From assembly GCA_965216755.1 (NCBI GenBank), contig CBDCGL010000011.1, positions 1,152,001 to 1,216,000 on the forward strand: a stretch of DNA of 64,000 bases. The letters are read 5' to 3'. This document shows positions 1 through 64,000 of this stretch, piece by piece (the stretch's first letter is position 1; each line of letters starts with the position of its first letter). Both the position numbers and the translations under genes were made by a program. The notes below the pieces were generated by a model, which had not been told where the DNA came from, searched no databases, and was given only the letters and a program-made list of their open reading frames with translations. This DNA comes from Alphaproteobacteria bacterium (GTDB taxonomy: Bacteria; Pseudomonadota; Alphaproteobacteria; UBA7887).

Positions 1-478
1 GCAACAGCCGGCATGGCAGTACCGACTATCGCGGATCCCACTGTCAAAGACGTGATGCCTGAAACAGCTTGCGCTGTTTCGCGGCCCCTCCCGTAGGCGG
101 TTACCATAATATATCTTGCCGTAACAACTCAATCGATTCATCGCTATCGAGTCTGAATTTGCCCCCATTGTTTGTTGGCGGTCCGACCGGATTTGACAAA
201 ACAGTTGTTTTTAAGGGCAGAAATCGGTCTGGGTACAAAGCGCGGGTGAGCAGCACTTTCAATGATGTTCGTCCTGAACAATAGCGCCACAACAGAATGA
301 TATCTAATTGGTCACACCCCGTTGCAAATGTCGCATGCACAGCCAAATACCGCAGTTTCTAGCGCGTCGGTTGTTGCCCCAGCAATCACACGATGTGACA
401 ACATCCGATGTGATCTAACTAACGGCGGTTGCGAGACAATTATGTGCCTCGGGGGCGATATATTTTGGACCGGCCTAG

Positions 479-1310
479 GGCTTGTTGAGATTCATCGAGA
501 ATTGATGACCGCGGCGCATGCGTGAATCATGGAACAAAAGTTACGATCTGTCTTTTCGCAACGCATGGCGACCGCTTTGAATTCCTTGAGCTTCGCAAAG
601 AAGTTTTCGATCAGGTGGCGCCACTTGTAGATCTCCAGATCAATCTTGAGAGGGGCCAACCTCTGGGGGCGTTGCGAAATGACGATCTGCGCCCCGCGTT
701 CATTCATCTCTTCGATGATCCAGTTGGAATCGAATGCTTTATCGGCCAGCACTGCGTCGAATTCGATGTCTTCGATTAGCGGCGCAACACCGACCGTATC
801 GTAACGGTTTCCCGCCAGCAGGACAAAGCGTACGAGATTTCCCAAGCCATCCGTCAGCGCAAGGATTTTGGTGGTCCAGCCTCCCTTCGACTTGCCGATG
901 GCTTGATTTTGAGTCCCCCTTTTGCGCCGTGTCCGTGGCGGTGGACCGGAACAATGGTGGCGTCGATCATGGCATATTCCATATCAGGGTCATCCGAGAC
1001 CGCGGCAAAGAGGCGTTCGAAAACGCCCGCCTTCGACCAATCGTCAAACCGCTTGAATACCGTGTTCCACTTGCCGAATTCTTCAGGAAGATCGCGCCAA
1101 GGACTGCCCGTCCGCGCCTTCCACAAAACCCCTTCGACAAACAACCGGTTGTTATCACCACTGCGGCCCGGATCAGTCCGCTTGCCTAAGCAATGCGGCT
1201 CCATCTTGGCCCATTGATCGTCTGAAAGTACTGTACGCGTCATCAAAGCCCCCAAAAGGAAGCTTGAATCACAAATACAACACCATGGGAATCCTAATTC
1301 TCAACAAGCC
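479..1310 (-). mobile_element. IS5-family insertion sequence (IS427-like group), apparently intact
   Basis: Terminal inverted repeats GGCTTGTTGAGA (479-490) and TCTCAACAAGCC (1299-1310), each flanked by CTAG (475-478, 1311-1314) as target duplication (or TA with a 13-bp TIR); encloses a two-ORF transposase. Confidence 0.93.
492..1243 (-). CDS. IS5-family DDE transposase, orfA (854-1243) + orfB (492-845) probably joined by a programmed frameshift
   Basis: orfA LSDDQW...RTGSPWRDLP.EFGKWNTV...IDAT; orfB LADKAFD...YKWRHLIENFFAKLK; slippery AAAAGGGGG on minus strand at 915-923. Confidence 0.88.
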
Positions 1311-1392
1311 CTAGAGCGCTTCCCGACCATATTGAATCAATTCTGTTCGCGGCCCGGCGTGGCGGTCCACACGAAGGGCGACGCAGCGCGAT

Positions 1393-1557
1393 GCTCGTGT
1401 CCCGAAACCGCAGTTCGTCACGTCTGACCCCAGGCACCTTAGGAACTTCGGTTTCGTCAGGACACGAGCCGAATATTTGGATCTCGTGCGGTTCACGGAT
1501 CGGACGTTCGCTCTGGTGCTCGATGCTAGATCAAGCGAACGTCCGATCCGCCGCACG
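1393..1557. repeat. Two adjacent long imperfect palindromes (REP/MITE-like hairpins)
   Basis: GCTCGTGTCCCGAAACCGCAGTTC (1393-1416) pairs with GAACTTCGGTTTCGTCAGGACACGAGC (1443-1469); CGTGCGG..CGGATCGGACGTTCGCT (1485-1512) pairs with AGCGAACGTCCGATCCGCCGCACG (1534-1557). Confidence 0.65.
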
Positions 1558-1818
1558 CGCGCATCGGGCAAGTCGGCCGACCAATGTGGTCGTCCACATG
1601 GATTCCCATTGCGGGGCGCCCGCCGGGCCGCGAACCCGCAGGGCCGGACACGACGCGACGCGCAGAACCATTCCACCTTGGGTACGAAACCGTATGAGCC
1701 GCCCATAAGCACAGCGTTCAGCACCGCATTTCGGGCGAATTTGTCGAGATTAAATCGAAAATTTCGCGCCGCACTCAACAGCCGTGCAACACGACCTACA
1801 CTTTGAAGGGCGCTATTT

Positions 1819-2874
1819 CTAATCGATCGCCAAGGTGCTCAGCAGCTCCTCGCGCCAGCGTGACAGCACGTCGTCACCTGCGGGTGGCGTGTCCGCAAAG
1901 CGTTGCGTAACTTGGATCGGAACGCCGCGCCGTTCGGCGAGGGCCGTGTCGACCTTTTGCCAGTCGACACCGTCGATGTCCGGTCCGACAGCAGCCGCGA
2001 TCAAATCATGAACATCAACATCCGGCTCGGGGTCAAAGCCCTCGCCTTCCTCAATTTGCCCCGCCTGAGCAATCGTCGGATGCACTTCTATATAGAGCTC
2101 ACCGCGTGCCCAACCGACTTTGATCGGCTCGTCGATCACCCGCACAATGGTCCCCTCGTCCGCCCATTCGAAAAGCGCTTCGACATCCTCGGGATACATG
2201 CGGATACAACCGCGGCTCACCAACCGGCCGATCCCGTCTGGCTTGTTGGTGCCATGGATCAGGTATTGCGGCCAGCCGAGATAGAGGGCGCGATGCCCGA
2301 GTGGATTGTCCGGTCCGGGCGGCACACTACGGCCCAAGCTGGGATCGTCCCTGCGCGCCGACCGCGGCGGGTACCAGATGGGGTCTTCCGCTTTCCTGAC
2401 GACCTTTGTCACACCTAACGGCGTGGCAAAACCGTCCCGTCCGATACCAATCGGAAACGTAATCGGAGCGCCGGCATGATCATAGTAATAGAGCCGTTGC
2501 TCGGCCAGGTTGATCACGATTCCCGATCTAGCGCCGGCCGGAAGGATGTGCCGTGTCGGAATCGTGATCACCGTGCCATCGCCCGGCAACCACGGGTCAA
2601 CCCCCGGATTTGCCGCGACCAGCTCTACATAGCCCACATCTTCGTCACGGGCCATCCGGATCAAGGTGCTGTCCGCATTGGTTTCGAACGTGCGTTCGGC
2701 GCCGATCAGGTCGCCACTCGGGGTTCGTTGGGCCGCCTCCATTTCAGCGCGGCGTCGTTGTTCGGCCAAATCGACGCAACCCGACATGCCGAACAGAACA
2801 ACGAACAGCGCACCATAATGTATGAATTGCGACAGGCGCCCCCGCCAGGCGTCAAGAAACCCAAACTCAATCAC
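1819..2874 (-). CDS. L,D-transpeptidase (ErfK/YbiS/YcfS/YnhG family)
   Basis: ANPGVDPWLPG, IVINLAEQRLY, PPGPDNPLG, YLIHGTN...VSRGCIRM catalytic motif; lipobox-like MSGC. Confidence 0.93.
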   Translation of the reverse strand: MIEFGFLDAWRGRLSQFIHYGALFVVLFGMSGCVDLAEQRRRAEMEAAQRTPSGDLIGAERTFETNADSTLIRMARDEDVGYVELVAANPGVDPWLPGDGTVITIPTRHILPAGARSGIVINLAEQRLYYYDHAGAPITFPIGIGRDGFATPLGVTKVVRKAEDPIWYPPRSARRDDPSLGRSVPPGPDNPLGHRALYLGWPQYLIHGTNKPDGIGRLVSRGCIRMYPEDVEALFEWADEGTIVRVIDEPIKVGWARGELYIEVHPTIAQAGQIEEGEGFDPEPDVDVHDLIAAAVGPDIDGVDWQKVDTALAERRGVPIQVTQRFADTPPAGDDVLSRWREELLSTLAID

Positions 2875-3144
2875 TCTGGATCACCCATTGGATGCCATAA
2901 CACTTTGATCCGATGACCATCGGTCCCCACACATCGGTCGCTTGACAAGTCTGCGCCGCAAACGCCATGTGCGCGTTCGAGTCGGCCACGCGCGATCTAC
3001 GTATGAATAATTATGCCACAGGGGCGTTGCGGCGACATCCGACGCCCATTTGCTGGGCCGCGGCACGCGCCGCCGAGGCAAATCCAGGCGATGCCGAAAT
3101 GGTCATCTGACGCTGACCTTGTCGATCGGCGTCATGCGCTCGGA

Positions 3145-4425
3145 TCAAGACAATCTCAGCGGGGCCGGCCCCGTCACCAACATCCGCACCAATTCGGCCT
3201 GCCGTTCCGTGCCCGTCTTGGTAAAGATCCGTTTCAAATGCGTTCTGATGGTGTTGTCCGAAATCCCGAGCAAGCGCGAGATTTCGTCGAGACGACGCCC
3301 CTCGGCCAAGTGCGCCGCAACCCGCGCCTCGGCACCGGTCAGCGTATACAGCCGCATCAAGCGCTCTTTCCGCATCTCCGTCCGCCGTGTCGGGTCGGAG
3401 ACAAAAAGGATGGCGGTTGGCCGATCAATCGACAGGGCCTCTGTGCGTGACCGAACCGGTGAAATCACGACAGACAGTGGCTTTTGTCCAGACTGGCGGG
3501 TGACTGACAGAAATGCGCGCGCTTCGCCCGCGCGTCCATTGCTCCCCGCGGCGGAGGCAATAAAGTCATGAAATCGTTGGCGTTCATCGGCTTCGACCAC
3601 ATCCACCCGATCGCCATCTAGACACAAACCGTCGCCGGCGCTCAGGATCTCTCTGGCCGCATCATTCTCGTGTAATATGCGACCGCCGCGCGCCACAATA
3701 ATTACCCCGATCGGCAGCGCGTTGACGCTCTCCTCTGCCGTTTCCTGCATCGCAACGGTGCGCCCGAACCGGCGCCACACTTTGAAGCTTCTCTGCACAT
3801 GTGGGACAAGACGACGAAACTGCGCAATTTCTTCGGGACGAAATGCGCCGGCCGCCGGCACCCGGCGTAGGCCCAAATAAAACACCATCGGCCCGTCACA
3901 ATCCAAGACGCCGCGCATGCTGTGAAATACGAACGGCGACTGCACCTCGGTCACCGCCGGGTGATCGCTCGCTTGCTCCGGGTCAGCCAGAATTTCGCGA
4001 CCGGTCCAAATTTGGCCGGGCCGATTGAACAAGGGCGAATGATTTCGATCCATTGTGATATTTGGGTGCTGCGATAGCCATCGCGACACAGCGTCATTCG
4101 CGCCACACGAAATCTCTTGTCGGCCCACGTCGGTCGCAATGTCGTATGATGCGATCGCACACGAATTGCCGTGAAAATTTGTTCGTACGGCCTGCAAGGT
4201 CTTCGACCAATGCTTGCCGTCCAGCGTGGCGTCGTAAACGTTCTCGATAAGACCGAGCATCGAGTCGTCGCCCAAGTCCGCTCTGGGGCCCACCTCGGCG
4301 TCCTCCCACATTTTCGTCCCAGCGGCGTTCCATCGGTCCGTCGTCCCACCGGCACCGATCGTCGCCATATTGTGCAACCCTCGCCGCTCTGACCGCAATA
4401 AGCGATTGCTCTTAGTTATGCTCAC
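3145..4425 (-). CDS. LuxR-type HTH transcriptional regulator with PAS-like domain (start uncertain)
   Basis: C-terminal LYTLTGAEARVAAHLAEG...ISDNTIRTHLKRIFTKTGTERQAELV. Confidence 0.85.
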   Translation of the reverse strand: MSITKSNRLLRSERRGLHNMATIGAGGTTDRWNAAGTKMWEDAEVGPRADLGDDSMLGLIENVYDATLDGKHWSKTLQAVRTNFHGNSCAIASYDIATDVGRQEISCGANDAVSRWLSQHPNITMDRNHSPLFNRPGQIWTGREILADPEQASDHPAVTEVQSPFVFHSMRGVLDCDGPMVFYLGLRRVPAAGAFRPEEIAQFRRLVPHVQRSFKVWRRFGRTVAMQETAEESVNALPIGVIIVARGGRILHENDAAREILSAGDGLCLDGDRVDVVEADERQRFHDFIASAAGSNGRAGEARAFLSVTRQSGQKPLSVVISPVRSRTEALSIDRPTAILFVSDPTRRTEMRKERLMRLYTLTGAEARVAAHLAEGRRLDEISRLLGISDNTIRTHLKRIFTKTGTERQAELVRMLVTGPAPLRLS

Positions 4426-4663
4426 AAGTTTGCGTCAAATGCGGTACTTGTCACCGACCTTCAGATGCGACACGGGTGATCCCTTTTGACAATTGAAGTT
4501 CATACGAAGTTGCTAACAAGTCATGTGATAAGTTTGAGACGCTTTGTATACTTCGGTATTCTCGTTTTTTAATTCGTTGGTGTCCCAAACTTCTGGTTTT
4601 CGTATATAAGTTCTGAGTTCACATAATCGGAATGATGTTGTACCGACCGCTTGAGGCTACATC

Positions 4664-5449
4664 GTGGGATTAGCCAGCTGGCTGCGCCTCAACGGCGCGC
4701 GTAAGTCTGACGCACATATAACGCGGCAGATGCCGCCTGAATGTTGCCTTTATGCCATCGGCGACGTTCATGGCCGATCCGATCTATTGGCCAATATTAT
4801 CCGCCAAATTCAAGACGATCAGAGTCGCTTACCGGAGAACTACCGGCGCATCGTCGTGTACTTGGGCGATTATGTCGACCGTGGTCTGGATAGCCGCGGC
4901 GTTATCGATCTCATTCTGTCCGACCCATTGCCTGGCTTTGAAACGGTATTTCTGAAAGGCAATCACGAGGATTCAATGCTGCGGTTTCTGGATGATCCGG
5001 AGACCGGGCATCACTGGCTATCCATCGGCGGCAAAGCGACCGTCATGAGCTACGACGTGCGCGTGCCGCGCGATCTGCCGTCTTCCAAATGGCTGGACCA
5101 TTTATGGCGCGGATTGAGCAACAACTTGCCTGATAAACACCTGGATTTTCTGAAGAATCTGCGGATGTCTTATATCTGTGGTGACTACATATTTGTGCAC
5201 GCGGGATTGCGGCCAAATCAGTCGATCGACAGTCAATCACCGGAAGACGTGCTGTGGATTCGGGACGAGTTTCTAGGCTCGTCGGCGGAATGGGGCAAGC
5301 TCGTGGTGCACGGCCACACGCCCATGGAGCGGCCCCAAGTTCGAAACAATCGCATCAGCATCGACACCGGCGCGTTTGCCTCCAACACGCTAACCTGCCT
5401 CGTCCTTGAAGGCGCGACCAATCGATTTCTCGCCACCGGCGCAGACTAA
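4664..5449 (+). CDS. Ser/Thr protein phosphatase-like metallophosphoesterase
   Basis: GDVHG, GDYVDRG, GNHE, FVHAG, HGHT and IDTG motifs. Confidence 0.92.
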   Translation: MGLASWLRLNGARKSDAHITRQMPPECCLYAIGDVHGRSDLLANIIRQIQDDQSRLPENYRRIVVYLGDYVDRGLDSRGVIDLILSDPLPGFETVFLKGNHEDSMLRFLDDPETGHHWLSIGGKATVMSYDVRVPRDLPSSKWLDHLWRGLSNNLPDKHLDFLKNLRMSYICGDYIFVHAGLRPNQSIDSQSPEDVLWIRDEFLGSSAEWGKLVVHGHTPMERPQVRNNRISIDTGAFASNTLTCLVLEGATNRFLATGAD

Positions 5450-5486
5450 TCGCAACTTTGGCACGTCACGGTTGGCGGCGGTTGGC

Positions 5487-7052
5487 TCATTCAATCACCA
5501 ATTTGACCCGCTGTCCGGTCTTGAGCTCTTCGGTCTCATCCAAACCATTTAGCGTCCGAAATCGGGCCTCCTTGAAATCGTCGAAAGCCATCCGCGCCGC
5601 CAAGTCGGCCACGGTCACACCTGATCCTACTCGCACCACGCGCAGGCGTAGAGGCTTGAATTGGGACGCTTCCTGCGTGCTGAGCTTGCGAAAACTATAA
5701 GTCGTCCGACGCAAGTCCTCCTGCACTTCGGCAGCCTTGGCCGCCGGCGTCAAGAACGCCATGCGGTAGACCGTATCGGCGTCATAGCGATACACAACAA
5801 GCCGCAGGCGCGCTTCACCGGCTTTGGTCTGCAGGTCCGACTCTCCTGTTACGGCGGCCATGCCGTTGACCGTGATTCGTTCGACGTTGCGCATCTCGAC
5901 GTCCGCCGCCCATTCATTGACCATGTAGTCGGTGATATCACCTCTGGTTTCCGGCGGTGCCCGGTCGAAGACCATCAGCGCGCCGTCGGGGCGCCGGGCC
6001 GAGACTTGCCGCGCACTGTTGTACAAACGGTAGTCAGGTGGCGCGACAAATTGAAAGCGCAGTACCGGGTGGGCGAATACCTGCCCCCGAATCAGACCTT
6101 GTTCGGGATTGTCGCCGTACAACAAGCCGTCGATTTGATCGAGGTACGAATCGCGCTCGACCACCGGATCGGGAACGTTCGCCGTACCGGCTGCGGCGAT
6201 CGCCCGATTCACACGATCGATTGTACGCGGATGCGTCTGCATGATGTTGAATTGATCGGCGGCGCCCGGTTTGCCGGCCAGCTCGGCTTCGAGTTGCGAA
6301 TGGGCAAGAAGTTTGGCCAGAAATGACGACATCGCGACCGGCTGATAGCTGCCGCGCGAAAGGTACCGAACCCCGAGCTGATCGGCCTGGAATTCCTGAT
6401 CCCGCGAGTAGCTCTGTAGATATAGCGCGCCGCCGGCACTCGCCATCTTCGCGATATCGCCGCTACCGGTCGCGACGCCCAACGCGACCGCGCCAATATT
6501 TGCAAGCACGGCACGGCTGTACCGCTGCGCCGTATGGCGGGCGGTTACATGACCGATCTCATGAGCCACCACACTGGCGACTTCCGCCTCACTTTCAGCC
6601 AATGCCAATAACCCACGCGTGATTGAGACATACCCGCCAGGCAACGCAAAGGCATTGACCACAGGTGAATCGATGACCGTGAAGGTGAACCCCAAATCGG
6701 GCATCTCGGACGTGCGGGCCAGAAGCTGGCCGATGTTGTTGACGTAGTCTTGAATTGCCTGATCGTCGTATGCACCACCAAACTCATTGACGAGTTTAGG
6801 AAATTCGGACTCGCCGACCTGCTTCTCCTGTTCCGGCGACATGAACGCCGTGAAGCTTCTTTCTCCAGTCGCCGGATTGACGGCGCAACCCGCCACCAAG
6901 ATCATCGCCGGGATCGTCCAAACGGCAACGCTTCCGCGCCAGACACCTAAAGCCCGGACGGGCCGACGCCATCTTCGCACGATCCATCCCAGCAAGGATT
7001 CCGTGCCGCAGCGTTTCGCTTCGATCGCTATCTTTGGGTTGGCCATATTCAT
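5487..7052 (-). CDS. M48 family Zn metalloprotease (BepA/YfgC-like lipoprotein with C-terminal LysM-like domain); start uncertain
   Basis: AGCAVNPATG lipobox, NAFALPGG, HEIGH, YSRDQEFQADQLG, THP; the longer ORF to 7310 overlaps the upstream gene. Confidence 0.9.
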   Translation of the reverse strand: MNMANPKIAIEAKRCGTESLLGWIVRRWRRPVRALGVWRGSVAVWTIPAMILVAGCAVNPATGERSFTAFMSPEQEKQVGESEFPKLVNEFGGAYDDQAIQDYVNNIGQLLARTSEMPDLGFTFTVIDSPVVNAFALPGGYVSITRGLLALAESEAEVASVVAHEIGHVTARHTAQRYSRAVLANIGAVALGVATGSGDIAKMASAGGALYLQSYSRDQEFQADQLGVRYLSRGSYQPVAMSSFLAKLLAHSQLEAELAGKPGAADQFNIMQTHPRTIDRVNRAIAAAGTANVPDPVVERDSYLDQIDGLLYGDNPEQGLIRGQVFAHPVLRFQFVAPPDYRLYNSARQVSARRPDGALMVFDRAPPETRGDITDYMVNEWAADVEMRNVERITVNGMAAVTGESDLQTKAGEARLRLVVYRYDADTVYRMAFLTPAAKAAEVQEDLRRTTYSFRKLSTQEASQFKPLRLRVVRVGSGVTVADLAARMAFDDFKEARFRTLNGLDETEELKTGQRVKLVIE

Positions 7053-7266
7053 CCCCGATCCACCCCGCAAGGCTATCCCAATGGTCCGTGTCAACGGGCT
7101 ACGCCCACATTGCAACATCTCAACATTGTGCTCCAGACATGCACCACGACAATGGCTTTGTCGACCCGAACGAGTCGAATTCGTGCAGCCGGCCTCCATT
7201 CTCTTGGGGCCAACGACGACGTCTACATATGCGTTGGGGTCAGACCCGGACCGGCGAAGCCGGGCC

Positions 7267-10200
7267 CTACTGCGTCGTCGCCTGCTCGACCAGCGCGACG
7301 ACTTCGCCATGGCCCTGCCGTCGGGCGACTGTCAGTGCCGTGTCACCGCCGGCACTTCGCACGGTCGTATCCGCACCCCAGGACATCAGCTCTTGGACAA
7401 TCGGGGCGTTTCCGTTCCACGCCGCCTTCATCAGTGCGGTCCAACCGTCCCGCGTCTTGGCATTGACCGACGCGCCACCACGTAGCAAGGATTGAACAAC
7501 CGTCGGGTGATTGTTCTCGGCGGCGTGCATCAACGCCGTGCCACCGGTTCGATCTTTGACGTTCGCGTCGGCACCCCATTTGAGCAGGGCTTCGACAATT
7601 TCCGAATGGCCGTTCCACGCGGCCGCAGCCAAAGCCGTGGAGCCGTTTCGACTGACGGTGTTGATGTCCGCGCCGGCCGCCAACAATCGCCGCACCACCG
7701 GCGTATGACCATTGATTGCCGCGTACATGATCGCCGACCAGCCATCGACGTTCTTAAGATTTGCCTCCGCCTGATTGGCCAGCATCGCTTGGACAATATC
7801 GGTGAAGCCGCGCCACGACGCTAACATGAGCGCCGTTTCACCTTGCTCGTTCGACGCATCAGTGTCGGCGCCGCCATTGAGCAGCGCCTTGACCACATCG
7901 CTGTGGCCTGAATCTGCGGCGACGATCAGGGCCGTCGATCGCGTTGAGTCTTGCGATTCAATCCAGGCCCCGCGTTCCAGCAGGGCCCGAACCACGCCCT
8001 GATGCCCCTGGGCGGCAGCATAGATCAAAGGTGTACGGCCCCTTTGATCGCGAAAGTTCGCACTGATCCCGCCATCTATCACGGACAACACCGCGTCACG
8101 TCGCCCGGCACGCGCGTATTCCATGAGAGCCTCGCCACTGGCCACGAGCTGTTGACCGCCGGCTTCACCACGGTCGTCTTCCGCAGCTTGGTCTCCGTCA
8201 TCAATATCAGTGACTTGAGGACCACCATCACGAGTCGGACGATCCGTCGCGTTGCGCTCGGCGTTCGCGGCGGCCTCCAAGAGAGCGTTCATTGCCGCAT
8301 CCGCCGCCGAGGTCACATCGTCGGCGGCCGACTCCGTATCATCTGTTTCATTGGCATTTGCCACGTTTAACCCAAACGCCCCCAGCGAGGGCGACGTTTC
8401 GTCTTCCGCCGGCGATTGCGCCTCGGTGTCGGTATCTGCATCTGGTTCTGTCGCGTTACGCGTGACAGTCTCGGCCATTACGTCCGCGGGTTGGTCACGA
8501 TCCGCACTTGCAGTGACATCGCCGCCGAACGGCAACTCCGACGTATCGCCTGAACCCGCCGTCGCCGCCGCGGCAATCTCCGGGCTGGGCGAGATCTCGG
8601 ACGCAGCGGCGCCACCTGTCGGCGCCAATACCTCCAGCTGCGCCTCCAGCGCAGTTATTTCAGTTTCCAGCGACCGAATTTTGTTCTGACTTTCGCGCTC
8701 GGCACTGGCACCGGCAATTTCCAAAGCGGTCACTTTGACCCGAAGGTCGTCCATGCGGGATTCCTGCAGATCCACCGTGGTCGTCAGGCGTTCGCGCTCG
8801 TCGCGCAACTCTGCCAGCTGGTTCTGCAATTGCTCAGATTCCGTCGAATCTTCTGCGCGCAACGCGTCGACCGAGCTCAGCGCCTCGTCGCGCACGGCCT
8901 CAGCGGTCGCAAGATCTTCGGTGATCTTGTCACGCTCCGCCTCCAGCGCTTCAACCTCTGTCTTTAGCGCTTCAATATCGCCTTCAGCCTTGGCCAGCGC
9001 ATCGAGACGAGCTTGCATCGTCGCCTCGGACTCAGACGTCAGATCCGCAAGTTGCCTCGACAACGCATCGCGTTCATCGGTCAAGCTGCCAACGGTCTCA
9101 CGCAATTGCGACACTTCCGTCGTCGCCGCGTTCTCTGAATCCTGAAGCTTGACCGAAATCGTCTCAACTTCTGCCGTGAGGGTGGTGACCTCCGCAGCCA
9201 ACGAGTCCCGCTCCCTTGTCAAGGCATCCGCCGCCGCGGCCGTCTCTGTCTCCAGGCCAGCCATTGTTTCAACGAGTCCATCGCGTTCTTGGGACACCTC
9301 CTCGAGCTGCGCCGTTAGAGTTTCAACTTCCGATTGAGCGACCGACAAAGCCTCTGAATCAGTGGCTTCACGCGCCTCTTTTTCAGCTTCAAGATCCGCG
9401 ATCCGGCCGGCGTTGCCGGCCGCCTCTTCCGTGAGGGCCGCAATTTGGGTCTCTAATTCCTGCACACGCGCTTCGGCCTCTGTTGCGAGGCCTTGCCGCG
9501 CGGCCGTGGCATCTTCAAGGGCTTGGTCAAGCTCGGCCACGCGCGTTTGCAATGCGTCGCGCTCGTCGCTCAGGGCGTCCCGTTCGCCACGCAGTTCGTC
9601 CGCATCCGTGCGGGCACGCTCGTAAGCCGATCGCGCGTCGGAGAGGACACTTTCCTGACCCTCGCGGGAGGCAGACAGCTCTTCTTCGAGCCGGTCGCCG
9701 GTCGCGTTCGCGGTCGCCAAGTCTGTTTCCAAAGCAGTGACTTTTTCGGTCAAACTGTCGATCTGTTCCTGGTAATCAGCCCGCAATTCCTCGGTCGCGG
9801 TTTCGGCGATCGCCACTTCGGAAATCAACGAGTCCCGCTCGCCGCTCGCACGATCTAGCGCGGCGGCCAACTGGTCGCGATTTGCCGTGAGGCGCGAGAC
9901 TTGCTGATTGAGCTCTTGGGCACGCTGCCCAGACTCCGCCGTCCCCGCCACCGCGACGTCATCCTTCAATGCCGCGACTTGGTTTTCCAATTTTGTGGCG
10001 CGTCGCGCGAGTTGATCGAACTCCCAGTTCCTCGATGCCAACTGACGGCGAAGACCGTTTCGCTGCTCCGTCACCGCCGCCATGGATTCAGCGATTTCGG
10101 CACGAACTTTGTCCGCCAATCGCGACTCCCAATAAGGCTTGGCCACCAAATAGGTCGCGCCGAAAATCACGGATATTGCCGCCGCGATACCGAGTGCTGC

Positions 10201-11586
10201 GCCAAATCGCCCTCCGAACACGCGACGATCTTCGCTATCAAGCGGCGGCAACGCGCGCGACGGCACCTCGATGTTGGCGGTTTCTCGTGGGCCGGCGCCT
10301 TGCGCCGCCGGCAGGCCTGTTGGCCCAGACGCCGCGGTGTTTTCGCCCTCGGCGGCCTTCTCGCTTGCGTGCGGGACAACGCTTAGCGCCGGCCGATCGG
10401 CAACCAGTCGTGGCGCGGTTTCCTCCGGTTCCTCCGGCACATCACGATCGACGGGCGTGATCGGAACGATGTTTGTCCCGCTTTGCGCGGACTTGCCCAT
10501 CACGCCGGCGCGGTCGGTTCGATCGACCGCGGCGGCCCGCTTGCCAGTGCGGTCGTCCCCGCGATTTGCGTCCTCCGGCCCATGATGCTTTGCTTTGCCT
10601 TCGACGACCGCGCGAACGGCTGCCATAACCTCGTCATCCGGGTTCGGCTTGGCGCTGTCCGCCGCGCTCGCCGCAACCCCGTCTGACGCGTCAGGCGGCC
10701 CAATGACGACAAATGGACCATCTTTCCAATGCTTTGGTGCCGCTTTGTCACGCTTTGCTTGCGCCAATATCCCCTTTATTTCGGGGTCGGCCACGGCCGC
10801 ATCGACAGCGCGGGCAAGGACAGTCCTTCGCCCCTCCTTTTTTGTTACGTCCAGCGCTCTATCGCAAACCGCGTTGATGACCCGCGGCACGCCCTTGGTA
10901 TGACGCGCAATCCGATTCAGCGCTGCGGGAACGAAAAGATCGTCATTGCGGCTGCCCGCAGAGCGCAACCGATTGGCAACATACGGACCAACGTCGTAGG
11001 GGGAAAATCGCGACAGCCCACAATGCAGAACCAGCTGGCCCTTTAGCGCCACAAGCCCAGGTTGGTCAAGCCGATCGGGAAACTCGAGCTCCGCAAACAG
11101 GACCACCTGCAAGACGGCGCTACCATCGATGGGATTCCTCGCCAACTCGCCCAACTTGGCCAGTACATCGTCTGAAAGCTTGTGTGCCTCATCGATAAGG
11201 ACCGCCGCCGTACGGCCAGTTTCGGCATGGCGAACCAGCGCGTCTGAGAGGGCTCGCATACGCCCGCTGGCGTCGCCTGGTGGTATGCGCAATCCGAGTT
11301 TCTCACCAAGGAGATCAACAAATTCGTCGAATTCGAATGTCGTGTGGCAGAACGTCGCCAGATCCACCGCACCGCCCAGATCGCGCATCAGTTTCATCAG
11401 CAAAGTTGTCTTGCCGACGCCTTGGCGGCCGACGATCAGAATTGACCCGCGACGCCCACAAATGCTGGCGATCACGCGTTCATAAGTCTTGCGGTACGAC
11501 GCGTTCGAATAGAACGACCCGCCGTCCGGCATCAGCCGGAACGGGCTTTCCGTGAAACCGAAATATTCGTTGTAATTGGCGCTCAT
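7267..11586 (-). CDS. ExeA/GspA-like AAA ATPase fused to TM helix, long coiled coil and C-terminal ankyrin repeats
   Basis: YNEYFGFTESPF start, Walker A GRQGVGKTT, Walker B VLIDEAH, GVPRVINAVCD; TM FGAALGIAAAISVIFGATYLVA; repeated G.T(A/P)LM.AA..GH..VV..LL..GA units. Confidence 0.85.
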   Translation of the reverse strand: MSANYNEYFGFTESPFRLMPDGGSFYSNASYRKTYERVIASICGRRGSILIVGRQGVGKTTLLMKLMRDLGGAVDLATFCHTTFEFDEFVDLLGEKLGLRIPPGDASGRMRALSDALVRHAETGRTAAVLIDEAHKLSDDVLAKLGELARNPIDGSAVLQVVLFAELEFPDRLDQPGLVALKGQLVLHCGLSRFSPYDVGPYVANRLRSAGSRNDDLFVPAALNRIARHTKGVPRVINAVCDRALDVTKKEGRRTVLARAVDAAVADPEIKGILAQAKRDKAAPKHWKDGPFVVIGPPDASDGVAASAADSAKPNPDDEVMAAVRAVVEGKAKHHGPEDANRGDDRTGKRAAAVDRTDRAGVMGKSAQSGTNIVPITPVDRDVPEEPEETAPRLVADRPALSVVPHASEKAAEGENTAASGPTGLPAAQGAGPRETANIEVPSRALPPLDSEDRRVFGGRFGAALGIAAAISVIFGATYLVAKPYWESRLADKVRAEIAESMAAVTEQRNGLRRQLASRNWEFDQLARRATKLENQVAALKDDVAVAGTAESGQRAQELNQQVSRLTANRDQLAAALDRASGERDSLISEVAIAETATEELRADYQEQIDSLTEKVTALETDLATANATGDRLEEELSASREGQESVLSDARSAYERARTDADELRGERDALSDERDALQTRVAELDQALEDATAARQGLATEAEARVQELETQIAALTEEAAGNAGRIADLEAEKEAREATDSEALSVAQSEVETLTAQLEEVSQERDGLVETMAGLETETAAAADALTRERDSLAAEVTTLTAEVETISVKLQDSENAATTEVSQLRETVGSLTDERDALSRQLADLTSESEATMQARLDALAKAEGDIEALKTEVEALEAERDKITEDLATAEAVRDEALSSVDALRAEDSTESEQLQNQLAELRDERERLTTTVDLQESRMDDLRVKVTALEIAGASAERESQNKIRSLETEITALEAQLEVLAPTGGAAASEISPSPEIAAAATAGSGDTSELPFGGDVTASADRDQPADVMAETVTRNATEPDADTDTEAQSPAEDETSPSLGAFGLNVANANETDDTESAADDVTSAADAAMNALLEAAANAERNATDRPTRDGGPQVTDIDDGDQAAEDDRGEAGGQQLVASGEALMEYARAGRRDAVLSVIDGGISANFRDQRGRTPLIYAAAQGHQGVVRALLERGAWIESQDSTRSTALIVAADSGHSDVVKALLNGGADTDASNEQGETALMLASWRGFTDIVQAMLANQAEANLKNVDGWSAIMYAAINGHTPVVRRLLAAGADINTVSRNGSTALAAAAWNGHSEIVEALLKWGADANVKDRTGGTALMHAAENNHPTVVQSLLRGGASVNAKTRDGWTALMKAAWNGNAPIVQELMSWGADTTVRSAGGDTALTVARRQGHGEVVALVEQATTQ

Positions 11587-11755
11587 CTTGCGCTGCAGCC
11601 TTTTTTTATTCTGCCTGTAGGCTGTCTTCGATCCGACCCAATCAGCCCGGCCATTTTGCTGGAAACGCCTCCAAAACTCAAACCTCGGCTATCTTTTGTT
11701 TGGTTTCATATTTGAAACTCGCGTCGCCAAGATTCGCATACTCTTGATCAGTTTT

Positions 11756-12346
11756 TCATTCGTGGCCTTTCTCCTCAATCCGCTCTATGACGACTTCGAC
11801 GCGGCGATTGCGTGCGCGGCCCTCCGGGTCATCGCGGCCATTCGGTTTGCGATTCGCCGCAATTGGCCGCGCCTCGCCAAATCCTGCCACAGTCAACCGT
11901 TTGGCGCCAACGCCGCGTTCGATCAAATATGATGCCACCGTCTGCGCGCGAGCCTCGGACAATCTGGCATTGTAGGAAGTTGTACCGATACTGTCGGTGT
12001 GTCCCTCGACAGCGACAGGCAAATGCCCAGCGGCGGCCCCGGTCAAAACGACGGCGAGTTCTTTCAATTTGCCTTCCGCGGCGTCCGTTAACACGAACTT
12101 GTCAAATCCGAAGAATATGTTGCGCAGATAGACGACGACGCCCCGGTCGGTCCGAGTCGCAGTCAAACCATATCGCTTGAACTCGTCGACAATCGCCTGC
12201 GAATCAAAGCCTTCAGTGACACTGCCGGGTGGGGTCTGACACCCGGAAGCGACCAGCAGCATCGCGCCCGCCGTCATCGTAATGACGAGGCGTCGAGCGT
12301 TACCGGACGGCCAATTTGGCCGATTTTTCAGGGAGTCATCAAGCAT
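11756..12346 (-). CDS. OmpA/Pal-family peptidoglycan-binding lipoprotein
   Basis: LVASGC lipobox, IFFGFDK, VEGHTDSIG, YNARLSEARA, GRARNRRVE. Confidence 0.92.
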   Translation of the reverse strand: MLDDSLKNRPNWPSGNARRLVITMTAGAMLLVASGCQTPPGSVTEGFDSQAIVDEFKRYGLTATRTDRGVVVYLRNIFFGFDKFVLTDAAEGKLKELAVVLTGAAAGHLPVAVEGHTDSIGTTSYNARLSEARAQTVASYLIERGVGAKRLTVAGFGEARPIAANRKPNGRDDPEGRARNRRVEVVIERIEEKGHE

Positions 12347-12699
12347 ACGGGATCCTCAAAAATCTCACGCACGCCGGTCAATTCAGTTCTTGACATCCAT
12401 GCCATCCATCATCGACCAAGCGGTTCGGACTGTCGTCTCCCGCACCCGACAAACCGACTCAAACGGTGGCAAAGATAAGTATTCATTGCGAAATCGCAAT
12501 AAAAAACTTTATGACATGTGTAAATACCGCGAGAATCAAGAACACGGGTTAAGTCAATGGCCAAATTAGCTGGTGACGTTCCTTAACACTTCCACGTATG
12601 TCTTCAGCGCGCTCCCGTTCACGCGTCCGTCCGGGCTATAACTATCTTACTTTGAAATATGAAAACTAACATATAAGTTATTGATCAAAAATGATTTTA

Positions 12700-13176
12700 T
12701 CATCCCGACTCCGTTTTCCTTCGGCTGACGGCGAATGGCAGCTTAACAAGCTCATACGCGATCAACGCCAAGACGATCCCACTGGCGGCATAGATCAGAC
12801 TTGCTGCATCAAGAGGCAACGCAGGCTGAAAACTCTCTAGCGTGGCCTTGGCGATGTCAGTGTCGACATGCGCGAAAAACTGAAACGGCCGATCAACAAG
12901 TCCGGCCTTCGCGATGGCATCGTGGCTTTCGTTGAGTTGTGTAACCCGGCGGTCGGCCGCAGAAACCAGCAAGGCCAGGGCATCCGGTCCGAGTTGTGCG
13001 TATAAATCGTCAGACACAATCTGCTCGTGGGTCCGGCGGGCCTCGTCCAGATGCCCCCCGAGTCTTTGAAGATACTGTTGAATAAAGGCAAAGAGCTGCG
13101 ACGCCGCGGCGCCGGCTAGAACAGCTAAACCGGTCCCCAACAGAGTATCCAGGCGGCGCATGAACCAGCGATGCAT
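12700..13176 (-). CDS. DUF2937-like membrane protein
   Basis: SQL.AFIQQYLQRLGGHLDEA pattern with N- and C-terminal hydrophobic helices. Confidence 0.7.
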   Translation of the reverse strand: MHRWFMRRLDTLLGTGLAVLAGAAASQLFAFIQQYLQRLGGHLDEARRTHEQIVSDDLYAQLGPDALALLVSAADRRVTQLNESHDAIAKAGLVDRPFQFFAHVDTDIAKATLESFQPALPLDAASLIYAASGIVLALIAYELVKLPFAVSRRKTESG

Positions 13177-13290
13177 ATGGTTGCCTTGCAAATCCTGCCA
13201 TTGATAAAGGATGATTTGTGGCAAAGTTCAATGGCTAATGTACCGAAGCTCGGTCCAAACCGAGCAGCGTTCGGACCGAAAACGACGCAT

Positions 13291-14238
13291 CTATGGCGGC
13301 CCGACGTCCGCGGCACAGCGAAATCCGACCATATCCAAACCGATATCCGGGGGGTTTCCATGGCGATATGCCGTCCGTAGACAATAGGGATTATTTCCCC
13401 AACCGCCGCCGCGCAGGACGACATGGCCGGGATGACCCGGAAAACCGCTCGATGTCCATTCCCATACGTTCCCCGCCATGTCGAGCAACCCGAACGGCGA
13501 CTGCCCGTCGGGATAGCTGCCAACCGGCGCGGTGCGCAAATAGCCGTCGGTCGGATCGGCCGCACAGCATGGCACTGTTCCGAAATTTGCTTTCGGATCA
13601 GACGTTTGGGTCGGTTCCGCGGACCCCCAAGGATAGCGTCGCCGATCCGTGCCGCGAGCACCAAATTCCCATTCCACTTCCGTGGGCAGGCGATAGCCAT
13701 AATGGGCGCAAAAGGCAGCGGCGTCGCGCGCAGAAATTTGTATGACCGGATGATCCCGCCTGCTGTGAATATGGTCAGCGGGTCCATGGGGGTGACGCCA
13801 ATTCGCATCACTGCTGGCCCGCCATGTCTTCCACCAGACGTGACCACTACTTTTTCGTTCGACGTCAGTCGTATAGCCGATTGTCTCGACGAACCGTTCG
13901 AATTGATCGTTGGTGACCTCGTGGCGCATGATTCGGAATGGCTGGACAGTTCTCAAACGCGGGGTTTCGTTCGGATTGCCGCGATCGTCACCCATAACGA
14001 ATTTACCACCGGGGACAAAGACCATGTTCAAGTCGATGGCGGTCGGACCAAGTTGGTCGGCCAGTGCCCCAGCCATCGGCGCAACAGCCCAGGTGAGGCA
14101 CGTGACGACGCGGCATGCGGTTTTTGAAATGCTTGCTGTAAACAAGCTTCGATAGACTCCATCGTCGCGCGCAACGAACACGTCGCGCCTGCACCGGATC
14201 GCCGCTAGAATATTGTGGCAATTCACCGGACTGAACAA
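13291..14238 (-). CDS. Formylglycine-generating enzyme (SUMF1/EgtB/PvdO) family protein; true start probably downstream
   Basis: VPGGKFVMG, HEVTNDQF, HPV..IS..DA.AFC, RLPTEVEWE, DMAGNVWEW, GFRC. Confidence 0.88.
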   Translation of the reverse strand: MFSPVNCHNILAAIRCRRDVFVARDDGVYRSLFTASISKTACRVVTCLTWAVAPMAGALADQLGPTAIDLNMVFVPGGKFVMGDDRGNPNETPRLRTVQPFRIMRHEVTNDQFERFVETIGYTTDVERKSSGHVWWKTWRASSDANWRHPHGPADHIHSRRDHPVIQISARDAAAFCAHYGYRLPTEVEWEFGARGTDRRRYPWGSAEPTQTSDPKANFGTVPCCAADPTDGYLRTAPVGSYPDGQSPFGLLDMAGNVWEWTSSGFPGHPGHVVLRGGGWGNNPYCLRTAYRHGNPPDIGLDMVGFRCAADVGPP

Positions 14239-14274
14239 TCAATGCCGCGGGCAAAATTGCAGCGGGAGGCCCCT

Positions 14275-15681
14275 ATGACCGACGACCTGTGCATGATGTC
14301 CGCGACCGATCTTTTGCAACGGTACCGTGACAAGACTTTATCGCCGGTCGACGTCACGCGCGCGGTTCTAGCGCGGATCGACCGCCTCAATTCCAATTAC
14401 AATGCTTTCGTGCTTGTCGATCCAGAGCGCGCGTTGGCCGACGCCGCGGCGTCCGAGGCGCGTTGGGCCGCCGGCCAACCGGCCGGTCTGATCGACGGTG
14501 TTCCGGCAACCATTAAAGATCTCATGTTGTCAAAGGGCTGGCCGACACGGCGTGGATCAAGAACGACCGATCCCGATGGCCCGTGGGACGAAGACACGCC
14601 GTGCGTGGCACGTATGCGCGACCATGGCGCCGTTTTCTTGGGCAAGACCACGACCCCGGAATTCGGCTGGAAAGGCGTCACCGACAGCCCGTTGACCGGC
14701 ACCACGCGAAATCCATGGAACCCCGAACGGACATCTGGCGGCAGCAGTGGTGGCGCAGCGGTTGCCGCGGCGCTCGGTTTCGGCGCGCTCCACGTCAGCT
14801 CCGACGGCGGCGGATCGATACGTATGCCTGGCGCGTTTTGCGGGGTGTTTGGCATCAAACCGACGTTTGGTGTTGTTCCGGCTTATCCGGCGAGCGTCAT
14901 GGGCACGTTGTCGCATCATGGGCCGACAGCGCGTACCGTCGCCGATGCCGCTTTGATGTTGACCGTGATAAGCGCGCCGGATGTCCGGGATTGGTACGCC
15001 GTTCCGCCTGCCATGGGCGATGTGCGCAACGACTTAGAGGGCGGAATCAAAGGTTTACGTATCGCCTATAGTCGAAACCTCGGCTATGCCCGGGTTGACA
15101 ACGAGGTCGGAGAGCGCGTCGATTCGGCAGTGGAAACACTGGCGGAACTGGGTGCCGATATTGACGAGATCGACCCCGGCTTTCCGTCGCCTGAATCACT
15201 GATGGAACGGATCTGGTGCGTCGGGTTGGCCGTGTTGGTGGATGGTATGTCGGAATCTCAGCGGGCACTAATGGATGCGCCGATCTTGGACCTGGCCGAA
15301 CGCGGACGTGCCATGAACGCACCCGATGGGCGCCGAAATGAACAGGAACGCGAAGCGCTCGGCGCGCATATGAGCCGGTTTCACGACGAATATGACCTCT
15401 TGATTACGCCGCAGCTGCCGCTTGTGGCGTTTGAAGCCGGACATGAAGTGCCACCGGGGCGCGAATTCGAACGCTGGTGGCATTGGTCGCCGTTTACCTA
15501 TCCGTTTAACCTCACACAGCAGCCAGCAGCGACAGTGCCATGTGGGTTAACGGCTTCCGGCCTACCGGCTGCGCTACAGATCGTCGGGCCGAAATTTGAC
15601 GATGCGAAGGTCCTGCGCGCAAGTCGTGCTTTTGAATCGGCCCGGCCTTTCCCGATGCCGCCCGCCGCGGAAGCGACGTGA
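14275..15681 (+). CDS. Amidase signature family protein
   Basis: GVPATIKD, GKTTTPEFG, SGGSSGG, SDGGGSIRMP; GGGAGG RBS before ATG 14275. Confidence 0.92.
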   Translation: MTDDLCMMSATDLLQRYRDKTLSPVDVTRAVLARIDRLNSNYNAFVLVDPERALADAAASEARWAAGQPAGLIDGVPATIKDLMLSKGWPTRRGSRTTDPDGPWDEDTPCVARMRDHGAVFLGKTTTPEFGWKGVTDSPLTGTTRNPWNPERTSGGSSGGAAVAAALGFGALHVSSDGGGSIRMPGAFCGVFGIKPTFGVVPAYPASVMGTLSHHGPTARTVADAALMLTVISAPDVRDWYAVPPAMGDVRNDLEGGIKGLRIAYSRNLGYARVDNEVGERVDSAVETLAELGADIDEIDPGFPSPESLMERIWCVGLAVLVDGMSESQRALMDAPILDLAERGRAMNAPDGRRNEQEREALGAHMSRFHDEYDLLITPQLPLVAFEAGHEVPPGREFERWWHWSPFTYPFNLTQQPAATVPCGLTASGLPAALQIVGPKFDDAKVLRASRAFESARPFPMPPAAEAT

Positions 15682-15724
15682 CGACGTGGTCAGTGGCAGA
15701 GCAGACGCAGGTCAACCAGTCGGA

Positions 15725-16027
15725 TCATGAGGCCATCGCGTCGGCGCTGGGGAAATCCGTATAACGGCAAGACAGTGACAAACGCGGTCGATTGGGCTGG
15801 CGTGGCACGCGCCGGCTGACCAACCGCGGCGCCCGACCGCCGACCCATTTGCGTTTCTCCAGATCGCAGATCAAGCGCTGGTCGACAACTTCACCCAGAT
15901 ACCGACCGTCATGGTCGTAAACGCGATTCTCATCAAACATGCCGACGCATTGACCGGAATGCGTGAATAAGTGCTTGTTGTTACGGTATCCGAAGAACTG
16001 GCCTCGCCAAGTCCACAACGGTGTCAT
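15725..16027 (-). CDS. Small hypothetical protein with repeated beta-hairpin units (beta-flower-like)
   Basis: LWTWRGQFFG / LFTHSGQCVG / VYDHDGRYLG repeats; GAGG RBS upstream. Confidence 0.6.
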   Translation of the reverse strand: MTPLWTWRGQFFGYRNNKHLFTHSGQCVGMFDENRVYDHDGRYLGEVVDQRLICDLEKRKWVGGRAPRLVSRRVPRQPNRPRLSLSCRYTDFPSADAMAS

Positions 16028-16367
16028 TCCTGCAACCTCACCTTGCCACTCTGACGGTTGTATATTCCACCTGAACTATCGTCTAACGCGTTGATGCAAA
16101 TAATATTTACTTATTTTCGATAAAATTAAAAATATTGCGATCTGGGCCGGTTGTCATGGTTCAAGCGAACCATGGCTGGGGCCGACGACGCCGAACGCGG
16201 TCGGCCGATATCGGCTGGGCGAGCCGACGGATGGCTCTACATCTCTTCACGAAATCGTGTCGCGACAGCGTGGGCTAAATCACAGCCCGCGCACCGACAG
16301 CGCGCGATCCTATTGTTGCGAAAGCCGCCGACATCGCCAATTGGGAACGTTGAGTGTGACAAATCAA

Positions 16368-16565
16368 ATGTTTATCGCTGCTCGCCAAACGAAAATCGCG
16401 CTATTTGCTGGATTTATCGCGCTGTCGCTGACGGCTTGTGCCGGCCACCCTGCATCGAAATTTGCAGCCTCGGGCCAATCACATTCGGCGACGACCGCGC
16501 ACCCCTATGTCGCGTCCGATGCGGCTGTCAGCAACCGCGATCGTTTCCCCGGCGTACCACGATAA
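16368..16565 (+). CDS. Putative small lipoprotein
   Basis: Basic N-terminus, hydrophobic IALFAGFIALSL, lipobox LTAC. Confidence 0.45.
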   Translation: MFIAARQTKIALFAGFIALSLTACAGHPASKFAASGQSHSATTAHPYVASDAAVSNRDRFPGVPR

Positions 16566-16781
16566 GCTCCTCGGCCCGTCATATCGGTCTGGATTCACGA
16601 ACCGTATTGGCGATAGTGCCGGATTAGATCGGCTGACACGTTCCTCCATTTGACGCATCGTGTTCATGGCCCACCTAGGGCGTTGAACGCACGTCGCCAT
16701 TCGGCGAAAGGCTATCCCCCACAACATCCGTTCCTGTAAAGTGACGCCGCTGCTTTCGCGGAACTACAATGGGATCGGTTT

Positions 16782-17771
16782 ATGCCCTTGGACGTCAAAG
16801 AGATTGACGCCATGGTTGGGGAACATAGCCGCTTTGTCGGCGAGCTCATGACCGCCATGGAATCAGTAATCGTCGGCCAGCGTTACATGTTGGAGCGGCT
16901 GCTCGTCGGATTGCTTGCAAACGGTCATGTGCTGTTAGAGGGATTGCCAGGATTGGCCAAGACCCTTGCTGTAACGACGCTGGCACAGGCCCTGCACGCA
17001 TCATATCAGCGCGTTCAGTTCACGCCCGACCTGTTGCCCGCGGACTTGGTCGGGACATTGATTTACCAGCCACAATCCGGCGATTTCAAAGTCCGAAAAG
17101 GGCCGATCTTCGCCAACTTGGTGCTGGCCGACGAGATCAATCGGGCACCAGCCAAGGTGCAAAGTGCCTTGCTCGAGGCAATGCAAGAGAAACAGGTCAC
17201 GATCGGCGACGACAGCTACCAACTGCCGCAGCCTTTCTTGGTCTTGGCGACCCAGAACCCGCTTGAGCTTGAAGGCACCTATCCGTTGCCCGAAGCGCAA
17301 GTGGATCGATTCATGCTCAAATTGACAGTCGACTACCCGAGCCGGGACGAAGAACTCGAGATCCTCGACCGCATGGCCAGCACCCAACCCATTGCCGACG
17401 TCGACGCCGTGGTGACGACGGACGCGATTGTTGCGGCGCGCGATGTTGTCGATCGCATCTATATCGATGATAAGATTAAGCAATATATCGTCGACATTGT
17501 TCTTGCCACGCGCAAGCCGAGCAATTTCGGGCTCGACGTCGACCCGTATGTCGACTTTGGTGCGTCGCCACGCGCGACGATCTACCTGGCACTCGCATCA
17601 AAAGCCTATGCGTTCCTTCAGGGACGTGGCTATGTCATTCCGCAAGACATCAAATCCATCGGCATGGATATTCTGCGCCATCGTGTCATCACCAGCTACG
17701 AGGCCGAAGCCGCGGACGTATCACCCACAGACTTGATCCAGCAAGTCTTTGATCACCTGCCGGTACCCTAG
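16782..17771 (+). CDS. moxR: MoxR-family AAA+ ATPase
   Basis: GHVLLEGLPGLAKT, QFTPDLLPAD, LADEINRAPAKVQSALLEAMQE, GTYPLPEAQVDRF. Confidence 0.95.
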   Translation: MPLDVKEIDAMVGEHSRFVGELMTAMESVIVGQRYMLERLLVGLLANGHVLLEGLPGLAKTLAVTTLAQALHASYQRVQFTPDLLPADLVGTLIYQPQSGDFKVRKGPIFANLVLADEINRAPAKVQSALLEAMQEKQVTIGDDSYQLPQPFLVLATQNPLELEGTYPLPEAQVDRFMLKLTVDYPSRDEELEILDRMASTQPIADVDAVVTTDAIVAARDVVDRIYIDDKIKQYIVDIVLATRKPSNFGLDVDPYVDFGASPRATIYLALASKAYAFLQGRGYVIPQDIKSIGMDILRHRVITSYEAEAADVSPTDLIQQVFDHLPVP

Positions 17772-17789
17772 GCGGCCCAGCGACAAACC

Positions 17790-18677
17790 ATGCTTTCGCC
17801 AGACGTTCTCAAACATGTGCGCCAAGTGCAATTGCGCACTCGGCGCCTCGTCGACGGTGTATTTGCAGGCGAGTATCACAGCGTCTTCAAGGGGCGCGGC
17901 ATGGAATTCGCCGAGGTTCGCGAATACACGCCGGGCGACGACGTGCGCACGATTGATTGGAACGTGACGGCGCGTATGGGGCACCCTTTCATCAAGAAAT
18001 ACATTGAGGAGCGAGAGCTGACAGTCATGTTGCTTGTCGATCGAAGTGCGTCGGCAAGTTTTGGCAGCACGTCTTATCTCAAAGACCAGATTGTTACCGA
18101 TTTGTGCGCCGTGCTTGCCATGAGCGCCATCAAAAACAATGACAAAGTCGGGCTTATCCTTTTTACGGACAGGATTGAGAAGTTTGTGCCACCGCAGAAA
18201 GGCCGCAATCGCGCGCTGCGCGTCATCCGCGATCTGCTCTACGCGACGCCCGAAAGTCGCGGTACCGACATCGGATTGGCCTTAGAGTATCTGCACAAGA
18301 TATGTCACCGCCGTTCGGTCGCTTTTTTGGTTTCGGATTTCCTGGCATCTGGATACGAAACGGCGCTGCGCATTGCGCACCAAAAGCATGACGTCATTCC
18401 GATCTGCATAAGCGACCGTCGCGAAATGTCCTTGCCAGCGGTCGGCTTGTTGCGGGTGCGCGATTTGGAGACCGGCGCAACGGTCGTTGTCGACACGGAC
18501 GACGCATCGACGCGTCACGATTTCGCGCGCCGCGCTGAAGCGCGACAAACGGAACGGCGCAAACTGTTCGGCACACTCGGCATGGACTCCGTTGAAGTGA
18601 TGACGCACGAGCCGCATTTCAGGGCGCTGATGCAGTTCTTTCGGATACGCGAGCGGCGTTTGGCGCAAGGACGCTAG
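17790..18677 (+). CDS. DUF58 domain protein (MoxR partner, MxaS-like)
   Basis: GEYHSVFKGRGMEFAEVREY.PGDDVRTIDWNVTAR. Confidence 0.92.
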   Translation: MLSPDVLKHVRQVQLRTRRLVDGVFAGEYHSVFKGRGMEFAEVREYTPGDDVRTIDWNVTARMGHPFIKKYIEERELTVMLLVDRSASASFGSTSYLKDQIVTDLCAVLAMSAIKNNDKVGLILFTDRIEKFVPPQKGRNRALRVIRDLLYATPESRGTDIGLALEYLHKICHRRSVAFLVSDFLASGYETALRIAHQKHDVIPICISDRREMSLPAVGLLRVRDLETGATVVVDTDDASTRHDFARRAEARQTERRKLFGTLGMDSVEVMTHEPHFRALMQFFRIRERRLAQGR

Positions 18678-18681
18678 GCAG

Positions 18682-19827
18682 TTGAAAAAGGGGCAAGAAG
18701 AAAGAGTTTCTGAAAGGCGTTCGCGGCGATGCGGCGGGACTATGGTGGCTGCATTCGGCTGTTTGGTCGGCGCCGTACTTGGATTGATCTCGACACCGCC
18801 AAGAGCAGAGGCACCAGCAGGCGCTGAACGGCTCGCTGATATCCGGCTGACGGTCGATGCGCCGAAAGCGCAGTTTGTCTTGACAGCAGACCGACAAACG
18901 ATGGGCGTTGCCGACCGCCTGCACATTGTTTTCTCCGTGACGTCGCCTGAGGAGACCATGATCACGTTCCCGTTTTTTCGGGAATCTCTCGGGCAATTTC
19001 GGATCGTCGAGGCGAAGGAAATTGGTCCTGAGATCAAGGAAGACGGCACACAGCTCGTTAAACACGACCTGATCTTAGAAACAGATGAAGTCGGCACACT
19101 GCAGATCCCATCGATGCTGCTAACGGTCCACGACCTTGCAAATGCGCCAGGAATAGCCTGTGTGTTAATGCATCAATGCCCGCGTTCGGCCAGACGCGCC
19201 GAATACACGGTTCCCGGTCAATTACGCACACCGGTGGTCGACATCGAAGTGACCTCGATTGTACCAGCGGCGGCCCTGGTTACCGAACCGCGCGACATCG
19301 CGGGACCAATTGCAATCGTGCCGCCACCACCGCCGGCGCCAAGTTCCGCACGTGGATGGATGGTGGCGGCGGCCGGCGCATTCGTGCTGCTAGCAACGGC
19401 AGTTTACTTTTGGATGCGGCGGCGTCCAAAGGCAAGCGCAATACCGACCAGCGACCACGCGGCGCACGATGTTGCACTGGCACTGTTGGCACAGCTTGAA
19501 AAGCGTGACCTCATCGGACAGCGGCAAATAGAAGCGTTTCATGTCGCTCTATCCGATATCTTGCGGCGCTACACCGATTGGCGTTTCGACTTGCGGGCAC
19601 CGTCACGAACGACGCAAGAGGCTTTGGCTGCGTTGTCGCATGTCGAAGGGTCTCCCGCCCAGGCGCAATCGCGACTCAGCGCGGTCTTGTCCGCCTGCGA
19701 TCAAGTCAAGTTTGCGCGTGACGAGCCGGACGCATCGGCGATGCACAAATTGTTTTCGCTTGCCAAGGGCTTTGTTACCGACACGGCAAACTCCGACGTG
19801 CTGGCGCCGCCGGCGGCACAACACTGA
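18682..19827 (+). CDS. Membrane-anchored hypothetical protein of MoxR/VWA operon (BatD/MxaA-like position)
   Basis: Signal-like N-terminus, Pro-rich linker, TM helix, C-terminal LSDILRRY...TTQE...CDQVKFA pattern; operon position. Confidence 0.7.
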   Translation: MKKGQEERVSERRSRRCGGTMVAAFGCLVGAVLGLISTPPRAEAPAGAERLADIRLTVDAPKAQFVLTADRQTMGVADRLHIVFSVTSPEETMITFPFFRESLGQFRIVEAKEIGPEIKEDGTQLVKHDLILETDEVGTLQIPSMLLTVHDLANAPGIACVLMHQCPRSARRAEYTVPGQLRTPVVDIEVTSIVPAAALVTEPRDIAGPIAIVPPPPPAPSSARGWMVAAAGAFVLLATAVYFWMRRRPKASAIPTSDHAAHDVALALLAQLEKRDLIGQRQIEAFHVALSDILRRYTDWRFDLRAPSRTTQEALAALSHVEGSPAQAQSRLSAVLSACDQVKFARDEPDASAMHKLFSLAKGFVTDTANSDVLAPPAAQH

Positions 19828-20846
19828 TGCAGATCGTCAATCCCTACGCCCTGCTGCTTTTGCCGGCGGTTCCGCTGCTGTTTTGGTTGGTACAGCGCGC
19901 CGGCAAGATAGCGGCTGTTTCCCATTCCACTGTTGGCGAACTCGCACGAGTGCGTCCGACATGGGCGGTGCGCCTGAGGCGTGTCCTGCCTTTCCTGCGC
20001 GCTATCGCGATGATCTTGTTGGTCTTGGCCTTGGCGCGGCCCCAGTGGGGCATCGAAACCACCCGCATTTATCGCGAAGGCATCGCCGTTACCATGGTGG
20101 TCGACATTTCAAGCAGCATGGGTGCGGTCGACCTGAAGATAGGCGACGAAACGGCAAACCGCCTGGACGTGGTCAAGACCACGTTCAAAGCATTTATTGA
20201 GGGCGAAGGCGACGACCTTGGCGGCCGCGAGGGCGACCTGATCGGAATGGTCACTTTTGCGCGGTTTCCGGATGCCCTGAGCCCGCTGACGCTCGATCAC
20301 GAGGCTCTACTCAATTTGCTTGAGGAAGTCGCGATTGTCGAACTTGCCGAAGAAGATGGCACCGCGATTGGCGACGCTATCATACTTGGCATCGACCGCC
20401 TGCGGCGCACGTCGGGCGCAAGCCGGGTCATGATCATGTTGACCGACGGCAGCAACAACGCGGGTGATACCGATCCGGTGCAGGCCGCCCAAATCGCCAA
20501 GGCGTTGGGCATTCGCATCTACACGATTGGTGCCGGCACCCGTGGTACGGCCATGATACCGGTGCGCGAGAATGGTGTAAGCGAGATGCGGCCGACACAG
20601 GTTTTCATCGACGAACACACGCTCCGACAGATCGCGACCAACACCGGAGGCGCCTATTACCGGGCGACCGACGCGGACGCGTTGCGGACGATCTATGCTG
20701 AGATTGATCGCATGGAAAAAGGCACCCACGTTGCTGAGAGCTATCAACAATATACCGAGCTGTTCCCGTACCTGGTGGCACTGGCGCTGCTGTTGGTGCT
20801 GATCGAATTTGTTCTGCGCGCGACGCGATTGAGAACGGTGCCATAG
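19827..20846 (+). CDS. VWA domain membrane protein (BatA/MxaC-like)
   Basis: LALARPQWG, MIDAS DISSSM, GTAIGDAI, LTDGSNN. Confidence 0.9.
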   Translation: MQIVNPYALLLLPAVPLLFWLVQRAGKIAAVSHSTVGELARVRPTWAVRLRRVLPFLRAIAMILLVLALARPQWGIETTRIYREGIAVTMVVDISSSMGAVDLKIGDETANRLDVVKTTFKAFIEGEGDDLGGREGDLIGMVTFARFPDALSPLTLDHEALLNLLEEVAIVELAEEDGTAIGDAIILGIDRLRRTSGASRVMIMLTDGSNNAGDTDPVQAAQIAKALGIRIYTIGAGTRGTAMIPVRENGVSEMRPTQVFIDEHTLRQIATNTGGAYYRATDADALRTIYAEIDRMEKGTHVAESYQQYTELFPYLVALALLLVLIEFVLRATRLRTVP

Positions 20847-20860
20847 GGGGCGACCAAACC

Positions 20861-21886
20861 ATGGCATTCGTGACGCCGATTTTTGCATTCATATTGTTGT
20901 TGGTACCGGTCTTGCTTTACCTGCACGCGCGCGCGGTTCGGAAACGACGCGCGGCGATCGCCGCAATTGCTGACCCGGGGCCAGGCCGCGCGATGGTGCC
21001 GGACGTCGACGCGCGCCAGGCTTGGCTGCGGGCGGGATGCATGATTACAGCGGTCGCCATGTTGGGTATCGCGATGATGGAGCCGCAATGGGGACGCGAT
21101 CGGACGGATGTCGCGCGCCAGGGTCGGGATATCATGGTACTGCTTGACGTGTCATTGAGCATGTTGGCCGAGGACGCCGAGACCAACCGCCTGGAAAGCG
21201 CCAAGACGTCCATCCGCGATATGGTTCAGGCGATGCGCGAAGATGGTGGCCATCGCGTCGGCTTGATCGCATTTGCCGGTCGTGCCGGTCTGCATTGTCC
21301 CATAAGTCGCGATTACAGGTTCTTTCTGCAACGACTTGATGAAGCGGATCCGCCGAGCGTGCCGCTCAAAGGGACGGTCATTGGCGACGCCATTCGTCAG
21401 GCGCTGTACGGCTTCGGCGAACTCGCCCCCGAATACACTGACCTGATTTTGGTCACTGACGGCGAAGACCACGATGGGCTGGCACTCGACGCCGCGCAAA
21501 GCGCGGCCGACGAGGGCGTCTCAATCCACACTGTCGGCATTGGCGATCCGGGCCGGGGGGCACCAATCCCGATCTCGAATCGCGATGGAACGCGCTCAAC
21601 CCTGAAAGTTGACCAGTTCGAGGTCAAGTCGACCATGCAACAGGGCCTGCTCCTGGAAATCGCGCGCCTGACAGACGGAGAATACGTTCACGCCGGAACC
21701 GGCGCCGCGGATCTGGTTGGGCTCTATAAGGAGCGAATCGCGCCCAAACCTGGTCGCGACGTGGGCGGTACCCACGACGAACGACGCGCGCATCGGTATT
21801 ATTGGTTTGTGGCGATTGGGTTGCTCTTACTTGGCGTCGAGCTCGTCTTGTCCCATCGCCGCCTCCGGTCGCAGGGAGCGATTTGA
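20861..21886 (+). CDS. VWA domain membrane protein (BatB/MxaL-like)
   Basis: PQWG, MIDAS DVSLSMLAED, GLIAFAG, VTDGEDH. Confidence 0.9.
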   Translation: MAFVTPIFAFILLLVPVLLYLHARAVRKRRAAIAAIADPGPGRAMVPDVDARQAWLRAGCMITAVAMLGIAMMEPQWGRDRTDVARQGRDIMVLLDVSLSMLAEDAETNRLESAKTSIRDMVQAMREDGGHRVGLIAFAGRAGLHCPISRDYRFFLQRLDEADPPSVPLKGTVIGDAIRQALYGFGELAPEYTDLILVTDGEDHDGLALDAAQSAADEGVSIHTVGIGDPGRGAPIPISNRDGTRSTLKVDQFEVKSTMQQGLLLEIARLTDGEYVHAGTGAADLVGLYKERIAPKPGRDVGGTHDERRAHRYYWFVAIGLLLLGVELVLSHRRLRSQGAI

Positions 21887-22722
21887 TGATGTCGCCAATC
21901 ACCCGACAAAGTGTCGGCGCTCTGTTCGTTCTATTGGTCCTGGCCGGCTTTACGTCGAGCGACATGGCTTACGAGGCGATCCCGCGTGGCAATGAATTTT
22001 ATGCCATTGGCGAATACAGCGCGGCGGCTGAACAATATGCGATCGCGGCGGCCGGACTGCCCGATAAACCCGAGATTCGCTTCAATCAGGGTGCTGCGTT
22101 CTTCAAATTGCATGACAACACCAAGGCCGTCGAACACTTCGCGCTGGCGTTGGGTGCCGACGACACAAAGCTACAGGCGCAGGCTCGCTATAACATCGGC
22201 AATGTCCGTTACGAAATCGCGCTCATTTCCATGAACACCTATCAAGACGCGGTCACGCCACTCAAGGAGGCGATTGGTCACTATCGCGATGCCCTGAGCC
22301 TCGATCCGGGATTCGAAGACGCAAGATACAATTTGGAGCTCGCCCACCGATTGCTTAAGCAGCTCCAGGATCAGAACGTGTTGCCTCAACCCAATCCTGA
22401 GATTCGCAATCAGCAAGCATCCCAGAATCGCGGCCAGACTTTTGATGACGATTCGGTCACGGACCGTGCCACAGAGGAAGACGCAGAGCGCGGCGATTCA
22501 GACGAACCACAAGGTCAACAGGGTGAACAGACAGGCAGTCAAAGCGGCCAATCAAGCACCCAAGCCGAAGCACCCAAAGCAGCCTCTCAGCAAGAACTTT
22601 CGCCGCAAGAGGCGGAACAGATGGTTGATATCATTCGCAATCGCGCACGCGCGGCCCAAGAAAAACGGGACCAATGGCGACAAGCACGTATGCGCGAGGC
22701 GAAGGTTGAAAAGATTTGGTAG
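21886..22722 (+). CDS. TPR protein with Gln-rich tail (BatC/MxaK-like)
   Basis: ARYNIGN, DARYNLELA TPR motifs, Q/E-rich low-complexity tail, C-terminal EKIW; stop-start overlap with upstream gene. Confidence 0.85.
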   Translation: MMSPITRQSVGALFVLLVLAGFTSSDMAYEAIPRGNEFYAIGEYSAAAEQYAIAAAGLPDKPEIRFNQGAAFFKLHDNTKAVEHFALALGADDTKLQAQARYNIGNVRYEIALISMNTYQDAVTPLKEAIGHYRDALSLDPGFEDARYNLELAHRLLKQLQDQNVLPQPNPEIRNQQASQNRGQTFDDDSVTDRATEEDAERGDSDEPQGQQGEQTGSQSGQSSTQAEAPKAASQQELSPQEAEQMVDIIRNRARAAQEKRDQWRQARMREAKVEKIW

Positions 22723-22747
22723 CGCGACCGGGCGTCAATGGCTCCGA

Positions 22748-23287
22748 TCAGCGCTTGTCGCCGAGTTGAATCGACAGATTCTTGGTACCAAGCGGAACGA
22801 TATCGGGCGAGCGTCCGGCGAGTTCGCCGTCAGCGATTGACAAGATATCGTTATCTTTGTCGGTAAAGACCTCGACCACATATGCGTCCCACTTGGCGCG
22901 TCGGTTCATGTCCATCGCGGGACCGATTTGAAATGTCATTGGTAACGCTGGCGCATCCACAATCTGATATCGGACATCAAGCTCGACATCGTCACCTGGT
23001 CGGAAAAGCTTGATAATCAATCGATCGCCGGGCTCAAAGTGGTGTGCAAGGTCGGGCGCAAGGGCGATTTCGCCTTCGATAAGCGGATCGTCGTCCATTT
23101 CGGCGGCGACGGCGCCGCAATATCCCAAGGCAATGACCACGCTCGCCGCAGCGGTCAACAGGGCCCACACGCCCAACTGGCTCATTCGAGTCATTTCGCC
23201 CATTGGAACCACGGGGCTGCCCCACCGGTTTGTCCGCAAGTCACCAGAGCGCTTTGTACTGCGATTCCAAATGATCCGATAGGTCAC
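22748..23287 (-). CDS. Periplasmic protein resembling the C-terminal domain of CcmI/CycH
   Basis: Signal peptide then IEGEIAL.P...GDRLII...LPMTFQIGPAMDM pattern; last gene of the PQQ-DH operon. Confidence 0.5.
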   Translation of the reverse strand: MTYRIIWNRSTKRSGDLRTNRWGSPVVPMGEMTRMSQLGVWALLTAAASVVIALGYCGAVAAEMDDDPLIEGEIALAPDLAHHFEPGDRLIIKLFRPGDDVELDVRYQIVDAPALPMTFQIGPAMDMNRRAKWDAYVVEVFTDKDNDILSIADGELAGRSPDIVPLGTKNLSIQLGDKR

Positions 23288-23760
23288 TGATAATATTCGC
23301 TCAAATCGCGAAGATTATCCATGTGAGTCCATCCGGCGAATGTTACGCGATTCATGCGCCGATGCAGGAACTCGACTTTCTTGTAGAATTCGATTGTGAA
23401 CGAGACCTTGACAAATTCGTCGGCATTTCCGTCACGCGCCAATATTTGGACGAAGGGCTGCATCAAGTCCTCGATATCGTCGTCATCGACATACATGCAC
23501 TTCTGCGCGTCATAGAGCTCTTTTTTCAACCCACTGATACCGAGTCCTTTTTCCCGCAGATCCTGGGCCGATTCGGCCGCGTGGCCATAATCGTCGGGCG
23601 TCGCACAAATCCAGGTCGGGCGCGTGAAGGTATAGGGATCGCCAGCCGCAACAGCCGTCGATTGCCAGAGGCCCATCACCACGACGAATAGACTGAATCG
23701 CAACATCTCGAATGCCCTTCCCTTTGACCTGACCAATCGGCTTGCCCGGTGCCGCCACAA
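23284..23760 (-). CDS. Secreted hypothetical protein with two Cys
   Basis: Signal peptide MLRFSLFVVVMGLWQSTAVAA; WICAT and KCMY; tightly packed in operon. Confidence 0.65.
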   Translation of the reverse strand: MWRHRASRLVRSKGRAFEMLRFSLFVVVMGLWQSTAVAAGDPYTFTRPTWICATPDDYGHAAESAQDLREKGLGISGLKKELYDAQKCMYVDDDDIEDLMQPFVQILARDGNADEFVKVSFTIEFYKKVEFLHRRMNRVTFAGWTHMDNLRDLSEYYQ

Positions 23761-23788
23761 GATGCAACCAGCGTATCACATCGTTGGT

Positions 23789-24229
23789 CTATCGGGTCCA
23801 GCGGGCGCCTTCAATCGCCAAGGTCTCCAAATACGCGCCGATCTGGTTGATCTCTTCCTCGGTCAAAACTCCACCCCACGGCGGCATCTGCTTTTTCGTG
23901 CGGCCATTCAGCACAACGATCATGTATTCTGGGTAGCCGCGCCAAAACTTCCGCAAATCGGCCGCGTATTTGCCAAATCTTGATTCCCCGTTGGCCTGGG
24001 CGCCGTGACAAGCCGCACACCACTTGAAATACAATCCCAAACCGGCCTCGATGGCCTCTTCGTTGCCCGCCAGGGGGTTCGCGTCAGGATACGCATCCGC
24101 CGGATCGTCGGCCGCCATCGCCTGAGAACCTGATAGACCCGAAATCACCACAATAGCGGCTGTCAAAAAAATGCCGCACGCAACACGCGCGGACCAAGAC
24201 TTCGTCGTCACGCCCAAACTCCTTAGCAT
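23789..24229 (-). CDS. Monoheme c-type cytochrome, likely electron acceptor of the PQQ dehydrogenase
   Basis: Signal peptide, NPLAGNEEAIEAG, CAACH, distal QMPPW. Confidence 0.92.
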   Translation of the reverse strand: MLRSLGVTTKSWSARVACGIFLTAAIVVISGLSGSQAMAADDPADAYPDANPLAGNEEAIEAGLGLYFKWCAACHGAQANGESRFGKYAADLRKFWRGYPEYMIVVLNGRTKKQMPPWGGVLTEEEINQIGAYLETLAIEGARWTR

Positions 24230-24260
24230 TCAGTCGTCTTGCCTGTCTTCACAAATAAGA

Positions 24261-24289
24261 GGGCAAGGGGTGGATTTCACCCCTTGCCC
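24261..24289 (-). terminator. Intra-operon hairpin/partial terminator after the PQQ dehydrogenase
   Basis: Perfect 12-bp stem GGGCAAGGGGTG / CACCCCTTGCCC with 5-nt loop, followed on minus strand by TCTTATTTGT. Confidence 0.7.
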
Positions 24290-24323
24290 CATGACTTCCG
24301 AGAAAGTCTTGCGATACGTTCGT

Positions 24324-26096
24324 CTAGTTGAGAGCAAACCCAATAATCGCGGAACTTTCTTGATAGTTAACCAGCTTGTCTTTGTTCAAGCTGTCAACCG
24401 CACGGCCAACATATGAACCATGGCCAGATGCAACCGCGACAAATTGCTTGCCGTCGACCGCATACGACACGATGCCGCCATTGTGACCGGACCCATTGTT
24501 GAAGCTCCACAGCACATCACCGGTGTTGCCGTCGATCGCTTCGACGAAACCGTCGGTGGTGGCGTTGAACAGCAGGCCACTGCCCGTGGTCATCAGCGCC
24601 GAGTGCGGGATAACTTCGTAGCGTTTTTCCCAAGCCAACTCACCAGTCACAGGATTACGCGCGGTGATGAAGCCATGGGTCGTGTCGCCCGGAGGATTGG
24701 TGCCGATCCATTCGGCGGCCATGAAGGCTTGTGCAAACGGCTCGGTGGTTCGCGATTCCGAACCGGCCGTAATCGTCGTGCCGCCCTCTTTCGGCTGCAC
24801 GGTCAACCACATGCACCATTCCTGCGCGACGCGATAGAACAGGCCGGTGACCGGGCTATATGCGCCGGCGTTCCAGCTGTGACCACCGTCGATCGCCGGG
24901 CATACCAGAGTCTTCTCGCCAGCTTTCGGCCACAACATGTTTTCCCACTGGCCGGTCTCAAGGTTGAAGCCGGTGGTCCAGTTATAGGATTTCATGTCCG
25001 GATAGACGTTCACCGGCTGGCCGGTGGCGCGGTCGTGGACATGGTTGAAGCCATTCTTACCCGGATGCAGAACGAGTTTCCGGCCGTCGTCACCCTCGAT
25101 CATGACATATTCGCCCGGTGCGGCGTCATAGTCATAGGGATCGCTTGGGGCTTCTTGGAAATACCAATTCAGCTTACCGGTATCGAGATCCAGCGCGATG
25201 GTTGACGAGGTGTATAGATTGTCACCCGGCCGCCAGGCGTCGGTGTTTGGATCGCGGCAGGTATCGCCGCAATAGTCATAGTCGGGGTTCGGGTTGCCGG
25301 TGCCGATAAAAATCTGGTTGTTCTCATAGTCAACCGTGCCCGGTTGCCAAGAACCACCGCCGCCATACTTCCACGAATCGCCGCCCCACGTTGCGAGCGC
25401 TTCCGGATCGTCACGTCCGGTGGTGGAGAACGTCCACTTGACATCGCCATTGTTCGGATCGATGCCGTAGATCAAACCCTCAACCGGATACTCACCGCCG
25501 TTCATGCCCATAACCAGCAGGTCTGAGCTGACAAAGGTTGCCGCGCCGCTAAAGCCTGCTGTCAGAGTGGCGGAATCGACGATTTGCTTATCCCAAATGA
25601 CTGAACCGTCGTTTTCGTCAAGTGCGGCAATGCGACCATCGGCCGTGCCCATGTAAACCCGACCATCGCCAATGGAGAGGCCGCGCGCATGCGCAAAGAA
25701 CGACCTTGACACAACGGCTTCATCCATCTCAGGCACCCAGGCCCAAAGACGTTCGCCGGTCGCTGCGTCAATTTTCCAAACGGTCGACGGGTTGGTGGCG
25801 ATATACATGGCGCCATCGACGACCACGGGCGTGCTGTGCAAGCCCATACGGACTTCACCCGGCTGGAAGATCCAGGCCGGCCGCAGATTCTGCACGTTAT
25901 CGGCGTTGATTTGATCCAACGGGCTATGACGCCACGCCTTATCCACCGACCGATGATACGCACACCAGTTCTCCGCGGGACAATTCTTGATGTTCTCCGC
26001 GGATGAGTCAGCCAATGCGGCCGGCGCCGAGTAGAACCCGGCGGCCGCAACCACGCAAGCCGATGCTAGTAGCTGTTTATCCAGCCTAAATGGCAT
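24324..26096 (-). CDS. PQQ-dependent alcohol dehydrogenase-like quinoprotein (lanthanide-type motif)
   Basis: Signal peptide, RHSPLDQINADNV.NL, TPVVVDG, GGEY, GGGSWQ, GTGNPNP, PGDNLYT, DPYDYD; GGAGG RBS. Confidence 0.92.
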   Translation of the reverse strand: MPFRLDKQLLASACVVAAAGFYSAPAALADSSAENIKNCPAENWCAYHRSVDKAWRHSPLDQINADNVQNLRPAWIFQPGEVRMGLHSTPVVVDGAMYIATNPSTVWKIDAATGERLWAWVPEMDEAVVSRSFFAHARGLSIGDGRVYMGTADGRIAALDENDGSVIWDKQIVDSATLTAGFSGAATFVSSDLLVMGMNGGEYPVEGLIYGIDPNNGDVKWTFSTTGRDDPEALATWGGDSWKYGGGGSWQPGTVDYENNQIFIGTGNPNPDYDYCGDTCRDPNTDAWRPGDNLYTSSTIALDLDTGKLNWYFQEAPSDPYDYDAAPGEYVMIEGDDGRKLVLHPGKNGFNHVHDRATGQPVNVYPDMKSYNWTTGFNLETGQWENMLWPKAGEKTLVCPAIDGGHSWNAGAYSPVTGLFYRVAQEWCMWLTVQPKEGGTTITAGSESRTTEPFAQAFMAAEWIGTNPPGDTTHGFITARNPVTGELAWEKRYEVIPHSALMTTGSGLLFNATTDGFVEAIDGNTGDVLWSFNNGSGHNGGIVSYAVDGKQFVAVASGHGSYVGRAVDSLNKDKLVNYQESSAIIGFALN

Positions 26097-26579
26097 TAGA
26101 AGTTTCCTCCCGCATAAGTGCCAGTCAGCCTTGTTGGGTAAACGGCCCAATCAAGGCAAGGGTGATGGCACGTGGCCTCACACATGGCCGCGTGCCACCA
26201 AATGCCGGTCGTCTGGAGAGGATTGACGCTCTGCTCTCGATGGTTTCGATCGTCAACGCGCAAATACCAACTCTGCAGGCGCAGTGCATACCCAATCTCT
26301 TGCTCGCACCAAAACTGTTTTGGTGCCCACAAGCACGACACAAGGTCGCGTATTAGGGACTAGAACCTCTTGTCCGATAAACCGGCAACCGACGGAAAGC
26401 TCGCTCAATCCGTCAAGCTACCGATAATGATGAACAAAGATCTGGTTACGGTCAATCAAAGTTGTACGCTACCAGCCAAGTGTGGCTTGCATTGCACGAA
26501 GGCGATAATCCAAAGGTCGTGCCACACTTTTCCCGCGACCCGGGTTTCGCGGGACCATCGTCAAAACGCGGCAGCGCGC

Positions 26580-27635
26580 TCAGGCAACAAGCCGCGGTGC
26601 CGCCGCCAAGCGCGCTTGCGCCATCGCGACGGCGATATCTGCGGTCGCACAATTTTCGGCGTCAGCTTTGGCGAAAACGCTTTCGAGCGTATCGGCGATG
26701 CCGCGCACGCGCTGCGCAACCCGGGCCGCATCGTGGTGGCCCAACATCTCCCCCGCGGCATTGATGATTCCGCCCGCGTTGATGACGAAATCAGGCGCAT
26801 ACAAGATCCGCCGTTTGTGCAATGCACGACCAATACTGGGTTCAGCGAGCTGATTGTTCGCTGCGCCCGCGACAATCGGCGCCTTCAGCAGTCGGACTGT
26901 ATCCGCATTCAAAACCCCGCCGAGCGCACATGGCGCAAAGACATCGACATCTGCGCAGATAATGTTGTCGACTGGCAGGACTTGCGCGCCAAAGTGCTGA
27001 GACACTCGCGCGGACTTATCTGGGTCGATATCCGCAACAGTCAGTTGCGCGCCCGCTTCGTTCAACATTTGGCACAGGCGCCCGCCGACATTGCCGAGCC
27101 CCAATACCGCGACGCGCACGCCCGCGAGGGATGCGAGTCCGAGCTTGTGGCGGACCGCGGCTTGAATTCCAAAAAAGACACCGCGCGCCGTGAGCGGAGA
27201 TGGATCGCCGCTCGCTTGGGAACCTTTTGCGAGTCCCGCGACATGGCGGGTCGCGGCGTGTATTTGAGCCATATCGGCAGTCGTTGTGCCGACGTCTTCC
27301 GCGCATACATAACTACCGCCCAACGTATTCACGGCGCGGCCAAATGCGGCGAGCAAAGCCGGCGACTTGTCCGTCTTGGGGTCGCCGATGATGACCGATT
27401 TGCCGCCGCCGATCGGCAGACCGGCCATGACGTTCTTGAGGGTCATGCCCTGCGAGAGTCGGAGAACGTCGGTCAGAGCGTCTTCGGAGTTTGCGTATGG
27501 ATAGAAGCGCACCCCGCCCATGGCAGGGCCCACTTTTGTCGAATGAATTGCGATGATCGCACGTAAGCCTGTTGATTGTTCGGACGTGAACACGACCCGT
27601 TCATGATCATCAAACGCTTGGTTTTCGAACAACAT
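26580..27635 (-). CDS. Leu/Phe/Val dehydrogenase
   Basis: GLRAIIAIHST..GPAMGG.R, GMTLKN, GGGKSVI, AEDVGT, GLGNVG, PCALGG, GAANNQL. Confidence 0.93.
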   Translation of the reverse strand: MLFENQAFDDHERVVFTSEQSTGLRAIIAIHSTKVGPAMGGVRFYPYANSEDALTDVLRLSQGMTLKNVMAGLPIGGGKSVIIGDPKTDKSPALLAAFGRAVNTLGGSYVCAEDVGTTTADMAQIHAATRHVAGLAKGSQASGDPSPLTARGVFFGIQAAVRHKLGLASLAGVRVAVLGLGNVGGRLCQMLNEAGAQLTVADIDPDKSARVSQHFGAQVLPVDNIICADVDVFAPCALGGVLNADTVRLLKAPIVAGAANNQLAEPSIGRALHKRRILYAPDFVINAGGIINAAGEMLGHHDAARVAQRVRGIADTLESVFAKADAENCATADIAVAMAQARLAAAPRLVA

Positions 27636-27798
27636 CTATCCAATCTCCGGTCTTCAAGTGATGCAGACCTGACGCCGAAAGAGGCCGGCGCAAGAACGAC
27701 CCAGGGATTTCTGAGCCCTTGCAGATTAGACAGTCTTAGCCGATATTTGTTGCCTAAGATTCACGGAAACCATCAAGAACTGAGATATTTATTCAAAA

Positions 27799-28296
27799 AT
27801 GGGCGAAGGAAAGAAAAAACATATCAGTTTGCTTGAGACTGACATTCGCATTCTCCGGCGCTTGCAGGAGGACTGCAGTATCTCCGTCGCGGATCTGGCC
27901 GAAAAACTTGCGATGTCGGCATCCAGTTGCTGGCGCCGAATTCAGGCCCTGACAGACAGCGGTATCATCAGTCGCCGCGTGGCGCTGGTCGACCGCAGGG
28001 CCGTTGAACTTAACTTCGTCGTATACGCATTCGTTAAGCTCGGTTCCGCCCATCGGCAAAACATAGACGCCTTTGAGACAGCCGTGCAGACCTGGCCTGA
28101 GGTCTTAGTTTGCGAATTGATCACCGGCGCCGCGGCGGACGTCCTTATAAAAGTCGTGACATCAGACATTGAAGCGTATGACGACTTCCTTCGCCACAAG
28201 CTGTTGTCGCTCGATTACGTGGCCGACGTGCAATCGAGAATCGTTGTTTCAACGATCAAAGAAACAACCGCGCTTCCGGTTACAGAATTCGAATGA
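27799..28296 (+). CDS. Lrp/AsnC family regulator, divergent from the amino-acid dehydrogenase
   Basis: DIRILRRLQED...LAEKLAMSASSCWRRIQAL...GII HTH; C-terminal RAM domain. Confidence 0.92.
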   Translation: MGEGKKKHISLLETDIRILRRLQEDCSISVADLAEKLAMSASSCWRRIQALTDSGIISRRVALVDRRAVELNFVVYAFVKLGSAHRQNIDAFETAVQTWPEVLVCELITGAAADVLIKVVTSDIEAYDDFLRHKLLSLDYVADVQSRIVVSTIKETTALPVTEFE

Positions 28297-28370
28297 CGGA
28301 TATAGCGAGCGCCGACCGGACTTTGTTGATACCGCTTCAGGCGATGCAAGTTCTTGAGTGGAGAATCACA

Positions 28371-29009
28371 ATGAATCGGATAGTCGTAACACTGACTGGC
28401 GGATTGGCACTGGCGGCGTTCGCGGCCGGTGCGCTTCCGGCCGCTGCGGCCGATCCCTACCACATGCGCGGCATGTTGACCGATCGCAGCGATATGGAAT
28501 TGACAATCGACGAGGGCGACGGCGTCGGCACGACAGTTATGCTAAACAAGGAGGCAGGAATATTCGCGGTCGAGCAAGCAAGATTGTCTGATATCCAACA
28601 GGGGCAATTCGTGGGGATCACGTCTATCGAGAAAGACGGCGTACGAATTGCCATCGAAGTGCACATCTTCGAAGAAGCGCTGCGCGGGCTTGCTGAGGGT
28701 CACTACCCCTGGGACTTGGTTGACGAACCCAACATGATGACCAATGCCAACGTTGCCCAGTTGGTCGAAACTGGAGATGGCCGAAAACTCACGGTTAGCT
28801 ATGTCGAAGGTTCAGGGGACGCCCGCACCGAAGGAACCCAAACGATTCTGGTGCCGCCCGACGCGACAATCGTGAACTTCTTTGCCGTCGGCCCAGAAAA
28901 ACTGGTACCCGGCGGCGACGTGTTTCTGCTTGCCATCGACAATGAAGACGGCACGACGACCAGCCCGGCCATCGTGGTCGGACAAAATGGCGTTACGCCG
29001 CCGATGTGA
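28371..29009 (+). CDS. Secreted hypothetical protein (DUF5666-like)
   Basis: Signal peptide; AIEVHIF...GEGHYPWDL-like ...MTNANV; C-terminal GVTPPM. Confidence 0.75.
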   Translation: MNRIVVTLTGGLALAAFAAGALPAAAADPYHMRGMLTDRSDMELTIDEGDGVGTTVMLNKEAGIFAVEQARLSDIQQGQFVGITSIEKDGVRIAIEVHIFEEALRGLAEGHYPWDLVDEPNMMTNANVAQLVETGDGRKLTVSYVEGSGDARTEGTQTILVPPDATIVNFFAVGPEKLVPGGDVFLLAIDNEDGTTTSPAIVVGQNGVTPPM

Positions 29010-29086
29010 ACTGGCCTTACCCACGCTGGCCCCCTGATCCGAGGTGATCGGGGGCCGACGTTCTTATGTACCGCGCCTGACGCCAA

Positions 29087-29563
29087 CTACTGGCCGCCGG
29101 CCCCTTCGTACACCGCATATTTCTTTAGATAGTCGATGACTTTAGCGCGTTCCTCAGGATCTTCGACACGTAGCACCATCGTCGAGCCAGAAACGAAGTC
29201 CTGTGAATTCGTCAGCCATAGATCGAGGGTCTCGTCGTCCCAGGCCCACCCAGTCGCCAGTTCTTGGAATGCTGGCGAGTAGGGATAACCTTCATATATC
29301 CCGGCCGGGCGACCGTATATGTCTTGCAAGCTTGGCCCAAGCGGCATCGTGACGACAAAGTGCAGCAAGGAATCCCGCTCACTGACCTGGTCTTCGTTGA
29401 TTCCGCCATGACATTTCGAACAGATTTTCAGGTAGAGTTCACGGTTTTCGGCGTCATCACCAAGGGCCGGTGTCGCGACAGTAAACGTGGCCATCGCAGC
29501 GGCCAGTCCCGATGCGTAGGAAACAATTCTCTGATAAACCGTAGTCACGCTTCTCTCCTTCAT
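29087..29563 (-). CDS. Class I c-type cytochrome (c2-like)
   Basis: Signal peptide, CSKCH, GPSL..IYGRPAG...YPYSPA, WDDETLDLWL, GSTM. Confidence 0.88.
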   Translation of the reverse strand: MKERSVTTVYQRIVSYASGLAAAMATFTVATPALGDDAENRELYLKICSKCHGGINEDQVSERDSLLHFVVTMPLGPSLQDIYGRPAGIYEGYPYSPAFQELATGWAWDDETLDLWLTNSQDFVSGSTMVLRVEDPEERAKVIDYLKKYAVYEGAGGQ

Positions 29564-29690
29564 GTGGCAAACGCATTAGGCACACGACCAATGTGTCATT
29601 CTATAATAATTTGAGGCGTGCGGTGACTGCCAATGCGAACCCGCCACGCCTGAACAGCAACTACGGCGTAGTTCGCAACGGATACGTACG

Positions 29691-32600
29691 ATGACGGCGG
29701 TCGAAAGTTGGCTCGATAGTCTGGGGCTGCGCATTTACGCGGACATGTTTGCACGCGCCGATGTCGAGCTTGATCTTGTTCCAGGTCTGAGCGACGTCGA
29801 CCTAAAGGAGTTGGGTGTCGCGAGCCTCGGTCATCGCAAGCGAATTCTGGCCGCCGCAAAACGACTAAAGGATCAGGACGCGCTGATCCAAGACATTGCA
29901 AGCGGGACGACCGCCCCAACCGAGCATGCTCGGGAGACAGACGATCAACCTCAGGCGACGCCTTCGCCCGCCATATCGTCAATCGGCTTTGAACATTCTG
30001 ACGGCGAACGTCGCCAATTGACCGTGATGTCGTGCGATATCGCGAACGCGCTGGCCATGGGCACACGGTCTGACCCTGAGGACCTCCAACACCTTGTCAG
30101 CGTGTTTCAGAGCGTTGTGGGTGAGGTCATCTCACGGCATACGGGTTATGTCGCCCAATTTCAGTCAGGCGGTGCCCTAATCTATTTTGGTTGGCCAGAA
30201 GCGCACGAGGACGATTGCGAGCGTGCCATTCGCGCCGCGATCGACGTTGTCGAATCGCTCAATGGTGCAGGATCATCCGCAAGTCTGGATGTGCGGATCG
30301 CAATCGCCACCGGCATTGTTGTCGTCGGTCGGGCCGATCACGGACTCGGCGGTGGGCCCGATGTTGCGGTTGGGGAAGCGCCGAATTTGGCGGCCCGTTT
30401 GTTGGATTTGGCCAACGCCAACGAAATCGTTATCGCCGCAACCAGCCATCGGTTGGTCGGTCGGGCCTTCCAATACGCGGATCTGGGTGCGCAGTTTGTC
30501 GAAGGCTTCTCAGCACCTTTGCGGGCCTACAAAGTTTTGGGGCTTGGCCATGTTGGTGGCCGCTTTCAGGCAACACGCGCGACCGCGCTGACCCCGTTTG
30601 TCGGACGTCAATCGGAAATTGGAATATTACACCAACGCTGGGAGATGGCCCGCGAGGGCGATGGCCAATTGGTGACGATCGCAGGTGAACCGGGCATTGG
30701 AAAATCAAGGATCATCGAGCAGTTGCGCGCGGACATCGACGACGAGTCGCATCTTGTGGAGCAATATCAATGCTCCCCCAATCGTACCGACACACCGCTG
30801 CACCCATTCATCGATAGCATTGTTCGCGGGGCGCGGCTGGAACACGAGGAATCACCGCATGTCGCGATCACCAAATTGGAACGATTCGTCAAGGGCGTTG
30901 GCCTCCCGCCAAAGGTGACTTTGCCGGTCGTTGCGGGCTCTTTGGGCTTGGCCGATGAAATCGGCGGCGCGGCCGCGGGCGCCGGCAGGATGAAGAGTTT
31001 GCGACAAGCCCTGACCGACGCCATGGTCCAGCGTGGTCTCGATATCGCCGCCAAGACGCCCCTGCTTCTTGTTATTGAGGACGCGCACTGGATAGATCCG
31101 TCAACGGAGGAAACGGTCGGCCGTTTCATCGAACACGCGCGCGACGCACGGGTCATGATTGTGATTACGTTTCGGCCCGAATATCGGGGTCGGCTGACAG
31201 ACTTCGATCATGCCACGCGACTGGTGATTGGCAGGTTGGGTCGTCGCCACGCATCCGGACTGCTGCGGCACGTCTGTGGCGAGCGGCCACTGCCCGAGGT
31301 CGTATCACAACAGATCGTCGCCCGCGCGGACGGTATCCCGCTTTATGTGGAAGAACTCGTCAGAACCGTCTTGGACAGCGATTTGCTGACTGAGCGCAAC
31401 GGTGCGCTCGAGCTTGCCGGCCCGCTGCCAGAGTTCGCGATCCCGACGACGTTGCAGGATTCACTTATGGCGCGGCTCGACCGATTGGCGCCCGTGAAAG
31501 ACCTAGTGCAAATAGGCGCGTGCATCGGCCGCCGATTCAGCTACGACTTGTTGGCGGCTGTCGCGCCACTTCACGGCGAGGCACTGGACGATGCACTGGC
31601 GCAAATCACCGACAGCGGCCTTATCTTTGAGAGTGGAGCCCCACCCGACTCGAGCTACACGTTTCGCCACACACTGGTCCAAGAAGCGGCATATGATTCC
31701 CTTCTCACCAGCCGACGCCAGCAGATCCACGCCACTATTGCCAGGGCTATCGAGCAGAAATCTGGGCATATATTGGACGGCGAACCAGAGCTGGTCGCCC
31801 AGCACTACGCCGCCGCCGGACTCCCGGATCGCGCTGTGCCCTACTGGCTGCGCGCGGGCGAACTCGCCACGGAACGGTCCGCAAATGTCGAGGCTATCCG
31901 ACACCTGAAACGCGGACTGGCGCTGCTTGAAGCACTCCCCGTTTCGGAAGAACGCGACCGGCTTGAATTGCGTCTACAAACGGCGTTGAGCACGCCGCTT
32001 ATCGTCGCCAAAGGGTTTGCCGCCGACGATACGGCGCGTGCCCAAACACGGGCGCGCGCGCTTACCGATAAGCTTCAGGACACAAGACTGTCTTTCCCCG
32101 CGCTATACGGCCAATGTGTTTTTCATACGGTGCGTTCGGAACATCGGCGCGGCCAAGACGTCGCGCGCGAGTTCTTGGACTTGGCGAACGCAAAAGGCGA
32201 AGCTGGATCTAGGCTTGTCGGCCATCGCATCATGGGCTTGACGGACATTTACCTTGGTGCGCCGGCGTCCGCCGTGCGCCACCTTGAGAAAGCGCTGTCC
32301 CTCCACGATCCGGACGCGCATGGCGGCATGGCGTTTCACTATGCGCAGGATCCGAAAGTCGCGACACTCGCTCTGTTGTCGTGGGCCTACTGGCTCGTTG
32401 GTCGTTTTTCAGACTCGATTGGCGCATCGACCGAGGCCCTGGCCGGTGCACGTGCCATGGGTCATAGCCACACTCTCGCCTATGCCTTGTTTCACGCCGG
32501 TATTCTGCCGAACTACTTACGGCGCGACGTGGACTCGGTCGAGAAATGCGCCCGAGAGCTCGTAGATGTTTGCGATCAAGACGATATCGTTACGTGGCGC

Positions 32601-33128
32601 CCATTTGGTCAAGCCGCCCTGGGTTGGATCGACATTCTTCGCGGGGAGGCGAACGAGGGTATCGCACAAGTACAGCAAGTGCTGACCGCGCGGCAGGTAA
32701 CGACCGCAACATTCAATAGCACGTTCTTGCACGCGTTGATCGCCGAGGGTTACACACAAACTGATCGTCCCGACCGCGCTTTGAAAACGCTGGACGCGGC
32801 GCGCGCCTTCACTGCCGATACCGCGGAAGGTTGGCTTCGGTCCGAGCTCGCCCGTATGACCGCCGATGCGCTGAGACTCTTGCCCGACACAACGCTGTCT
32901 GATGTCGAGCAAAAGCTTTGCCATGCCGTGGACACCGCATACAAACAAGACGCGTACGCATTTGCGCTGCGTGCCGTCGCCGCGCTGGCGGAACATTGGC
33001 ATGATCGGGATGACGACCAAAGAGCCGCCGACTTGCTTCGGCCCATTGTCGCCCGGTTCGGCGAAGAAAGGACCTTGACCGAAGACCTCCGCCACGCAAG
33101 ATCTTTGCTCGATCAACTGCGCCGCTAG
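29691..33128 (+). CDS. SAM + class III cyclase-like + AAA ATPase + TPR protein
   Basis: SAM WLDSLGL...LKELGV.SLGHRKRIL; GERRQLTVM.CD; GEAPNLAARL; PFVGR; Walker A GEPGIGKS; IEDAHWID. Confidence 0.9.
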   Translation: MTAVESWLDSLGLRIYADMFARADVELDLVPGLSDVDLKELGVASLGHRKRILAAAKRLKDQDALIQDIASGTTAPTEHARETDDQPQATPSPAISSIGFEHSDGERRQLTVMSCDIANALAMGTRSDPEDLQHLVSVFQSVVGEVISRHTGYVAQFQSGGALIYFGWPEAHEDDCERAIRAAIDVVESLNGAGSSASLDVRIAIATGIVVVGRADHGLGGGPDVAVGEAPNLAARLLDLANANEIVIAATSHRLVGRAFQYADLGAQFVEGFSAPLRAYKVLGLGHVGGRFQATRATALTPFVGRQSEIGILHQRWEMAREGDGQLVTIAGEPGIGKSRIIEQLRADIDDESHLVEQYQCSPNRTDTPLHPFIDSIVRGARLEHEESPHVAITKLERFVKGVGLPPKVTLPVVAGSLGLADEIGGAAAGAGRMKSLRQALTDAMVQRGLDIAAKTPLLLVIEDAHWIDPSTEETVGRFIEHARDARVMIVITFRPEYRGRLTDFDHATRLVIGRLGRRHASGLLRHVCGERPLPEVVSQQIVARADGIPLYVEELVRTVLDSDLLTERNGALELAGPLPEFAIPTTLQDSLMARLDRLAPVKDLVQIGACIGRRFSYDLLAAVAPLHGEALDDALAQITDSGLIFESGAPPDSSYTFRHTLVQEAAYDSLLTSRRQQIHATIARAIEQKSGHILDGEPELVAQHYAAAGLPDRAVPYWLRAGELATERSANVEAIRHLKRGLALLEALPVSEERDRLELRLQTALSTPLIVAKGFAADDTARAQTRARALTDKLQDTRLSFPALYGQCVFHTVRSEHRRGQDVAREFLDLANAKGEAGSRLVGHRIMGLTDIYLGAPASAVRHLEKALSLHDPDAHGGMAFHYAQDPKVATLALLSWAYWLVGRFSDSIGASTEALAGARAMGHSHTLAYALFHAGILPNYLRRDVDSVEKCARELVDVCDQDDIVTWRPFGQAALGWIDILRGEANEGIAQVQQVLTARQVTTATFNSTFLHALIAEGYTQTDRPDRALKTLDAARAFTADTAEGWLRSELARMTADALRLLPDTTLSDVEQKLCHAVDTAYKQDAYAFALRAVAALAEHWHDRDDDQRAADLLRPIVARFGEERTLTEDLRHARSLLDQLRR

Positions 33129-33213
33129 GGTTGCGTGTTGCGCGTCGTGTGGCAACCGCGGTCGGCGCTTGGTGAACGCTGTCGAGTCTGTCACACGTCA
33201 GGAAGGCCATTTG

Positions 33214-33843
33214 ATGCCGCGTATTCTGGTTCTGGTCGCACATCCCACGTTGGAAACATCTGTTGTCAACCGATCATTGACGGACACCATAGGGAACATG
33301 CGCGATGTGACCATTTGCGACCTGTATGAACACTATCCCGACTTCGAAATCGACGTCGAGCGCGAGCAAGAGAACCTCCGCAACCATGACATCATCGTAC
33401 TGCAGCATCCTTTCTATTGGTATTCGGCCCCGGCCCTGATCAAAGAATGGCAGGATCTGGTTTTGGAGCATGGCTTCGCCTATGGCAGTGCCGGCACTGC
33501 ACTGGTGGGCAAAGCCCTTATGAACGTGATTTCGACGGGAGGCGGCAAAGCTGCCTATAGCGCCGCCGGTTACAATCACTTCACGATACGTCAGTTCCTT
33601 GTGCCATTCGAACAGACGGCCAGGCTCTGCGGCATGAACTATTTGGCGCCATTCATCGTTCACCAAGGGCGTGCCCTGGCGGCAACTGAACGACAGGTCT
33701 TGGCGAAGTCCTACCGCGGTCTTCTGGAAAAGCTGCGCGACGGACAAATCGACTCGGCGCAATTGACCGAATGGGACGACGCCAACACCCTTTTGTCGTC
33801 ATTCGGTCAAGAAACACCGCCAAATTCGCGCTCTGTTACATAG
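33214..33843 (+). CDS. kefF: KefF/KefG-like NAD(P)H oxidoreductase
   Basis: AHP....S.VN, DLYEHYPDFEIDV, QHPFYWYSAP.LIKEWQD; adjacent to kefC. Confidence 0.88.
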   Translation: MPRILVLVAHPTLETSVVNRSLTDTIGNMRDVTICDLYEHYPDFEIDVEREQENLRNHDIIVLQHPFYWYSAPALIKEWQDLVLEHGFAYGSAGTALVGKALMNVISTGGGKAAYSAAGYNHFTIRQFLVPFEQTARLCGMNYLAPFIVHQGRALAATERQVLAKSYRGLLEKLRDGQIDSAQLTEWDDANTLLSSFGQETPPNSRSVT

Positions 33844-33846
33844 GCC

Positions 33847-35739
33847 ATGGGACTCGAGAGCTTTCTTTACCAGGCCTTCGTTTACCTCTTGGCCGCCGTC
33901 GTCTCTGTGCCGATCGCAAAGCGTTTGGGCCTGGGATCCGTTCTCGGATACCTCATTGCCGGCGCCATGATTGGGCCATTCGTGTTCGGCCTAGTCGGTG
34001 ACGAAGGGACCGACATCATGCATTTCGCGGAGTTCGGCGTCGTCATGATGTTGTTTATTGTTGGCCTTGAACTTCGTCCCACATTGCTGTGGTCAATGCG
34101 TAAACCCATTGTGGGACTTGGTGGCCTACAAGTTGTTTTAACAACGTTCGTTTTAACAGTTATCGCCCTGGCAATTGGGTTGGATTGGCGCGCTGGTTTG
34201 GCGATCGGCATGACGCTGGCATTGTCATCCACCGCGATCGTCTTGCAAAGCCTGACTGAAAAGGGCCTTATCAAGACCGAGGCAGGACAATCAGCGTTCG
34301 CGGTCTTGTTGTTTCAAGACATCGCGGTGATCCCCATCCTCGCTGTTCTGCCGTTGCTCGCTGTGCCAGAGCTCGCGGACACCACCACGCATGCGCGCCA
34401 TGATACACATGGATCGAGCCTGGCACCGGACGGGCCCCCGTGGCTTCGCGCGTTGATGGTGTTTGGCGCGGTCGCGATCATCGTACTGGCCGGGCGCTTC
34501 GTCATGCGCCCGATATTTCGTTTCATCGCCGAGACCAGGTTGCGCGAATTGTTTACAGCCACGGCCCTGCTTTTGGTGATTGGCACCGCCCTGCTCATGC
34601 AGTCGGTCGGATTGTCGCCGGCGCTTGGTACGTTCTTGGCAGGTGTCGTGCTCGCCGAAAGTGAATACCGACACGAACTTGAAACCGACATCGAGCCCTT
34701 CAAAGGCTTGCTCTTGGGGCTGTTTTTCATTTCGGTGGGGGCCAGCATTGACTTCGCGTTGGTGGCGGCCCAGCCATGGACCTTGGCAGCGGTAACACTC
34801 GGATTGATGGCGATCAAACTGACGCTATTGCTCGGCGTCGGCTCCCTATTCGGCCTGTCGCTGCCGGTCAACACCTTATTCGCGTTTGCCCTAGCACAAG
34901 GCGGGGAGTTTGCTTTTGTTCTTTTCTCGTTTGCACTCAGCAACGGCGTATTGGCGGCCGATGTTGTCGGCCCACTGGTTGCCGCCGTCGCATTGAGCAT
35001 GGCGATCACACCGCTGCTACTATTAATCAATGAGCGCCTTATTCAGCCGCGTTTGACGACGCGCGGGGCTACGCGCGAGGCGGACACGATAGACGATCTT
35101 GAGTCGTCGGTTGTCATCGCCGGATTTGGCCGTTTCGGCATGACCGTGGGCCGGCTGTTGCTGGCCGCAGGCATACGCCCAACGGTCTTGGATCACGACG
35201 CCCGTCAAATCGAGTCGCTACGGCGATTTGGCTACAAGGTCTACTATGGCGACGCGACGCGGTCCGATCTGCTTGAAGCCGCGGGTTGCAAGACCGCCAA
35301 AGTCCTTGTAATCGCGGTTGACGACCAAGAGGCAGTCTTGGCAATCAGCGAGACAGCCCGTCGACATTTTCCCCATTTGCATATTTTGGCGCGTGCCCGG
35401 GACCGCCGCGACGCATACGACTTGCTTGATATGGGCATCACCGATGTGTACCGCGAGACCCTCGGCTCCGCCCTAAGCATGGGTGTCGCGGCGCTGCGCG
35501 CGGCAGGAATGCGGGCTCACCGCGCCCACCGTATGGCGCGAGCCTTTCAACACCATGATAGCGCCATGCTCAGAGACCTGGCGGCCGTACGCAAGGACTC
35601 GCGCACCTATCTGGCGCACTCGCGCGCCCGCGCCGAAGAAATATCGCGCGTGCTCGGCGCGGATCGTCAAGATCGCTACGACAGCGTTGACCATGCTTGG
35701 GGCGCGCCGCCCGTGCGCCCCGACGCCGACGAGGATTAA
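33847..35739 (+). CDS. kefC: Glutathione-regulated K+ efflux antiporter KefC/KefB
   Basis: LGLGSVLGYL, FAEFGVVMMLF, LLFQD, SEYRHELETDIEPFKGLLLGLFF, KTN AGFGRFG. Confidence 0.93.
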   Translation: MGLESFLYQAFVYLLAAVVSVPIAKRLGLGSVLGYLIAGAMIGPFVFGLVGDEGTDIMHFAEFGVVMMLFIVGLELRPTLLWSMRKPIVGLGGLQVVLTTFVLTVIALAIGLDWRAGLAIGMTLALSSTAIVLQSLTEKGLIKTEAGQSAFAVLLFQDIAVIPILAVLPLLAVPELADTTTHARHDTHGSSLAPDGPPWLRALMVFGAVAIIVLAGRFVMRPIFRFIAETRLRELFTATALLLVIGTALLMQSVGLSPALGTFLAGVVLAESEYRHELETDIEPFKGLLLGLFFISVGASIDFALVAAQPWTLAAVTLGLMAIKLTLLLGVGSLFGLSLPVNTLFAFALAQGGEFAFVLFSFALSNGVLAADVVGPLVAAVALSMAITPLLLLINERLIQPRLTTRGATREADTIDDLESSVVIAGFGRFGMTVGRLLLAAGIRPTVLDHDARQIESLRRFGYKVYYGDATRSDLLEAAGCKTAKVLVIAVDDQEAVLAISETARRHFPHLHILARARDRRDAYDLLDMGITDVYRETLGSALSMGVAALRAAGMRAHRAHRMARAFQHHDSAMLRDLAAVRKDSRTYLAHSRARAEEISRVLGADRQDRYDSVDHAWGAPPVRPDADED

Positions 35740-35869
35740 TACAATTTATCAATAATTTACAAAATAGATCGCGGCTATTTCCTGGGTCATTTCGAGGCCA
35801 CCTCCCAGGCCCACAAAAGCCACATTAATTCGCGCCGCCGGATCGATTTTCAGAGAATGTTAAGCGAAA

Positions 35870-36487
35870 TTGGAAATTGTGAGAGGCACCGTCCATTTCC
35901 ATTGTTTGCATCTGATTTGCCGGCAACCGCTGACCAGGAGCCAATCTGTGAAAACGCGAAGTCAAGTCGTTGCTCAGGGACAGGCCCACGATTGCGAAGT
36001 CACGCAATTGTCCAATGGCGCCGCGCGCGTCCGTTTGCCGGCGGACATCGCGGAATCCGACGACCTTTATCTTCGGTTGCCTGGGCCAAATGACATCAAA
36101 TGCGAGCTCTTGTGGCGAAACGGCCAGGAAATGGCCCTCCGCCTGCTCGACGACCCTGGTTCAGAAGACCAGACCCCAGCCATCGAGCAGGACGAACAGC
36201 GCCGGTACAGCCGTACCGCGGTCATGTGGGTCGGGACGATCAGCTCGATCAACGGCACCAGCTCTTGCGACGTCATCGATGTGTCCGCGTTCGGTGCCGG
36301 TCTGTCCATTCCCGAGGGCGTCGAATGCGGCAAATGGGTGATCCTGGCCACAAAGCGGCTGGAAGAAACGCCGGGGCGTGTCGCCTGGATTGACGGCGAC
36401 CGCATGGGCATCGAATTTCTGGAGGATCCCGACGTCGTCGCGCGCCGCCTGGCACAAGCGATTCCGCCACCCGCGAAAAAGTCGTAA
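35870..36487 (+). CDS. Tandem PilZ-domain protein (start uncertain)
   Basis: CEVTQLSNGAARV; EQRRYSR...CDVIDVSAFGAGL; GRVAW....RMGIEF. Confidence 0.75.
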   Translation: MEIVRGTVHFHCLHLICRQPLTRSQSVKTRSQVVAQGQAHDCEVTQLSNGAARVRLPADIAESDDLYLRLPGPNDIKCELLWRNGQEMALRLLDDPGSEDQTPAIEQDEQRRYSRTAVMWVGTISSINGTSSCDVIDVSAFGAGLSIPEGVECGKWVILATKRLEETPGRVAWIDGDRMGIEFLEDPDVVARRLAQAIPPPAKKS

Positions 36488-36493
36488 TGGGGC

Positions 36494-37378
36494 CTATTGG
36501 CCTGTGAGCTGACGCGACGGCGCACGAGACAGAAACTCAAGGATCGCGCTGTTGCGATTTGGCCATTTCGTGTGTGGACCCTCTCCCTCACAATAGAGCG
36601 TCTCCACGCCACCCTCGCAGTTTTCGTAAGCGACACAACTTTCCGCGTTACGCGGGCGCGGTTCGCCATCGCATTTGTTGCAGGCGGCCCACCATGCCGC
36701 CGTTTCCGCGCCCAAGCCGGGAAACAAACGATCGTCGCGACTGTGCAGGACCATCACTGATGTAGGGTCCGGGCAAGACTGATTAGCAAGATCGTCGCCG
36801 CCCAGCCCGGCCGCGCTGGGCGCGATTGCCGCCGCCGCGATCGGCGACTCCTCGAGAAACGTGAGAGCATTGGAGACCAGGCCGCCATTCGAATGGCCGG
36901 TCATGAAAACACGGGTTCGATCGATACACCAATCGTCGGCCACGAGATTCGGAATTCGGCCGAGCGCTAGGATACTCTCGACCGACATTTCCGCATCGTC
37001 AGCAAACGCCACGATAAATCCGGCCGCCGTCGCTTGCCGGGTAATTCCAAGCAACCTTTCAGACGCGGCGCGGCTGCGACCACCCGGTGCATAGACCATC
37101 AACAACGGATGCGCTACATCCGCACGATAGTTGCCGGGCGCACGCACGCTGTATCCAAACCCACTCGGCGACTGAAGATCATTGGTCGCACCACCCCGCC
37201 CCACGCGCCCAGCAGAGTCACAAACACCAATTGATGTTTCGGCAGGGTAGTCGTGTTCCGCCGGCTGATCGCGGCGGCGCGCGTCTTCGACCGCAAGCCG
37301 TTGCCAGGCCAAATAAATCACGACGGCCGCGACGAAACCCGCCATCCAAACAACGTTTGACGACACCCTAAGTTTCAT
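36494..37378 (-). CDS. PHB-depolymerase-like (LpqC/LpqP) esterase, membrane-anchored
   Basis: N-terminal TM, WCIDRTRVFMTGHSNGG nucleophile elbow, HSRDD, WAACNKC, H..W. Confidence 0.82.
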   Translation of the reverse strand: MKLRVSSNVVWMAGFVAAVVIYLAWQRLAVEDARRRDQPAEHDYPAETSIGVCDSAGRVGRGGATNDLQSPSGFGYSVRAPGNYRADVAHPLLMVYAPGGRSRAASERLLGITRQATAAGFIVAFADDAEMSVESILALGRIPNLVADDWCIDRTRVFMTGHSNGGLVSNALTFLEESPIAAAAIAPSAAGLGGDDLANQSCPDPTSVMVLHSRDDRLFPGLGAETAAWWAACNKCDGEPRPRNAESCVAYENCEGGVETLYCEGEGPHTKWPNRNSAILEFLSRAPSRQLTGQ

Positions 37379-37511
37379 CGGCCGACGATGGCGCCACTAT
37401 TGCGCGCAAGAGAATTCGCGCGAATCACACCGCCACGACCGCGCGCGCCGCGCAGGTCCGCCCCGCCTAGCCAAAGCCATGCAGAATTCTGTGGGTCTTG
37501 CAGCCGCACAT

Positions 37512-37588
37512 TGCAACGCAGCATTACGTCGTGAACATCCTCAGACATCGGCTAAATCAATGAAGATTGTCGATATTGCAGTGCAGAA
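37512..37588. promoter_or_regulatory. Two PhaR-box-like sites in the divergent promoter region between the esterase and pmoC
   Basis: TGCAACGCAGCA (37512-37523) and TGCAGTGCAGAA (37577-37588), both preceded by AT. Confidence 0.45.
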
Positions 37589-37775
37589 TGACGCGATTTA
37601 GCAAGATTAAAGCGCGTCTGCTATCGGACATAACAAGGGCCAAGACGCTTGAACAGGATCAAAATCTTGTGACAACATGACCTGAAAGCCAACATGGTTA
37701 TGAATAATAAGAACAAGTCGCAATTGGCGAGGACGCCAACTTCGGACAAATGGTTGAAAGATTCATGGGGACAAA

Positions 37776-38576
37776 GTGATGGCCGTAACAGCAGAACTTA
37801 GAACGGCAGAACAGGTACGCGCCGAATCCGCCTCGTCGGATGACAGCATGTCGGTGAGTGGATTGATTCCATGGCAACCCATTCTTCTTTTTGTCGCCAT
37901 CGTGACAACCGCCATGATCGGCGTGCGCATTTACCAGCAGATATTTGGCTGGACCGCGGGCCTCGACTACTTCGAACCCGAGTTTCAGACCTACTGGATG
38001 AATTTCTTGTATGGCGAATGGATCTTGGAAGCGGTCTTGGCAACCACGATTTGGGGCTACATTTGGATGACCCGCGATCGTGACCTAGCCAACCTATCGC
38101 CACGCGAGGAGCTGCGTCGCTATTTCAGGGCAGTCGCGATGATCTTTGCGTACGTCTTTATCATCTATTGGACCGGCAGTTTCTTCGCCGAACAAGACGC
38201 ATCATGGCACCAAGTGGCGATCCGCGATACCGATTTCACGCCGAGCCACATCCCGCTGTTCTACCTAACGATGCCCCTTTACGTCATCTTTGGCGTGGCG
38301 GCGTTTTTATATGCGCGGACGCGTCTGCCGGAATTTGCCAACAGAATCTCCGTGCCCTTCGTCATTGGAGTTGCCGGGCCGTTCCTCATTCTGCCAAATC
38401 TGGGCTACAACGAGTGGGGGCACACATTCTTTTTCATGGAAGAGCTGTTTGCTGCGCCAATTCATTGGGGATTTGTCGTCCTCGGCTGGTCGGCGCTGGC
38501 ATTGGGCGGGTTACTTCTGCAGTTGCTTCGGCGCATGGTCGAGTTGACAAACATCAACGCCACTGAGCAACCATAG
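37776..38576 (+). CDS. pmoC: Copper membrane monooxygenase subunit C (PmoC/AmoC family)
   Basis: GLDYFEPEFQTYWM, RDRDL..LSPREELRR, SFFAEQDASWHQ..IRDTDFTPSH, LPN.GYNEWGHTF.FMEELF.APIHWGFV. Confidence 0.97.
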   Translation: MMAVTAELRTAEQVRAESASSDDSMSVSGLIPWQPILLFVAIVTTAMIGVRIYQQIFGWTAGLDYFEPEFQTYWMNFLYGEWILEAVLATTIWGYIWMTRDRDLANLSPREELRRYFRAVAMIFAYVFIIYWTGSFFAEQDASWHQVAIRDTDFTPSHIPLFYLTMPLYVIFGVAAFLYARTRLPEFANRISVPFVIGVAGPFLILPNLGYNEWGHTFFFMEELFAAPIHWGFVVLGWSALALGGLLLQLLRRMVELTNINATEQP

Positions 38577-38727
38577 ACGTCAAACTTATCCAGCAGGATT
38601 GGTGGGAATCATGACGGAGGCGGTCGATGGTGGCGCGCCTCCATTTGATTCTGAAACGCCGGCCGGCGCCAATTCCGCCGAGAAAAAGATAACAGGCACG
38701 ACTGAAGACAAGGGGTAGGATTAGACC

Positions 38728-39483
38728 ATGGCTGTCACGGAATCCACGCCAACGTCGGCCATTCGGAACGCCGACGAGCAGCACAGAACTGAGGTTGCTT
38801 TTGATGTGTTGGCCATCCCAACGATCGCGATCGTTCTCCTGGCCGCGTTTCATCTGCATTTCATGCTAACCGCCGGCGACTGGGATTTTTGGACCGATTG
38901 GAAAGATCGCCGCTGGTGGCCCCTGATCACGCCAATCACCCTGATCACATTTCCGGCGGCGGTACAATATCTTCTATGGTCCAAGTTCCGCATCCCATTC
39001 GGCGCCACGGTCTGCATTGTGCTGATCACGATCGGCATGTGGATCAGTCGTAGCGTGCAGTTCGTCGGTTGGGCATATTACCCGATGAGTTTCGTTTGGC
39101 CGGCCATGTTTATACCGATGGCGCTCGTGCTCGATTCCGTGTTGGTGCTGACAAGAAGTTACCTGCTCACCGGCATCTTCGGCGGTTTCATATGGGCTGT
39201 GGTCTTCTATCCAGCGAACTGGGCGATATTAGCCCCCTATCATTTGCCCATTGAGTTGCACGGCGTGCTGATGACCCTGGCGGACCTGCAGGGTTACATG
39301 TATGTGCGAGCGGGCACACCTGAGTACATTCGGATCATCGAAGAAGGAACCCTGCGCACATTTGGCGAACATGTCACACCGATCACGGTATTCTTTGCCG
39401 CCTTCGTGTGCATTCTTATGTATTTCTTGTGGAATCGTATCGGCGCGTTCTTGGCTCGAACGACCTGGGTGAAGAGGGTATAG
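38728..39483 (+). CDS. pmoA: Copper membrane monooxygenase subunit A (PmoA/AmoA family)
   Basis: HLHFMLTAGDWDFWTDWKDRRWW, TFPAAVQ, PFGAT, FYPANW, GYMYVRAGTPEYIRIIEEGTLRTFG. Confidence 0.97.
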   Translation: MAVTESTPTSAIRNADEQHRTEVAFDVLAIPTIAIVLLAAFHLHFMLTAGDWDFWTDWKDRRWWPLITPITLITFPAAVQYLLWSKFRIPFGATVCIVLITIGMWISRSVQFVGWAYYPMSFVWPAMFIPMALVLDSVLVLTRSYLLTGIFGGFIWAVVFYPANWAILAPYHLPIELHGVLMTLADLQGYMYVRAGTPEYIRIIEEGTLRTFGEHVTPITVFFAAFVCILMYFLWNRIGAFLARTTWVKRV

Positions 39484-39487
39484 AGCC

Positions 39488-40747
39488 ATGAAACATCCAC
39501 AGGTAAGCCCAGCGGGCCGCTTCGGACTGTTCACATTGGCGGCCATCGTGGCTGTTCTGAGTATCGCTTGGAGCGCGCCGGTCGGCGCGCATGGTGAAAA
39601 AGCGCAAGAAGCGTTTCTGCGCATGCGTAGCTTGCATTGGTTCGATACGGAGATTTCGCCGCGCCAGGGCTCTATCAACGACATAGTCACGGTAACAGGC
39701 AAATTCCGGACCTCAAAGGCATGGCCCATGGCCATTGCCCAGCCCGACGTGGCGTTTCTCAACATTGGGGTCCCGGGTCCAATGTTTGTGCGCTTGGAGT
39801 CGTTCATCAACGACGTCAATATGGTGAATTCGACCAAATTCGAATTGGGCGCCACATACGAATACAAAGTGGTGTTGAAAGCACGGCGCCCCGGACGCTT
39901 TCACATCCACCCCCTGATGAACATTCAGGACGCCGGCCCGTTGGTCGGACCCGGCGTGTGGGTTGACATCGCTGGCGATCCCGCACACTTCAAGCATGAA
40001 GTGACGGCCCTTACGGGCGACGTCGTCGATTTGGAAACCTATGGCCTCGCCAACGTTGTTCGTTGGCACGCGCTGTGGTTCGTTATCGGCGCGGCATGGC
40101 TCGTGTATTGGCTGTTCTTTAAAGGTCGCTTGTTGTTGCCGCGCTATCGGAAAGTTGCGATGTTGGGCGATGATGCCGATAGCATGATCACGCCGATGGA
40201 CCGCCGATTTGCGCTCGGGCTATTGGCGGCGACGTTGACAATCACTGCGTTCGGCTTCTATTGGGCGGACGCAAAGTATCCCGTGACCGTGCCACTGCAA
40301 ACCGGCCGCGTCATCGTTCCGCCGTTGCCGGAACCGGATGCAACCGTCGATCTCAAATTGAAAGAGGCGAAATACGAGATCCCCGGCCGGCGGCTAACAA
40401 TCCAAACGACGATCACCAACGACACCGACAACGGCGTGCAGGTTGGAGAGTTTGCCACGGCGAACGTGCGTTTTATCAACGACGCAGTGCTCGATATACA
40501 ACCGATCGATTCACATGATTTGGTTGCGCCCAGTGGGTTGCGCATTGAGGGTGGCCCAATTCCGGCAGGTGAAAGCCGGGCGATTACATTGATCGCTGAG
40601 GATGCTTTGTGGGAGACGCATCGTCTGTCGCGGCTGATCTATGACCCAGATAGCCGCTTTGCGGGTCTCGTGTTCTTGTACGACGATCAAGGCAATCGCT
40701 CGGTTGTTGAGGTCGAAGGACCGATGCTGCCCACTTTTTCGATGTAA
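39488..40747 (+). CDS. pmoB: Copper membrane monooxygenase subunit B (PmoB/AmoB family)
   Basis: Signal peptide then HGEKAQEAFLRMR, LKARRPGRFHIH, GP..GPG.W, VDLETYG, VPLQTG, GEFATANVRF, LIYDPDSRFAG. Confidence 0.97.
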   Translation: MKHPQVSPAGRFGLFTLAAIVAVLSIAWSAPVGAHGEKAQEAFLRMRSLHWFDTEISPRQGSINDIVTVTGKFRTSKAWPMAIAQPDVAFLNIGVPGPMFVRLESFINDVNMVNSTKFELGATYEYKVVLKARRPGRFHIHPLMNIQDAGPLVGPGVWVDIAGDPAHFKHEVTALTGDVVDLETYGLANVVRWHALWFVIGAAWLVYWLFFKGRLLLPRYRKVAMLGDDADSMITPMDRRFALGLLAATLTITAFGFYWADAKYPVTVPLQTGRVIVPPLPEPDATVDLKLKEAKYEIPGRRLTIQTTITNDTDNGVQVGEFATANVRFINDAVLDIQPIDSHDLVAPSGLRIEGGPIPAGESRAITLIAEDALWETHRLSRLIYDPDSRFAGLVFLYDDQGNRSVVEVEGPMLPTFSM

Positions 40748-40786
40748 CGTGACCGGTCGCACCGGCGACACAAGGAGGAACGGCCT

Positions 40787-41398
40787 GTGGCAAGATTCCT
40801 GACTGCCGCCCTTGTTGTTTTGTTTTGCTTAAATTGGCACACTGAGGCGGTGCGCGCGCATGGTGGTGTGTCGATCGAAGATGACATGTGTGTGCTTACG
40901 GCTGGGATTTATCGCGCGCATTTTACTGGTTATCAGCCGAGCAAGCGCGGCGCCCAAGAATTTTGCGAAGATATCCCAGAGGTAAGCCGAGCAATTATTG
41001 TCTTGGACTATATCGACCGGAAAATGCGCGAGTTGTCGGTTGACTTCCGAATCATTGTTGACGCGCAAAGTATTGGCAACACCGCAACATATGCGGATTT
41101 GGGGACCGAAGACGATATTCAAAAAAACACGATTTTCTATAAGGAAGCGGAGGTCTACAAAGCTGGTACGATCACCGTTGAATACGACTTTGATACGGCA
41201 GGCCAGTATATTGGCATCTTGACGGGGATCGATGACGATTTAGGCGAAACCTATATATCCGTGTTTCCGTTCTCGGTCGGTGTCACGTCTTATGCCACAT
41301 ATGTCCCCGTGGCGCTGGGCATTGTGGCGTTCATCGGCTTAATCTACTACTTCTCCGAACGAAAAAAGCGGCAGGACGCGCAGCGAAAGACGGCCTGA
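40787..41398 (+). CDS. pmoD: PmoD/AmoD-family periplasmic copper protein with C-terminal TM anchor
   Basis: Signal peptide then HGG, DMC...HFTGYQP...EFCEDIP; immediately after pmoB. Confidence 0.8.
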   Translation: MARFLTAALVVLFCLNWHTEAVRAHGGVSIEDDMCVLTAGIYRAHFTGYQPSKRGAQEFCEDIPEVSRAIIVLDYIDRKMRELSVDFRIIVDAQSIGNTATYADLGTEDDIQKNTIFYKEAEVYKAGTITVEYDFDTAGQYIGILTGIDDDLGETYISVFPFSVGVTSYATYVPVALGIVAFIGLIYYFSERKKRQDAQRKTA

Positions 41399-41474
41399 TG
41401 TTGCGAGCCGCCGGTTCAAGTCGTGTGCACAATGCTGGTCGTGCTGCCGCCTGTTATGGGGTGAAGGGTCATTC

Positions 41475-43169
41475 GTGAGACTCCTAGTCCTCTTTCTGAC
41501 CGCACTCTTTCTGGGGGCAGTAGCCATTTTGCTCTCCCCGCCAAGCTTGTGGCCTGAAGGTTTCCGGTCATTTTACCACGCGACATTTGGTGAATTTGCT
41601 TATCGCGCGCCACCACCAAGCTTAGCCAGCAGCACCGATGAACCAGAAGCGCCTTGTGACGGTCACGATGCGTCTTGGCGCAAATCCCAGACCATCGACG
41701 GTGTTGAGATTGAGGCGTCTCTGGCCTGTAACCCAGATAATCCCGCCGCGGTGGCGTCTTTCGTGAGGGGTACGAACAACGTCTCGCACATGACGTTGAT
41801 GGAAACGCAGCTGGCACCGGACGCAGTGATCAAAGACAACGACCGCGACGGCGATGGTGACCCGGACGAAATCCACATACGCCTGGAAGTCGTCGAATTG
41901 AATGGCGGGTCACCGGATCACAACCAGCTCGTACCGGCCTATGCCATCGCGCCGGGTGTACAACCGGGGTTTTGGGTCTTCGCGCCGAAAACACGTGGCA
42001 TGGCAACGGATAACCTTGAGGACCTGATCGCGAACCGCCTATTGCGCGTGCCATCACCGGTCATTCGCATCGAGAAAGGCGACGATGTCCATATCACGCT
42101 GGAAAATACCCACTACATGCCGCACACGATCCACTTTCACGGTGTCGATCACCCGTATATCGATGCGAATGGCGAAGGCAATGATGGAGTCCCACAAACC
42201 AGCGAAAAGCCAGTTATGCCCGGTGAAAGCCGCACCTATGACATGAGCCCCCGACAGACCGGTTCAATGTTCTATCACTGCCACGTTCAGCCCGACGTCC
42301 ATATCCTGATGGGATTGCAGGGCATGTTTGTGATCGAAGACGCGCGCGCCAACAATTGGGTGCAAACCCTGAACGTCGGCGCGGGTCAAGTTCGACAACG
42401 GTCTGTCGCTAGCCATCAATCGTATGATCGCGAGTATGACCTGCACTATCAGGATATTGACCGAGAGCTGCATGAGCTTATCCAAGTTTCGAACGATCCG
42501 CGCCTGATCATCAAAGACGCGCACCGCGCTTACGATGTTACGGAGCGCACGGCCGACTACTTCATGCTCAATGGTCGCTCGTTTCCGTACACCTTTCGCG
42601 AATCTCTGGTGGTCGTACGGCCCAATGAGGACGTCAAACTACGCGTCGCCAATGGCGCGGCCGAGGGCATCGCCTTACATACCCACGGTCACAAAGTCAC
42701 GATCACGCATTATGACGGTGTCGAACATAATCCCGCGGCACAAATCACGCGCGATGTGGTCAGCATTAGCCCCGCCCAACGAGTCGATCTGTTGCTGGAC
42801 ACGACCGATGACGGCCTGCACAGCTATGGTGAAGGTGTTTGGCTGATGCACGACCATCGGGAAGTTGGCATCACAACGGACGGGATCAGTCCGGGCGGCA
42901 ATGTCGCAGCCATCGTTTATGAAAGCTTTCTGGACGAGAACGCCTGGCCAAGAACACAGGGCGTCGATTGGTCGTCGTTCTTCACGCCAGAATATTACGC
43001 ACGGCAATTGCCAGTTTGGCTTTCGTATGATCTGCGCGGCGTCCTTGGCGACACGGCGGCAGGCCCCCTTCTCACAGTTCGCATTATTCTGTTTGCGATC
43101 GCCATTGGCCTGCTCGTCGGTGTCATCATCTTGATCCTGCGCGATGTTCGGACGCGCAGTGGACAGTAA
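41475..43169 (+). CDS. Membrane-anchored two-domain multicopper oxidase
   Basis: HTIHFHG, YHCHVQPDVHILMG (T1 in domain 1), LHTHGH, WLMHDH; hydrophobic N- and C-termini. Confidence 0.88.
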   Translation: MRLLVLFLTALFLGAVAILLSPPSLWPEGFRSFYHATFGEFAYRAPPPSLASSTDEPEAPCDGHDASWRKSQTIDGVEIEASLACNPDNPAAVASFVRGTNNVSHMTLMETQLAPDAVIKDNDRDGDGDPDEIHIRLEVVELNGGSPDHNQLVPAYAIAPGVQPGFWVFAPKTRGMATDNLEDLIANRLLRVPSPVIRIEKGDDVHITLENTHYMPHTIHFHGVDHPYIDANGEGNDGVPQTSEKPVMPGESRTYDMSPRQTGSMFYHCHVQPDVHILMGLQGMFVIEDARANNWVQTLNVGAGQVRQRSVASHQSYDREYDLHYQDIDRELHELIQVSNDPRLIIKDAHRAYDVTERTADYFMLNGRSFPYTFRESLVVVRPNEDVKLRVANGAAEGIALHTHGHKVTITHYDGVEHNPAAQITRDVVSISPAQRVDLLLDTTDDGLHSYGEGVWLMHDHREVGITTDGISPGGNVAAIVYESFLDENAWPRTQGVDWSSFFTPEYYARQLPVWLSYDLRGVLGDTAAGPLLTVRIILFAIAIGLLVGVIILILRDVRTRSGQ

Positions 43170-43171
43170 CA

Positions 43172-44182
43172 ATGTTGCGACAAATAATCGTTGTCGGACT
43201 TGCTTTGTTGCCGTGCATCACCGCACCGGTCGAAGCACAACAAGAGACCGGCGCCGACGCGCAGAGTGACGATGGCGGCGTGACCGTGCCCGCCATGCTC
43301 AATGCGATTTCGCCGGACGGGGATAACGTCAACGTAACACATGGTCCCATTCCGGATATCGGTTGGCCGGCCATGACCATGGATCTGGGCCTGGGGCCAG
43401 ACGCCGAGATCGGCACTTTGGGACCCGACGATCCGGTCATGATGACGTTGGACCGCGATGAACAAGGCATGTACCGGATTCGGGAACTTCGCGCGGGCGA
43501 CGACCTCGAAGCCTCGACGGTCGAGGCGCTCCAGGCCGCGCGCGCGCGGACGGGCGGCGACGGCGGCGGCGACCATAGCGATCACCATGATCACGCCATG
43601 ACTATGGATATGGAAGGCATGGTCATGAACGAAAATGCCAACGAATTGCCCCAAGATTGCGCCGAAATCTCTGGAGACCACGAATTTGCGGTCCATGCTG
43701 GACACAAATACGCCCTGGCCCACGCCGGAACGATGTTCGGCTACGACCAAAACGTTTTTCGCGTGCCGGCATGTGCGCGCATCACGGTCACGCTCGTGAA
43801 CGACGACCAGATCCGACATCAGTGGATGGTGCACGGTCTGCCGCGCTACCTATATCAGCAAGGCATGTTCCACCTGGAGGCCGTCGGCGGCGCCCAAAAG
43901 ACAGGCACTTTCATCGTGCCAAGCACGCCACGTACGTATTTGATCCACTGCGATATCGCCCAGCACATGGAAATGGGCATGAAAGGGCAGCTCGTGGTCG
44001 CGGGTGGCGACGGCGATCTTCCTAGTATTCCCGGCGTATCGGGTGCGCGTCGACCGGACAATTACCGGCCGGGCGGATCGTCGTGGCGCATTGTCCTTGC
44101 GTGCGGCATCGCCGCCTGTGTCGCGGCGGCAATATTGGCCGTCGGTACGACTGTGACGAAGTCGCATCGGCGCGGTGGCTGA
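43172..44182 (+). CDS. CusF-like Cu(I) chaperone fused to a type-1 cupredoxin domain, C-terminal TM
   Basis: THGPIPDIGWPAMTM (H-x7-W-x2-M-x-M), linker DHSDHHDHAMTMDM, RHQW...HCDIAQHMEMGM. Confidence 0.85.
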   Translation: MLRQIIVVGLALLPCITAPVEAQQETGADAQSDDGGVTVPAMLNAISPDGDNVNVTHGPIPDIGWPAMTMDLGLGPDAEIGTLGPDDPVMMTLDRDEQGMYRIRELRAGDDLEASTVEALQAARARTGGDGGGDHSDHHDHAMTMDMEGMVMNENANELPQDCAEISGDHEFAVHAGHKYALAHAGTMFGYDQNVFRVPACARITVTLVNDDQIRHQWMVHGLPRYLYQQGMFHLEAVGGAQKTGTFIVPSTPRTYLIHCDIAQHMEMGMKGQLVVAGGDGDLPSIPGVSGARRPDNYRPGGSSWRIVLACGIAACVAAAILAVGTTVTKSHRRGG

Positions 44183-44260
44183 TAAGCGACCGACGCGCTT
44201 GTTCTGAAGTCCCGCGCGCGGCAACCTTAACCGACGCATGCGTAGGAGGTATTGGGACCC

Positions 44261-45130
44261 ATGATCCGATTTGAGGCCTTGACACCCCGGTTCGGTGTCG
44301 CCGCTTTTGGCGTCGACCTGGCCAAAGGAGTTTCGGATGAAGATTTTCGCAAGCTTGTCGACGCGCTCTATGAAAACCGCGTGCTGGTGATCAAAAATCA
44401 GAGCTGTGACAAACAGACCTATCTTGATTTTGGTCGGCGCTGGGGCAGGCCAATCCCACATGTGCTGGATCACCTGCGTATGGCTGGATTTCCCGAAATG
44501 CTGGAGATCGGCAATACGCCATCGCATTCGGTCGCGCCCGAAGTCCGCAACGGTGCCGCGTTTTGGCATACGGACCAGTCTTACGACACAGAGCCTGCCA
44601 TGGTCACGATGCTCTATGCGCAAAAGGTCCCGGCGGTCGGTGGTGAAACACGTATCGCGGACATGTGTGCCGCCTATGACGATCTCGATGACTCGATGAA
44701 GGCACGCCTGAACGGCATGGAAGCGAACCATTTCTACGGTGCCGGAGAGTTGAAAGAAGGCGAACATCGTGCCGCGCCATTGATCAACCCGCGACAGGCT
44801 GCCGAGGTCCCGCCGATCTGTCATCCCATCGTTCGACCGCATTCGGTGACCGGCCGCAAGGCGCTGTACGCGGTCGCCGGGACAGCGTATGACATCGAGG
44901 GTCTGGATAGCGACGCCGCGACCGAGCTGCTGATCACCCTGCGTGACCACGCCACCCAACAGAGATATGTGTATGAGCACAAGTACGAGGTTGGCGACAT
45001 CGCCATCTGGGATACGCAGCTGACCTTGCATGCCGCCAAACCCATCGATCTGCCCGAAAAACCTGAACAGGAAAGGCTGTTGTGGCGAATCAGCGTTCGC
45101 GGCACGCCCGGCGTCTACGCCCACGCCTAA
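44261..45130 (+). CDS. TauD/TfdA-family Fe(II)/2-oxoglutarate dioxygenase
   Basis: FWHTDQSY, P.VGGET, HPIVRPHSVTGRKALY, GDIAIWD...TLH. Confidence 0.92.
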   Translation: MIRFEALTPRFGVAAFGVDLAKGVSDEDFRKLVDALYENRVLVIKNQSCDKQTYLDFGRRWGRPIPHVLDHLRMAGFPEMLEIGNTPSHSVAPEVRNGAAFWHTDQSYDTEPAMVTMLYAQKVPAVGGETRIADMCAAYDDLDDSMKARLNGMEANHFYGAGELKEGEHRAAPLINPRQAAEVPPICHPIVRPHSVTGRKALYAVAGTAYDIEGLDSDAATELLITLRDHATQQRYVYEHKYEVGDIAIWDTQLTLHAAKPIDLPEKPEQERLLWRISVRGTPGVYAHA

Positions 45131-45148
45131 TCACAGGGATCTTTAGAA

Positions 45149-46231
45149 ATGCGGATTGACCAGCTTCGCGCGGATCGATTTCGGCTGCCGCTTCCGGTGA
45201 CCCTATCTGACGCGACCCACGGCACCATGGCCGCGTTCGAAATCATCACCGCGCGGGTGCGTGATGCCGACGGCGCCAAGGGCATGGGCTACACCTATTC
45301 GATGGCCGGTGCCGGCGCCATTCACGCCGTCGTCGAGCAGGATCTGGCGCCGTTGATCGTCGGCGAAGACGGCGATCAAATCGAAAAACTATGGCAGCGC
45401 ATGTGGTGGCACACGCACTATGTCGGCCGGGGCGGCATTGCCGGATGCGGTATCGCCGCGATCGACATTGCGCTCTGGGACTTGAAGGCGCGTCGCGCGA
45501 AGATGCCCCTATGGCGCCTCCTTGGTGGACACGATGCCAAAGTCGCGGCGTATGCCGGTGGCATTGATCTGCAATTCCCTTTGGAACAGTTGCTCGATCA
45601 GACGCGGTCCAACCTCGAAAAAGGATTTCGCGCCATTAAGATGAAAGTTGGTCGCACACGGTTGAGCGAGGATGTCGCCCGCGTGCGTGCCATGCGTGAG
45701 CTATTGGGTGATGATTTTCCCTTGATGGTCGACGCCAATATGGGCTGGACCGTCGACCAGGCGATCCGTGCCTCGCGTCCGCTCGCGGAGCTGGATGTTT
45801 TTTGGCTCGAGGAGCCGACAATCCCTGATGATGTCGCCGGTCACGCGCGGATCCTACGTGATGGCATGATGCCCATCGCCGCCGGGGAAAACTTGCGCAC
45901 GATTCACGCGTTTCAAGAACTGATCCGCGCCGACGGTGTTTCGTTTCCCGAACCCGATGTGGCCGGCTGCGGCGGTATTACGCCGTGGATGAAGATCGCC
46001 CATTTGGCGGAGGCGGCGAACCTTCCCGTCACCTCGCACGGCGTGCACGACTTGCACGTCCATTTACTGGCCGCGGTTCCGAATAAATCCTATCTTGAGG
46101 TGCACGGCTTTGGCCTCGAGACCTATATCGAAGAACCCCTGGTTGTGGTTGATGGATTCGCCACGGCACCGGAAACAGACGGACACGGGATTGTTTTCGA
46201 TTGGGACGGATTGGAAAAGTTCCGCGCGTGA
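45149..46231 (+). CDS. Mandelate racemase/muconate lactonizing enzyme family protein
   Basis: AIDIALWDLKAR, KMK, LMVDAN, WLEEP, AAGEN. Confidence 0.92.
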   Translation: MRIDQLRADRFRLPLPVTLSDATHGTMAAFEIITARVRDADGAKGMGYTYSMAGAGAIHAVVEQDLAPLIVGEDGDQIEKLWQRMWWHTHYVGRGGIAGCGIAAIDIALWDLKARRAKMPLWRLLGGHDAKVAAYAGGIDLQFPLEQLLDQTRSNLEKGFRAIKMKVGRTRLSEDVARVRAMRELLGDDFPLMVDANMGWTVDQAIRASRPLAELDVFWLEEPTIPDDVAGHARILRDGMMPIAAGENLRTIHAFQELIRADGVSFPEPDVAGCGGITPWMKIAHLAEAANLPVTSHGVHDLHVHLLAAVPNKSYLEVHGFGLETYIEEPLVVVDGFATAPETDGHGIVFDWDGLEKFRA

Positions 46232-46258
46232 CGCTTTCGCAAACCAACATTTGACCAA

Positions 46259-47152
46259 ATGACAACAATTCAAGCGGCCGCCGCGCCTGGTCCCGCCTCA
46301 CACAGTTTTTTCTCGCACCGTCTGCGCCTTCACTATGTCGACTGGGGCAACGAGTCGGCGCCGCCGATGATTATGGTCCATGGCGGCCGCGACCATTGCC
46401 GCAATTGGGATTGGGTGGCAGCCCGACTGCGCGACGACTACCACATCATCGCGCCGGATTTGCGGGGACACGGCGATTCACAGTGGGCGATCGGCGGTAG
46501 CTATACGCTGACCGAATATGTCTATGACTTGGCCCAACTGATCCACCAGACCTGCGTCGCTCCTGTCACGATCGTCAGCCACTCATTGGGTGGTATGATT
46601 TCGTTGCGTTATGCCGGACTGTATCCGGATAACGTGACCAAAGTCGTGTCCATCGAGGGGCTTGGCTTTTCGCCCGAGAAGATCGCGGAAGCCGAAGCCA
46701 AACCCGCTGATCAAAGGTTGACCGCGTGGATCACGCGCCTTCGAGGTCTGTCGGCACGCATGCCGCGGCGCTATCCTTCGATCGAAGAAGCTTTCCAACG
46801 CATGCAGGCGGAAAACCCACATTTGACGCCGCAGCAGGCGCGCCATCTAACCGTACACGGCGCCAACCAGAACGAGGATGGCACCTATAGCTGGAAGTTC
46901 GACAATTATGTGCGGACTTTTCCCGCCTACGACATTCCACAAGACCATCTGCATGCGATTTGGGGGCGTATCACCTGCCCCACCCTGCTCGTCAGGGGCA
47001 CCGAAAGCTGGGCCAGCGATCCGCTTGAGGACGGCCGAGCGGCGTTTTTCCAGAATGGCAAGGCTGTCAACATCGACGGCGCCGGCCACTGGGTCCACCA
47101 CGACAAGCTTGATGTCTTTATGGATTTGCTTGGCGATTTTTTAGCTGACTAA
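46259..47152 (+). CDS. Alpha/beta hydrolase
   Basis: LHYVDWG, VHGGRDH, DLRGHGDS, SHSLGG, AGHWVHHD. Confidence 0.9.
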   Translation: MTTIQAAAAPGPASHSFFSHRLRLHYVDWGNESAPPMIMVHGGRDHCRNWDWVAARLRDDYHIIAPDLRGHGDSQWAIGGSYTLTEYVYDLAQLIHQTCVAPVTIVSHSLGGMISLRYAGLYPDNVTKVVSIEGLGFSPEKIAEAEAKPADQRLTAWITRLRGLSARMPRRYPSIEEAFQRMQAENPHLTPQQARHLTVHGANQNEDGTYSWKFDNYVRTFPAYDIPQDHLHAIWGRITCPTLLVRGTESWASDPLEDGRAAFFQNGKAVNIDGAGHWVHHDKLDVFMDLLGDFLAD

Positions 47153-47161
47153 GCAACAGAC

Positions 47162-47800
47162 TTACGACTGACCGCCGAATTTCGCAAGGCCATTCGGTAC
47201 GATTGCGGACTGCATCCAATGCCGCTCCGATCGGATGTGAGCTTCTCGGACCCATTTGGCCACACAACGGTGAAATTCACCAAAGCCGAAAGCGCTGACG
47301 CGACACACCACATAGCCCTCACTGGTCGCGGAATCGACAGCAATCGCCTTGATCCGCCGTTCATCCCATGGGCCAAGATAAAAAACGTCAGGCGGGATCA
47401 GGTCTAAAATCTTGAACCATTGGAGGGACTCGCGCCACGACAAACAAGTATTTTCATCATTCCATATCGAAAACGGAATGAAGTAACTTGGCAAGTTGTC
47501 GTATGCAACACTATGGCGGGCATAGAGGTTTTCGCCACAGACTCGCCAGCCTTCGGGTATGCGATGGCCGATTGTTGCCTGCAACTGTTTGACCCATGAC
47601 CGTGATGAATGGTGCCCACTATCCAAGGACCTTGCATGCAAGCCGTCCCTGTACAACGTGGTATTCTCGCCATCCATCTTTTCAGTGACGACGACCTCCT
47701 GGTCCGCAAACTCCGAAAGGTCTTCAATCACGACATCATCTGAGCTCCACCCCGGTGACCACGGTAAATGCGGGGTTCGTGGATACTTGTAACGTTTCAT
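47162..47800 (-). CDS. Standalone ATP-dependent RNA ligase family protein
   Basis: KYPRTPHLPWSPG, motif I TEKMDGEN, ARS, GENLYARHS, EGYVV, VAKWVR. Confidence 0.85.
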   Translation of the reverse strand: MKRYKYPRTPHLPWSPGWSSDDVVIEDLSEFADQEVVVTEKMDGENTTLYRDGLHARSLDSGHHSSRSWVKQLQATIGHRIPEGWRVCGENLYARHSVAYDNLPSYFIPFSIWNDENTCLSWRESLQWFKILDLIPPDVFYLGPWDERRIKAIAVDSATSEGYVVCRVSAFGFGEFHRCVAKWVREAHIRSERHWMQSAIVPNGLAKFGGQS

Positions 47801-47914
47801 TGCAAAATATTCTGTGCGCGTTCAGTCCTATGCAGCCTGCGCGATCGAGATTCAAGTCCATACCATCGCATCAGTTGTGCATTCCAACAACAGGCGCCCG
47901 CTCCTATTACGGTG

Positions 47915-48008
47915 TATTACGGTGACAGTTTACTAAATATACTATATATAGTTGGCTCTTATTACGTTTCCGGACATATAGTGTATTTAGTAAACTGTCA
48001 CCGTAATA
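47915..48008. repeat. 33-bp AT-rich inverted repeat (REP/MITE-like)
   Basis: TATTACGGTGACAGTTTACTAAATATACTATAT (47915-47947) vs reverse complement at 47976-48008, one mismatch; 10-bp tandem duplication TATTACGGTG at 47905-47924. Confidence 0.85.
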
Positions 48009-48100
48009 GGGACCGACCAAGCATTGAACTTGACATTCTGATATACCATTGATATACGATAAATATATTTCTGATGGTCGATGGTGTGAGGATCACTGCC

Positions 48101-49114
48101 ATGTCCCAACTGTCTCACCCAAATTTCGCGTTCCTCCAAAGCGAGGGTTTGATCTCCCTTGATGATGAGATCTTTGCCACCCCCCTCTCGGGCGGCGTGT
48201 CGTCTGAGATCTGGCATGTCCGCGGCAGCGAACGGCCCTATTGTGTAAAGCAGGCAAAGGCCAAGCTCGATGTTGCCGCAGACTGGTTTGCCCCTGTTGA
48301 ACGAAACGCGGCGGAGGCAGCCTGGCTGCGTGCGGTTGCAGGAATCTCGCGCGATGCGGTGCCCCAAGTCATCGCGGAAGATCAAACCAGCAACACGTTG
48401 GTGATGAGCTTTCTCGACCCCGCGGATTATCCGGTTTGGAAAGCGCAATTGGCCAGCGGCCATGTCAATCCTGCAACGGCGTTTCAGGTTGGGGCAACGC
48501 TCGGTACGATCCATGCTGGAACCGCGGACAGTCCGTCATTGGCGGCGGAGTTCGCCAACGACGACATGTTCATTTCGTTGCGCCTGTCGCCTTATTTCGA
48601 AGAATCCGGGCGCCGCAATTCAGATGTCGCGACGATACTTCATTACCTGTGCCAGCAAACATTGGCGACAAAACGGGTGCTTCTCCACGGCGACGTCAGT
48701 CCGAAAAACATCTTGGTGGGGCCACGCGGGCCAGTTTTTATCGACGCCGAATGCGCGTGTTTTGGGGATCCCGCGTTCGATGTCGCGTTTTGTCTCGCGC
48801 ATATGTTGCTGAAATGCGTGTTGCGGCGCGATTGTACTGATGCGCTCGACGCGTCCTACGGAGCGTTGCGGGAGGGATATTTTGGCGGTGTCTGTTGGGA
48901 GCCGCCGTCAGATCTCGAGTCCCGCGCGGCCCGGTTGGTCGCGGCCTTGTTGCTTGCGCGCGTCGACGGAAAATCGCCCGTCGAATATGTCAACACAGAC
49001 ACGCAGAAAGCGACCATACGCAGATTTGCCAAGCAGTGCTTGATCGCACCCAACTTAAGCCTCGGCGACATTCGTGCCGCTTGGCGGACAACAATTCGTA
49101 CAATGGATCAATGA
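48101..49114 (+). CDS. APH/methylthioribose-kinase-like phosphotransferase
   Basis: LSGGVSSEIW, CVKQA..KL.V..DW.AP..RN, LLHGDVSPKNIL, IDAECA.FGDPAFD. Confidence 0.88.
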   Translation: MSQLSHPNFAFLQSEGLISLDDEIFATPLSGGVSSEIWHVRGSERPYCVKQAKAKLDVAADWFAPVERNAAEAAWLRAVAGISRDAVPQVIAEDQTSNTLVMSFLDPADYPVWKAQLASGHVNPATAFQVGATLGTIHAGTADSPSLAAEFANDDMFISLRLSPYFEESGRRNSDVATILHYLCQQTLATKRVLLHGDVSPKNILVGPRGPVFIDAECACFGDPAFDVAFCLAHMLLKCVLRRDCTDALDASYGALREGYFGGVCWEPPSDLESRAARLVAALLLARVDGKSPVEYVNTDTQKATIRRFAKQCLIAPNLSLGDIRAAWRTTIRTMDQ

Positions 49115-50484
49115 TGACTGGATCGGAAATCACAAAGGTCGCCGGCCGGCAAGTCTGGGACTCGCGTGGCCGCCCAACGATTGAGGCAGAAGTTCAGCTT
49201 AAAGATGGTTCCGTCGGACGCGCAATCGCACCCGCGGGTGCTTCGCGCGGGCGCCATGAGGCCGTCGACTTGCGCGACGGTGGTCCCGCGTTTGACGGCC
49301 TTGGGGTGCAAACCGCGCTCGGTCGCCTGGACGAGATTATCACCCCCACTCTTGTCGGAATGGACGCGTTGGACCAAGAGGCGATCGATGGTCTGCTCAA
49401 CCAGCTCGACGGCACGCACAACAAGGCGCATCTGGGCGGCAACACAACGATCGCCGTTTCCATGGCCGCACTGCACGCCGGGGCAAGATCATCTGGGCGA
49501 CCGCTGTATGAGCACTTGCACGGTGCTGTGCCAAATCAAATGCCAATGCCGGAGATTCAAATCCTCGGCGGCGGTGCGCATGCGGGCCGACGGGTAGATA
49601 TTCAGGACTTCATGATCGTTTGCCCGGGCGCCAAGACATTTGGCGATGCTCTGTCAATGACGGCCGCGGTCTATGCCAAAGCTGGCGCCCTATTGGAAAG
49701 CCGGGGCCAACGCTATGGCGTTGCCGATGAAGGCGGTTATTGGCCGGCATTTGATCGCAACGAGCATGCGCTAGCATTTGTAACCGAGGCCATCGAAGCC
49801 GCAGGCTTCGTGCCCGGTAAGGATGTCGGGATGGCCTTGGACATTGCCGCATTGGAATTCTACGACGATGGTCACTATCATTTGGCGCTTGATGGCGAGG
49901 CCTTCAGTACCGATGCGTTTATTGGCAAGGTCATCAACTGGATCGAGAGATTTCCGATTCTGTCCGTCGAGGATCCGGTTGCCGAGGACGACCACGACGG
50001 CATGCGCCAATTCACGGCGGCGGTCGGTGACAAGGTACGAATCGTCGCTGATGACTATGTGGTCACCAATGCTCAGCGCATTGCGGCCGCCGCAAGTGCC
50101 GGAGCCTGCAATGCGGCGCTGATCAAGCCAAATCAGGCTGGCACGGTTACCGAGACCTATGCCGCCGTCTGCACCGCCCAACAAGCAGGTTGGGGCACCG
50201 TCGTTTCGGCCCGATCCGGGGAGACGGAGGACACCACCATCGTTCATTTGGCCGTCGGCTGGGGCGCGGATCAGCTGAAGGTTGGCTCGTTCAGTCGCTC
50301 AGAGAGGATGGCCAAATGGAACGAAGGGATTAGGATAGAGGAAGAGTTGCGCGCAACCCATAATACCTGGCCCCTCCTGGCGGCGGTTTCTTGGGGAGGA
50401 GAAGTAAGATGCGCATCGTCTTCCACTATGCCGCGAGCCGTGGTCTCCGCAAGCGACTTGCCGGGCTTGAAGAAAGCGGTCTGA
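49111..50484 (+). CDS. eno: Divergent enolase (phosphopyruvate hydratase-like) paralog
   Basis: VWDSRGRPT, AGAS.G..EA, GVADEGG, ALDIAA, VEDP, LIKPNQ, SARSGETED, RSERMAKWN; ATGA overlap with the kinase. Confidence 0.85.
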   Translation: MMTGSEITKVAGRQVWDSRGRPTIEAEVQLKDGSVGRAIAPAGASRGRHEAVDLRDGGPAFDGLGVQTALGRLDEIITPTLVGMDALDQEAIDGLLNQLDGTHNKAHLGGNTTIAVSMAALHAGARSSGRPLYEHLHGAVPNQMPMPEIQILGGGAHAGRRVDIQDFMIVCPGAKTFGDALSMTAAVYAKAGALLESRGQRYGVADEGGYWPAFDRNEHALAFVTEAIEAAGFVPGKDVGMALDIAALEFYDDGHYHLALDGEAFSTDAFIGKVINWIERFPILSVEDPVAEDDHDGMRQFTAAVGDKVRIVADDYVVTNAQRIAAAASAGACNAALIKPNQAGTVTETYAAVCTAQQAGWGTVVSARSGETEDTTIVHLAVGWGADQLKVGSFSRSERMAKWNEGIRIEEELRATHNTWPLLAAVSWGGEVRCASSSTMPRAVVSASDLPGLKKAV

Positions 50485-51359
50485 AAGTCACAGTCGTTGA
50501 GCCGGATGACAATGCGGGACTGAAAGCACGGCTCGAAACTTGTGACGTGCTGTGGCACGTTTTGGAGCCCGTCACCGCGGACGACATTGCACACGCACCC
50601 CAACTACGCCTGATCCACAAAGTGGGCGTCGGACTCGACACGATCGATTTGGAAGCGGCCGCAACACGCAACATCGCCGTTTGCAACACACCTGGGGTCA
50701 ACAGCCGCGCCGTGGCCGAGCTTACCCTCGGCCTCATGCTTGCCACGCTCCGGCGCATTGTCACGTTTGACGGCGAAACGCGACGTGGTGACGGTTGGAC
50801 ATGGCCGGTTCAACGACAAGACGAACTTGGCGAGATTCACGGCCGTACAGTTGGCATCGTGGGTTACGGCGCCGTCGCCCGCTGCCTTGCGCCAACGCTC
50901 AAAGCCATGGGAGCACACGTCGTCTATACCGACGTGGCCGCAGTCGACGGTGTTGATGTTCCGTTCGTGGATCTGCCCGAACTTTTGAGGCGGGCCGACA
51001 TCGTGACCTTGCATGTGCCGCTCTTGCCCGCGACGCGCCATTTGATCGACACGCCGGCACTGGCGTTAATGAAACCCGGCGCCGTTCTTATCAACTGCGC
51101 GCGCGGCGGATTGGTCGATGAAGAGGCCTTGGTCGTGGCGCTTCAAAGCGGTCAGCTCTCGGCGGCCGGCCTGGACACGTTCTTGCAGGAGCCGGCCGAA
51201 ACAAGCAATCCGCTTTTCGCGTTGCCCAACGTGGTTGTCACACCCCACATTGCCTGGCTAACGCAGGAGACGCTCAACAGGACATTAGACATCTTGGTCG
51301 ACAATTGTCGCCGCCTCGAGGCCGGTGCGCCGCTGCTGCACCAAGTCGCACCGCGTTGA
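50409..51359 (+). CDS. D-2-hydroxyacid dehydrogenase family protein
   Basis: GVGLDTID, NTPGVNS.AVAE, GIVGYGAV, INCARGG, GLDTF..EP, TPHIA. Confidence 0.92.
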   Translation: MRIVFHYAASRGLRKRLAGLEESGLKVTVVEPDDNAGLKARLETCDVLWHVLEPVTADDIAHAPQLRLIHKVGVGLDTIDLEAAATRNIAVCNTPGVNSRAVAELTLGLMLATLRRIVTFDGETRRGDGWTWPVQRQDELGEIHGRTVGIVGYGAVARCLAPTLKAMGAHVVYTDVAAVDGVDVPFVDLPELLRRADIVTLHVPLLPATRHLIDTPALALMKPGAVLINCARGGLVDEEALVVALQSGQLSAAGLDTFLQEPAETSNPLFALPNVVVTPHIAWLTQETLNRTLDILVDNCRRLEAGAPLLHQVAPR

Positions 51360-51451
51360 TCTGGAAACGGTTCACCAGCACACCGTCCGGCAAAAGCTGT
51401 GTTTGCTTGTGGCCCGATCATGGCCCACTGCTTTGCGTTGCCGCGCCTCGT

Positions 51452-53116
51452 CTAACCCTCTTTTTCCGCGTCCACAAAAGGCGGCGGTGCGAAATAGGGC
51501 GGATAGGGTCCAATCGCGCCCATATCCACCTCAACGAGAGCGGGCCCGGATACATTTAGGCCAGCCTTAACGGCATCGCCAAGCTGGTCGGCACGCGATA
51601 CGCACTGGAACGGCATGCCGGCAACTTCGGCGAGCCGCGCGAAGTCCGGCCCGGCGACGTCGCCGTAAATATGGCGGCCGTCATACATCTTGGTTTGGAT
51701 GTGTTTGATCACCCCATAGCCATTGTCATTCATGACCAAAAACACGACATCGACATTCTCTTGCACCGCGGTCCACAGCTCGGCCAGGCTAAGAAAGAAT
51801 CCGCCGTCCCCGCACATGCACACGACCTTCCGGCCGGGCGCACCGAGGGCCGCGCCGATCCCCAACGGCAAGCCGGGGCCGATACCCGCACCGACCGGAT
51901 AAATGCTATCGCGCGGGTCATAGACCGGAAAGGTCCGATTTCCCCACGTGCTGTTGTTCAAGGTGATGTCACGAACCCACAAAGCATCGCGCGGCATTGC
52001 CGCCCGCAGATCGTCCGGAAACGACTGATACGGTCTGAGCCCGGCGTGATAGTTGCGGATGGCCTTGGCCTTCAAAGCCGCGATCTCCTCACCATATCCC
52101 TCTGCGATTGTGATTTGCCCATCGAGCCGGTTCAGCAAGGCCGCCAGCGTCGCGTGCGCCTCGCCACACACAAATAGATCGCTGGTGTAGGTGCGCCCAT
52201 TTGCGGCCGGATCGATATCGATTTGTATCCGTCGCGTCGGAAGACGTAACGTTTGGTCACGGGTTTCGTGACCACGCAGGCGTCCGCCGACAACCACCAT
52301 CAAATCGACACTGTCGTAGAATGCCTCGACCTCGGGCACATTGTTTAATCCACCCAGAGCAAGGGGATGGTCTTCGGGCAGCACGCCGCGGCCATTCCAG
52401 CTGGTCACGATCGGGATACCCAGTTTGGCCAAGGCGGCAGCCTCCACTTTGGCCCGGCGCGCTCCGGTGCCCAACCAAAACATTGGCCGCCGCGCGGCAC
52501 GGATCATGGATACGATGGCAGCCAGCTGATCGTCGCTGGGCTCCGCCGGCGCCGGAATCGGCAGCGCGAAATGATCGAGCTCGGCGGGTGCGGCGATGCG
52601 GGTTCGCTGAATATCAATGGGAATCTCGACGCTGACCGGCCCCATTGGCGGAGTCAGCGCCTCCGCCGCCGCGTGCATGAGCGTTCCTAATGCAGTCTCC
52701 GCCGCGCGCACGCGGTATGCCGCCTTTGATACCGCCGCCAACATGTCCAACTGGGCCGGCACATCGTGGACCGGTCCCTGCTTGCGATCGACATTCGGCG
52801 TCGCGGTTTGGCCGGTTATGTGCAGCAGGGGCGTGCCAGCGAAGCCTGCTTCGACAAGTGCGCCGGTCGCGTTGGCCGCGCCGGGACCGGTACTGGTGAC
52901 CAATGCGCCCAGGCGCCCACTCGCCCGCGCATAGGCATCGGCCATGTGACCCGCGCCCGCCTCGCCGCGCGCGGTGACAAAGCGAACGGCGTTTCTACGG
53001 CTGATGGCATCCAGGATTGGTATGTTATGAATGGAAATGACCCCAAACGCGGTATCAACACCGCATTGTTGTAAAAATGCGGCGACAACATCGCCAACAG
53101 CCATTTGTTCGGTCAT
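51452..53116 (-). CDS. Thiamine-pyrophosphate-dependent enzyme (acetolactate synthase-like)
   Basis: FGVISIHN, ARGEAGAGHMADAYAR, STGPGAAN, GDGGF...NDNGYG. Confidence 0.9.
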   Translation of the reverse strand: MTEQMAVGDVVAAFLQQCGVDTAFGVISIHNIPILDAISRRNAVRFVTARGEAGAGHMADAYARASGRLGALVTSTGPGAANATGALVEAGFAGTPLLHITGQTATPNVDRKQGPVHDVPAQLDMLAAVSKAAYRVRAAETALGTLMHAAAEALTPPMGPVSVEIPIDIQRTRIAAPAELDHFALPIPAPAEPSDDQLAAIVSMIRAARRPMFWLGTGARRAKVEAAALAKLGIPIVTSWNGRGVLPEDHPLALGGLNNVPEVEAFYDSVDLMVVVGGRLRGHETRDQTLRLPTRRIQIDIDPAANGRTYTSDLFVCGEAHATLAALLNRLDGQITIAEGYGEEIAALKAKAIRNYHAGLRPYQSFPDDLRAAMPRDALWVRDITLNNSTWGNRTFPVYDPRDSIYPVGAGIGPGLPLGIGAALGAPGRKVVCMCGDGGFFLSLAELWTAVQENVDVVFLVMNDNGYGVIKHIQTKMYDGRHIYGDVAGPDFARLAEVAGMPFQCVSRADQLGDAVKAGLNVSGPALVEVDMGAIGPYPPYFAPPPFVDAEKEG

Positions 53117-53216
53117 GGGCGTCTCTCTCGGTCCGATCGGTTGGGCGCAAGGCGGACAACCTTTCTAATGCACGCGCCCGAAGGTTGTCACGCGAGGGTC
53201 AAGCATGGGAGGTAGT

Positions 53217-54446
53217 ATGCGTTGTGAAGTAATCGCTATCGGCACCGAGCTCTTACTGGGCCAAATCGTCGACACCAACTCGTCCTGGATCGGTGGCCAG
53301 CTCGCACAGGCCGGAATCGATTCCTACTATCAAACAAAAGTTGGCGATAACCATGGCCGGATGGTTACGTGCCTGCGTTTGGCTTTGGAGCGCAGCGACG
53401 CCGTCATTACCTGCGGCGGCCTTGGTCCGACCCAAGACGACATCACACGCGAGGCCATCGCCGAGGTGATGGGCGTCAAATTGGTGCGCGATCACGAAAT
53501 GGGCGAGAAGATCCGGGCGTTATTCGCGTCACGCGGCCGTACGATGACCGAAAACAACCTGCGCCAGGCCGACCTGCCCGAAGGCGCCTACACGATCTCG
53601 GAAATGCCCGGCACCGCGCCGGGATTGGTCTGCCCCGTCGGTGACAAAGTGATCTATGCGGTGCCCGGCGTGCCGCACGAAATGCGGACCATGATGTTTG
53701 GCACGATCCTGCCCGATTTGCAGCGCCGCGCCGGCGTCACCGCGGTGATCAAGAGCCGGGTCGTCAAAACTTGGGGGCACACTGAATCAGGCCTAGCCGA
53801 ACTGCTGGCGGACCGCATTGATGAACTGGATCGTCTCGGAAATCCGACGCTCGCCTTTCAGGCCAGCGGCATCGAGGGACTGAAAGTGCGAATCACGGCC
53901 AAGGAGGCCGATGAGGCGACGATCAACAAGACCCTGGATGCCGAGGAACGGCTGGTCCGCGGCATACTCGGTGACATCGTGTTTGGCGTCGACGACCAGA
54001 CGATGGAGTCGGTCGTTCTGGACCAGTTGCGCGCACGTCGTCAGACCTTCGCCGTCGTGGAAACGCTGACCGGGGGTCTGATCGCACAACGCATGAGCGC
54101 CATCACCCACGCGCGCGACGTGTTTCGCGGCGCGCTGGTTTCGCCGGCCGGCGACGTGCGCCACCGTCTGCTCGGCGTCTCCAACGGGCCATTGGTCGCG
54201 CCGGAAACGGCGGCGGCCATGGCTGACGGGGTGCGCCGAGCGCTTGGGGCGGACGTGGGCATCGCCACCGTCGGGGTCGCCGACACTGACGAAGAAAATG
54301 GATTTCCGCGCGGCACCGTGTTTCTGGGATTGGCGTTGGACGACGCACCACGGGCCGAGCGTGTCAATTTGCCCGGCCGTGGTGACCGTTTGCGGGGCTA
54401 TGCGGTGATTAGCCTGCTGAACGCGTTGCGCAGAAAGCTTGCTTAG
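53217..54446 (+). CDS. cinA: CinA (MoCF/ADPR-pyrophosphatase-like N-domain + PncC-like C-domain)
   Basis: IGTELLLGQIVDTN, VGDN, GGLGPTQDDIT, GTAPG, PGVPHEM. Confidence 0.9.
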   Translation: MRCEVIAIGTELLLGQIVDTNSSWIGGQLAQAGIDSYYQTKVGDNHGRMVTCLRLALERSDAVITCGGLGPTQDDITREAIAEVMGVKLVRDHEMGEKIRALFASRGRTMTENNLRQADLPEGAYTISEMPGTAPGLVCPVGDKVIYAVPGVPHEMRTMMFGTILPDLQRRAGVTAVIKSRVVKTWGHTESGLAELLADRIDELDRLGNPTLAFQASGIEGLKVRITAKEADEATINKTLDAEERLVRGILGDIVFGVDDQTMESVVLDQLRARRQTFAVVETLTGGLIAQRMSAITHARDVFRGALVSPAGDVRHRLLGVSNGPLVAPETAAAMADGVRRALGADVGIATVGVADTDEENGFPRGTVFLGLALDDAPRAERVNLPGRGDRLRGYAVISLLNALRRKLA

Positions 54447-54458
54447 GCAGGCTTGAGC

Positions 54459-54971
54459 CTATCGGGGACCATAATTGATGTAGTCTGACCAGAATCGTTC
54501 CAAGGATCGCAGGCTGCTGATCATACGGTTCATGCCTTCACCGCCCAGCCCTTGACGACCCAAAGCGCCGACATTCTGTTCGAACATCGAATTGATGGCG
54601 GCGGTCAACTGCAAACCTTTTTCAGACAGACGAACGCGCGTCGTCCGCCGATCGTGGGTCGATCGTTCCTGCACCAGATAGCTGTTTTCGACCAGCTTCT
54701 TAACGTTGTAAGAGACGTTTGAACCCAGGTAGTAGCCGCGGTTGGTCAACTCACCAATGGTCAGCGTCTCGTTTTCGATATTGCTCAGCAAGACCGCTTG
54801 GACGTTGTTGATATCCTCGATTCCGAGCCGGTCCAGCTCGGATTTCACAACATCCAGAAAACGCCGATGCAGGCGTTCAATCAGTCGAATGACGTCTAAG
54901 TACACCTCGCGCGTCGCTGAGTCGTTGGTCTCAGCGGCAACAGGCGGGGTCTCGGTGAAGGCGTCAGCCAT
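54459..54971 (-). CDS. MarR-family regulator, LdtR-like
   Basis: IERLHRRFLDVVK.E.DR.G..DIN.VQA...RGYYLGSNVSYNVKKL. Confidence 0.85.
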   Translation of the reverse strand: MADAFTETPPVAAETNDSATREVYLDVIRLIERLHRRFLDVVKSELDRLGIEDINNVQAVLLSNIENETLTIGELTNRGYYLGSNVSYNVKKLVENSYLVQERSTHDRRTTRVRLSEKGLQLTAAINSMFEQNVGALGRQGLGGEGMNRMISSLRSLERFWSDYINYGPR

Positions 54972-55081
54972 CGCACTTTGCTCCTAACGAATCGATCGAG
55001 TCTCACGACGTGGGTAGATAGGACAGCGCGAAGGTTAAAATTCACTAAATTTCCTTAAATTTCCAACAAACGTTGCGCAAT

Positions 55082-55966
55082 TTATTGCCCTTCAATCAAT
55101 TTAATGATCGCGGAGTAGTCTAAACCCCCGTTTCCTGCCGCACTGAAGAGGCCATAAAGCGCGGCAACCTGCGCGCCAACCGGGGTCGGACAGCCGGTTG
55201 CCTGTGCCGCTTGCTGGGCCAATCGAAGATCTTTTAGCATCATATCGGTGGCAAAACCCGGTTTGAAGTCGCGATTCGCCGCCGAGGTTTCGACAATACC
55301 CGCAACAGGTAGGTGGTGAAGCATTGCCCAACAACTTCCGGATGAAGCGGAAGCGATTTCGAATAGGGTTTTCGGCTCCAGGCCTAGCCGGGCCCCAAGG
55401 GTGAATGATTCGGACAATGCGATCATTGAAATGCCCAGAATCATGTTATTGCAAATCTTGGCCGCCTGACCGTTACCACTGGGACCCGCGTGCACGATAT
55501 TCTTGCCCATCAAGTCAAGAATCGGGCGAGCCCGCGCGAACGCGTCGCCTTCGCCGCCGACCATGAACGTTAGTGTGCCGGCCTGTGCCCCTGCGACGCC
55601 GCCCGAAACCGGCGCGTCGAGCATTGCCAACCCGCGCTCGGCCGCGGCTCCGGCAACAGCGCGCGCGCTATCAACGTCGATTGTGGAACTGTCGACCAAT
55701 AGCGTGCCACTTTTGGTTGAATCGATTATTCCACCCGGATCCATATAAACCGCGCGCACATGTGTGCCGGCCGGCAGCATAGTGATCACAGCGTCAGCAT
55801 CTTCCACGCAATCCGCAATATCCTTCGCCGCCCGACCACCCGCGTCGCAAACGATCTCAACGGCATCTGTATCGAGGTCGAAGGCAGCTACCCTGTGCTC
55901 GCCCTTGATCAAGTTGCAGGCCATCGGCGCGCCCATGTTGCCGACGCCAACAAATCCGATTTTCAT
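55082..55966 (-). CDS. mmsB: 3-hydroxyisobutyrate dehydrogenase
   Basis: IGFVGVGNMGAPMA, DAPVSGG..GA.AGTLTFMVGG, AKICNNM; AGGAG RBS. Confidence 0.93.
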   Translation of the reverse strand: MKIGFVGVGNMGAPMACNLIKGEHRVAAFDLDTDAVEIVCDAGGRAAKDIADCVEDADAVITMLPAGTHVRAVYMDPGGIIDSTKSGTLLVDSSTIDVDSARAVAGAAAERGLAMLDAPVSGGVAGAQAGTLTFMVGGEGDAFARARPILDLMGKNIVHAGPSGNGQAAKICNNMILGISMIALSESFTLGARLGLEPKTLFEIASASSGSCWAMLHHLPVAGIVETSAANRDFKPGFATDMMLKDLRLAQQAAQATGCPTPVGAQVAALYGLFSAAGNGGLDYSAIIKLIEGQ

Positions 55967-55994
55967 ATTTGGTCTCCTTAGTAACCTCGGCCGC

Positions 55995-57074
55995 TTATCC
56001 CGGTTCGGAAGCGTCGGGTTCAAAACGCAGTTCGCCCCCTTCGAGTGGCGCAAAATAGGCGTCGATCATCGCATCCTCGACGCCATCCAACGTTGCCGGC
56101 TGCCATTTCGGCGCATTGTCTTTGTCAACCAGAATAGCGCGGACGCCCTCGTTGAAATCATGGGCCCGCGTCATGCGCTGGCTCAGCCGATACTCCATGA
56201 CCATGCAATCCTCGAATGACAAAGCAGCACCGGCGCGTATCAACCGAAACGACGCGCGCAGACTGCTCGGCGACCGCTCGCTCAGCGCATGACGCGTGGC
56301 GTCCGCCCAGGCGGTCCCATCGTTCTCAAGCGCGGTCAGGATTTCGACCACCGAGTTCTGTGCGAAACACCGGCCGATTGCGGTGTGTTGGTCTGCCAAC
56401 GGTGCCGGTCCAGGATCGGCGTCGAATTGAGCCAAATTTGCTTCCAGATCGCCTGGATCCAGCCCGTCACGCAACGTCGATTCCAACTGTGCGAGCCTTT
56501 CCGATGGCACGTAATGGGTCGCGACGCCCGCGTAAACGCAATCCGCCGCCTTTAGCCGCGCGCCTGTCAGCGCCAAATACATGCCAATTTCGCCCGGGCA
56601 CCTGGGCAAAAAATAACTGCCGCCAACGTCCGGAAAAAAGCCGATGCCGGTTTCCGGCATAGCAAATGTCGTGCGCTCGGTGGCAACACGGTAGCCGCCA
56701 TGAACGGATATACCAACCCCGCCACCCATTGTTATGCCATTCAAGAGGCAAGCATAGGGCGTCGTAAGGCGCTTGATCGCCGTATTGAGCCGATACTCGT
56801 CAAAAAAGAATTGACGGATCAGGCTGCCGTTCGACTTGTGAGACCTTGAAATCGCGCGAATATCGCCACCCGCGCAAAATGCCCGGTCGCCCGTCGCCTT
56901 GACAAGAACGGCATGAACATCGGATGCAGCTTCCCATTCATCCAATTTCTGATGAAATGCACGCACCATGTTGTGCGTAAGGGTATTGAGCGCCTTTGGT
57001 CGATTGAGCGTGATCCACCCGCAACCATCGGTTCGCTCGAACAGGATTTCATCGTCATCGGTGGTCGCGCTCAT
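55995..57074 (-). CDS. 3-hydroxyisobutyryl-CoA hydrolase (crotonase family)
   Basis: [53 protein letters not shown]. Confidence 0.9.
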
Positions 57075-58213
57075 GCTTGCCCCAAAACTGAACGTGCGAT
57101 GATCAAGCGCATGATTTCGTTGGTTCCTTCTAGGATTTGGTGAACGCGAAGGTCGCGTAGGATTCGCTCGACGGGATACTCGCGAATATAGCCATAGCCA
57201 CCATGAAGCTGCAGCGCCTCATTGCAAATATCAAATCCAGCATCTGTGGCAAATCGCTTGGCCATGGCGCAGTGCGCGGTCGCATTTGGGCGTCGCTGGT
57301 CAAGATCGGAGGCGGCGCGACGGACCATGAGGCGTGCGGCCTCAAGCCCCGTGGCCATGTCCGCCAGCTTGAACTGTACCGACTGCAAGGCGGCCAGCAC
57401 GTGACCAAACTGCTGCCGCACGGCAACGTGCTCCGTGGCGGCTTCCAGACACGCGCGCGCACCGCCGATTGAGCAAGCGGCGATATTGATCCGCCCACCA
57501 TCCAATCCCCGCATGGCGATCTTGAAACCCTCGCCTTCGTCGCCGATGCGATTGGCAACCGGCACCCGACAGTTGTCAAATGACACCATCGCGGTCGGTT
57601 GTGAATGCCAACCGAGTTTTCGTTCTTTCTTGCCAAAACCCAGCCCGGTCGCGCCCGCCTCAACCACCAAGCACGAGATGCCGCGCGGACCAGCCTCGCC
57701 GGTGCGCACCATGCAGACATAGACATCGGACGTGCCACCACCCGAAACAAACGCCTTGCTGCCGTTCAGCACATAGCAATCGCCATCCCGGTCGGCACGC
57801 GTCTGCAGCGAAGCCGCGTCGGAGCCCGCGCCCGGTTCGGTCAGACAATAACTAGCCATCAGATCCATTGACGCCAATCCGGGAATCCAACGGGCCCGCT
57901 GAGCTTGGTCGCCAAACTGATCAATCATCCATGCCGCCATATTGTGGATCGAAATGTAGGCCGCCGTAGACGGGCAAGCGGCCGCCAGTTCCTCGAAGAT
58001 GATGGTCGCATCCAAACGACTCAGCCCCGAACCGCCATGGTCCGGATCGCAATAGAGCGCGGCGAACCCAAGCGCCGCCGCCGCCCGTAGTGTCTCGACG
58101 GGAAATATCTCTTGCTCGTCCCAGGTCGCCGCATGGGGCGCCATTTGTTCACGCGCAAAGGCCTGTGATGTATCACGAAAAGCCCGCTGCTCGTCCGTCA
58201 GCTCAAAATCCAT
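57071..58213 (-). CDS. Isobutyryl-CoA dehydrogenase (acyl-CoA dehydrogenase)
   Basis: [51 protein letters not shown]. Confidence 0.9.
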
Positions 58214-58361
58214 CGGCTTGACCAGTGTGAAGGTAAAGGGCGCCAGATGGTATCGGCTCGCCGGCCACTGTCAACGCGCCGAAATGTTGGCGCGGGCATT
58301 GTGATTGTCAGTCCATCCCGTTGTTTCGCGGCGCGCGCGCTCGTATGATCTCGCCAATTAA

Positions 58362-59396
<1,035 letters not shown>

Positions 59397-59414
59397 CCCA
59401 CGGAGCCCCCCCTC

Positions 59415-60212
59415 ATGACAGACAATGTTGAAATCACGCGCCGCCGGGTGGTGGCCGGCGTTGCGACGACACCGTTTGCATCAATGTCGCTCGCTGGCGT
59501 TTTGGCCGATCCAAAACTGGTCCGCGCAGCTGCTGGCACGTTGGAGTCAATCACGCTGGAAACCGACGGCGGTCTGACCGTGAGCGCGGCCCTCGCCCTG
59601 CCCGACCGAACACCAGCCGCATCGGTACTACTAATCCACGAATGGTGGGGGCTGAATGATCAGATCAAGGCCGTCGCGGCGGAGTTGGCGCGCGAAGGCT
59701 ATTTCGCGCTGGCGATCGACTTATATGGCGGCGCGGTGACCGACGATCGTCAGGAAGCGAGCACGCTGATGGGCCAAGTCGATCCCCTCGCAGCCTTGGA
59801 TACGATAGGCTCTTGGTTGCGCTGGTTGAAGGCCGAAGAACGAGTCAATGGCAAAATCGGCACTATCGGCTGGTGCTTCGGTGGCGGTTGGTCGCTGACC
59901 GGGTCGACGGTCGAACCGGTCGACGCGACCGTTGTCTACTATGGTCGGGTCACCGTGGCGCCCGAGAGCCTGGAAACTCTGCAGGGTCCGGTGCTCGGTC
60001 ATTTCGCGACCGAGGACAAGTTCATCAACGCCGACATGGTCTCCGGCTTCGAGGCCAATATGGATACCATCGGCCATCCCTACACAACCCATTGGTACGA
60101 GGCGAACCACGCTTTCGCCAACCCGACCAGCGCCCGTTACGACTCGGACGATGCCGCGACCGCCTGGCGACGCACCCTCGAATTTTTTGAGACCCACTTG
60201 AAGAGAGCTTAA
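59415..60212 (+). CDS. Dienelactone hydrolase family protein with Tat-like leader
   Basis: TRRRVV leader, IHEWWGLN, GWCFGGG, HAFANP. Confidence 0.9.
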   Translation: MTDNVEITRRRVVAGVATTPFASMSLAGVLADPKLVRAAAGTLESITLETDGGLTVSAALALPDRTPAASVLLIHEWWGLNDQIKAVAAELAREGYFALAIDLYGGAVTDDRQEASTLMGQVDPLAALDTIGSWLRWLKAEERVNGKIGTIGWCFGGGWSLTGSTVEPVDATVVYYGRVTVAPESLETLQGPVLGHFATEDKFINADMVSGFEANMDTIGHPYTTHWYEANHAFANPTSARYDSDDAATAWRRTLEFFETHLKRA

Positions 60213-60234
60213 CGATGGGCTCGGGTGCGCGAAT

Positions 60235-61653
60235 ATGGTGAAACATACACTCAGCGACACCGAACTTGCCTTTTTGCCGGCGTCCGAATTGGCACGGCGG
60301 ATCCATGACAGGGAACTTCAGGCCCGTGAGGTGGTCGAGGCGTTCCTGGCCCGTATCACGCGTCACGACGCGAAGCTGCACGCCTATATTGCACTCTATT
60401 CCGACGACATCCGCATGGCCGCCGACAGCGCCGATTTGGCCATTAAATCCGGCCACGTCGTTGGTCCGTACCACGGTGTGCCGATCGCGCTAAAAGACAT
60501 CGTCGAACTTGAGGGGCGCGTGACCACCGGCGGCAGCAAGGCATGGTCGGATCGCAAATCAGCGACGACCGCAAGCTTGGCCCAGCGCTTGATGTCAGCC
60601 GGCATGCTCATCCTCGGCAAGACCCATACGGTCGAGTTCGCGATGGGCGGCTGGGGCACCAACAAGCATATGGGAACACCCTGGAATCCGTGGGACTTGG
60701 CAACGCACCGCACGCCGGGTGGCTCCAGCGCCGGCTCCGGCGTGTCTGTCGCGGCCGGTATGGCACCATGGGCAATCGGCACGGACACAGGCGGATCAGT
60801 GCGGTTGCCGTCGGCGTGGTGCGGACTGGTTGGCCTGAAGACAACGATCGGACGGATCAGCACGCATGGCGTGATGCCGTTGGCGCCGACCTTGGACACG
60901 CCCGGACCCATGTGCCGCACGGTCGAGGACACGGCGCACCTCTATCGCCTGCTCGCCGGTCCCGATGCCAGGGACCCATTGACACAGCGTAGGCCGGTCG
61001 ATGACCCGCTACCGGATTTGAAACGTGGTATCGCGGGCCTGCGCGTCGCGCGCCTGCCGAGCCGCGAACGCGATATGGTCGCTGCGGATATTTTGGCGGC
61101 CTACGACAGATCGCTGACCGTGTTGGCCGAGCTGGGCGCCGATATCGTTGACGTGACTTTACCATTCGGCTTTGCGGACTTTGCCACCATGACAGGACGC
61201 ATCATTGGTGCCGAAGGCTATCTACATGTCGGTCACATGGTTGATGACATGAGTTTGCCGTTGGATCCGGCGGTCCGGCCCCGAATCTGGGTCGGCAAGG
61301 ATCTCAGCGCACGAGACTACTTAACGACCTTGCGCGAGCAGCAGGACGTGAAGACCCGTTTTTTGGATGCCCTTGACGGCATCGACGCCATGTTGACACC
61401 GACAGTGCCAACCGCCGCCATTCCCCTTGACCAGGTCGATGAGTCCGCCACGCCGGCCTATTTCACCCGCGCCTTCAATTTGCTGGAAATGTGTGCCGTC
61501 ACCCTACCCAACGGCTTCACGCCAGAGGGCTTGCCTAGCGGCCTGCAGATCGCTTGTCGGGGCTACGACGAAGCGAAGGCACTGCGCATCGCGTGGGCAT
61601 TTGAGCAGACCACGGACTATGGGTGCCATGTGCCGCCGGGTCTGGACGGGTGA
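60235..61653 (+). CDS. Amidase signature family protein
   Basis: HGVPIALKD, GKTHTVEFA, PGGSSAGS, GTDTGGSVRLP. Confidence 0.92.
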   Translation: MVKHTLSDTELAFLPASELARRIHDRELQAREVVEAFLARITRHDAKLHAYIALYSDDIRMAADSADLAIKSGHVVGPYHGVPIALKDIVELEGRVTTGGSKAWSDRKSATTASLAQRLMSAGMLILGKTHTVEFAMGGWGTNKHMGTPWNPWDLATHRTPGGSSAGSGVSVAAGMAPWAIGTDTGGSVRLPSAWCGLVGLKTTIGRISTHGVMPLAPTLDTPGPMCRTVEDTAHLYRLLAGPDARDPLTQRRPVDDPLPDLKRGIAGLRVARLPSRERDMVAADILAAYDRSLTVLAELGADIVDVTLPFGFADFATMTGRIIGAEGYLHVGHMVDDMSLPLDPAVRPRIWVGKDLSARDYLTTLREQQDVKTRFLDALDGIDAMLTPTVPTAAIPLDQVDESATPAYFTRAFNLLEMCAVTLPNGFTPEGLPSGLQIACRGYDEAKALRIAWAFEQTTDYGCHVPPGLDG

Positions 61654-61797
61654 CTGCAGCCCGGCATTGCCAATTGGTGCCCTGCTGGTCAGGATCTAGA
61701 TAGGCGGCCCATCGCAACCATATGCCTATGTTGAGCATTGGTGGACAACGTCACGTCCGGCGCGCAGGATTTGACAGCAAATCTAAGGAGGACCGGT

Positions 61798-63603
61798 GTG
61801 TCCAGCATTACGCGGGCGGTGGCGAGCGTGGCCTGCTTCGCGGCACTTTTTGTAGGTGCTGAGGGTTCCGCGGAGCCGATCGACGACGCGCGTCTACGGG
61901 CAGCGTCAAAAGCGTCGATTGATTGGCTCAACTATGGTCTGAGCTATGATAATCAACGTTTCTCCAACCTAGACCAGATCAACACGGAAACAGTGTCGAC
62001 TCTGACGCCGCGTTGGATCTATCAGACCGGCATCAGCGCAACTTTCCAAGCCAACCCTCTGGTGGCCGACGGAGTCATGTATTTGACGACGCCGCGAAAC
62101 GACGTGGTTGCCATCAACGCCGAAGACGGCGCGGAAATCTGGCGCTACCGGCACGAAATGGCGACGGAGACGCTGTGCTGCGGACCAGCCAATCGCGGCG
62201 CGGCCGTTGGCTACGGGGCGATATACATGGCCACTGCGGACGGCCGCTTGATCGCGCTCGACCGCGCTAGCGGAATGGTCAAATGGGATGTTTGGATTGC
62301 TGTTCCGGATACCACCCCAACCGAAACGCTTGCCGAATTGGCACCCGATGATCCCTTACGCAATGCACGGGTTTCCGGTGCCAGCGGTTTGGGTGCGAAC
62401 ATGGCGCCATTGGTGTTCGAGGGCATGGTCGTCGCCGGCGTCACGGGCGCGGGCTACGGCTTGCATATCGACGATGATCGGCGCGGCGAGCTCGGCGCGG
62501 TCGTAGGCTTTGAGGGCCGGTTCGGACGACGTGGCTATCTGGCGGCGTTCGACGCCGAAAGTGGCGCCGAGATCTGGCGCTGGTACACGACCAAGTCTGA
62601 CGGCTGGGAAGGCGCGTGGCGTACCGAGACACCTGATGGCGCGCCGCTACATCGGGATATAGCCGCAGAACAAGCACGATCCGACACGTACCACGATGCC
62701 TGGAAAGTGGGCGGTGGCTCACTATGGTCGACACCCGCGCTGGATCCGGAGCTTGGCTTGATATACCTCGGCACCGGCAATCCAGCGCCGCAAATGGACG
62801 ACAAATCCCGGCCCGGAGACAATCTTTACACGGTTTCGGTGGTGGCACTGGACGTGCGCACCGGCGCGTTGCGCTGGCATTACCAGCAGGTGCCTCACGA
62901 TCTTTGGGGTTACGATGCGGGCAGTCCGCCTGTGCTGTTTGACCTCGTCCAAGACGGTGAAACCATCAAAGCCGTCGGCGAAGCATCAAAGACCGGATGG
63001 TTCTATGTGAATAATCGGGAAACCGGGACCCTCATATTCAAGTCGGAAGCTTTCGTTCCACAGCACAATATCTTTCAGCCGCCGACCCAAGAAGGAACCA
63101 CAATATTGCCCGGTGCCGCCGGTGGCGCCTCTTGGTCGCCCGTGTCCTACGATCCGCGGACCGGCCTCGTTTATGTTGCCGCTATAGACATGCCGACGAC
63201 TTATTCAGTCCGTGAGCGCCCGGCGGAAGGCGATAAACCGGCGTTGCGTTATTCCGTCCTCGAGCCCGCCGGCGATGACCGGGCGGGTATCCTGAGCGCC
63301 ATAGATACCCGCGACGCAGGCCGCATCGTTTGGCAGACCCGGACCGACGACATCTTGATAGGGGGCGTCTTGGCAACCGCAGGTGACCTGGTGTTCATGG
63401 GCGAAGGCACCGGCCTGTTCAGTGCGTTCCACGCGGCAACAGGCGAACGCCTTTGGTCGTTCCGTTGTGGCGCCGGAGTCAATGCGCCACCCATCACCTA
63501 CCAACTCGGCAACACCCAATATGTCACGGTCGCCGCCGGCGGCCATTCATTGTTCGGGTTTCCCAGGGGTGATGCCGTAATTACTTTTGCTCTGCCCGAC
63601 TAG
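61798..63603 (+). CDS. PQQ-binding beta-propeller dehydrogenase-like protein (second copy, atypical active site)
   Basis: AGGAGG RBS before GTG; WLNYG..Y.NQRFS.LDQIN, CCGPANRG, GTGNPAP, RPGDNLYT, PHDLWGYD. Confidence 0.9.
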   Translation: MSSITRAVASVACFAALFVGAEGSAEPIDDARLRAASKASIDWLNYGLSYDNQRFSNLDQINTETVSTLTPRWIYQTGISATFQANPLVADGVMYLTTPRNDVVAINAEDGAEIWRYRHEMATETLCCGPANRGAAVGYGAIYMATADGRLIALDRASGMVKWDVWIAVPDTTPTETLAELAPDDPLRNARVSGASGLGANMAPLVFEGMVVAGVTGAGYGLHIDDDRRGELGAVVGFEGRFGRRGYLAAFDAESGAEIWRWYTTKSDGWEGAWRTETPDGAPLHRDIAAEQARSDTYHDAWKVGGGSLWSTPALDPELGLIYLGTGNPAPQMDDKSRPGDNLYTVSVVALDVRTGALRWHYQQVPHDLWGYDAGSPPVLFDLVQDGETIKAVGEASKTGWFYVNNRETGTLIFKSEAFVPQHNIFQPPTQEGTTILPGAAGGASWSPVSYDPRTGLVYVAAIDMPTTYSVRERPAEGDKPALRYSVLEPAGDDRAGILSAIDTRDAGRIVWQTRTDDILIGGVLATAGDLVFMGEGTGLFSAFHAATGERLWSFRCGAGVNAPPITYQLGNTQYVTVAAGGHSLFGFPRGDAVITFALPD

Positions 63604-63654
63604 AATGCCCGCGCCCGCATGGTGCTAACCCGATCGGAACGCGCCGTCGGCAAA

Positions 63655-63693
63655 CGGGTCTCGGCCGCCGGTGCCCCAACCGGCCGAGACCCG
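63655..63693. terminator. Hairpin between convergent genes
   Basis: Perfect 13-bp inverted repeat CGGGTCTCGGCCG / CGGCCGAGACCCG. Confidence 0.6.
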
Positions 63694-63699
63694 AACACG

Positions 63700-64000
63700 T
63701 CACGCAACGGCCTGCCGGAAATCCGCCAAATGCAGATCCCAACCGCGGTCCAACGCCATCAGCAAGGTCATTGCCTCTGCGCCCGCGGCTTCTGCAATCC
63801 CCTCATGCTTCAACGATAAACGTGTCCCGCCGGCGACCTCTTCCAACCGCCAGGTCACGGTCGTCTCCGCGCCGTTAAATGGCCCGACAACAAACGTATA
63901 AGATAACAGACTGGGTGGGTCCGTTTTCAGCACTTTGCCCCATATCTGGCGCACATGCGTGCCGTCGTCACCGATCCGCGACAGCGTATAGTCTTGCCCC
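63700..64000 (-). CDS. SRPBCC/AHSA1-domain protein, 5' end beyond window
   Basis: GKVL..DPPSLLSYT...TTVTWRLEEVAGGTRLSLKH...GW..HL. Confidence 0.8.
   Translation of the reverse strand, partial: GQDYTLSRIGDDGTHVRQIWGKVLKTDPPSLLSYTFVVGPFNGAETTVTWRLEEVAGGTRLSLKHEGIAEAAGAEAMTLLMALDRGWDLHLADFRQAVA

Follow-up and report, generated by a model that had tools for sequence, protein, structure and literature searches.

The closest described relatives of the locus reported here are the particulate hydrocarbon monooxygenases (pHMOs) of marine Cycloclasticus, which PMC12510462 ties to short-chain alkanes through enrichment and proteomics on n-pentane, not through enzyme assays; the same paper lists one of the Cycloclasticus pHMO clades as 'unknown', and this may or may not be the sister clade described below. 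Copper membrane monooxygenases (CuMMOs) of the TUSC/Binatia type come from another phylum and are described in PMC8262859 and bioRxiv 10.64898/2026.02.02.703227. Extended pmo and amo operons (pmoCAB-pmoD-copC-copD-PCuAC and amoCABED) carry PmoD or AmoD directly after subunit B, with a signal peptide, two conserved cysteines and a C-terminal helix, and PMC6189053 divides the PmoD proteins into motif classes, including the CuA-forming Cx7MxHxnC, and mentions multicopper oxidase (MCO) genes near one of these classes only in passing. Orphan xmoCAB genes of unassigned function are also present in heterotrophic Proteobacteria, namely Skermanella, Bradyrhizobium sp. ERR11 and Solimonas aquatica, and the non-methanotrophs that carry them include a Rhodospirillales genus, according to PMC6215863.

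The window analysed here is a stretch of 64,000 nucleotides from an alphaproteobacterium (GCA_965216755.1, contig CBDCGL010000011.1), in which a sequence-only reading had recognised a four-gene operon, xmoCAB and xmoD. The open reading frames bear out three intact subunit genes in C-A-B order, all on the plus strand and, counting through to xmoD, separated by 151, 4 and 39 bp: xmoC (37776..38576, 266 aa, GTG start), xmoA (38728..39483, 251 aa, identified by ORF, Pfam, NCBIfam and trees) and xmoB (39488..40747, 419 aa). Matches to the CuMMO Pfam families (AmoC, PF04896, E = 1.4e-96; AMO, PF02461, 2.8e-102; Monooxygenase_B, PF04744, 5.8e-138) show membership at scores far beyond chance, and the NCBIfam models AmoC/AmoA/AmoB_BACT and TIGR03078/80/79 are all exceeded at their curated cut-offs. 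A search of the genome found one copy each of xmoC, xmoA, xmoB and xmoD. Upstream of xmoC lies a 397 bp divergent intergenic region (37379..37775), presumed to hold the promoters of xmoC and of a hydrolase gene; a scan of it for consensus promoters and terminators gave nothing over shuffle expectation.

The copper sites were aligned to the numbered PmoB and PmoC chains in the PDB, and every ligand of CuB, CuC and CuD is present, as had been claimed for the locus. XmoC D141, H145 and H158 correspond to PmoC D156, H160 and H173 at CuC, and N212, H216 and H230 to N227, H231 and H245 at CuD; XmoB H35, H139 and H141 correspond to PmoB H33, H137 and H139 at CuB, and the mature PDB PmoB chain begins exactly at XmoB H35. 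The locus is a complete CuMMO operon, in which the C, A and B subunits are contiguous and intact and keep all copper ligands. In subunits, gene order and ligands it resembles the gamma-methanotroph pMMOs, that of Methylococcus capsulatus among them (1yew, 3rgb, 7s4h), but it differs at the bis-His site, where XmoB retains H48 and has Arg in place of H72.

[quoted passage not shown] It thus shares with the PmoD and AmoD of extended operons its place behind subunit B and its overall architecture. Both invariant cysteines align with 6cpd, and the pair is kept in 13/13 aligned homologues covering the region. Unlike the PmoD of extended operons, however, XmoD has an incomplete CuA ligand set: its motif is Cx9HxnC, with Arg at the Met49 position in the alignment to 6cpd, and assignment to the CuA-forming Cx7MxHxnC class was rejected. 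The operon surroundings also differ, in that xmoD is accompanied by genes for an MCO and a cupredoxin rather than for CopCD and PCuAC.

The four-gene extent does not hold, as the conserved unit spans 36494-44182 and comprises seven genes: an esterase, xmoC-A-B-D, a two-domain MCO and a cupredoxin. The first, an alpha/beta-hydrolase (esterase or PHB-depolymerase-like, 36494..37378, minus strand, 294 aa), is transcribed divergently from xmoC; it begins with a membrane anchor or signal, carries the nucleophile elbow GHS[ND]GG and is rich in Cys at its C-terminus. It matches the NCBIfam model of the scl-PHA depolymerase catalytic domain weakly (E = 5e-10, under the cut-off), and its nearest ESM Atlas clusters are named 'alpha/beta hydrolase family esterase' (0.98) and 'Poly(3-hydroxybutyrate) depolymerase family' (0.97). 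Homologues with 42-52% identity adjoin the xmo clusters of L001, L004-L008, L110, L111, L113 and L117, the serine motif is kept in 8/8 aligned homologues, and the hydrolase is co-conserved with xmo across three CuMMO clades.

Downstream of xmoD, a membrane-tethered MCO of 564 aa (41475..43169, plus strand; Pfam Cu-oxidase_3/_2/Cu-oxidase) has HxHG and HCHx4Hx4M motifs in its first domain and two HxH motifs in its second. Its top PDB matches are 2zwn, the metagenomic two-domain laccase mgLAC (1.1e-32), and then 3g5w (multicopper oxidase type 1, 7.1e-29), which we take to be the blue copper oxidase of N. europaea. The type-1 site (HCH...H....M) sits in the first cupredoxin domain, as in those two proteins, and on its motifs the MCO is a type C two-domain enzyme. 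It differs from those two in an extra N-terminal region of ~160 residues, in hydrophobic segments at its N and C ends, and in being encoded inside a CuMMO operon and not in a nirK cluster. All four copper-ligand motifs are present in 17/17 aligned sequences (HPHGQ in three being scored as HxH). The last gene (43172..44182, plus strand, 336 aa) encodes a protein in which a CusF-like Cu(I) domain (CusF_Ec, residues 39-107, 2.7e-14) is fused to a type-1 (blue) cupredoxin, with cupredoxin-type Pfam matches at residues 185-277 and, at the C-terminus, a transmembrane helix. Between residues 53 and 72 it has H, W, M and M at a spacing of +8, +11 and +13, which would match the ligand spacing of E. coli CusF. 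The H...C...H...M/L type-1 motif is found in 14/15 aligned homologues, the remaining one being cut by a contig end.

These genes travel with CuMMOs well beyond this genome. The order xmoD, MCO, cupredoxin follows xmoCAB at 5/5 alphaproteobacterial genome loci (at one alphaproteobacterial locus, L004, the contig stops inside the MCO, so that the cupredoxin is unseen), at 3/3 Binatia or 'delta' loci, and at L110-L114 and L117. MCO orthologues with 52-72% identity adjoin xmo or pmo genes in four CuMMO clades, and these four clades come out again in the MCO tree. Upstream of Methylococcales-type pmoCAB, an MCO-cupredoxin pair is present at 3/70 genome loci and 2/59 metagenome loci. The TUSC/Binatia loci have the same seven-gene content (XmoA 58-60%, MCO 61-62% and hydrolase 47-51% identical), but the hydrolase is downstream on the same strand. 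Cycloclasticus-labelled loci L111, L113 and L117 have the xmoCAB-D-MCO-cupredoxin order with a hydrolase nearby, whereas the cassette is absent from the long flanks of Cycloclasticus-type L122, L123 and L142, and the Cycloclasticus D proteins are without the His of the Cx9H motif. Among the aligned homologues, the CusF part of the cupredoxin is confined to the alphaproteobacterial clade, being absent in both Cycloclasticus and Binatia.

XmoA and concatenated XmoCAB trees, built as quick IQ-TREE searches without named references for AOB AmoA, alpha-methanotroph PmoA, actinobacterial HMO, ET-HIRO/Haliea or Skermanella, place the enzyme consistently; the quick searches and the gaps in their references count against the hydrocarbon reading. 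In the XmoCAB tree (37 rows), a 7-row alphaproteobacterial clade (100, starred) is sister (99, starred) to a 6-row clade in which XmoA is 94-100% identical to proteins named Cycloclasticus sp. at NCBI, and lies outside a 15-row Methylococcales clade (100, starred). The XmoA tree (154 rows) gives the same sister grouping (SH-aLRT 94, not starred), with both clades apart from a 65-row Methylococcales PmoA clade (99, starred). XmoA is also not grouped with the 275-aa/Pxm-like set, which we take to be AmoA/Pxm on the strength of one name, Methylocystis hirsuta. XmoCAB is thus sister to, and not nested within, a clade from Gammaproteobacteria, the host here being alphaproteobacterial, and within the CuMMO tree it would fall on the 'hydrocarbon' side. 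XmoA shares 70-79% identity with proteins from Rhodospirillaceae- or Alphaproteobacteria-labelled MAGs of the same GTDB family, 59-63% with Cycloclasticus-labelled CuMMOs and 51-54% with Methylococcales PmoA.

The view that the proteins are not like classical pMMO or AMO therefore stands, with high identity to no characterised member of either. The proposal of a new lineage holds only in part: the lineage is uncharacterised, yet it is already in public MAGs, occurring in five genomes of the same family and on many metagenome contigs. Assignment as a methanotroph pMMO by PmoA clade was rejected on the Methylococcales clades of both trees and on lower scores against alpha-methanotroph PmoA chains, as was assignment as the AmoA of beta- or gamma-AOB or comammox, on lower AmoA scores and nearest relatives that are not nitrifiers. 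The best solved relatives are pMMO subunits of gamma-methanotrophs, Methylococcus included (XmoA 300, XmoC 292 and XmoB 403 bits), an observation that runs counter to hydrocarbon oxidation; for XmoA, gamma-type PmoA chains score 295-300 bits, three AmoA 260-270 and alpha-methanotroph PmoA 237-242. The Skermanella genes, placed inside a methanotroph/Nitrosococcus group in PMC6215863, differ from the Cycloclasticus-type enzyme here, a contrast of placements and not of directly compared sequences.

We tentatively favour, with somewhat less than even confidence, a role for XmoCAB as a short-chain hydrocarbon monooxygenase. It would act in the membrane by hydroxylating a small hydrophobic compound, for which C2-C5 alkanes or alkenes are the likeliest candidates, and may co-oxidise methane and ammonia; the evidence suggesting C2-C5 alkane oxidation is the analogy to the Cycloclasticus pHMO. 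The alcohol product would pass to the periplasm and be oxidised by one of 12 PQQ alcohol dehydrogenases (PQQ-ADHs), and its carbon would enter central metabolism, with isocitrate lyase, which the genome encodes, available for C2 units. XmoD, the MCO and the CusF-blue-copper protein, all predicted to be membrane-tethered and periplasmic, would be accessories outside the substrate chemistry, because their cassette recurs with CuMMOs of four different clades; they may supply the enzyme with copper or pass electrons on to it. A substrate has been demonstrated for no member of the alphaproteobacterial clade nor, as far as established, of its sister clade.

The surroundings had been read as those of a heterotroph, and the host is a versatile heterotrophic alphaproteobacterium, which also encodes the alpha and beta subunits of a soluble di-iron monooxygenase. 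Of its PQQ-ADHs, 8 are above the TIGR03075 cut-off and 4 below, and six have the DYD motif typical of lanthanide-dependent XoxF/ExaF-type enzymes. The window had been described as free of mxaFI; two divergent PQQ-ADH genes (24324-26150 and 61738-63603) do lie within it. The PQQ-ADH 12 kb upstream of xmo has orthologues with 69-79% identity in 16/22 family genomes, is present in CuMMO-free genomes and is absent from two CuMMO-bearing ones (G003 and G015); it therefore has no specific link to xmo. Within the seven-gene unit there is no alcohol or aldehyde dehydrogenase gene, which, together with the missing link, is a point against hydrocarbon oxidation.

The window holds no hao, as had been noted, but an AOB-type haoAB is located ~90 kb downstream of xmo on the same contig. 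Compared with the HAO chains of Nitrosomonas europaea, HaoA, a protein of 604 aa with eight CxxCH, reaches 688 bits and retains the cross-linking Tyr467, and HaoB is over the TIGR04392 equivalog cut-off (285.6 vs 200), so that a haoAB pair with the cross-linking tyrosine, one mark of an AMO system, is present. The gene order is cytochrome b (b6-like), a 226-aa PEWY/CxxCH protein, haoA and haoB, and is kept in 9/9 relatives' loci as far as the available DNA extends. XmoCAB could then be the ammonia monooxygenase of a lithoheterotroph, giving hydroxylamine to HaoAB, with electrons reaching quinone through the cytochrome b6-like protein and a subunit-IV/cytochrome-c-like protein in place of cycAB, and with the MCO, whose second-best solved relative is 3g5w, and the blue-copper protein handling NO or nitrite or carrying electrons. 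The presence of haoAB in this genome, and of HAO in 4/5 CuMMO-bearing family genomes, also fits ammonia as the substrate and so counts against the hydrocarbon reading.

Several observations nonetheless make ammonia unlikely as the substrate. HAO is also found in 6 CuMMO-free family genomes, four of them 98-99% complete; 5/5 Binatia, 'delta' and Myxococcota genomes with the same xmo cassette show no HAO family match; and many of the organisms from which HAOs of this kind (52-60% identity) are named do not nitrify, among them Thioalbus, Hyphomicrobium, Methylocella and Rhodocyclaceae. The hao genes are distant from xmo, XmoA scores lower against AmoA than against gamma-type PmoA, and searches of the genome gave no NirK above its cut-off and no RuBisCO. 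The cycAB (c554, cM552) electron relay, an AOB criterion in PMC11135946, is absent beside hao, the sole c554-family matches being 386- and 680-aa ORFs 3.2 Mb away, and on the hao neighbours and the c554 family the AOB-style relay was set aside. If XmoCAB is a hydrocarbon monooxygenase, haoAB would remove or exploit hydroxylamine formed when the enzyme meets ammonia.

A methane monooxygenase of a facultative methane oxidiser, serving energy or limited assimilation, would agree with the gamma-methanotroph pMMOs as best solved relatives, the retained copper ligands and the six DYD-bearing PQQ-ADHs, and haoAB is also common in methanotrophs. Searches of the 99.82%-complete genome, however, found no RuBisCO large subunit, MCH (H4MPT) or RuMP HxlA; the host thus differs from gamma-methanotrophs in the H4MPT, RuMP and CBB markers searched, and on these markers neither a methanotroph host by C1 modules nor autotrophic CO2 fixation as in AOB was retained. 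Related TUSC-type Binatia CuMMOs are also reported, in bioRxiv 10.64898/2026.02.02.703227, from genomes without methanotrophic potential. Together with the position of the clade outside Methylococcales PmoA, at 51-54% identity only, this makes methane distinctly improbable. Another small molecule (acetone, cyclic or branched alkanes, halomethanes or organosulfur volatiles), whose ester or lactone product the conserved secreted esterase would process, would account for a co-conserved hydrolase that alkane oxidation leaves unexplained, and the CuMMO substrate range is still widening, a verrucomicrobial homologue being reported to use acetone (PMC8630023) and a Porticoccaceae enzyme methylated cycloalkanes (bioRxiv 10.1101/2022.11.07.515388), but nothing positive favours any particular substrate and the hydrolase family is broad, and we consider this quite doubtful.

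The unit is native to the genome in base composition, with a GC content of 56.5% against 59.1% for the genome (10th percentile of windows) and a tetranucleotide distance that is smaller than those of 62% of the 300 random windows compared; this composition test gives no sign of a chimeric contig. Deletion relics of the xmo unit are present in three relatives (G009, G010 and G006), which with the native composition fits old inheritance with loss, and not chimerism. The best explanation is that XmoCAB was inherited within one Rhodospirillaceae-labelled family and has been lost repeatedly there.

The xmoC-A-B-D run comprises four ORFs on the + strand, xmoC (37776–38576, 266 aa), xmoA (38728–39483, 251 aa), xmoB (39488–40747, 419 aa), and xmoD (40787–41398, 203 aa), with gaps of 151, 4, and 39 bp exactly as described in the sequence-only reading. 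XmoC, XmoA, and XmoB match the Pfam families AmoC, AMO, and Monooxygenase_B respectively (E values of 1e-96 to 1e-138), and exceed the curated cut-offs of the NCBIfam 'bacterial AMO' and TIGR 'CH4/NH3 monooxygenase' models. XmoD has no Pfam or NCBIfam match and is recognised by its similarity to the solved PmoD 6cpd (E 1.5e-12). Each of the four genes is single-copy in the 5.0-Mb, 99.8%-complete genome, in which no orphan xmoC or pmoD paralogue was found. Alignment of XmoC and XmoB to numbered PDB chains bears out the copper ligands proposed from motifs: XmoC D141/H145/H158 and N212/H216/H230 correspond to PmoC D156/H160/H173 (CuC) and N227/H231/H245 (CuD), and XmoB H35/H139/H141 to PmoB H33/H137/H139 (CuB), with the mature solved PmoB chain beginning exactly at the position of XmoB H35. 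At the non-conserved bis-His site XmoB retains H48 and has Arg in place of H72. AmoC residues D146 and E218 (PMC12804982) were considered as discriminators of AMO from pMMO and set aside, as M. capsulatus PmoC and XmoC share both. Scans gave three promoter-like sites, where 4.9 were expected, and 13 terminator-like sites for an expectation of 8.2±3.3; no transcript ends were assigned.

When the 57 long ORFs of the window were compared with the ten closest genome loci, only seven had common neighbours; the four-gene operon first proposed is thus present, but as part of a larger conserved unit. The additional members are a divergent (−) alpha/beta-hydrolase gene of the esterase/PHB-depolymerase kind (36494–37378), a multicopper oxidase gene (41475–43169, 564 aa), and a gene for a CusF-cupredoxin fusion (43172–44182, 336 aa). 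The genes flanking this unit are not common between genera in these ten loci. The best solved relatives of the oxidase are the two-domain enzymes 2zwn and 3g5w; its first domain contains HxHG and HCHx4Hx4M and its second cupredoxin domain two HxH motifs, and these copper motifs are kept in all 17 aligned sequences, with HPHGQ in three Binatia-type ones. In the fusion protein a CusF-like domain (Pfam, 2.7e-14), with a spacing of H, W, M, and M that we take to be that of E. coli CusF, is joined to a type-1 copper domain, an arrangement that among the aligned homologues is peculiar to the alphaproteobacterial clade. The GHS[ND]GG elbow of the hydrolase is conserved. Inspection by eye indicates that XmoD and the cupredoxin protein each have an N-terminal signal and a C-terminal hydrophobic helix, that the oxidase is hydrophobic at either end, and that the hydrolase has an N-terminal anchor. 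From this reading all four should face the periplasm and be tethered to the membrane holding XmoCAB.

PmoD proteins fall into motif classes defined in PMC6189053, which mentions multicopper oxidase genes near one class only in passing. The XmoD motif is Cx9HxnC with Arg at the position of Met49, from which XmoD should bind copper without forming a CuA site; Cycloclasticus-type D proteins differ in lacking the His of this motif. A separate copper locus elsewhere on the contig (G000:C11:2888500–2893042) contains a 428-aa multicopper oxidase-like ORF and two CusF-like segments, and at 27% and 41–43% identity is presumably an ordinary copper resistance locus unrelated to the xmo cassette.

XmoA is 69–79% identical to unnamed metagenome proteins and to five MAG loci labelled Rhodospirillaceae or Alphaproteobacteria, 59–63% to proteins named Cycloclasticus sp. 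by NCBI, 55–60% to proteins of Binatia, 'delta proteobacterium', and Myxococcota MAGs, and 51–54% to those of Methylococcales. Against solved chains it scores 295–300 bits with gamma-type PmoA, 260–270 bits with three AmoA chains, and 237–242 bits with alpha-methanotroph PmoA. In a 154-row XmoA tree (quick search, topology read by eye) the window lies in a starred ten-row clade of solely alphaproteobacterial or unnamed sequences, and this clade joins a larger grouping (SH-aLRT 94, not starred) that also takes in the Cycloclasticus clade and two small groups of unnamed sequences. The ten-row clade is separate from the 65-row Methylococcales clade (99, starred), in agreement with the earlier view that the subunit sequences are unlike a classical Methylococcus-type pMMO, and from a 33-row set that includes a cluster with a 250-aa Methylocystis hirsuta protein, which we take to be PxmA. 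In a concatenated XmoCAB tree of 37 rows (also a quick search read by eye), the alphaproteobacterial clade (100, starred) is sister (99, starred) to six metagenome loci whose XmoA sequences are 94–100% identical to Cycloclasticus-named proteins. Both trees were built without named AOB, alpha-methanotroph, actinobacterial, ET-HIRO/Haliea, and Skermanella references and do not fix the wider topology or the root; 50%-representative sequences were unnamed and mostly fragmentary and added only outgroups. The proposal of a new CuMMO lineage holds for a distinct clade, although one whose members are already deposited, generically named, in public MAGs.

Among the genomes examined, that of the window is the sole representative of its genus, and it was compared with 22 others of the same GTDB family. 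CuMMO genes are present in five of these, compared with none of 18 genomes representing as many other families of the class. The five match, in coordinates and identities, the loci labelled Rhodospirillaceae or Alphaproteobacteria, and on this the classing of the host as an alphaproteobacterium rests. The GC content of the module is 56.5% against 59.1% for the genome (10th percentile of windows); for tetranucleotide distance the module gives 0.122 and random windows 0.143±0.036, 62% of 300 being at least as deviant. On this native composition, and on the occurrence of the module in several genera of the family, we reject recent horizontal transfer and likewise a contig chimeric at the operon borders, a concern of the sequence-only reading. 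Oxidase orthologues are found in nine of the 22 family genomes, four of which have no xmoA. In genome G009 (98% complete; locus L192, G009:C13) xmoB is reduced to a remnant of 42 residues, xmoD is partial, the oxidase gene is interrupted by an internal TGA, and the cupredoxin gene is present; in G010 (L193, G010:C60) the hydrolase gene directly adjoins the 3′ half of that for the oxidase, so that whatever lay in between has been deleted; G006 (L190, G006:C25) keeps the oxidase gene and a 5′-truncated xmoD, and the 8 kb upstream of these contain no xmoCAB; and G016 has an oxidase orthologue without xmoA, but on a contig that ends there. Such relics in xmoA-less relatives indicate that the module is old in the family and has decayed independently several times. 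Elsewhere in the window, the best named relatives of a porphobilinogen synthase (HemB; 58377–59396, +) are of Planctomycetes type and from other MAGs (72–78%) rather than alphaproteobacterial, so that the protein says nothing on taxonomy; this type has possibly been transferred or is unusually conserved.

The D-oxidase-cupredoxin cassette follows xmoCAB in alphaproteobacterial loci, in all three Binatia or 'delta' loci, where the oxidase is 61–62% identical to that of the window (conservation on a par with XmoA), and in five Cycloclasticus-type metagenome loci; it is absent from three other Cycloclasticus-type loci with long flanks (L122, L123, and L142). D and cupredoxin genes are present in Myxococcota-type loci. 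An oxidase-cupredoxin pair with 52–54% identity to that of the window is also found immediately upstream of pmoC of the Methylococcales type, as seen for 3 of 70 genome loci (L068, L078, and L079) and 2 of 59 metagenome loci (L172 and L186). An oxidase tree from a careful search recovers the same four clades, with the relations between clades lacking resolution, from which we infer that the cassette has travelled together with its xmo operon. The enzymes that share it presumably differ in substrate, which favours a general function for the cassette, such as supplying copper or relaying electrons, and argues against a part in downstream substrate chemistry. We found no paper in the open-access literature describing this cassette, and a multicopper oxidase with pmoD and pmoCAB only in PMC6189053 and a Methylacidiphilum genome paper.

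As to substrate, we tentatively read XmoCAB as a short-chain hydrocarbon monooxygenase, whose alcohol product would pass to periplasmic quinoproteins and to which the cassette would supply copper or electrons. The position next to the Cycloclasticus pHMOs fits such an activity, these being expressed in n-pentane enrichments and associated with C2–C4 alkanes according to PMC12510462. It is also favoured by the lack of any H4MPT, RuMP, or CBB marker, as methenyl-H4MPT cyclohydrolase, hexulose-phosphate synthase, and the RuBisCO large subunit were not found in the 99.8%-complete genome, and by the character of the host, a hydrocarbon- and alcohol-oriented heterotroph. No NirK above its cut-off was found in the genome, and isocitrate lyase is present. 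The genome encodes 12 PQQ alcohol dehydrogenases, eight above and four below the methanol/ethanol family cut-off, and six have the DYD motif; among NCBIfam models only the general TIGR03075 was matched, which does not separate XoxF from ExaF. A soluble di-iron monooxygenase with beta-like and alpha-like subunits (G000:C11:250653–252551; Pfam Phenol_Hydrox, 211 and 243 bits) is predicted to be a second hydrocarbon or phenol oxygenase.

Two divergent PQQ alcohol dehydrogenases below the family cut-off are in the window (24324–26150, −; 61738–63603, +). Orthologues of the first (69–79% identical) occur in 16 of the 22 family genomes regardless of CuMMO status, and it was rejected as a dedicated CuMMO partner because they do not track CuMMO presence. 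It is followed by a c-type cytochrome gene (23789–24229, −) with weak similarity to PedF, and beside this pair is a Bat/aerotolerance-type string (16782–22722, +) of MoxR (AAA_3), DUF58, DUF4381, VWA/BatA, VWA, and TPR genes, which resembles the mxaRSACKL accessory set in domain content only. Two large proteins are also encoded in the window: one of 1439 aa (7267–11586, −) has an AAA_22/AAA_16 ATPase region at its N-terminus and a long array of ankyrin repeats at its C-terminus, unusual in a bacterium, and one of 1145 aa (29691–33128, +) is STAND/NLR-like, with a SAM (sterile alpha motif) domain at the N-terminus and an AAA_16 ATPase domain after it.

Ammonia is an unlikely substrate, kept alive by a four-gene haoAB-cytochrome b cluster (L109:8935–13180, equivalent to G000:C11:1284935–1289180, −) some 70 kb past the window end. 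The window itself is free of hao, as had been claimed, yet the same contig carries haoAB on the downstream side, about 90 kb from the module. HaoA, with its eight CxxCH motifs, reaches 688 bits against the HAO of Nitrosomonas europaea and retains the cross-linking Tyr, and HaoB exceeds the TIGR04392 equivalog cut-off. Whereas nitrifiers have cycAB with hao, the genes in that place here, upstream of haoAB, encode a cytochrome b6-like protein and a membrane protein of 226 aa that has a PEWY motif and a single CxxCH, and this order is retained in all nine loci of same-family relatives as far as these extend. The cluster looks like a hydroxylamine:quinone module using a Rieske-less split cytochrome b. 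However, HAO is present in ten of the 22 family genomes, four with and six without CuMMO, and one CuMMO genome has no HAO; five genomes of Binatia, 'delta', or Myxococcota that also have this xmo cassette gave no HAO match; and HAOs 52–60% identical to the one here are named from many non-nitrifiers. HAO and CuMMO are thus separable modules that happen to coincide in the window's genome. A few kb from hao (L109:335–3968, G000:C11:1276335–1279968) are genes for a TAT-signal FCSD/SQR-like flavoprotein, an FGE-sulfatase-domain protein, and a SoxY-like carrier.

Methane is a decidedly improbable substrate, although the enzyme is close to pMMO structures and the genome has candidate lanthanide-type dehydrogenases. 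We give similarly little credence to some other substrate, which would explain the conserved esterase as no other model does; the substrates of the related TUSC/Binatia CuMMOs are likewise not settled (PMC8262859; bioRxiv 10.64898/2026.02.02.703227), and orphan CuMMOs in heterotrophs have precedents (PMC6215863; bioRxiv 10.1101/2025.02.04.636526). Highly doubtful is the proposition that family members are lithoheterotrophic ammonia oxidisers, in which XmoCAB would oxidise ammonia, electrons from HaoAB would reach the quinone pool through a Rieske-less cytochrome b6/subunit-IV-cytochrome c module replacing cycAB, and the operon's oxidase and blue-copper protein would complete NO or nitrite chemistry or electron return; if true, this would be the first case of ammonia oxidation in Alphaproteobacteria, and its hydroxylamine-quinone redox module would be wired in a different way.

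The CuMMO enzyme family is known already, as is the presence of this clade in public MAGs under generic names. What appears to be new from these comparisons is a distinct family-level alphaproteobacterial CuMMO clade, a seven-gene architecture including the clade-specific CusF-cupredoxin fusion, and a host that also has an unusually wired haoAB; no open-access paper was found on CuMMO in alphaproteobacteria of the Rhodospirillales type, nor on amoCAB/haoAB in alphaproteobacteria other than methanotrophs. CuMMOs govern the first step of methane, ammonia, and short-alkane oxidation, and to our knowledge several clades have no known substrate and it is not settled which proteins load copper into pMMO and AMO, or deliver electrons to them, under physiological conditions. 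The single-copy operon, with a compact conserved cassette (PmoD homologue, two-domain oxidase, and blue-copper protein) and an esterase, is a favourable system, and its versatile heterotrophic host should be able to grow without it. Given a culture, existing or newly obtained, the accessory genes could be deleted individually without cell death, and such deletions are difficult in obligate methanotrophs and nitrifiers. Surveys of the environment should count pmoA/amoA-like reads from this clade neither as methanotrophs nor as nitrifiers, and the family-wide haoAB-cytochrome b cluster poses the question of hydroxylamine or ammonia oxidation in heterotrophic alphaproteobacteria.
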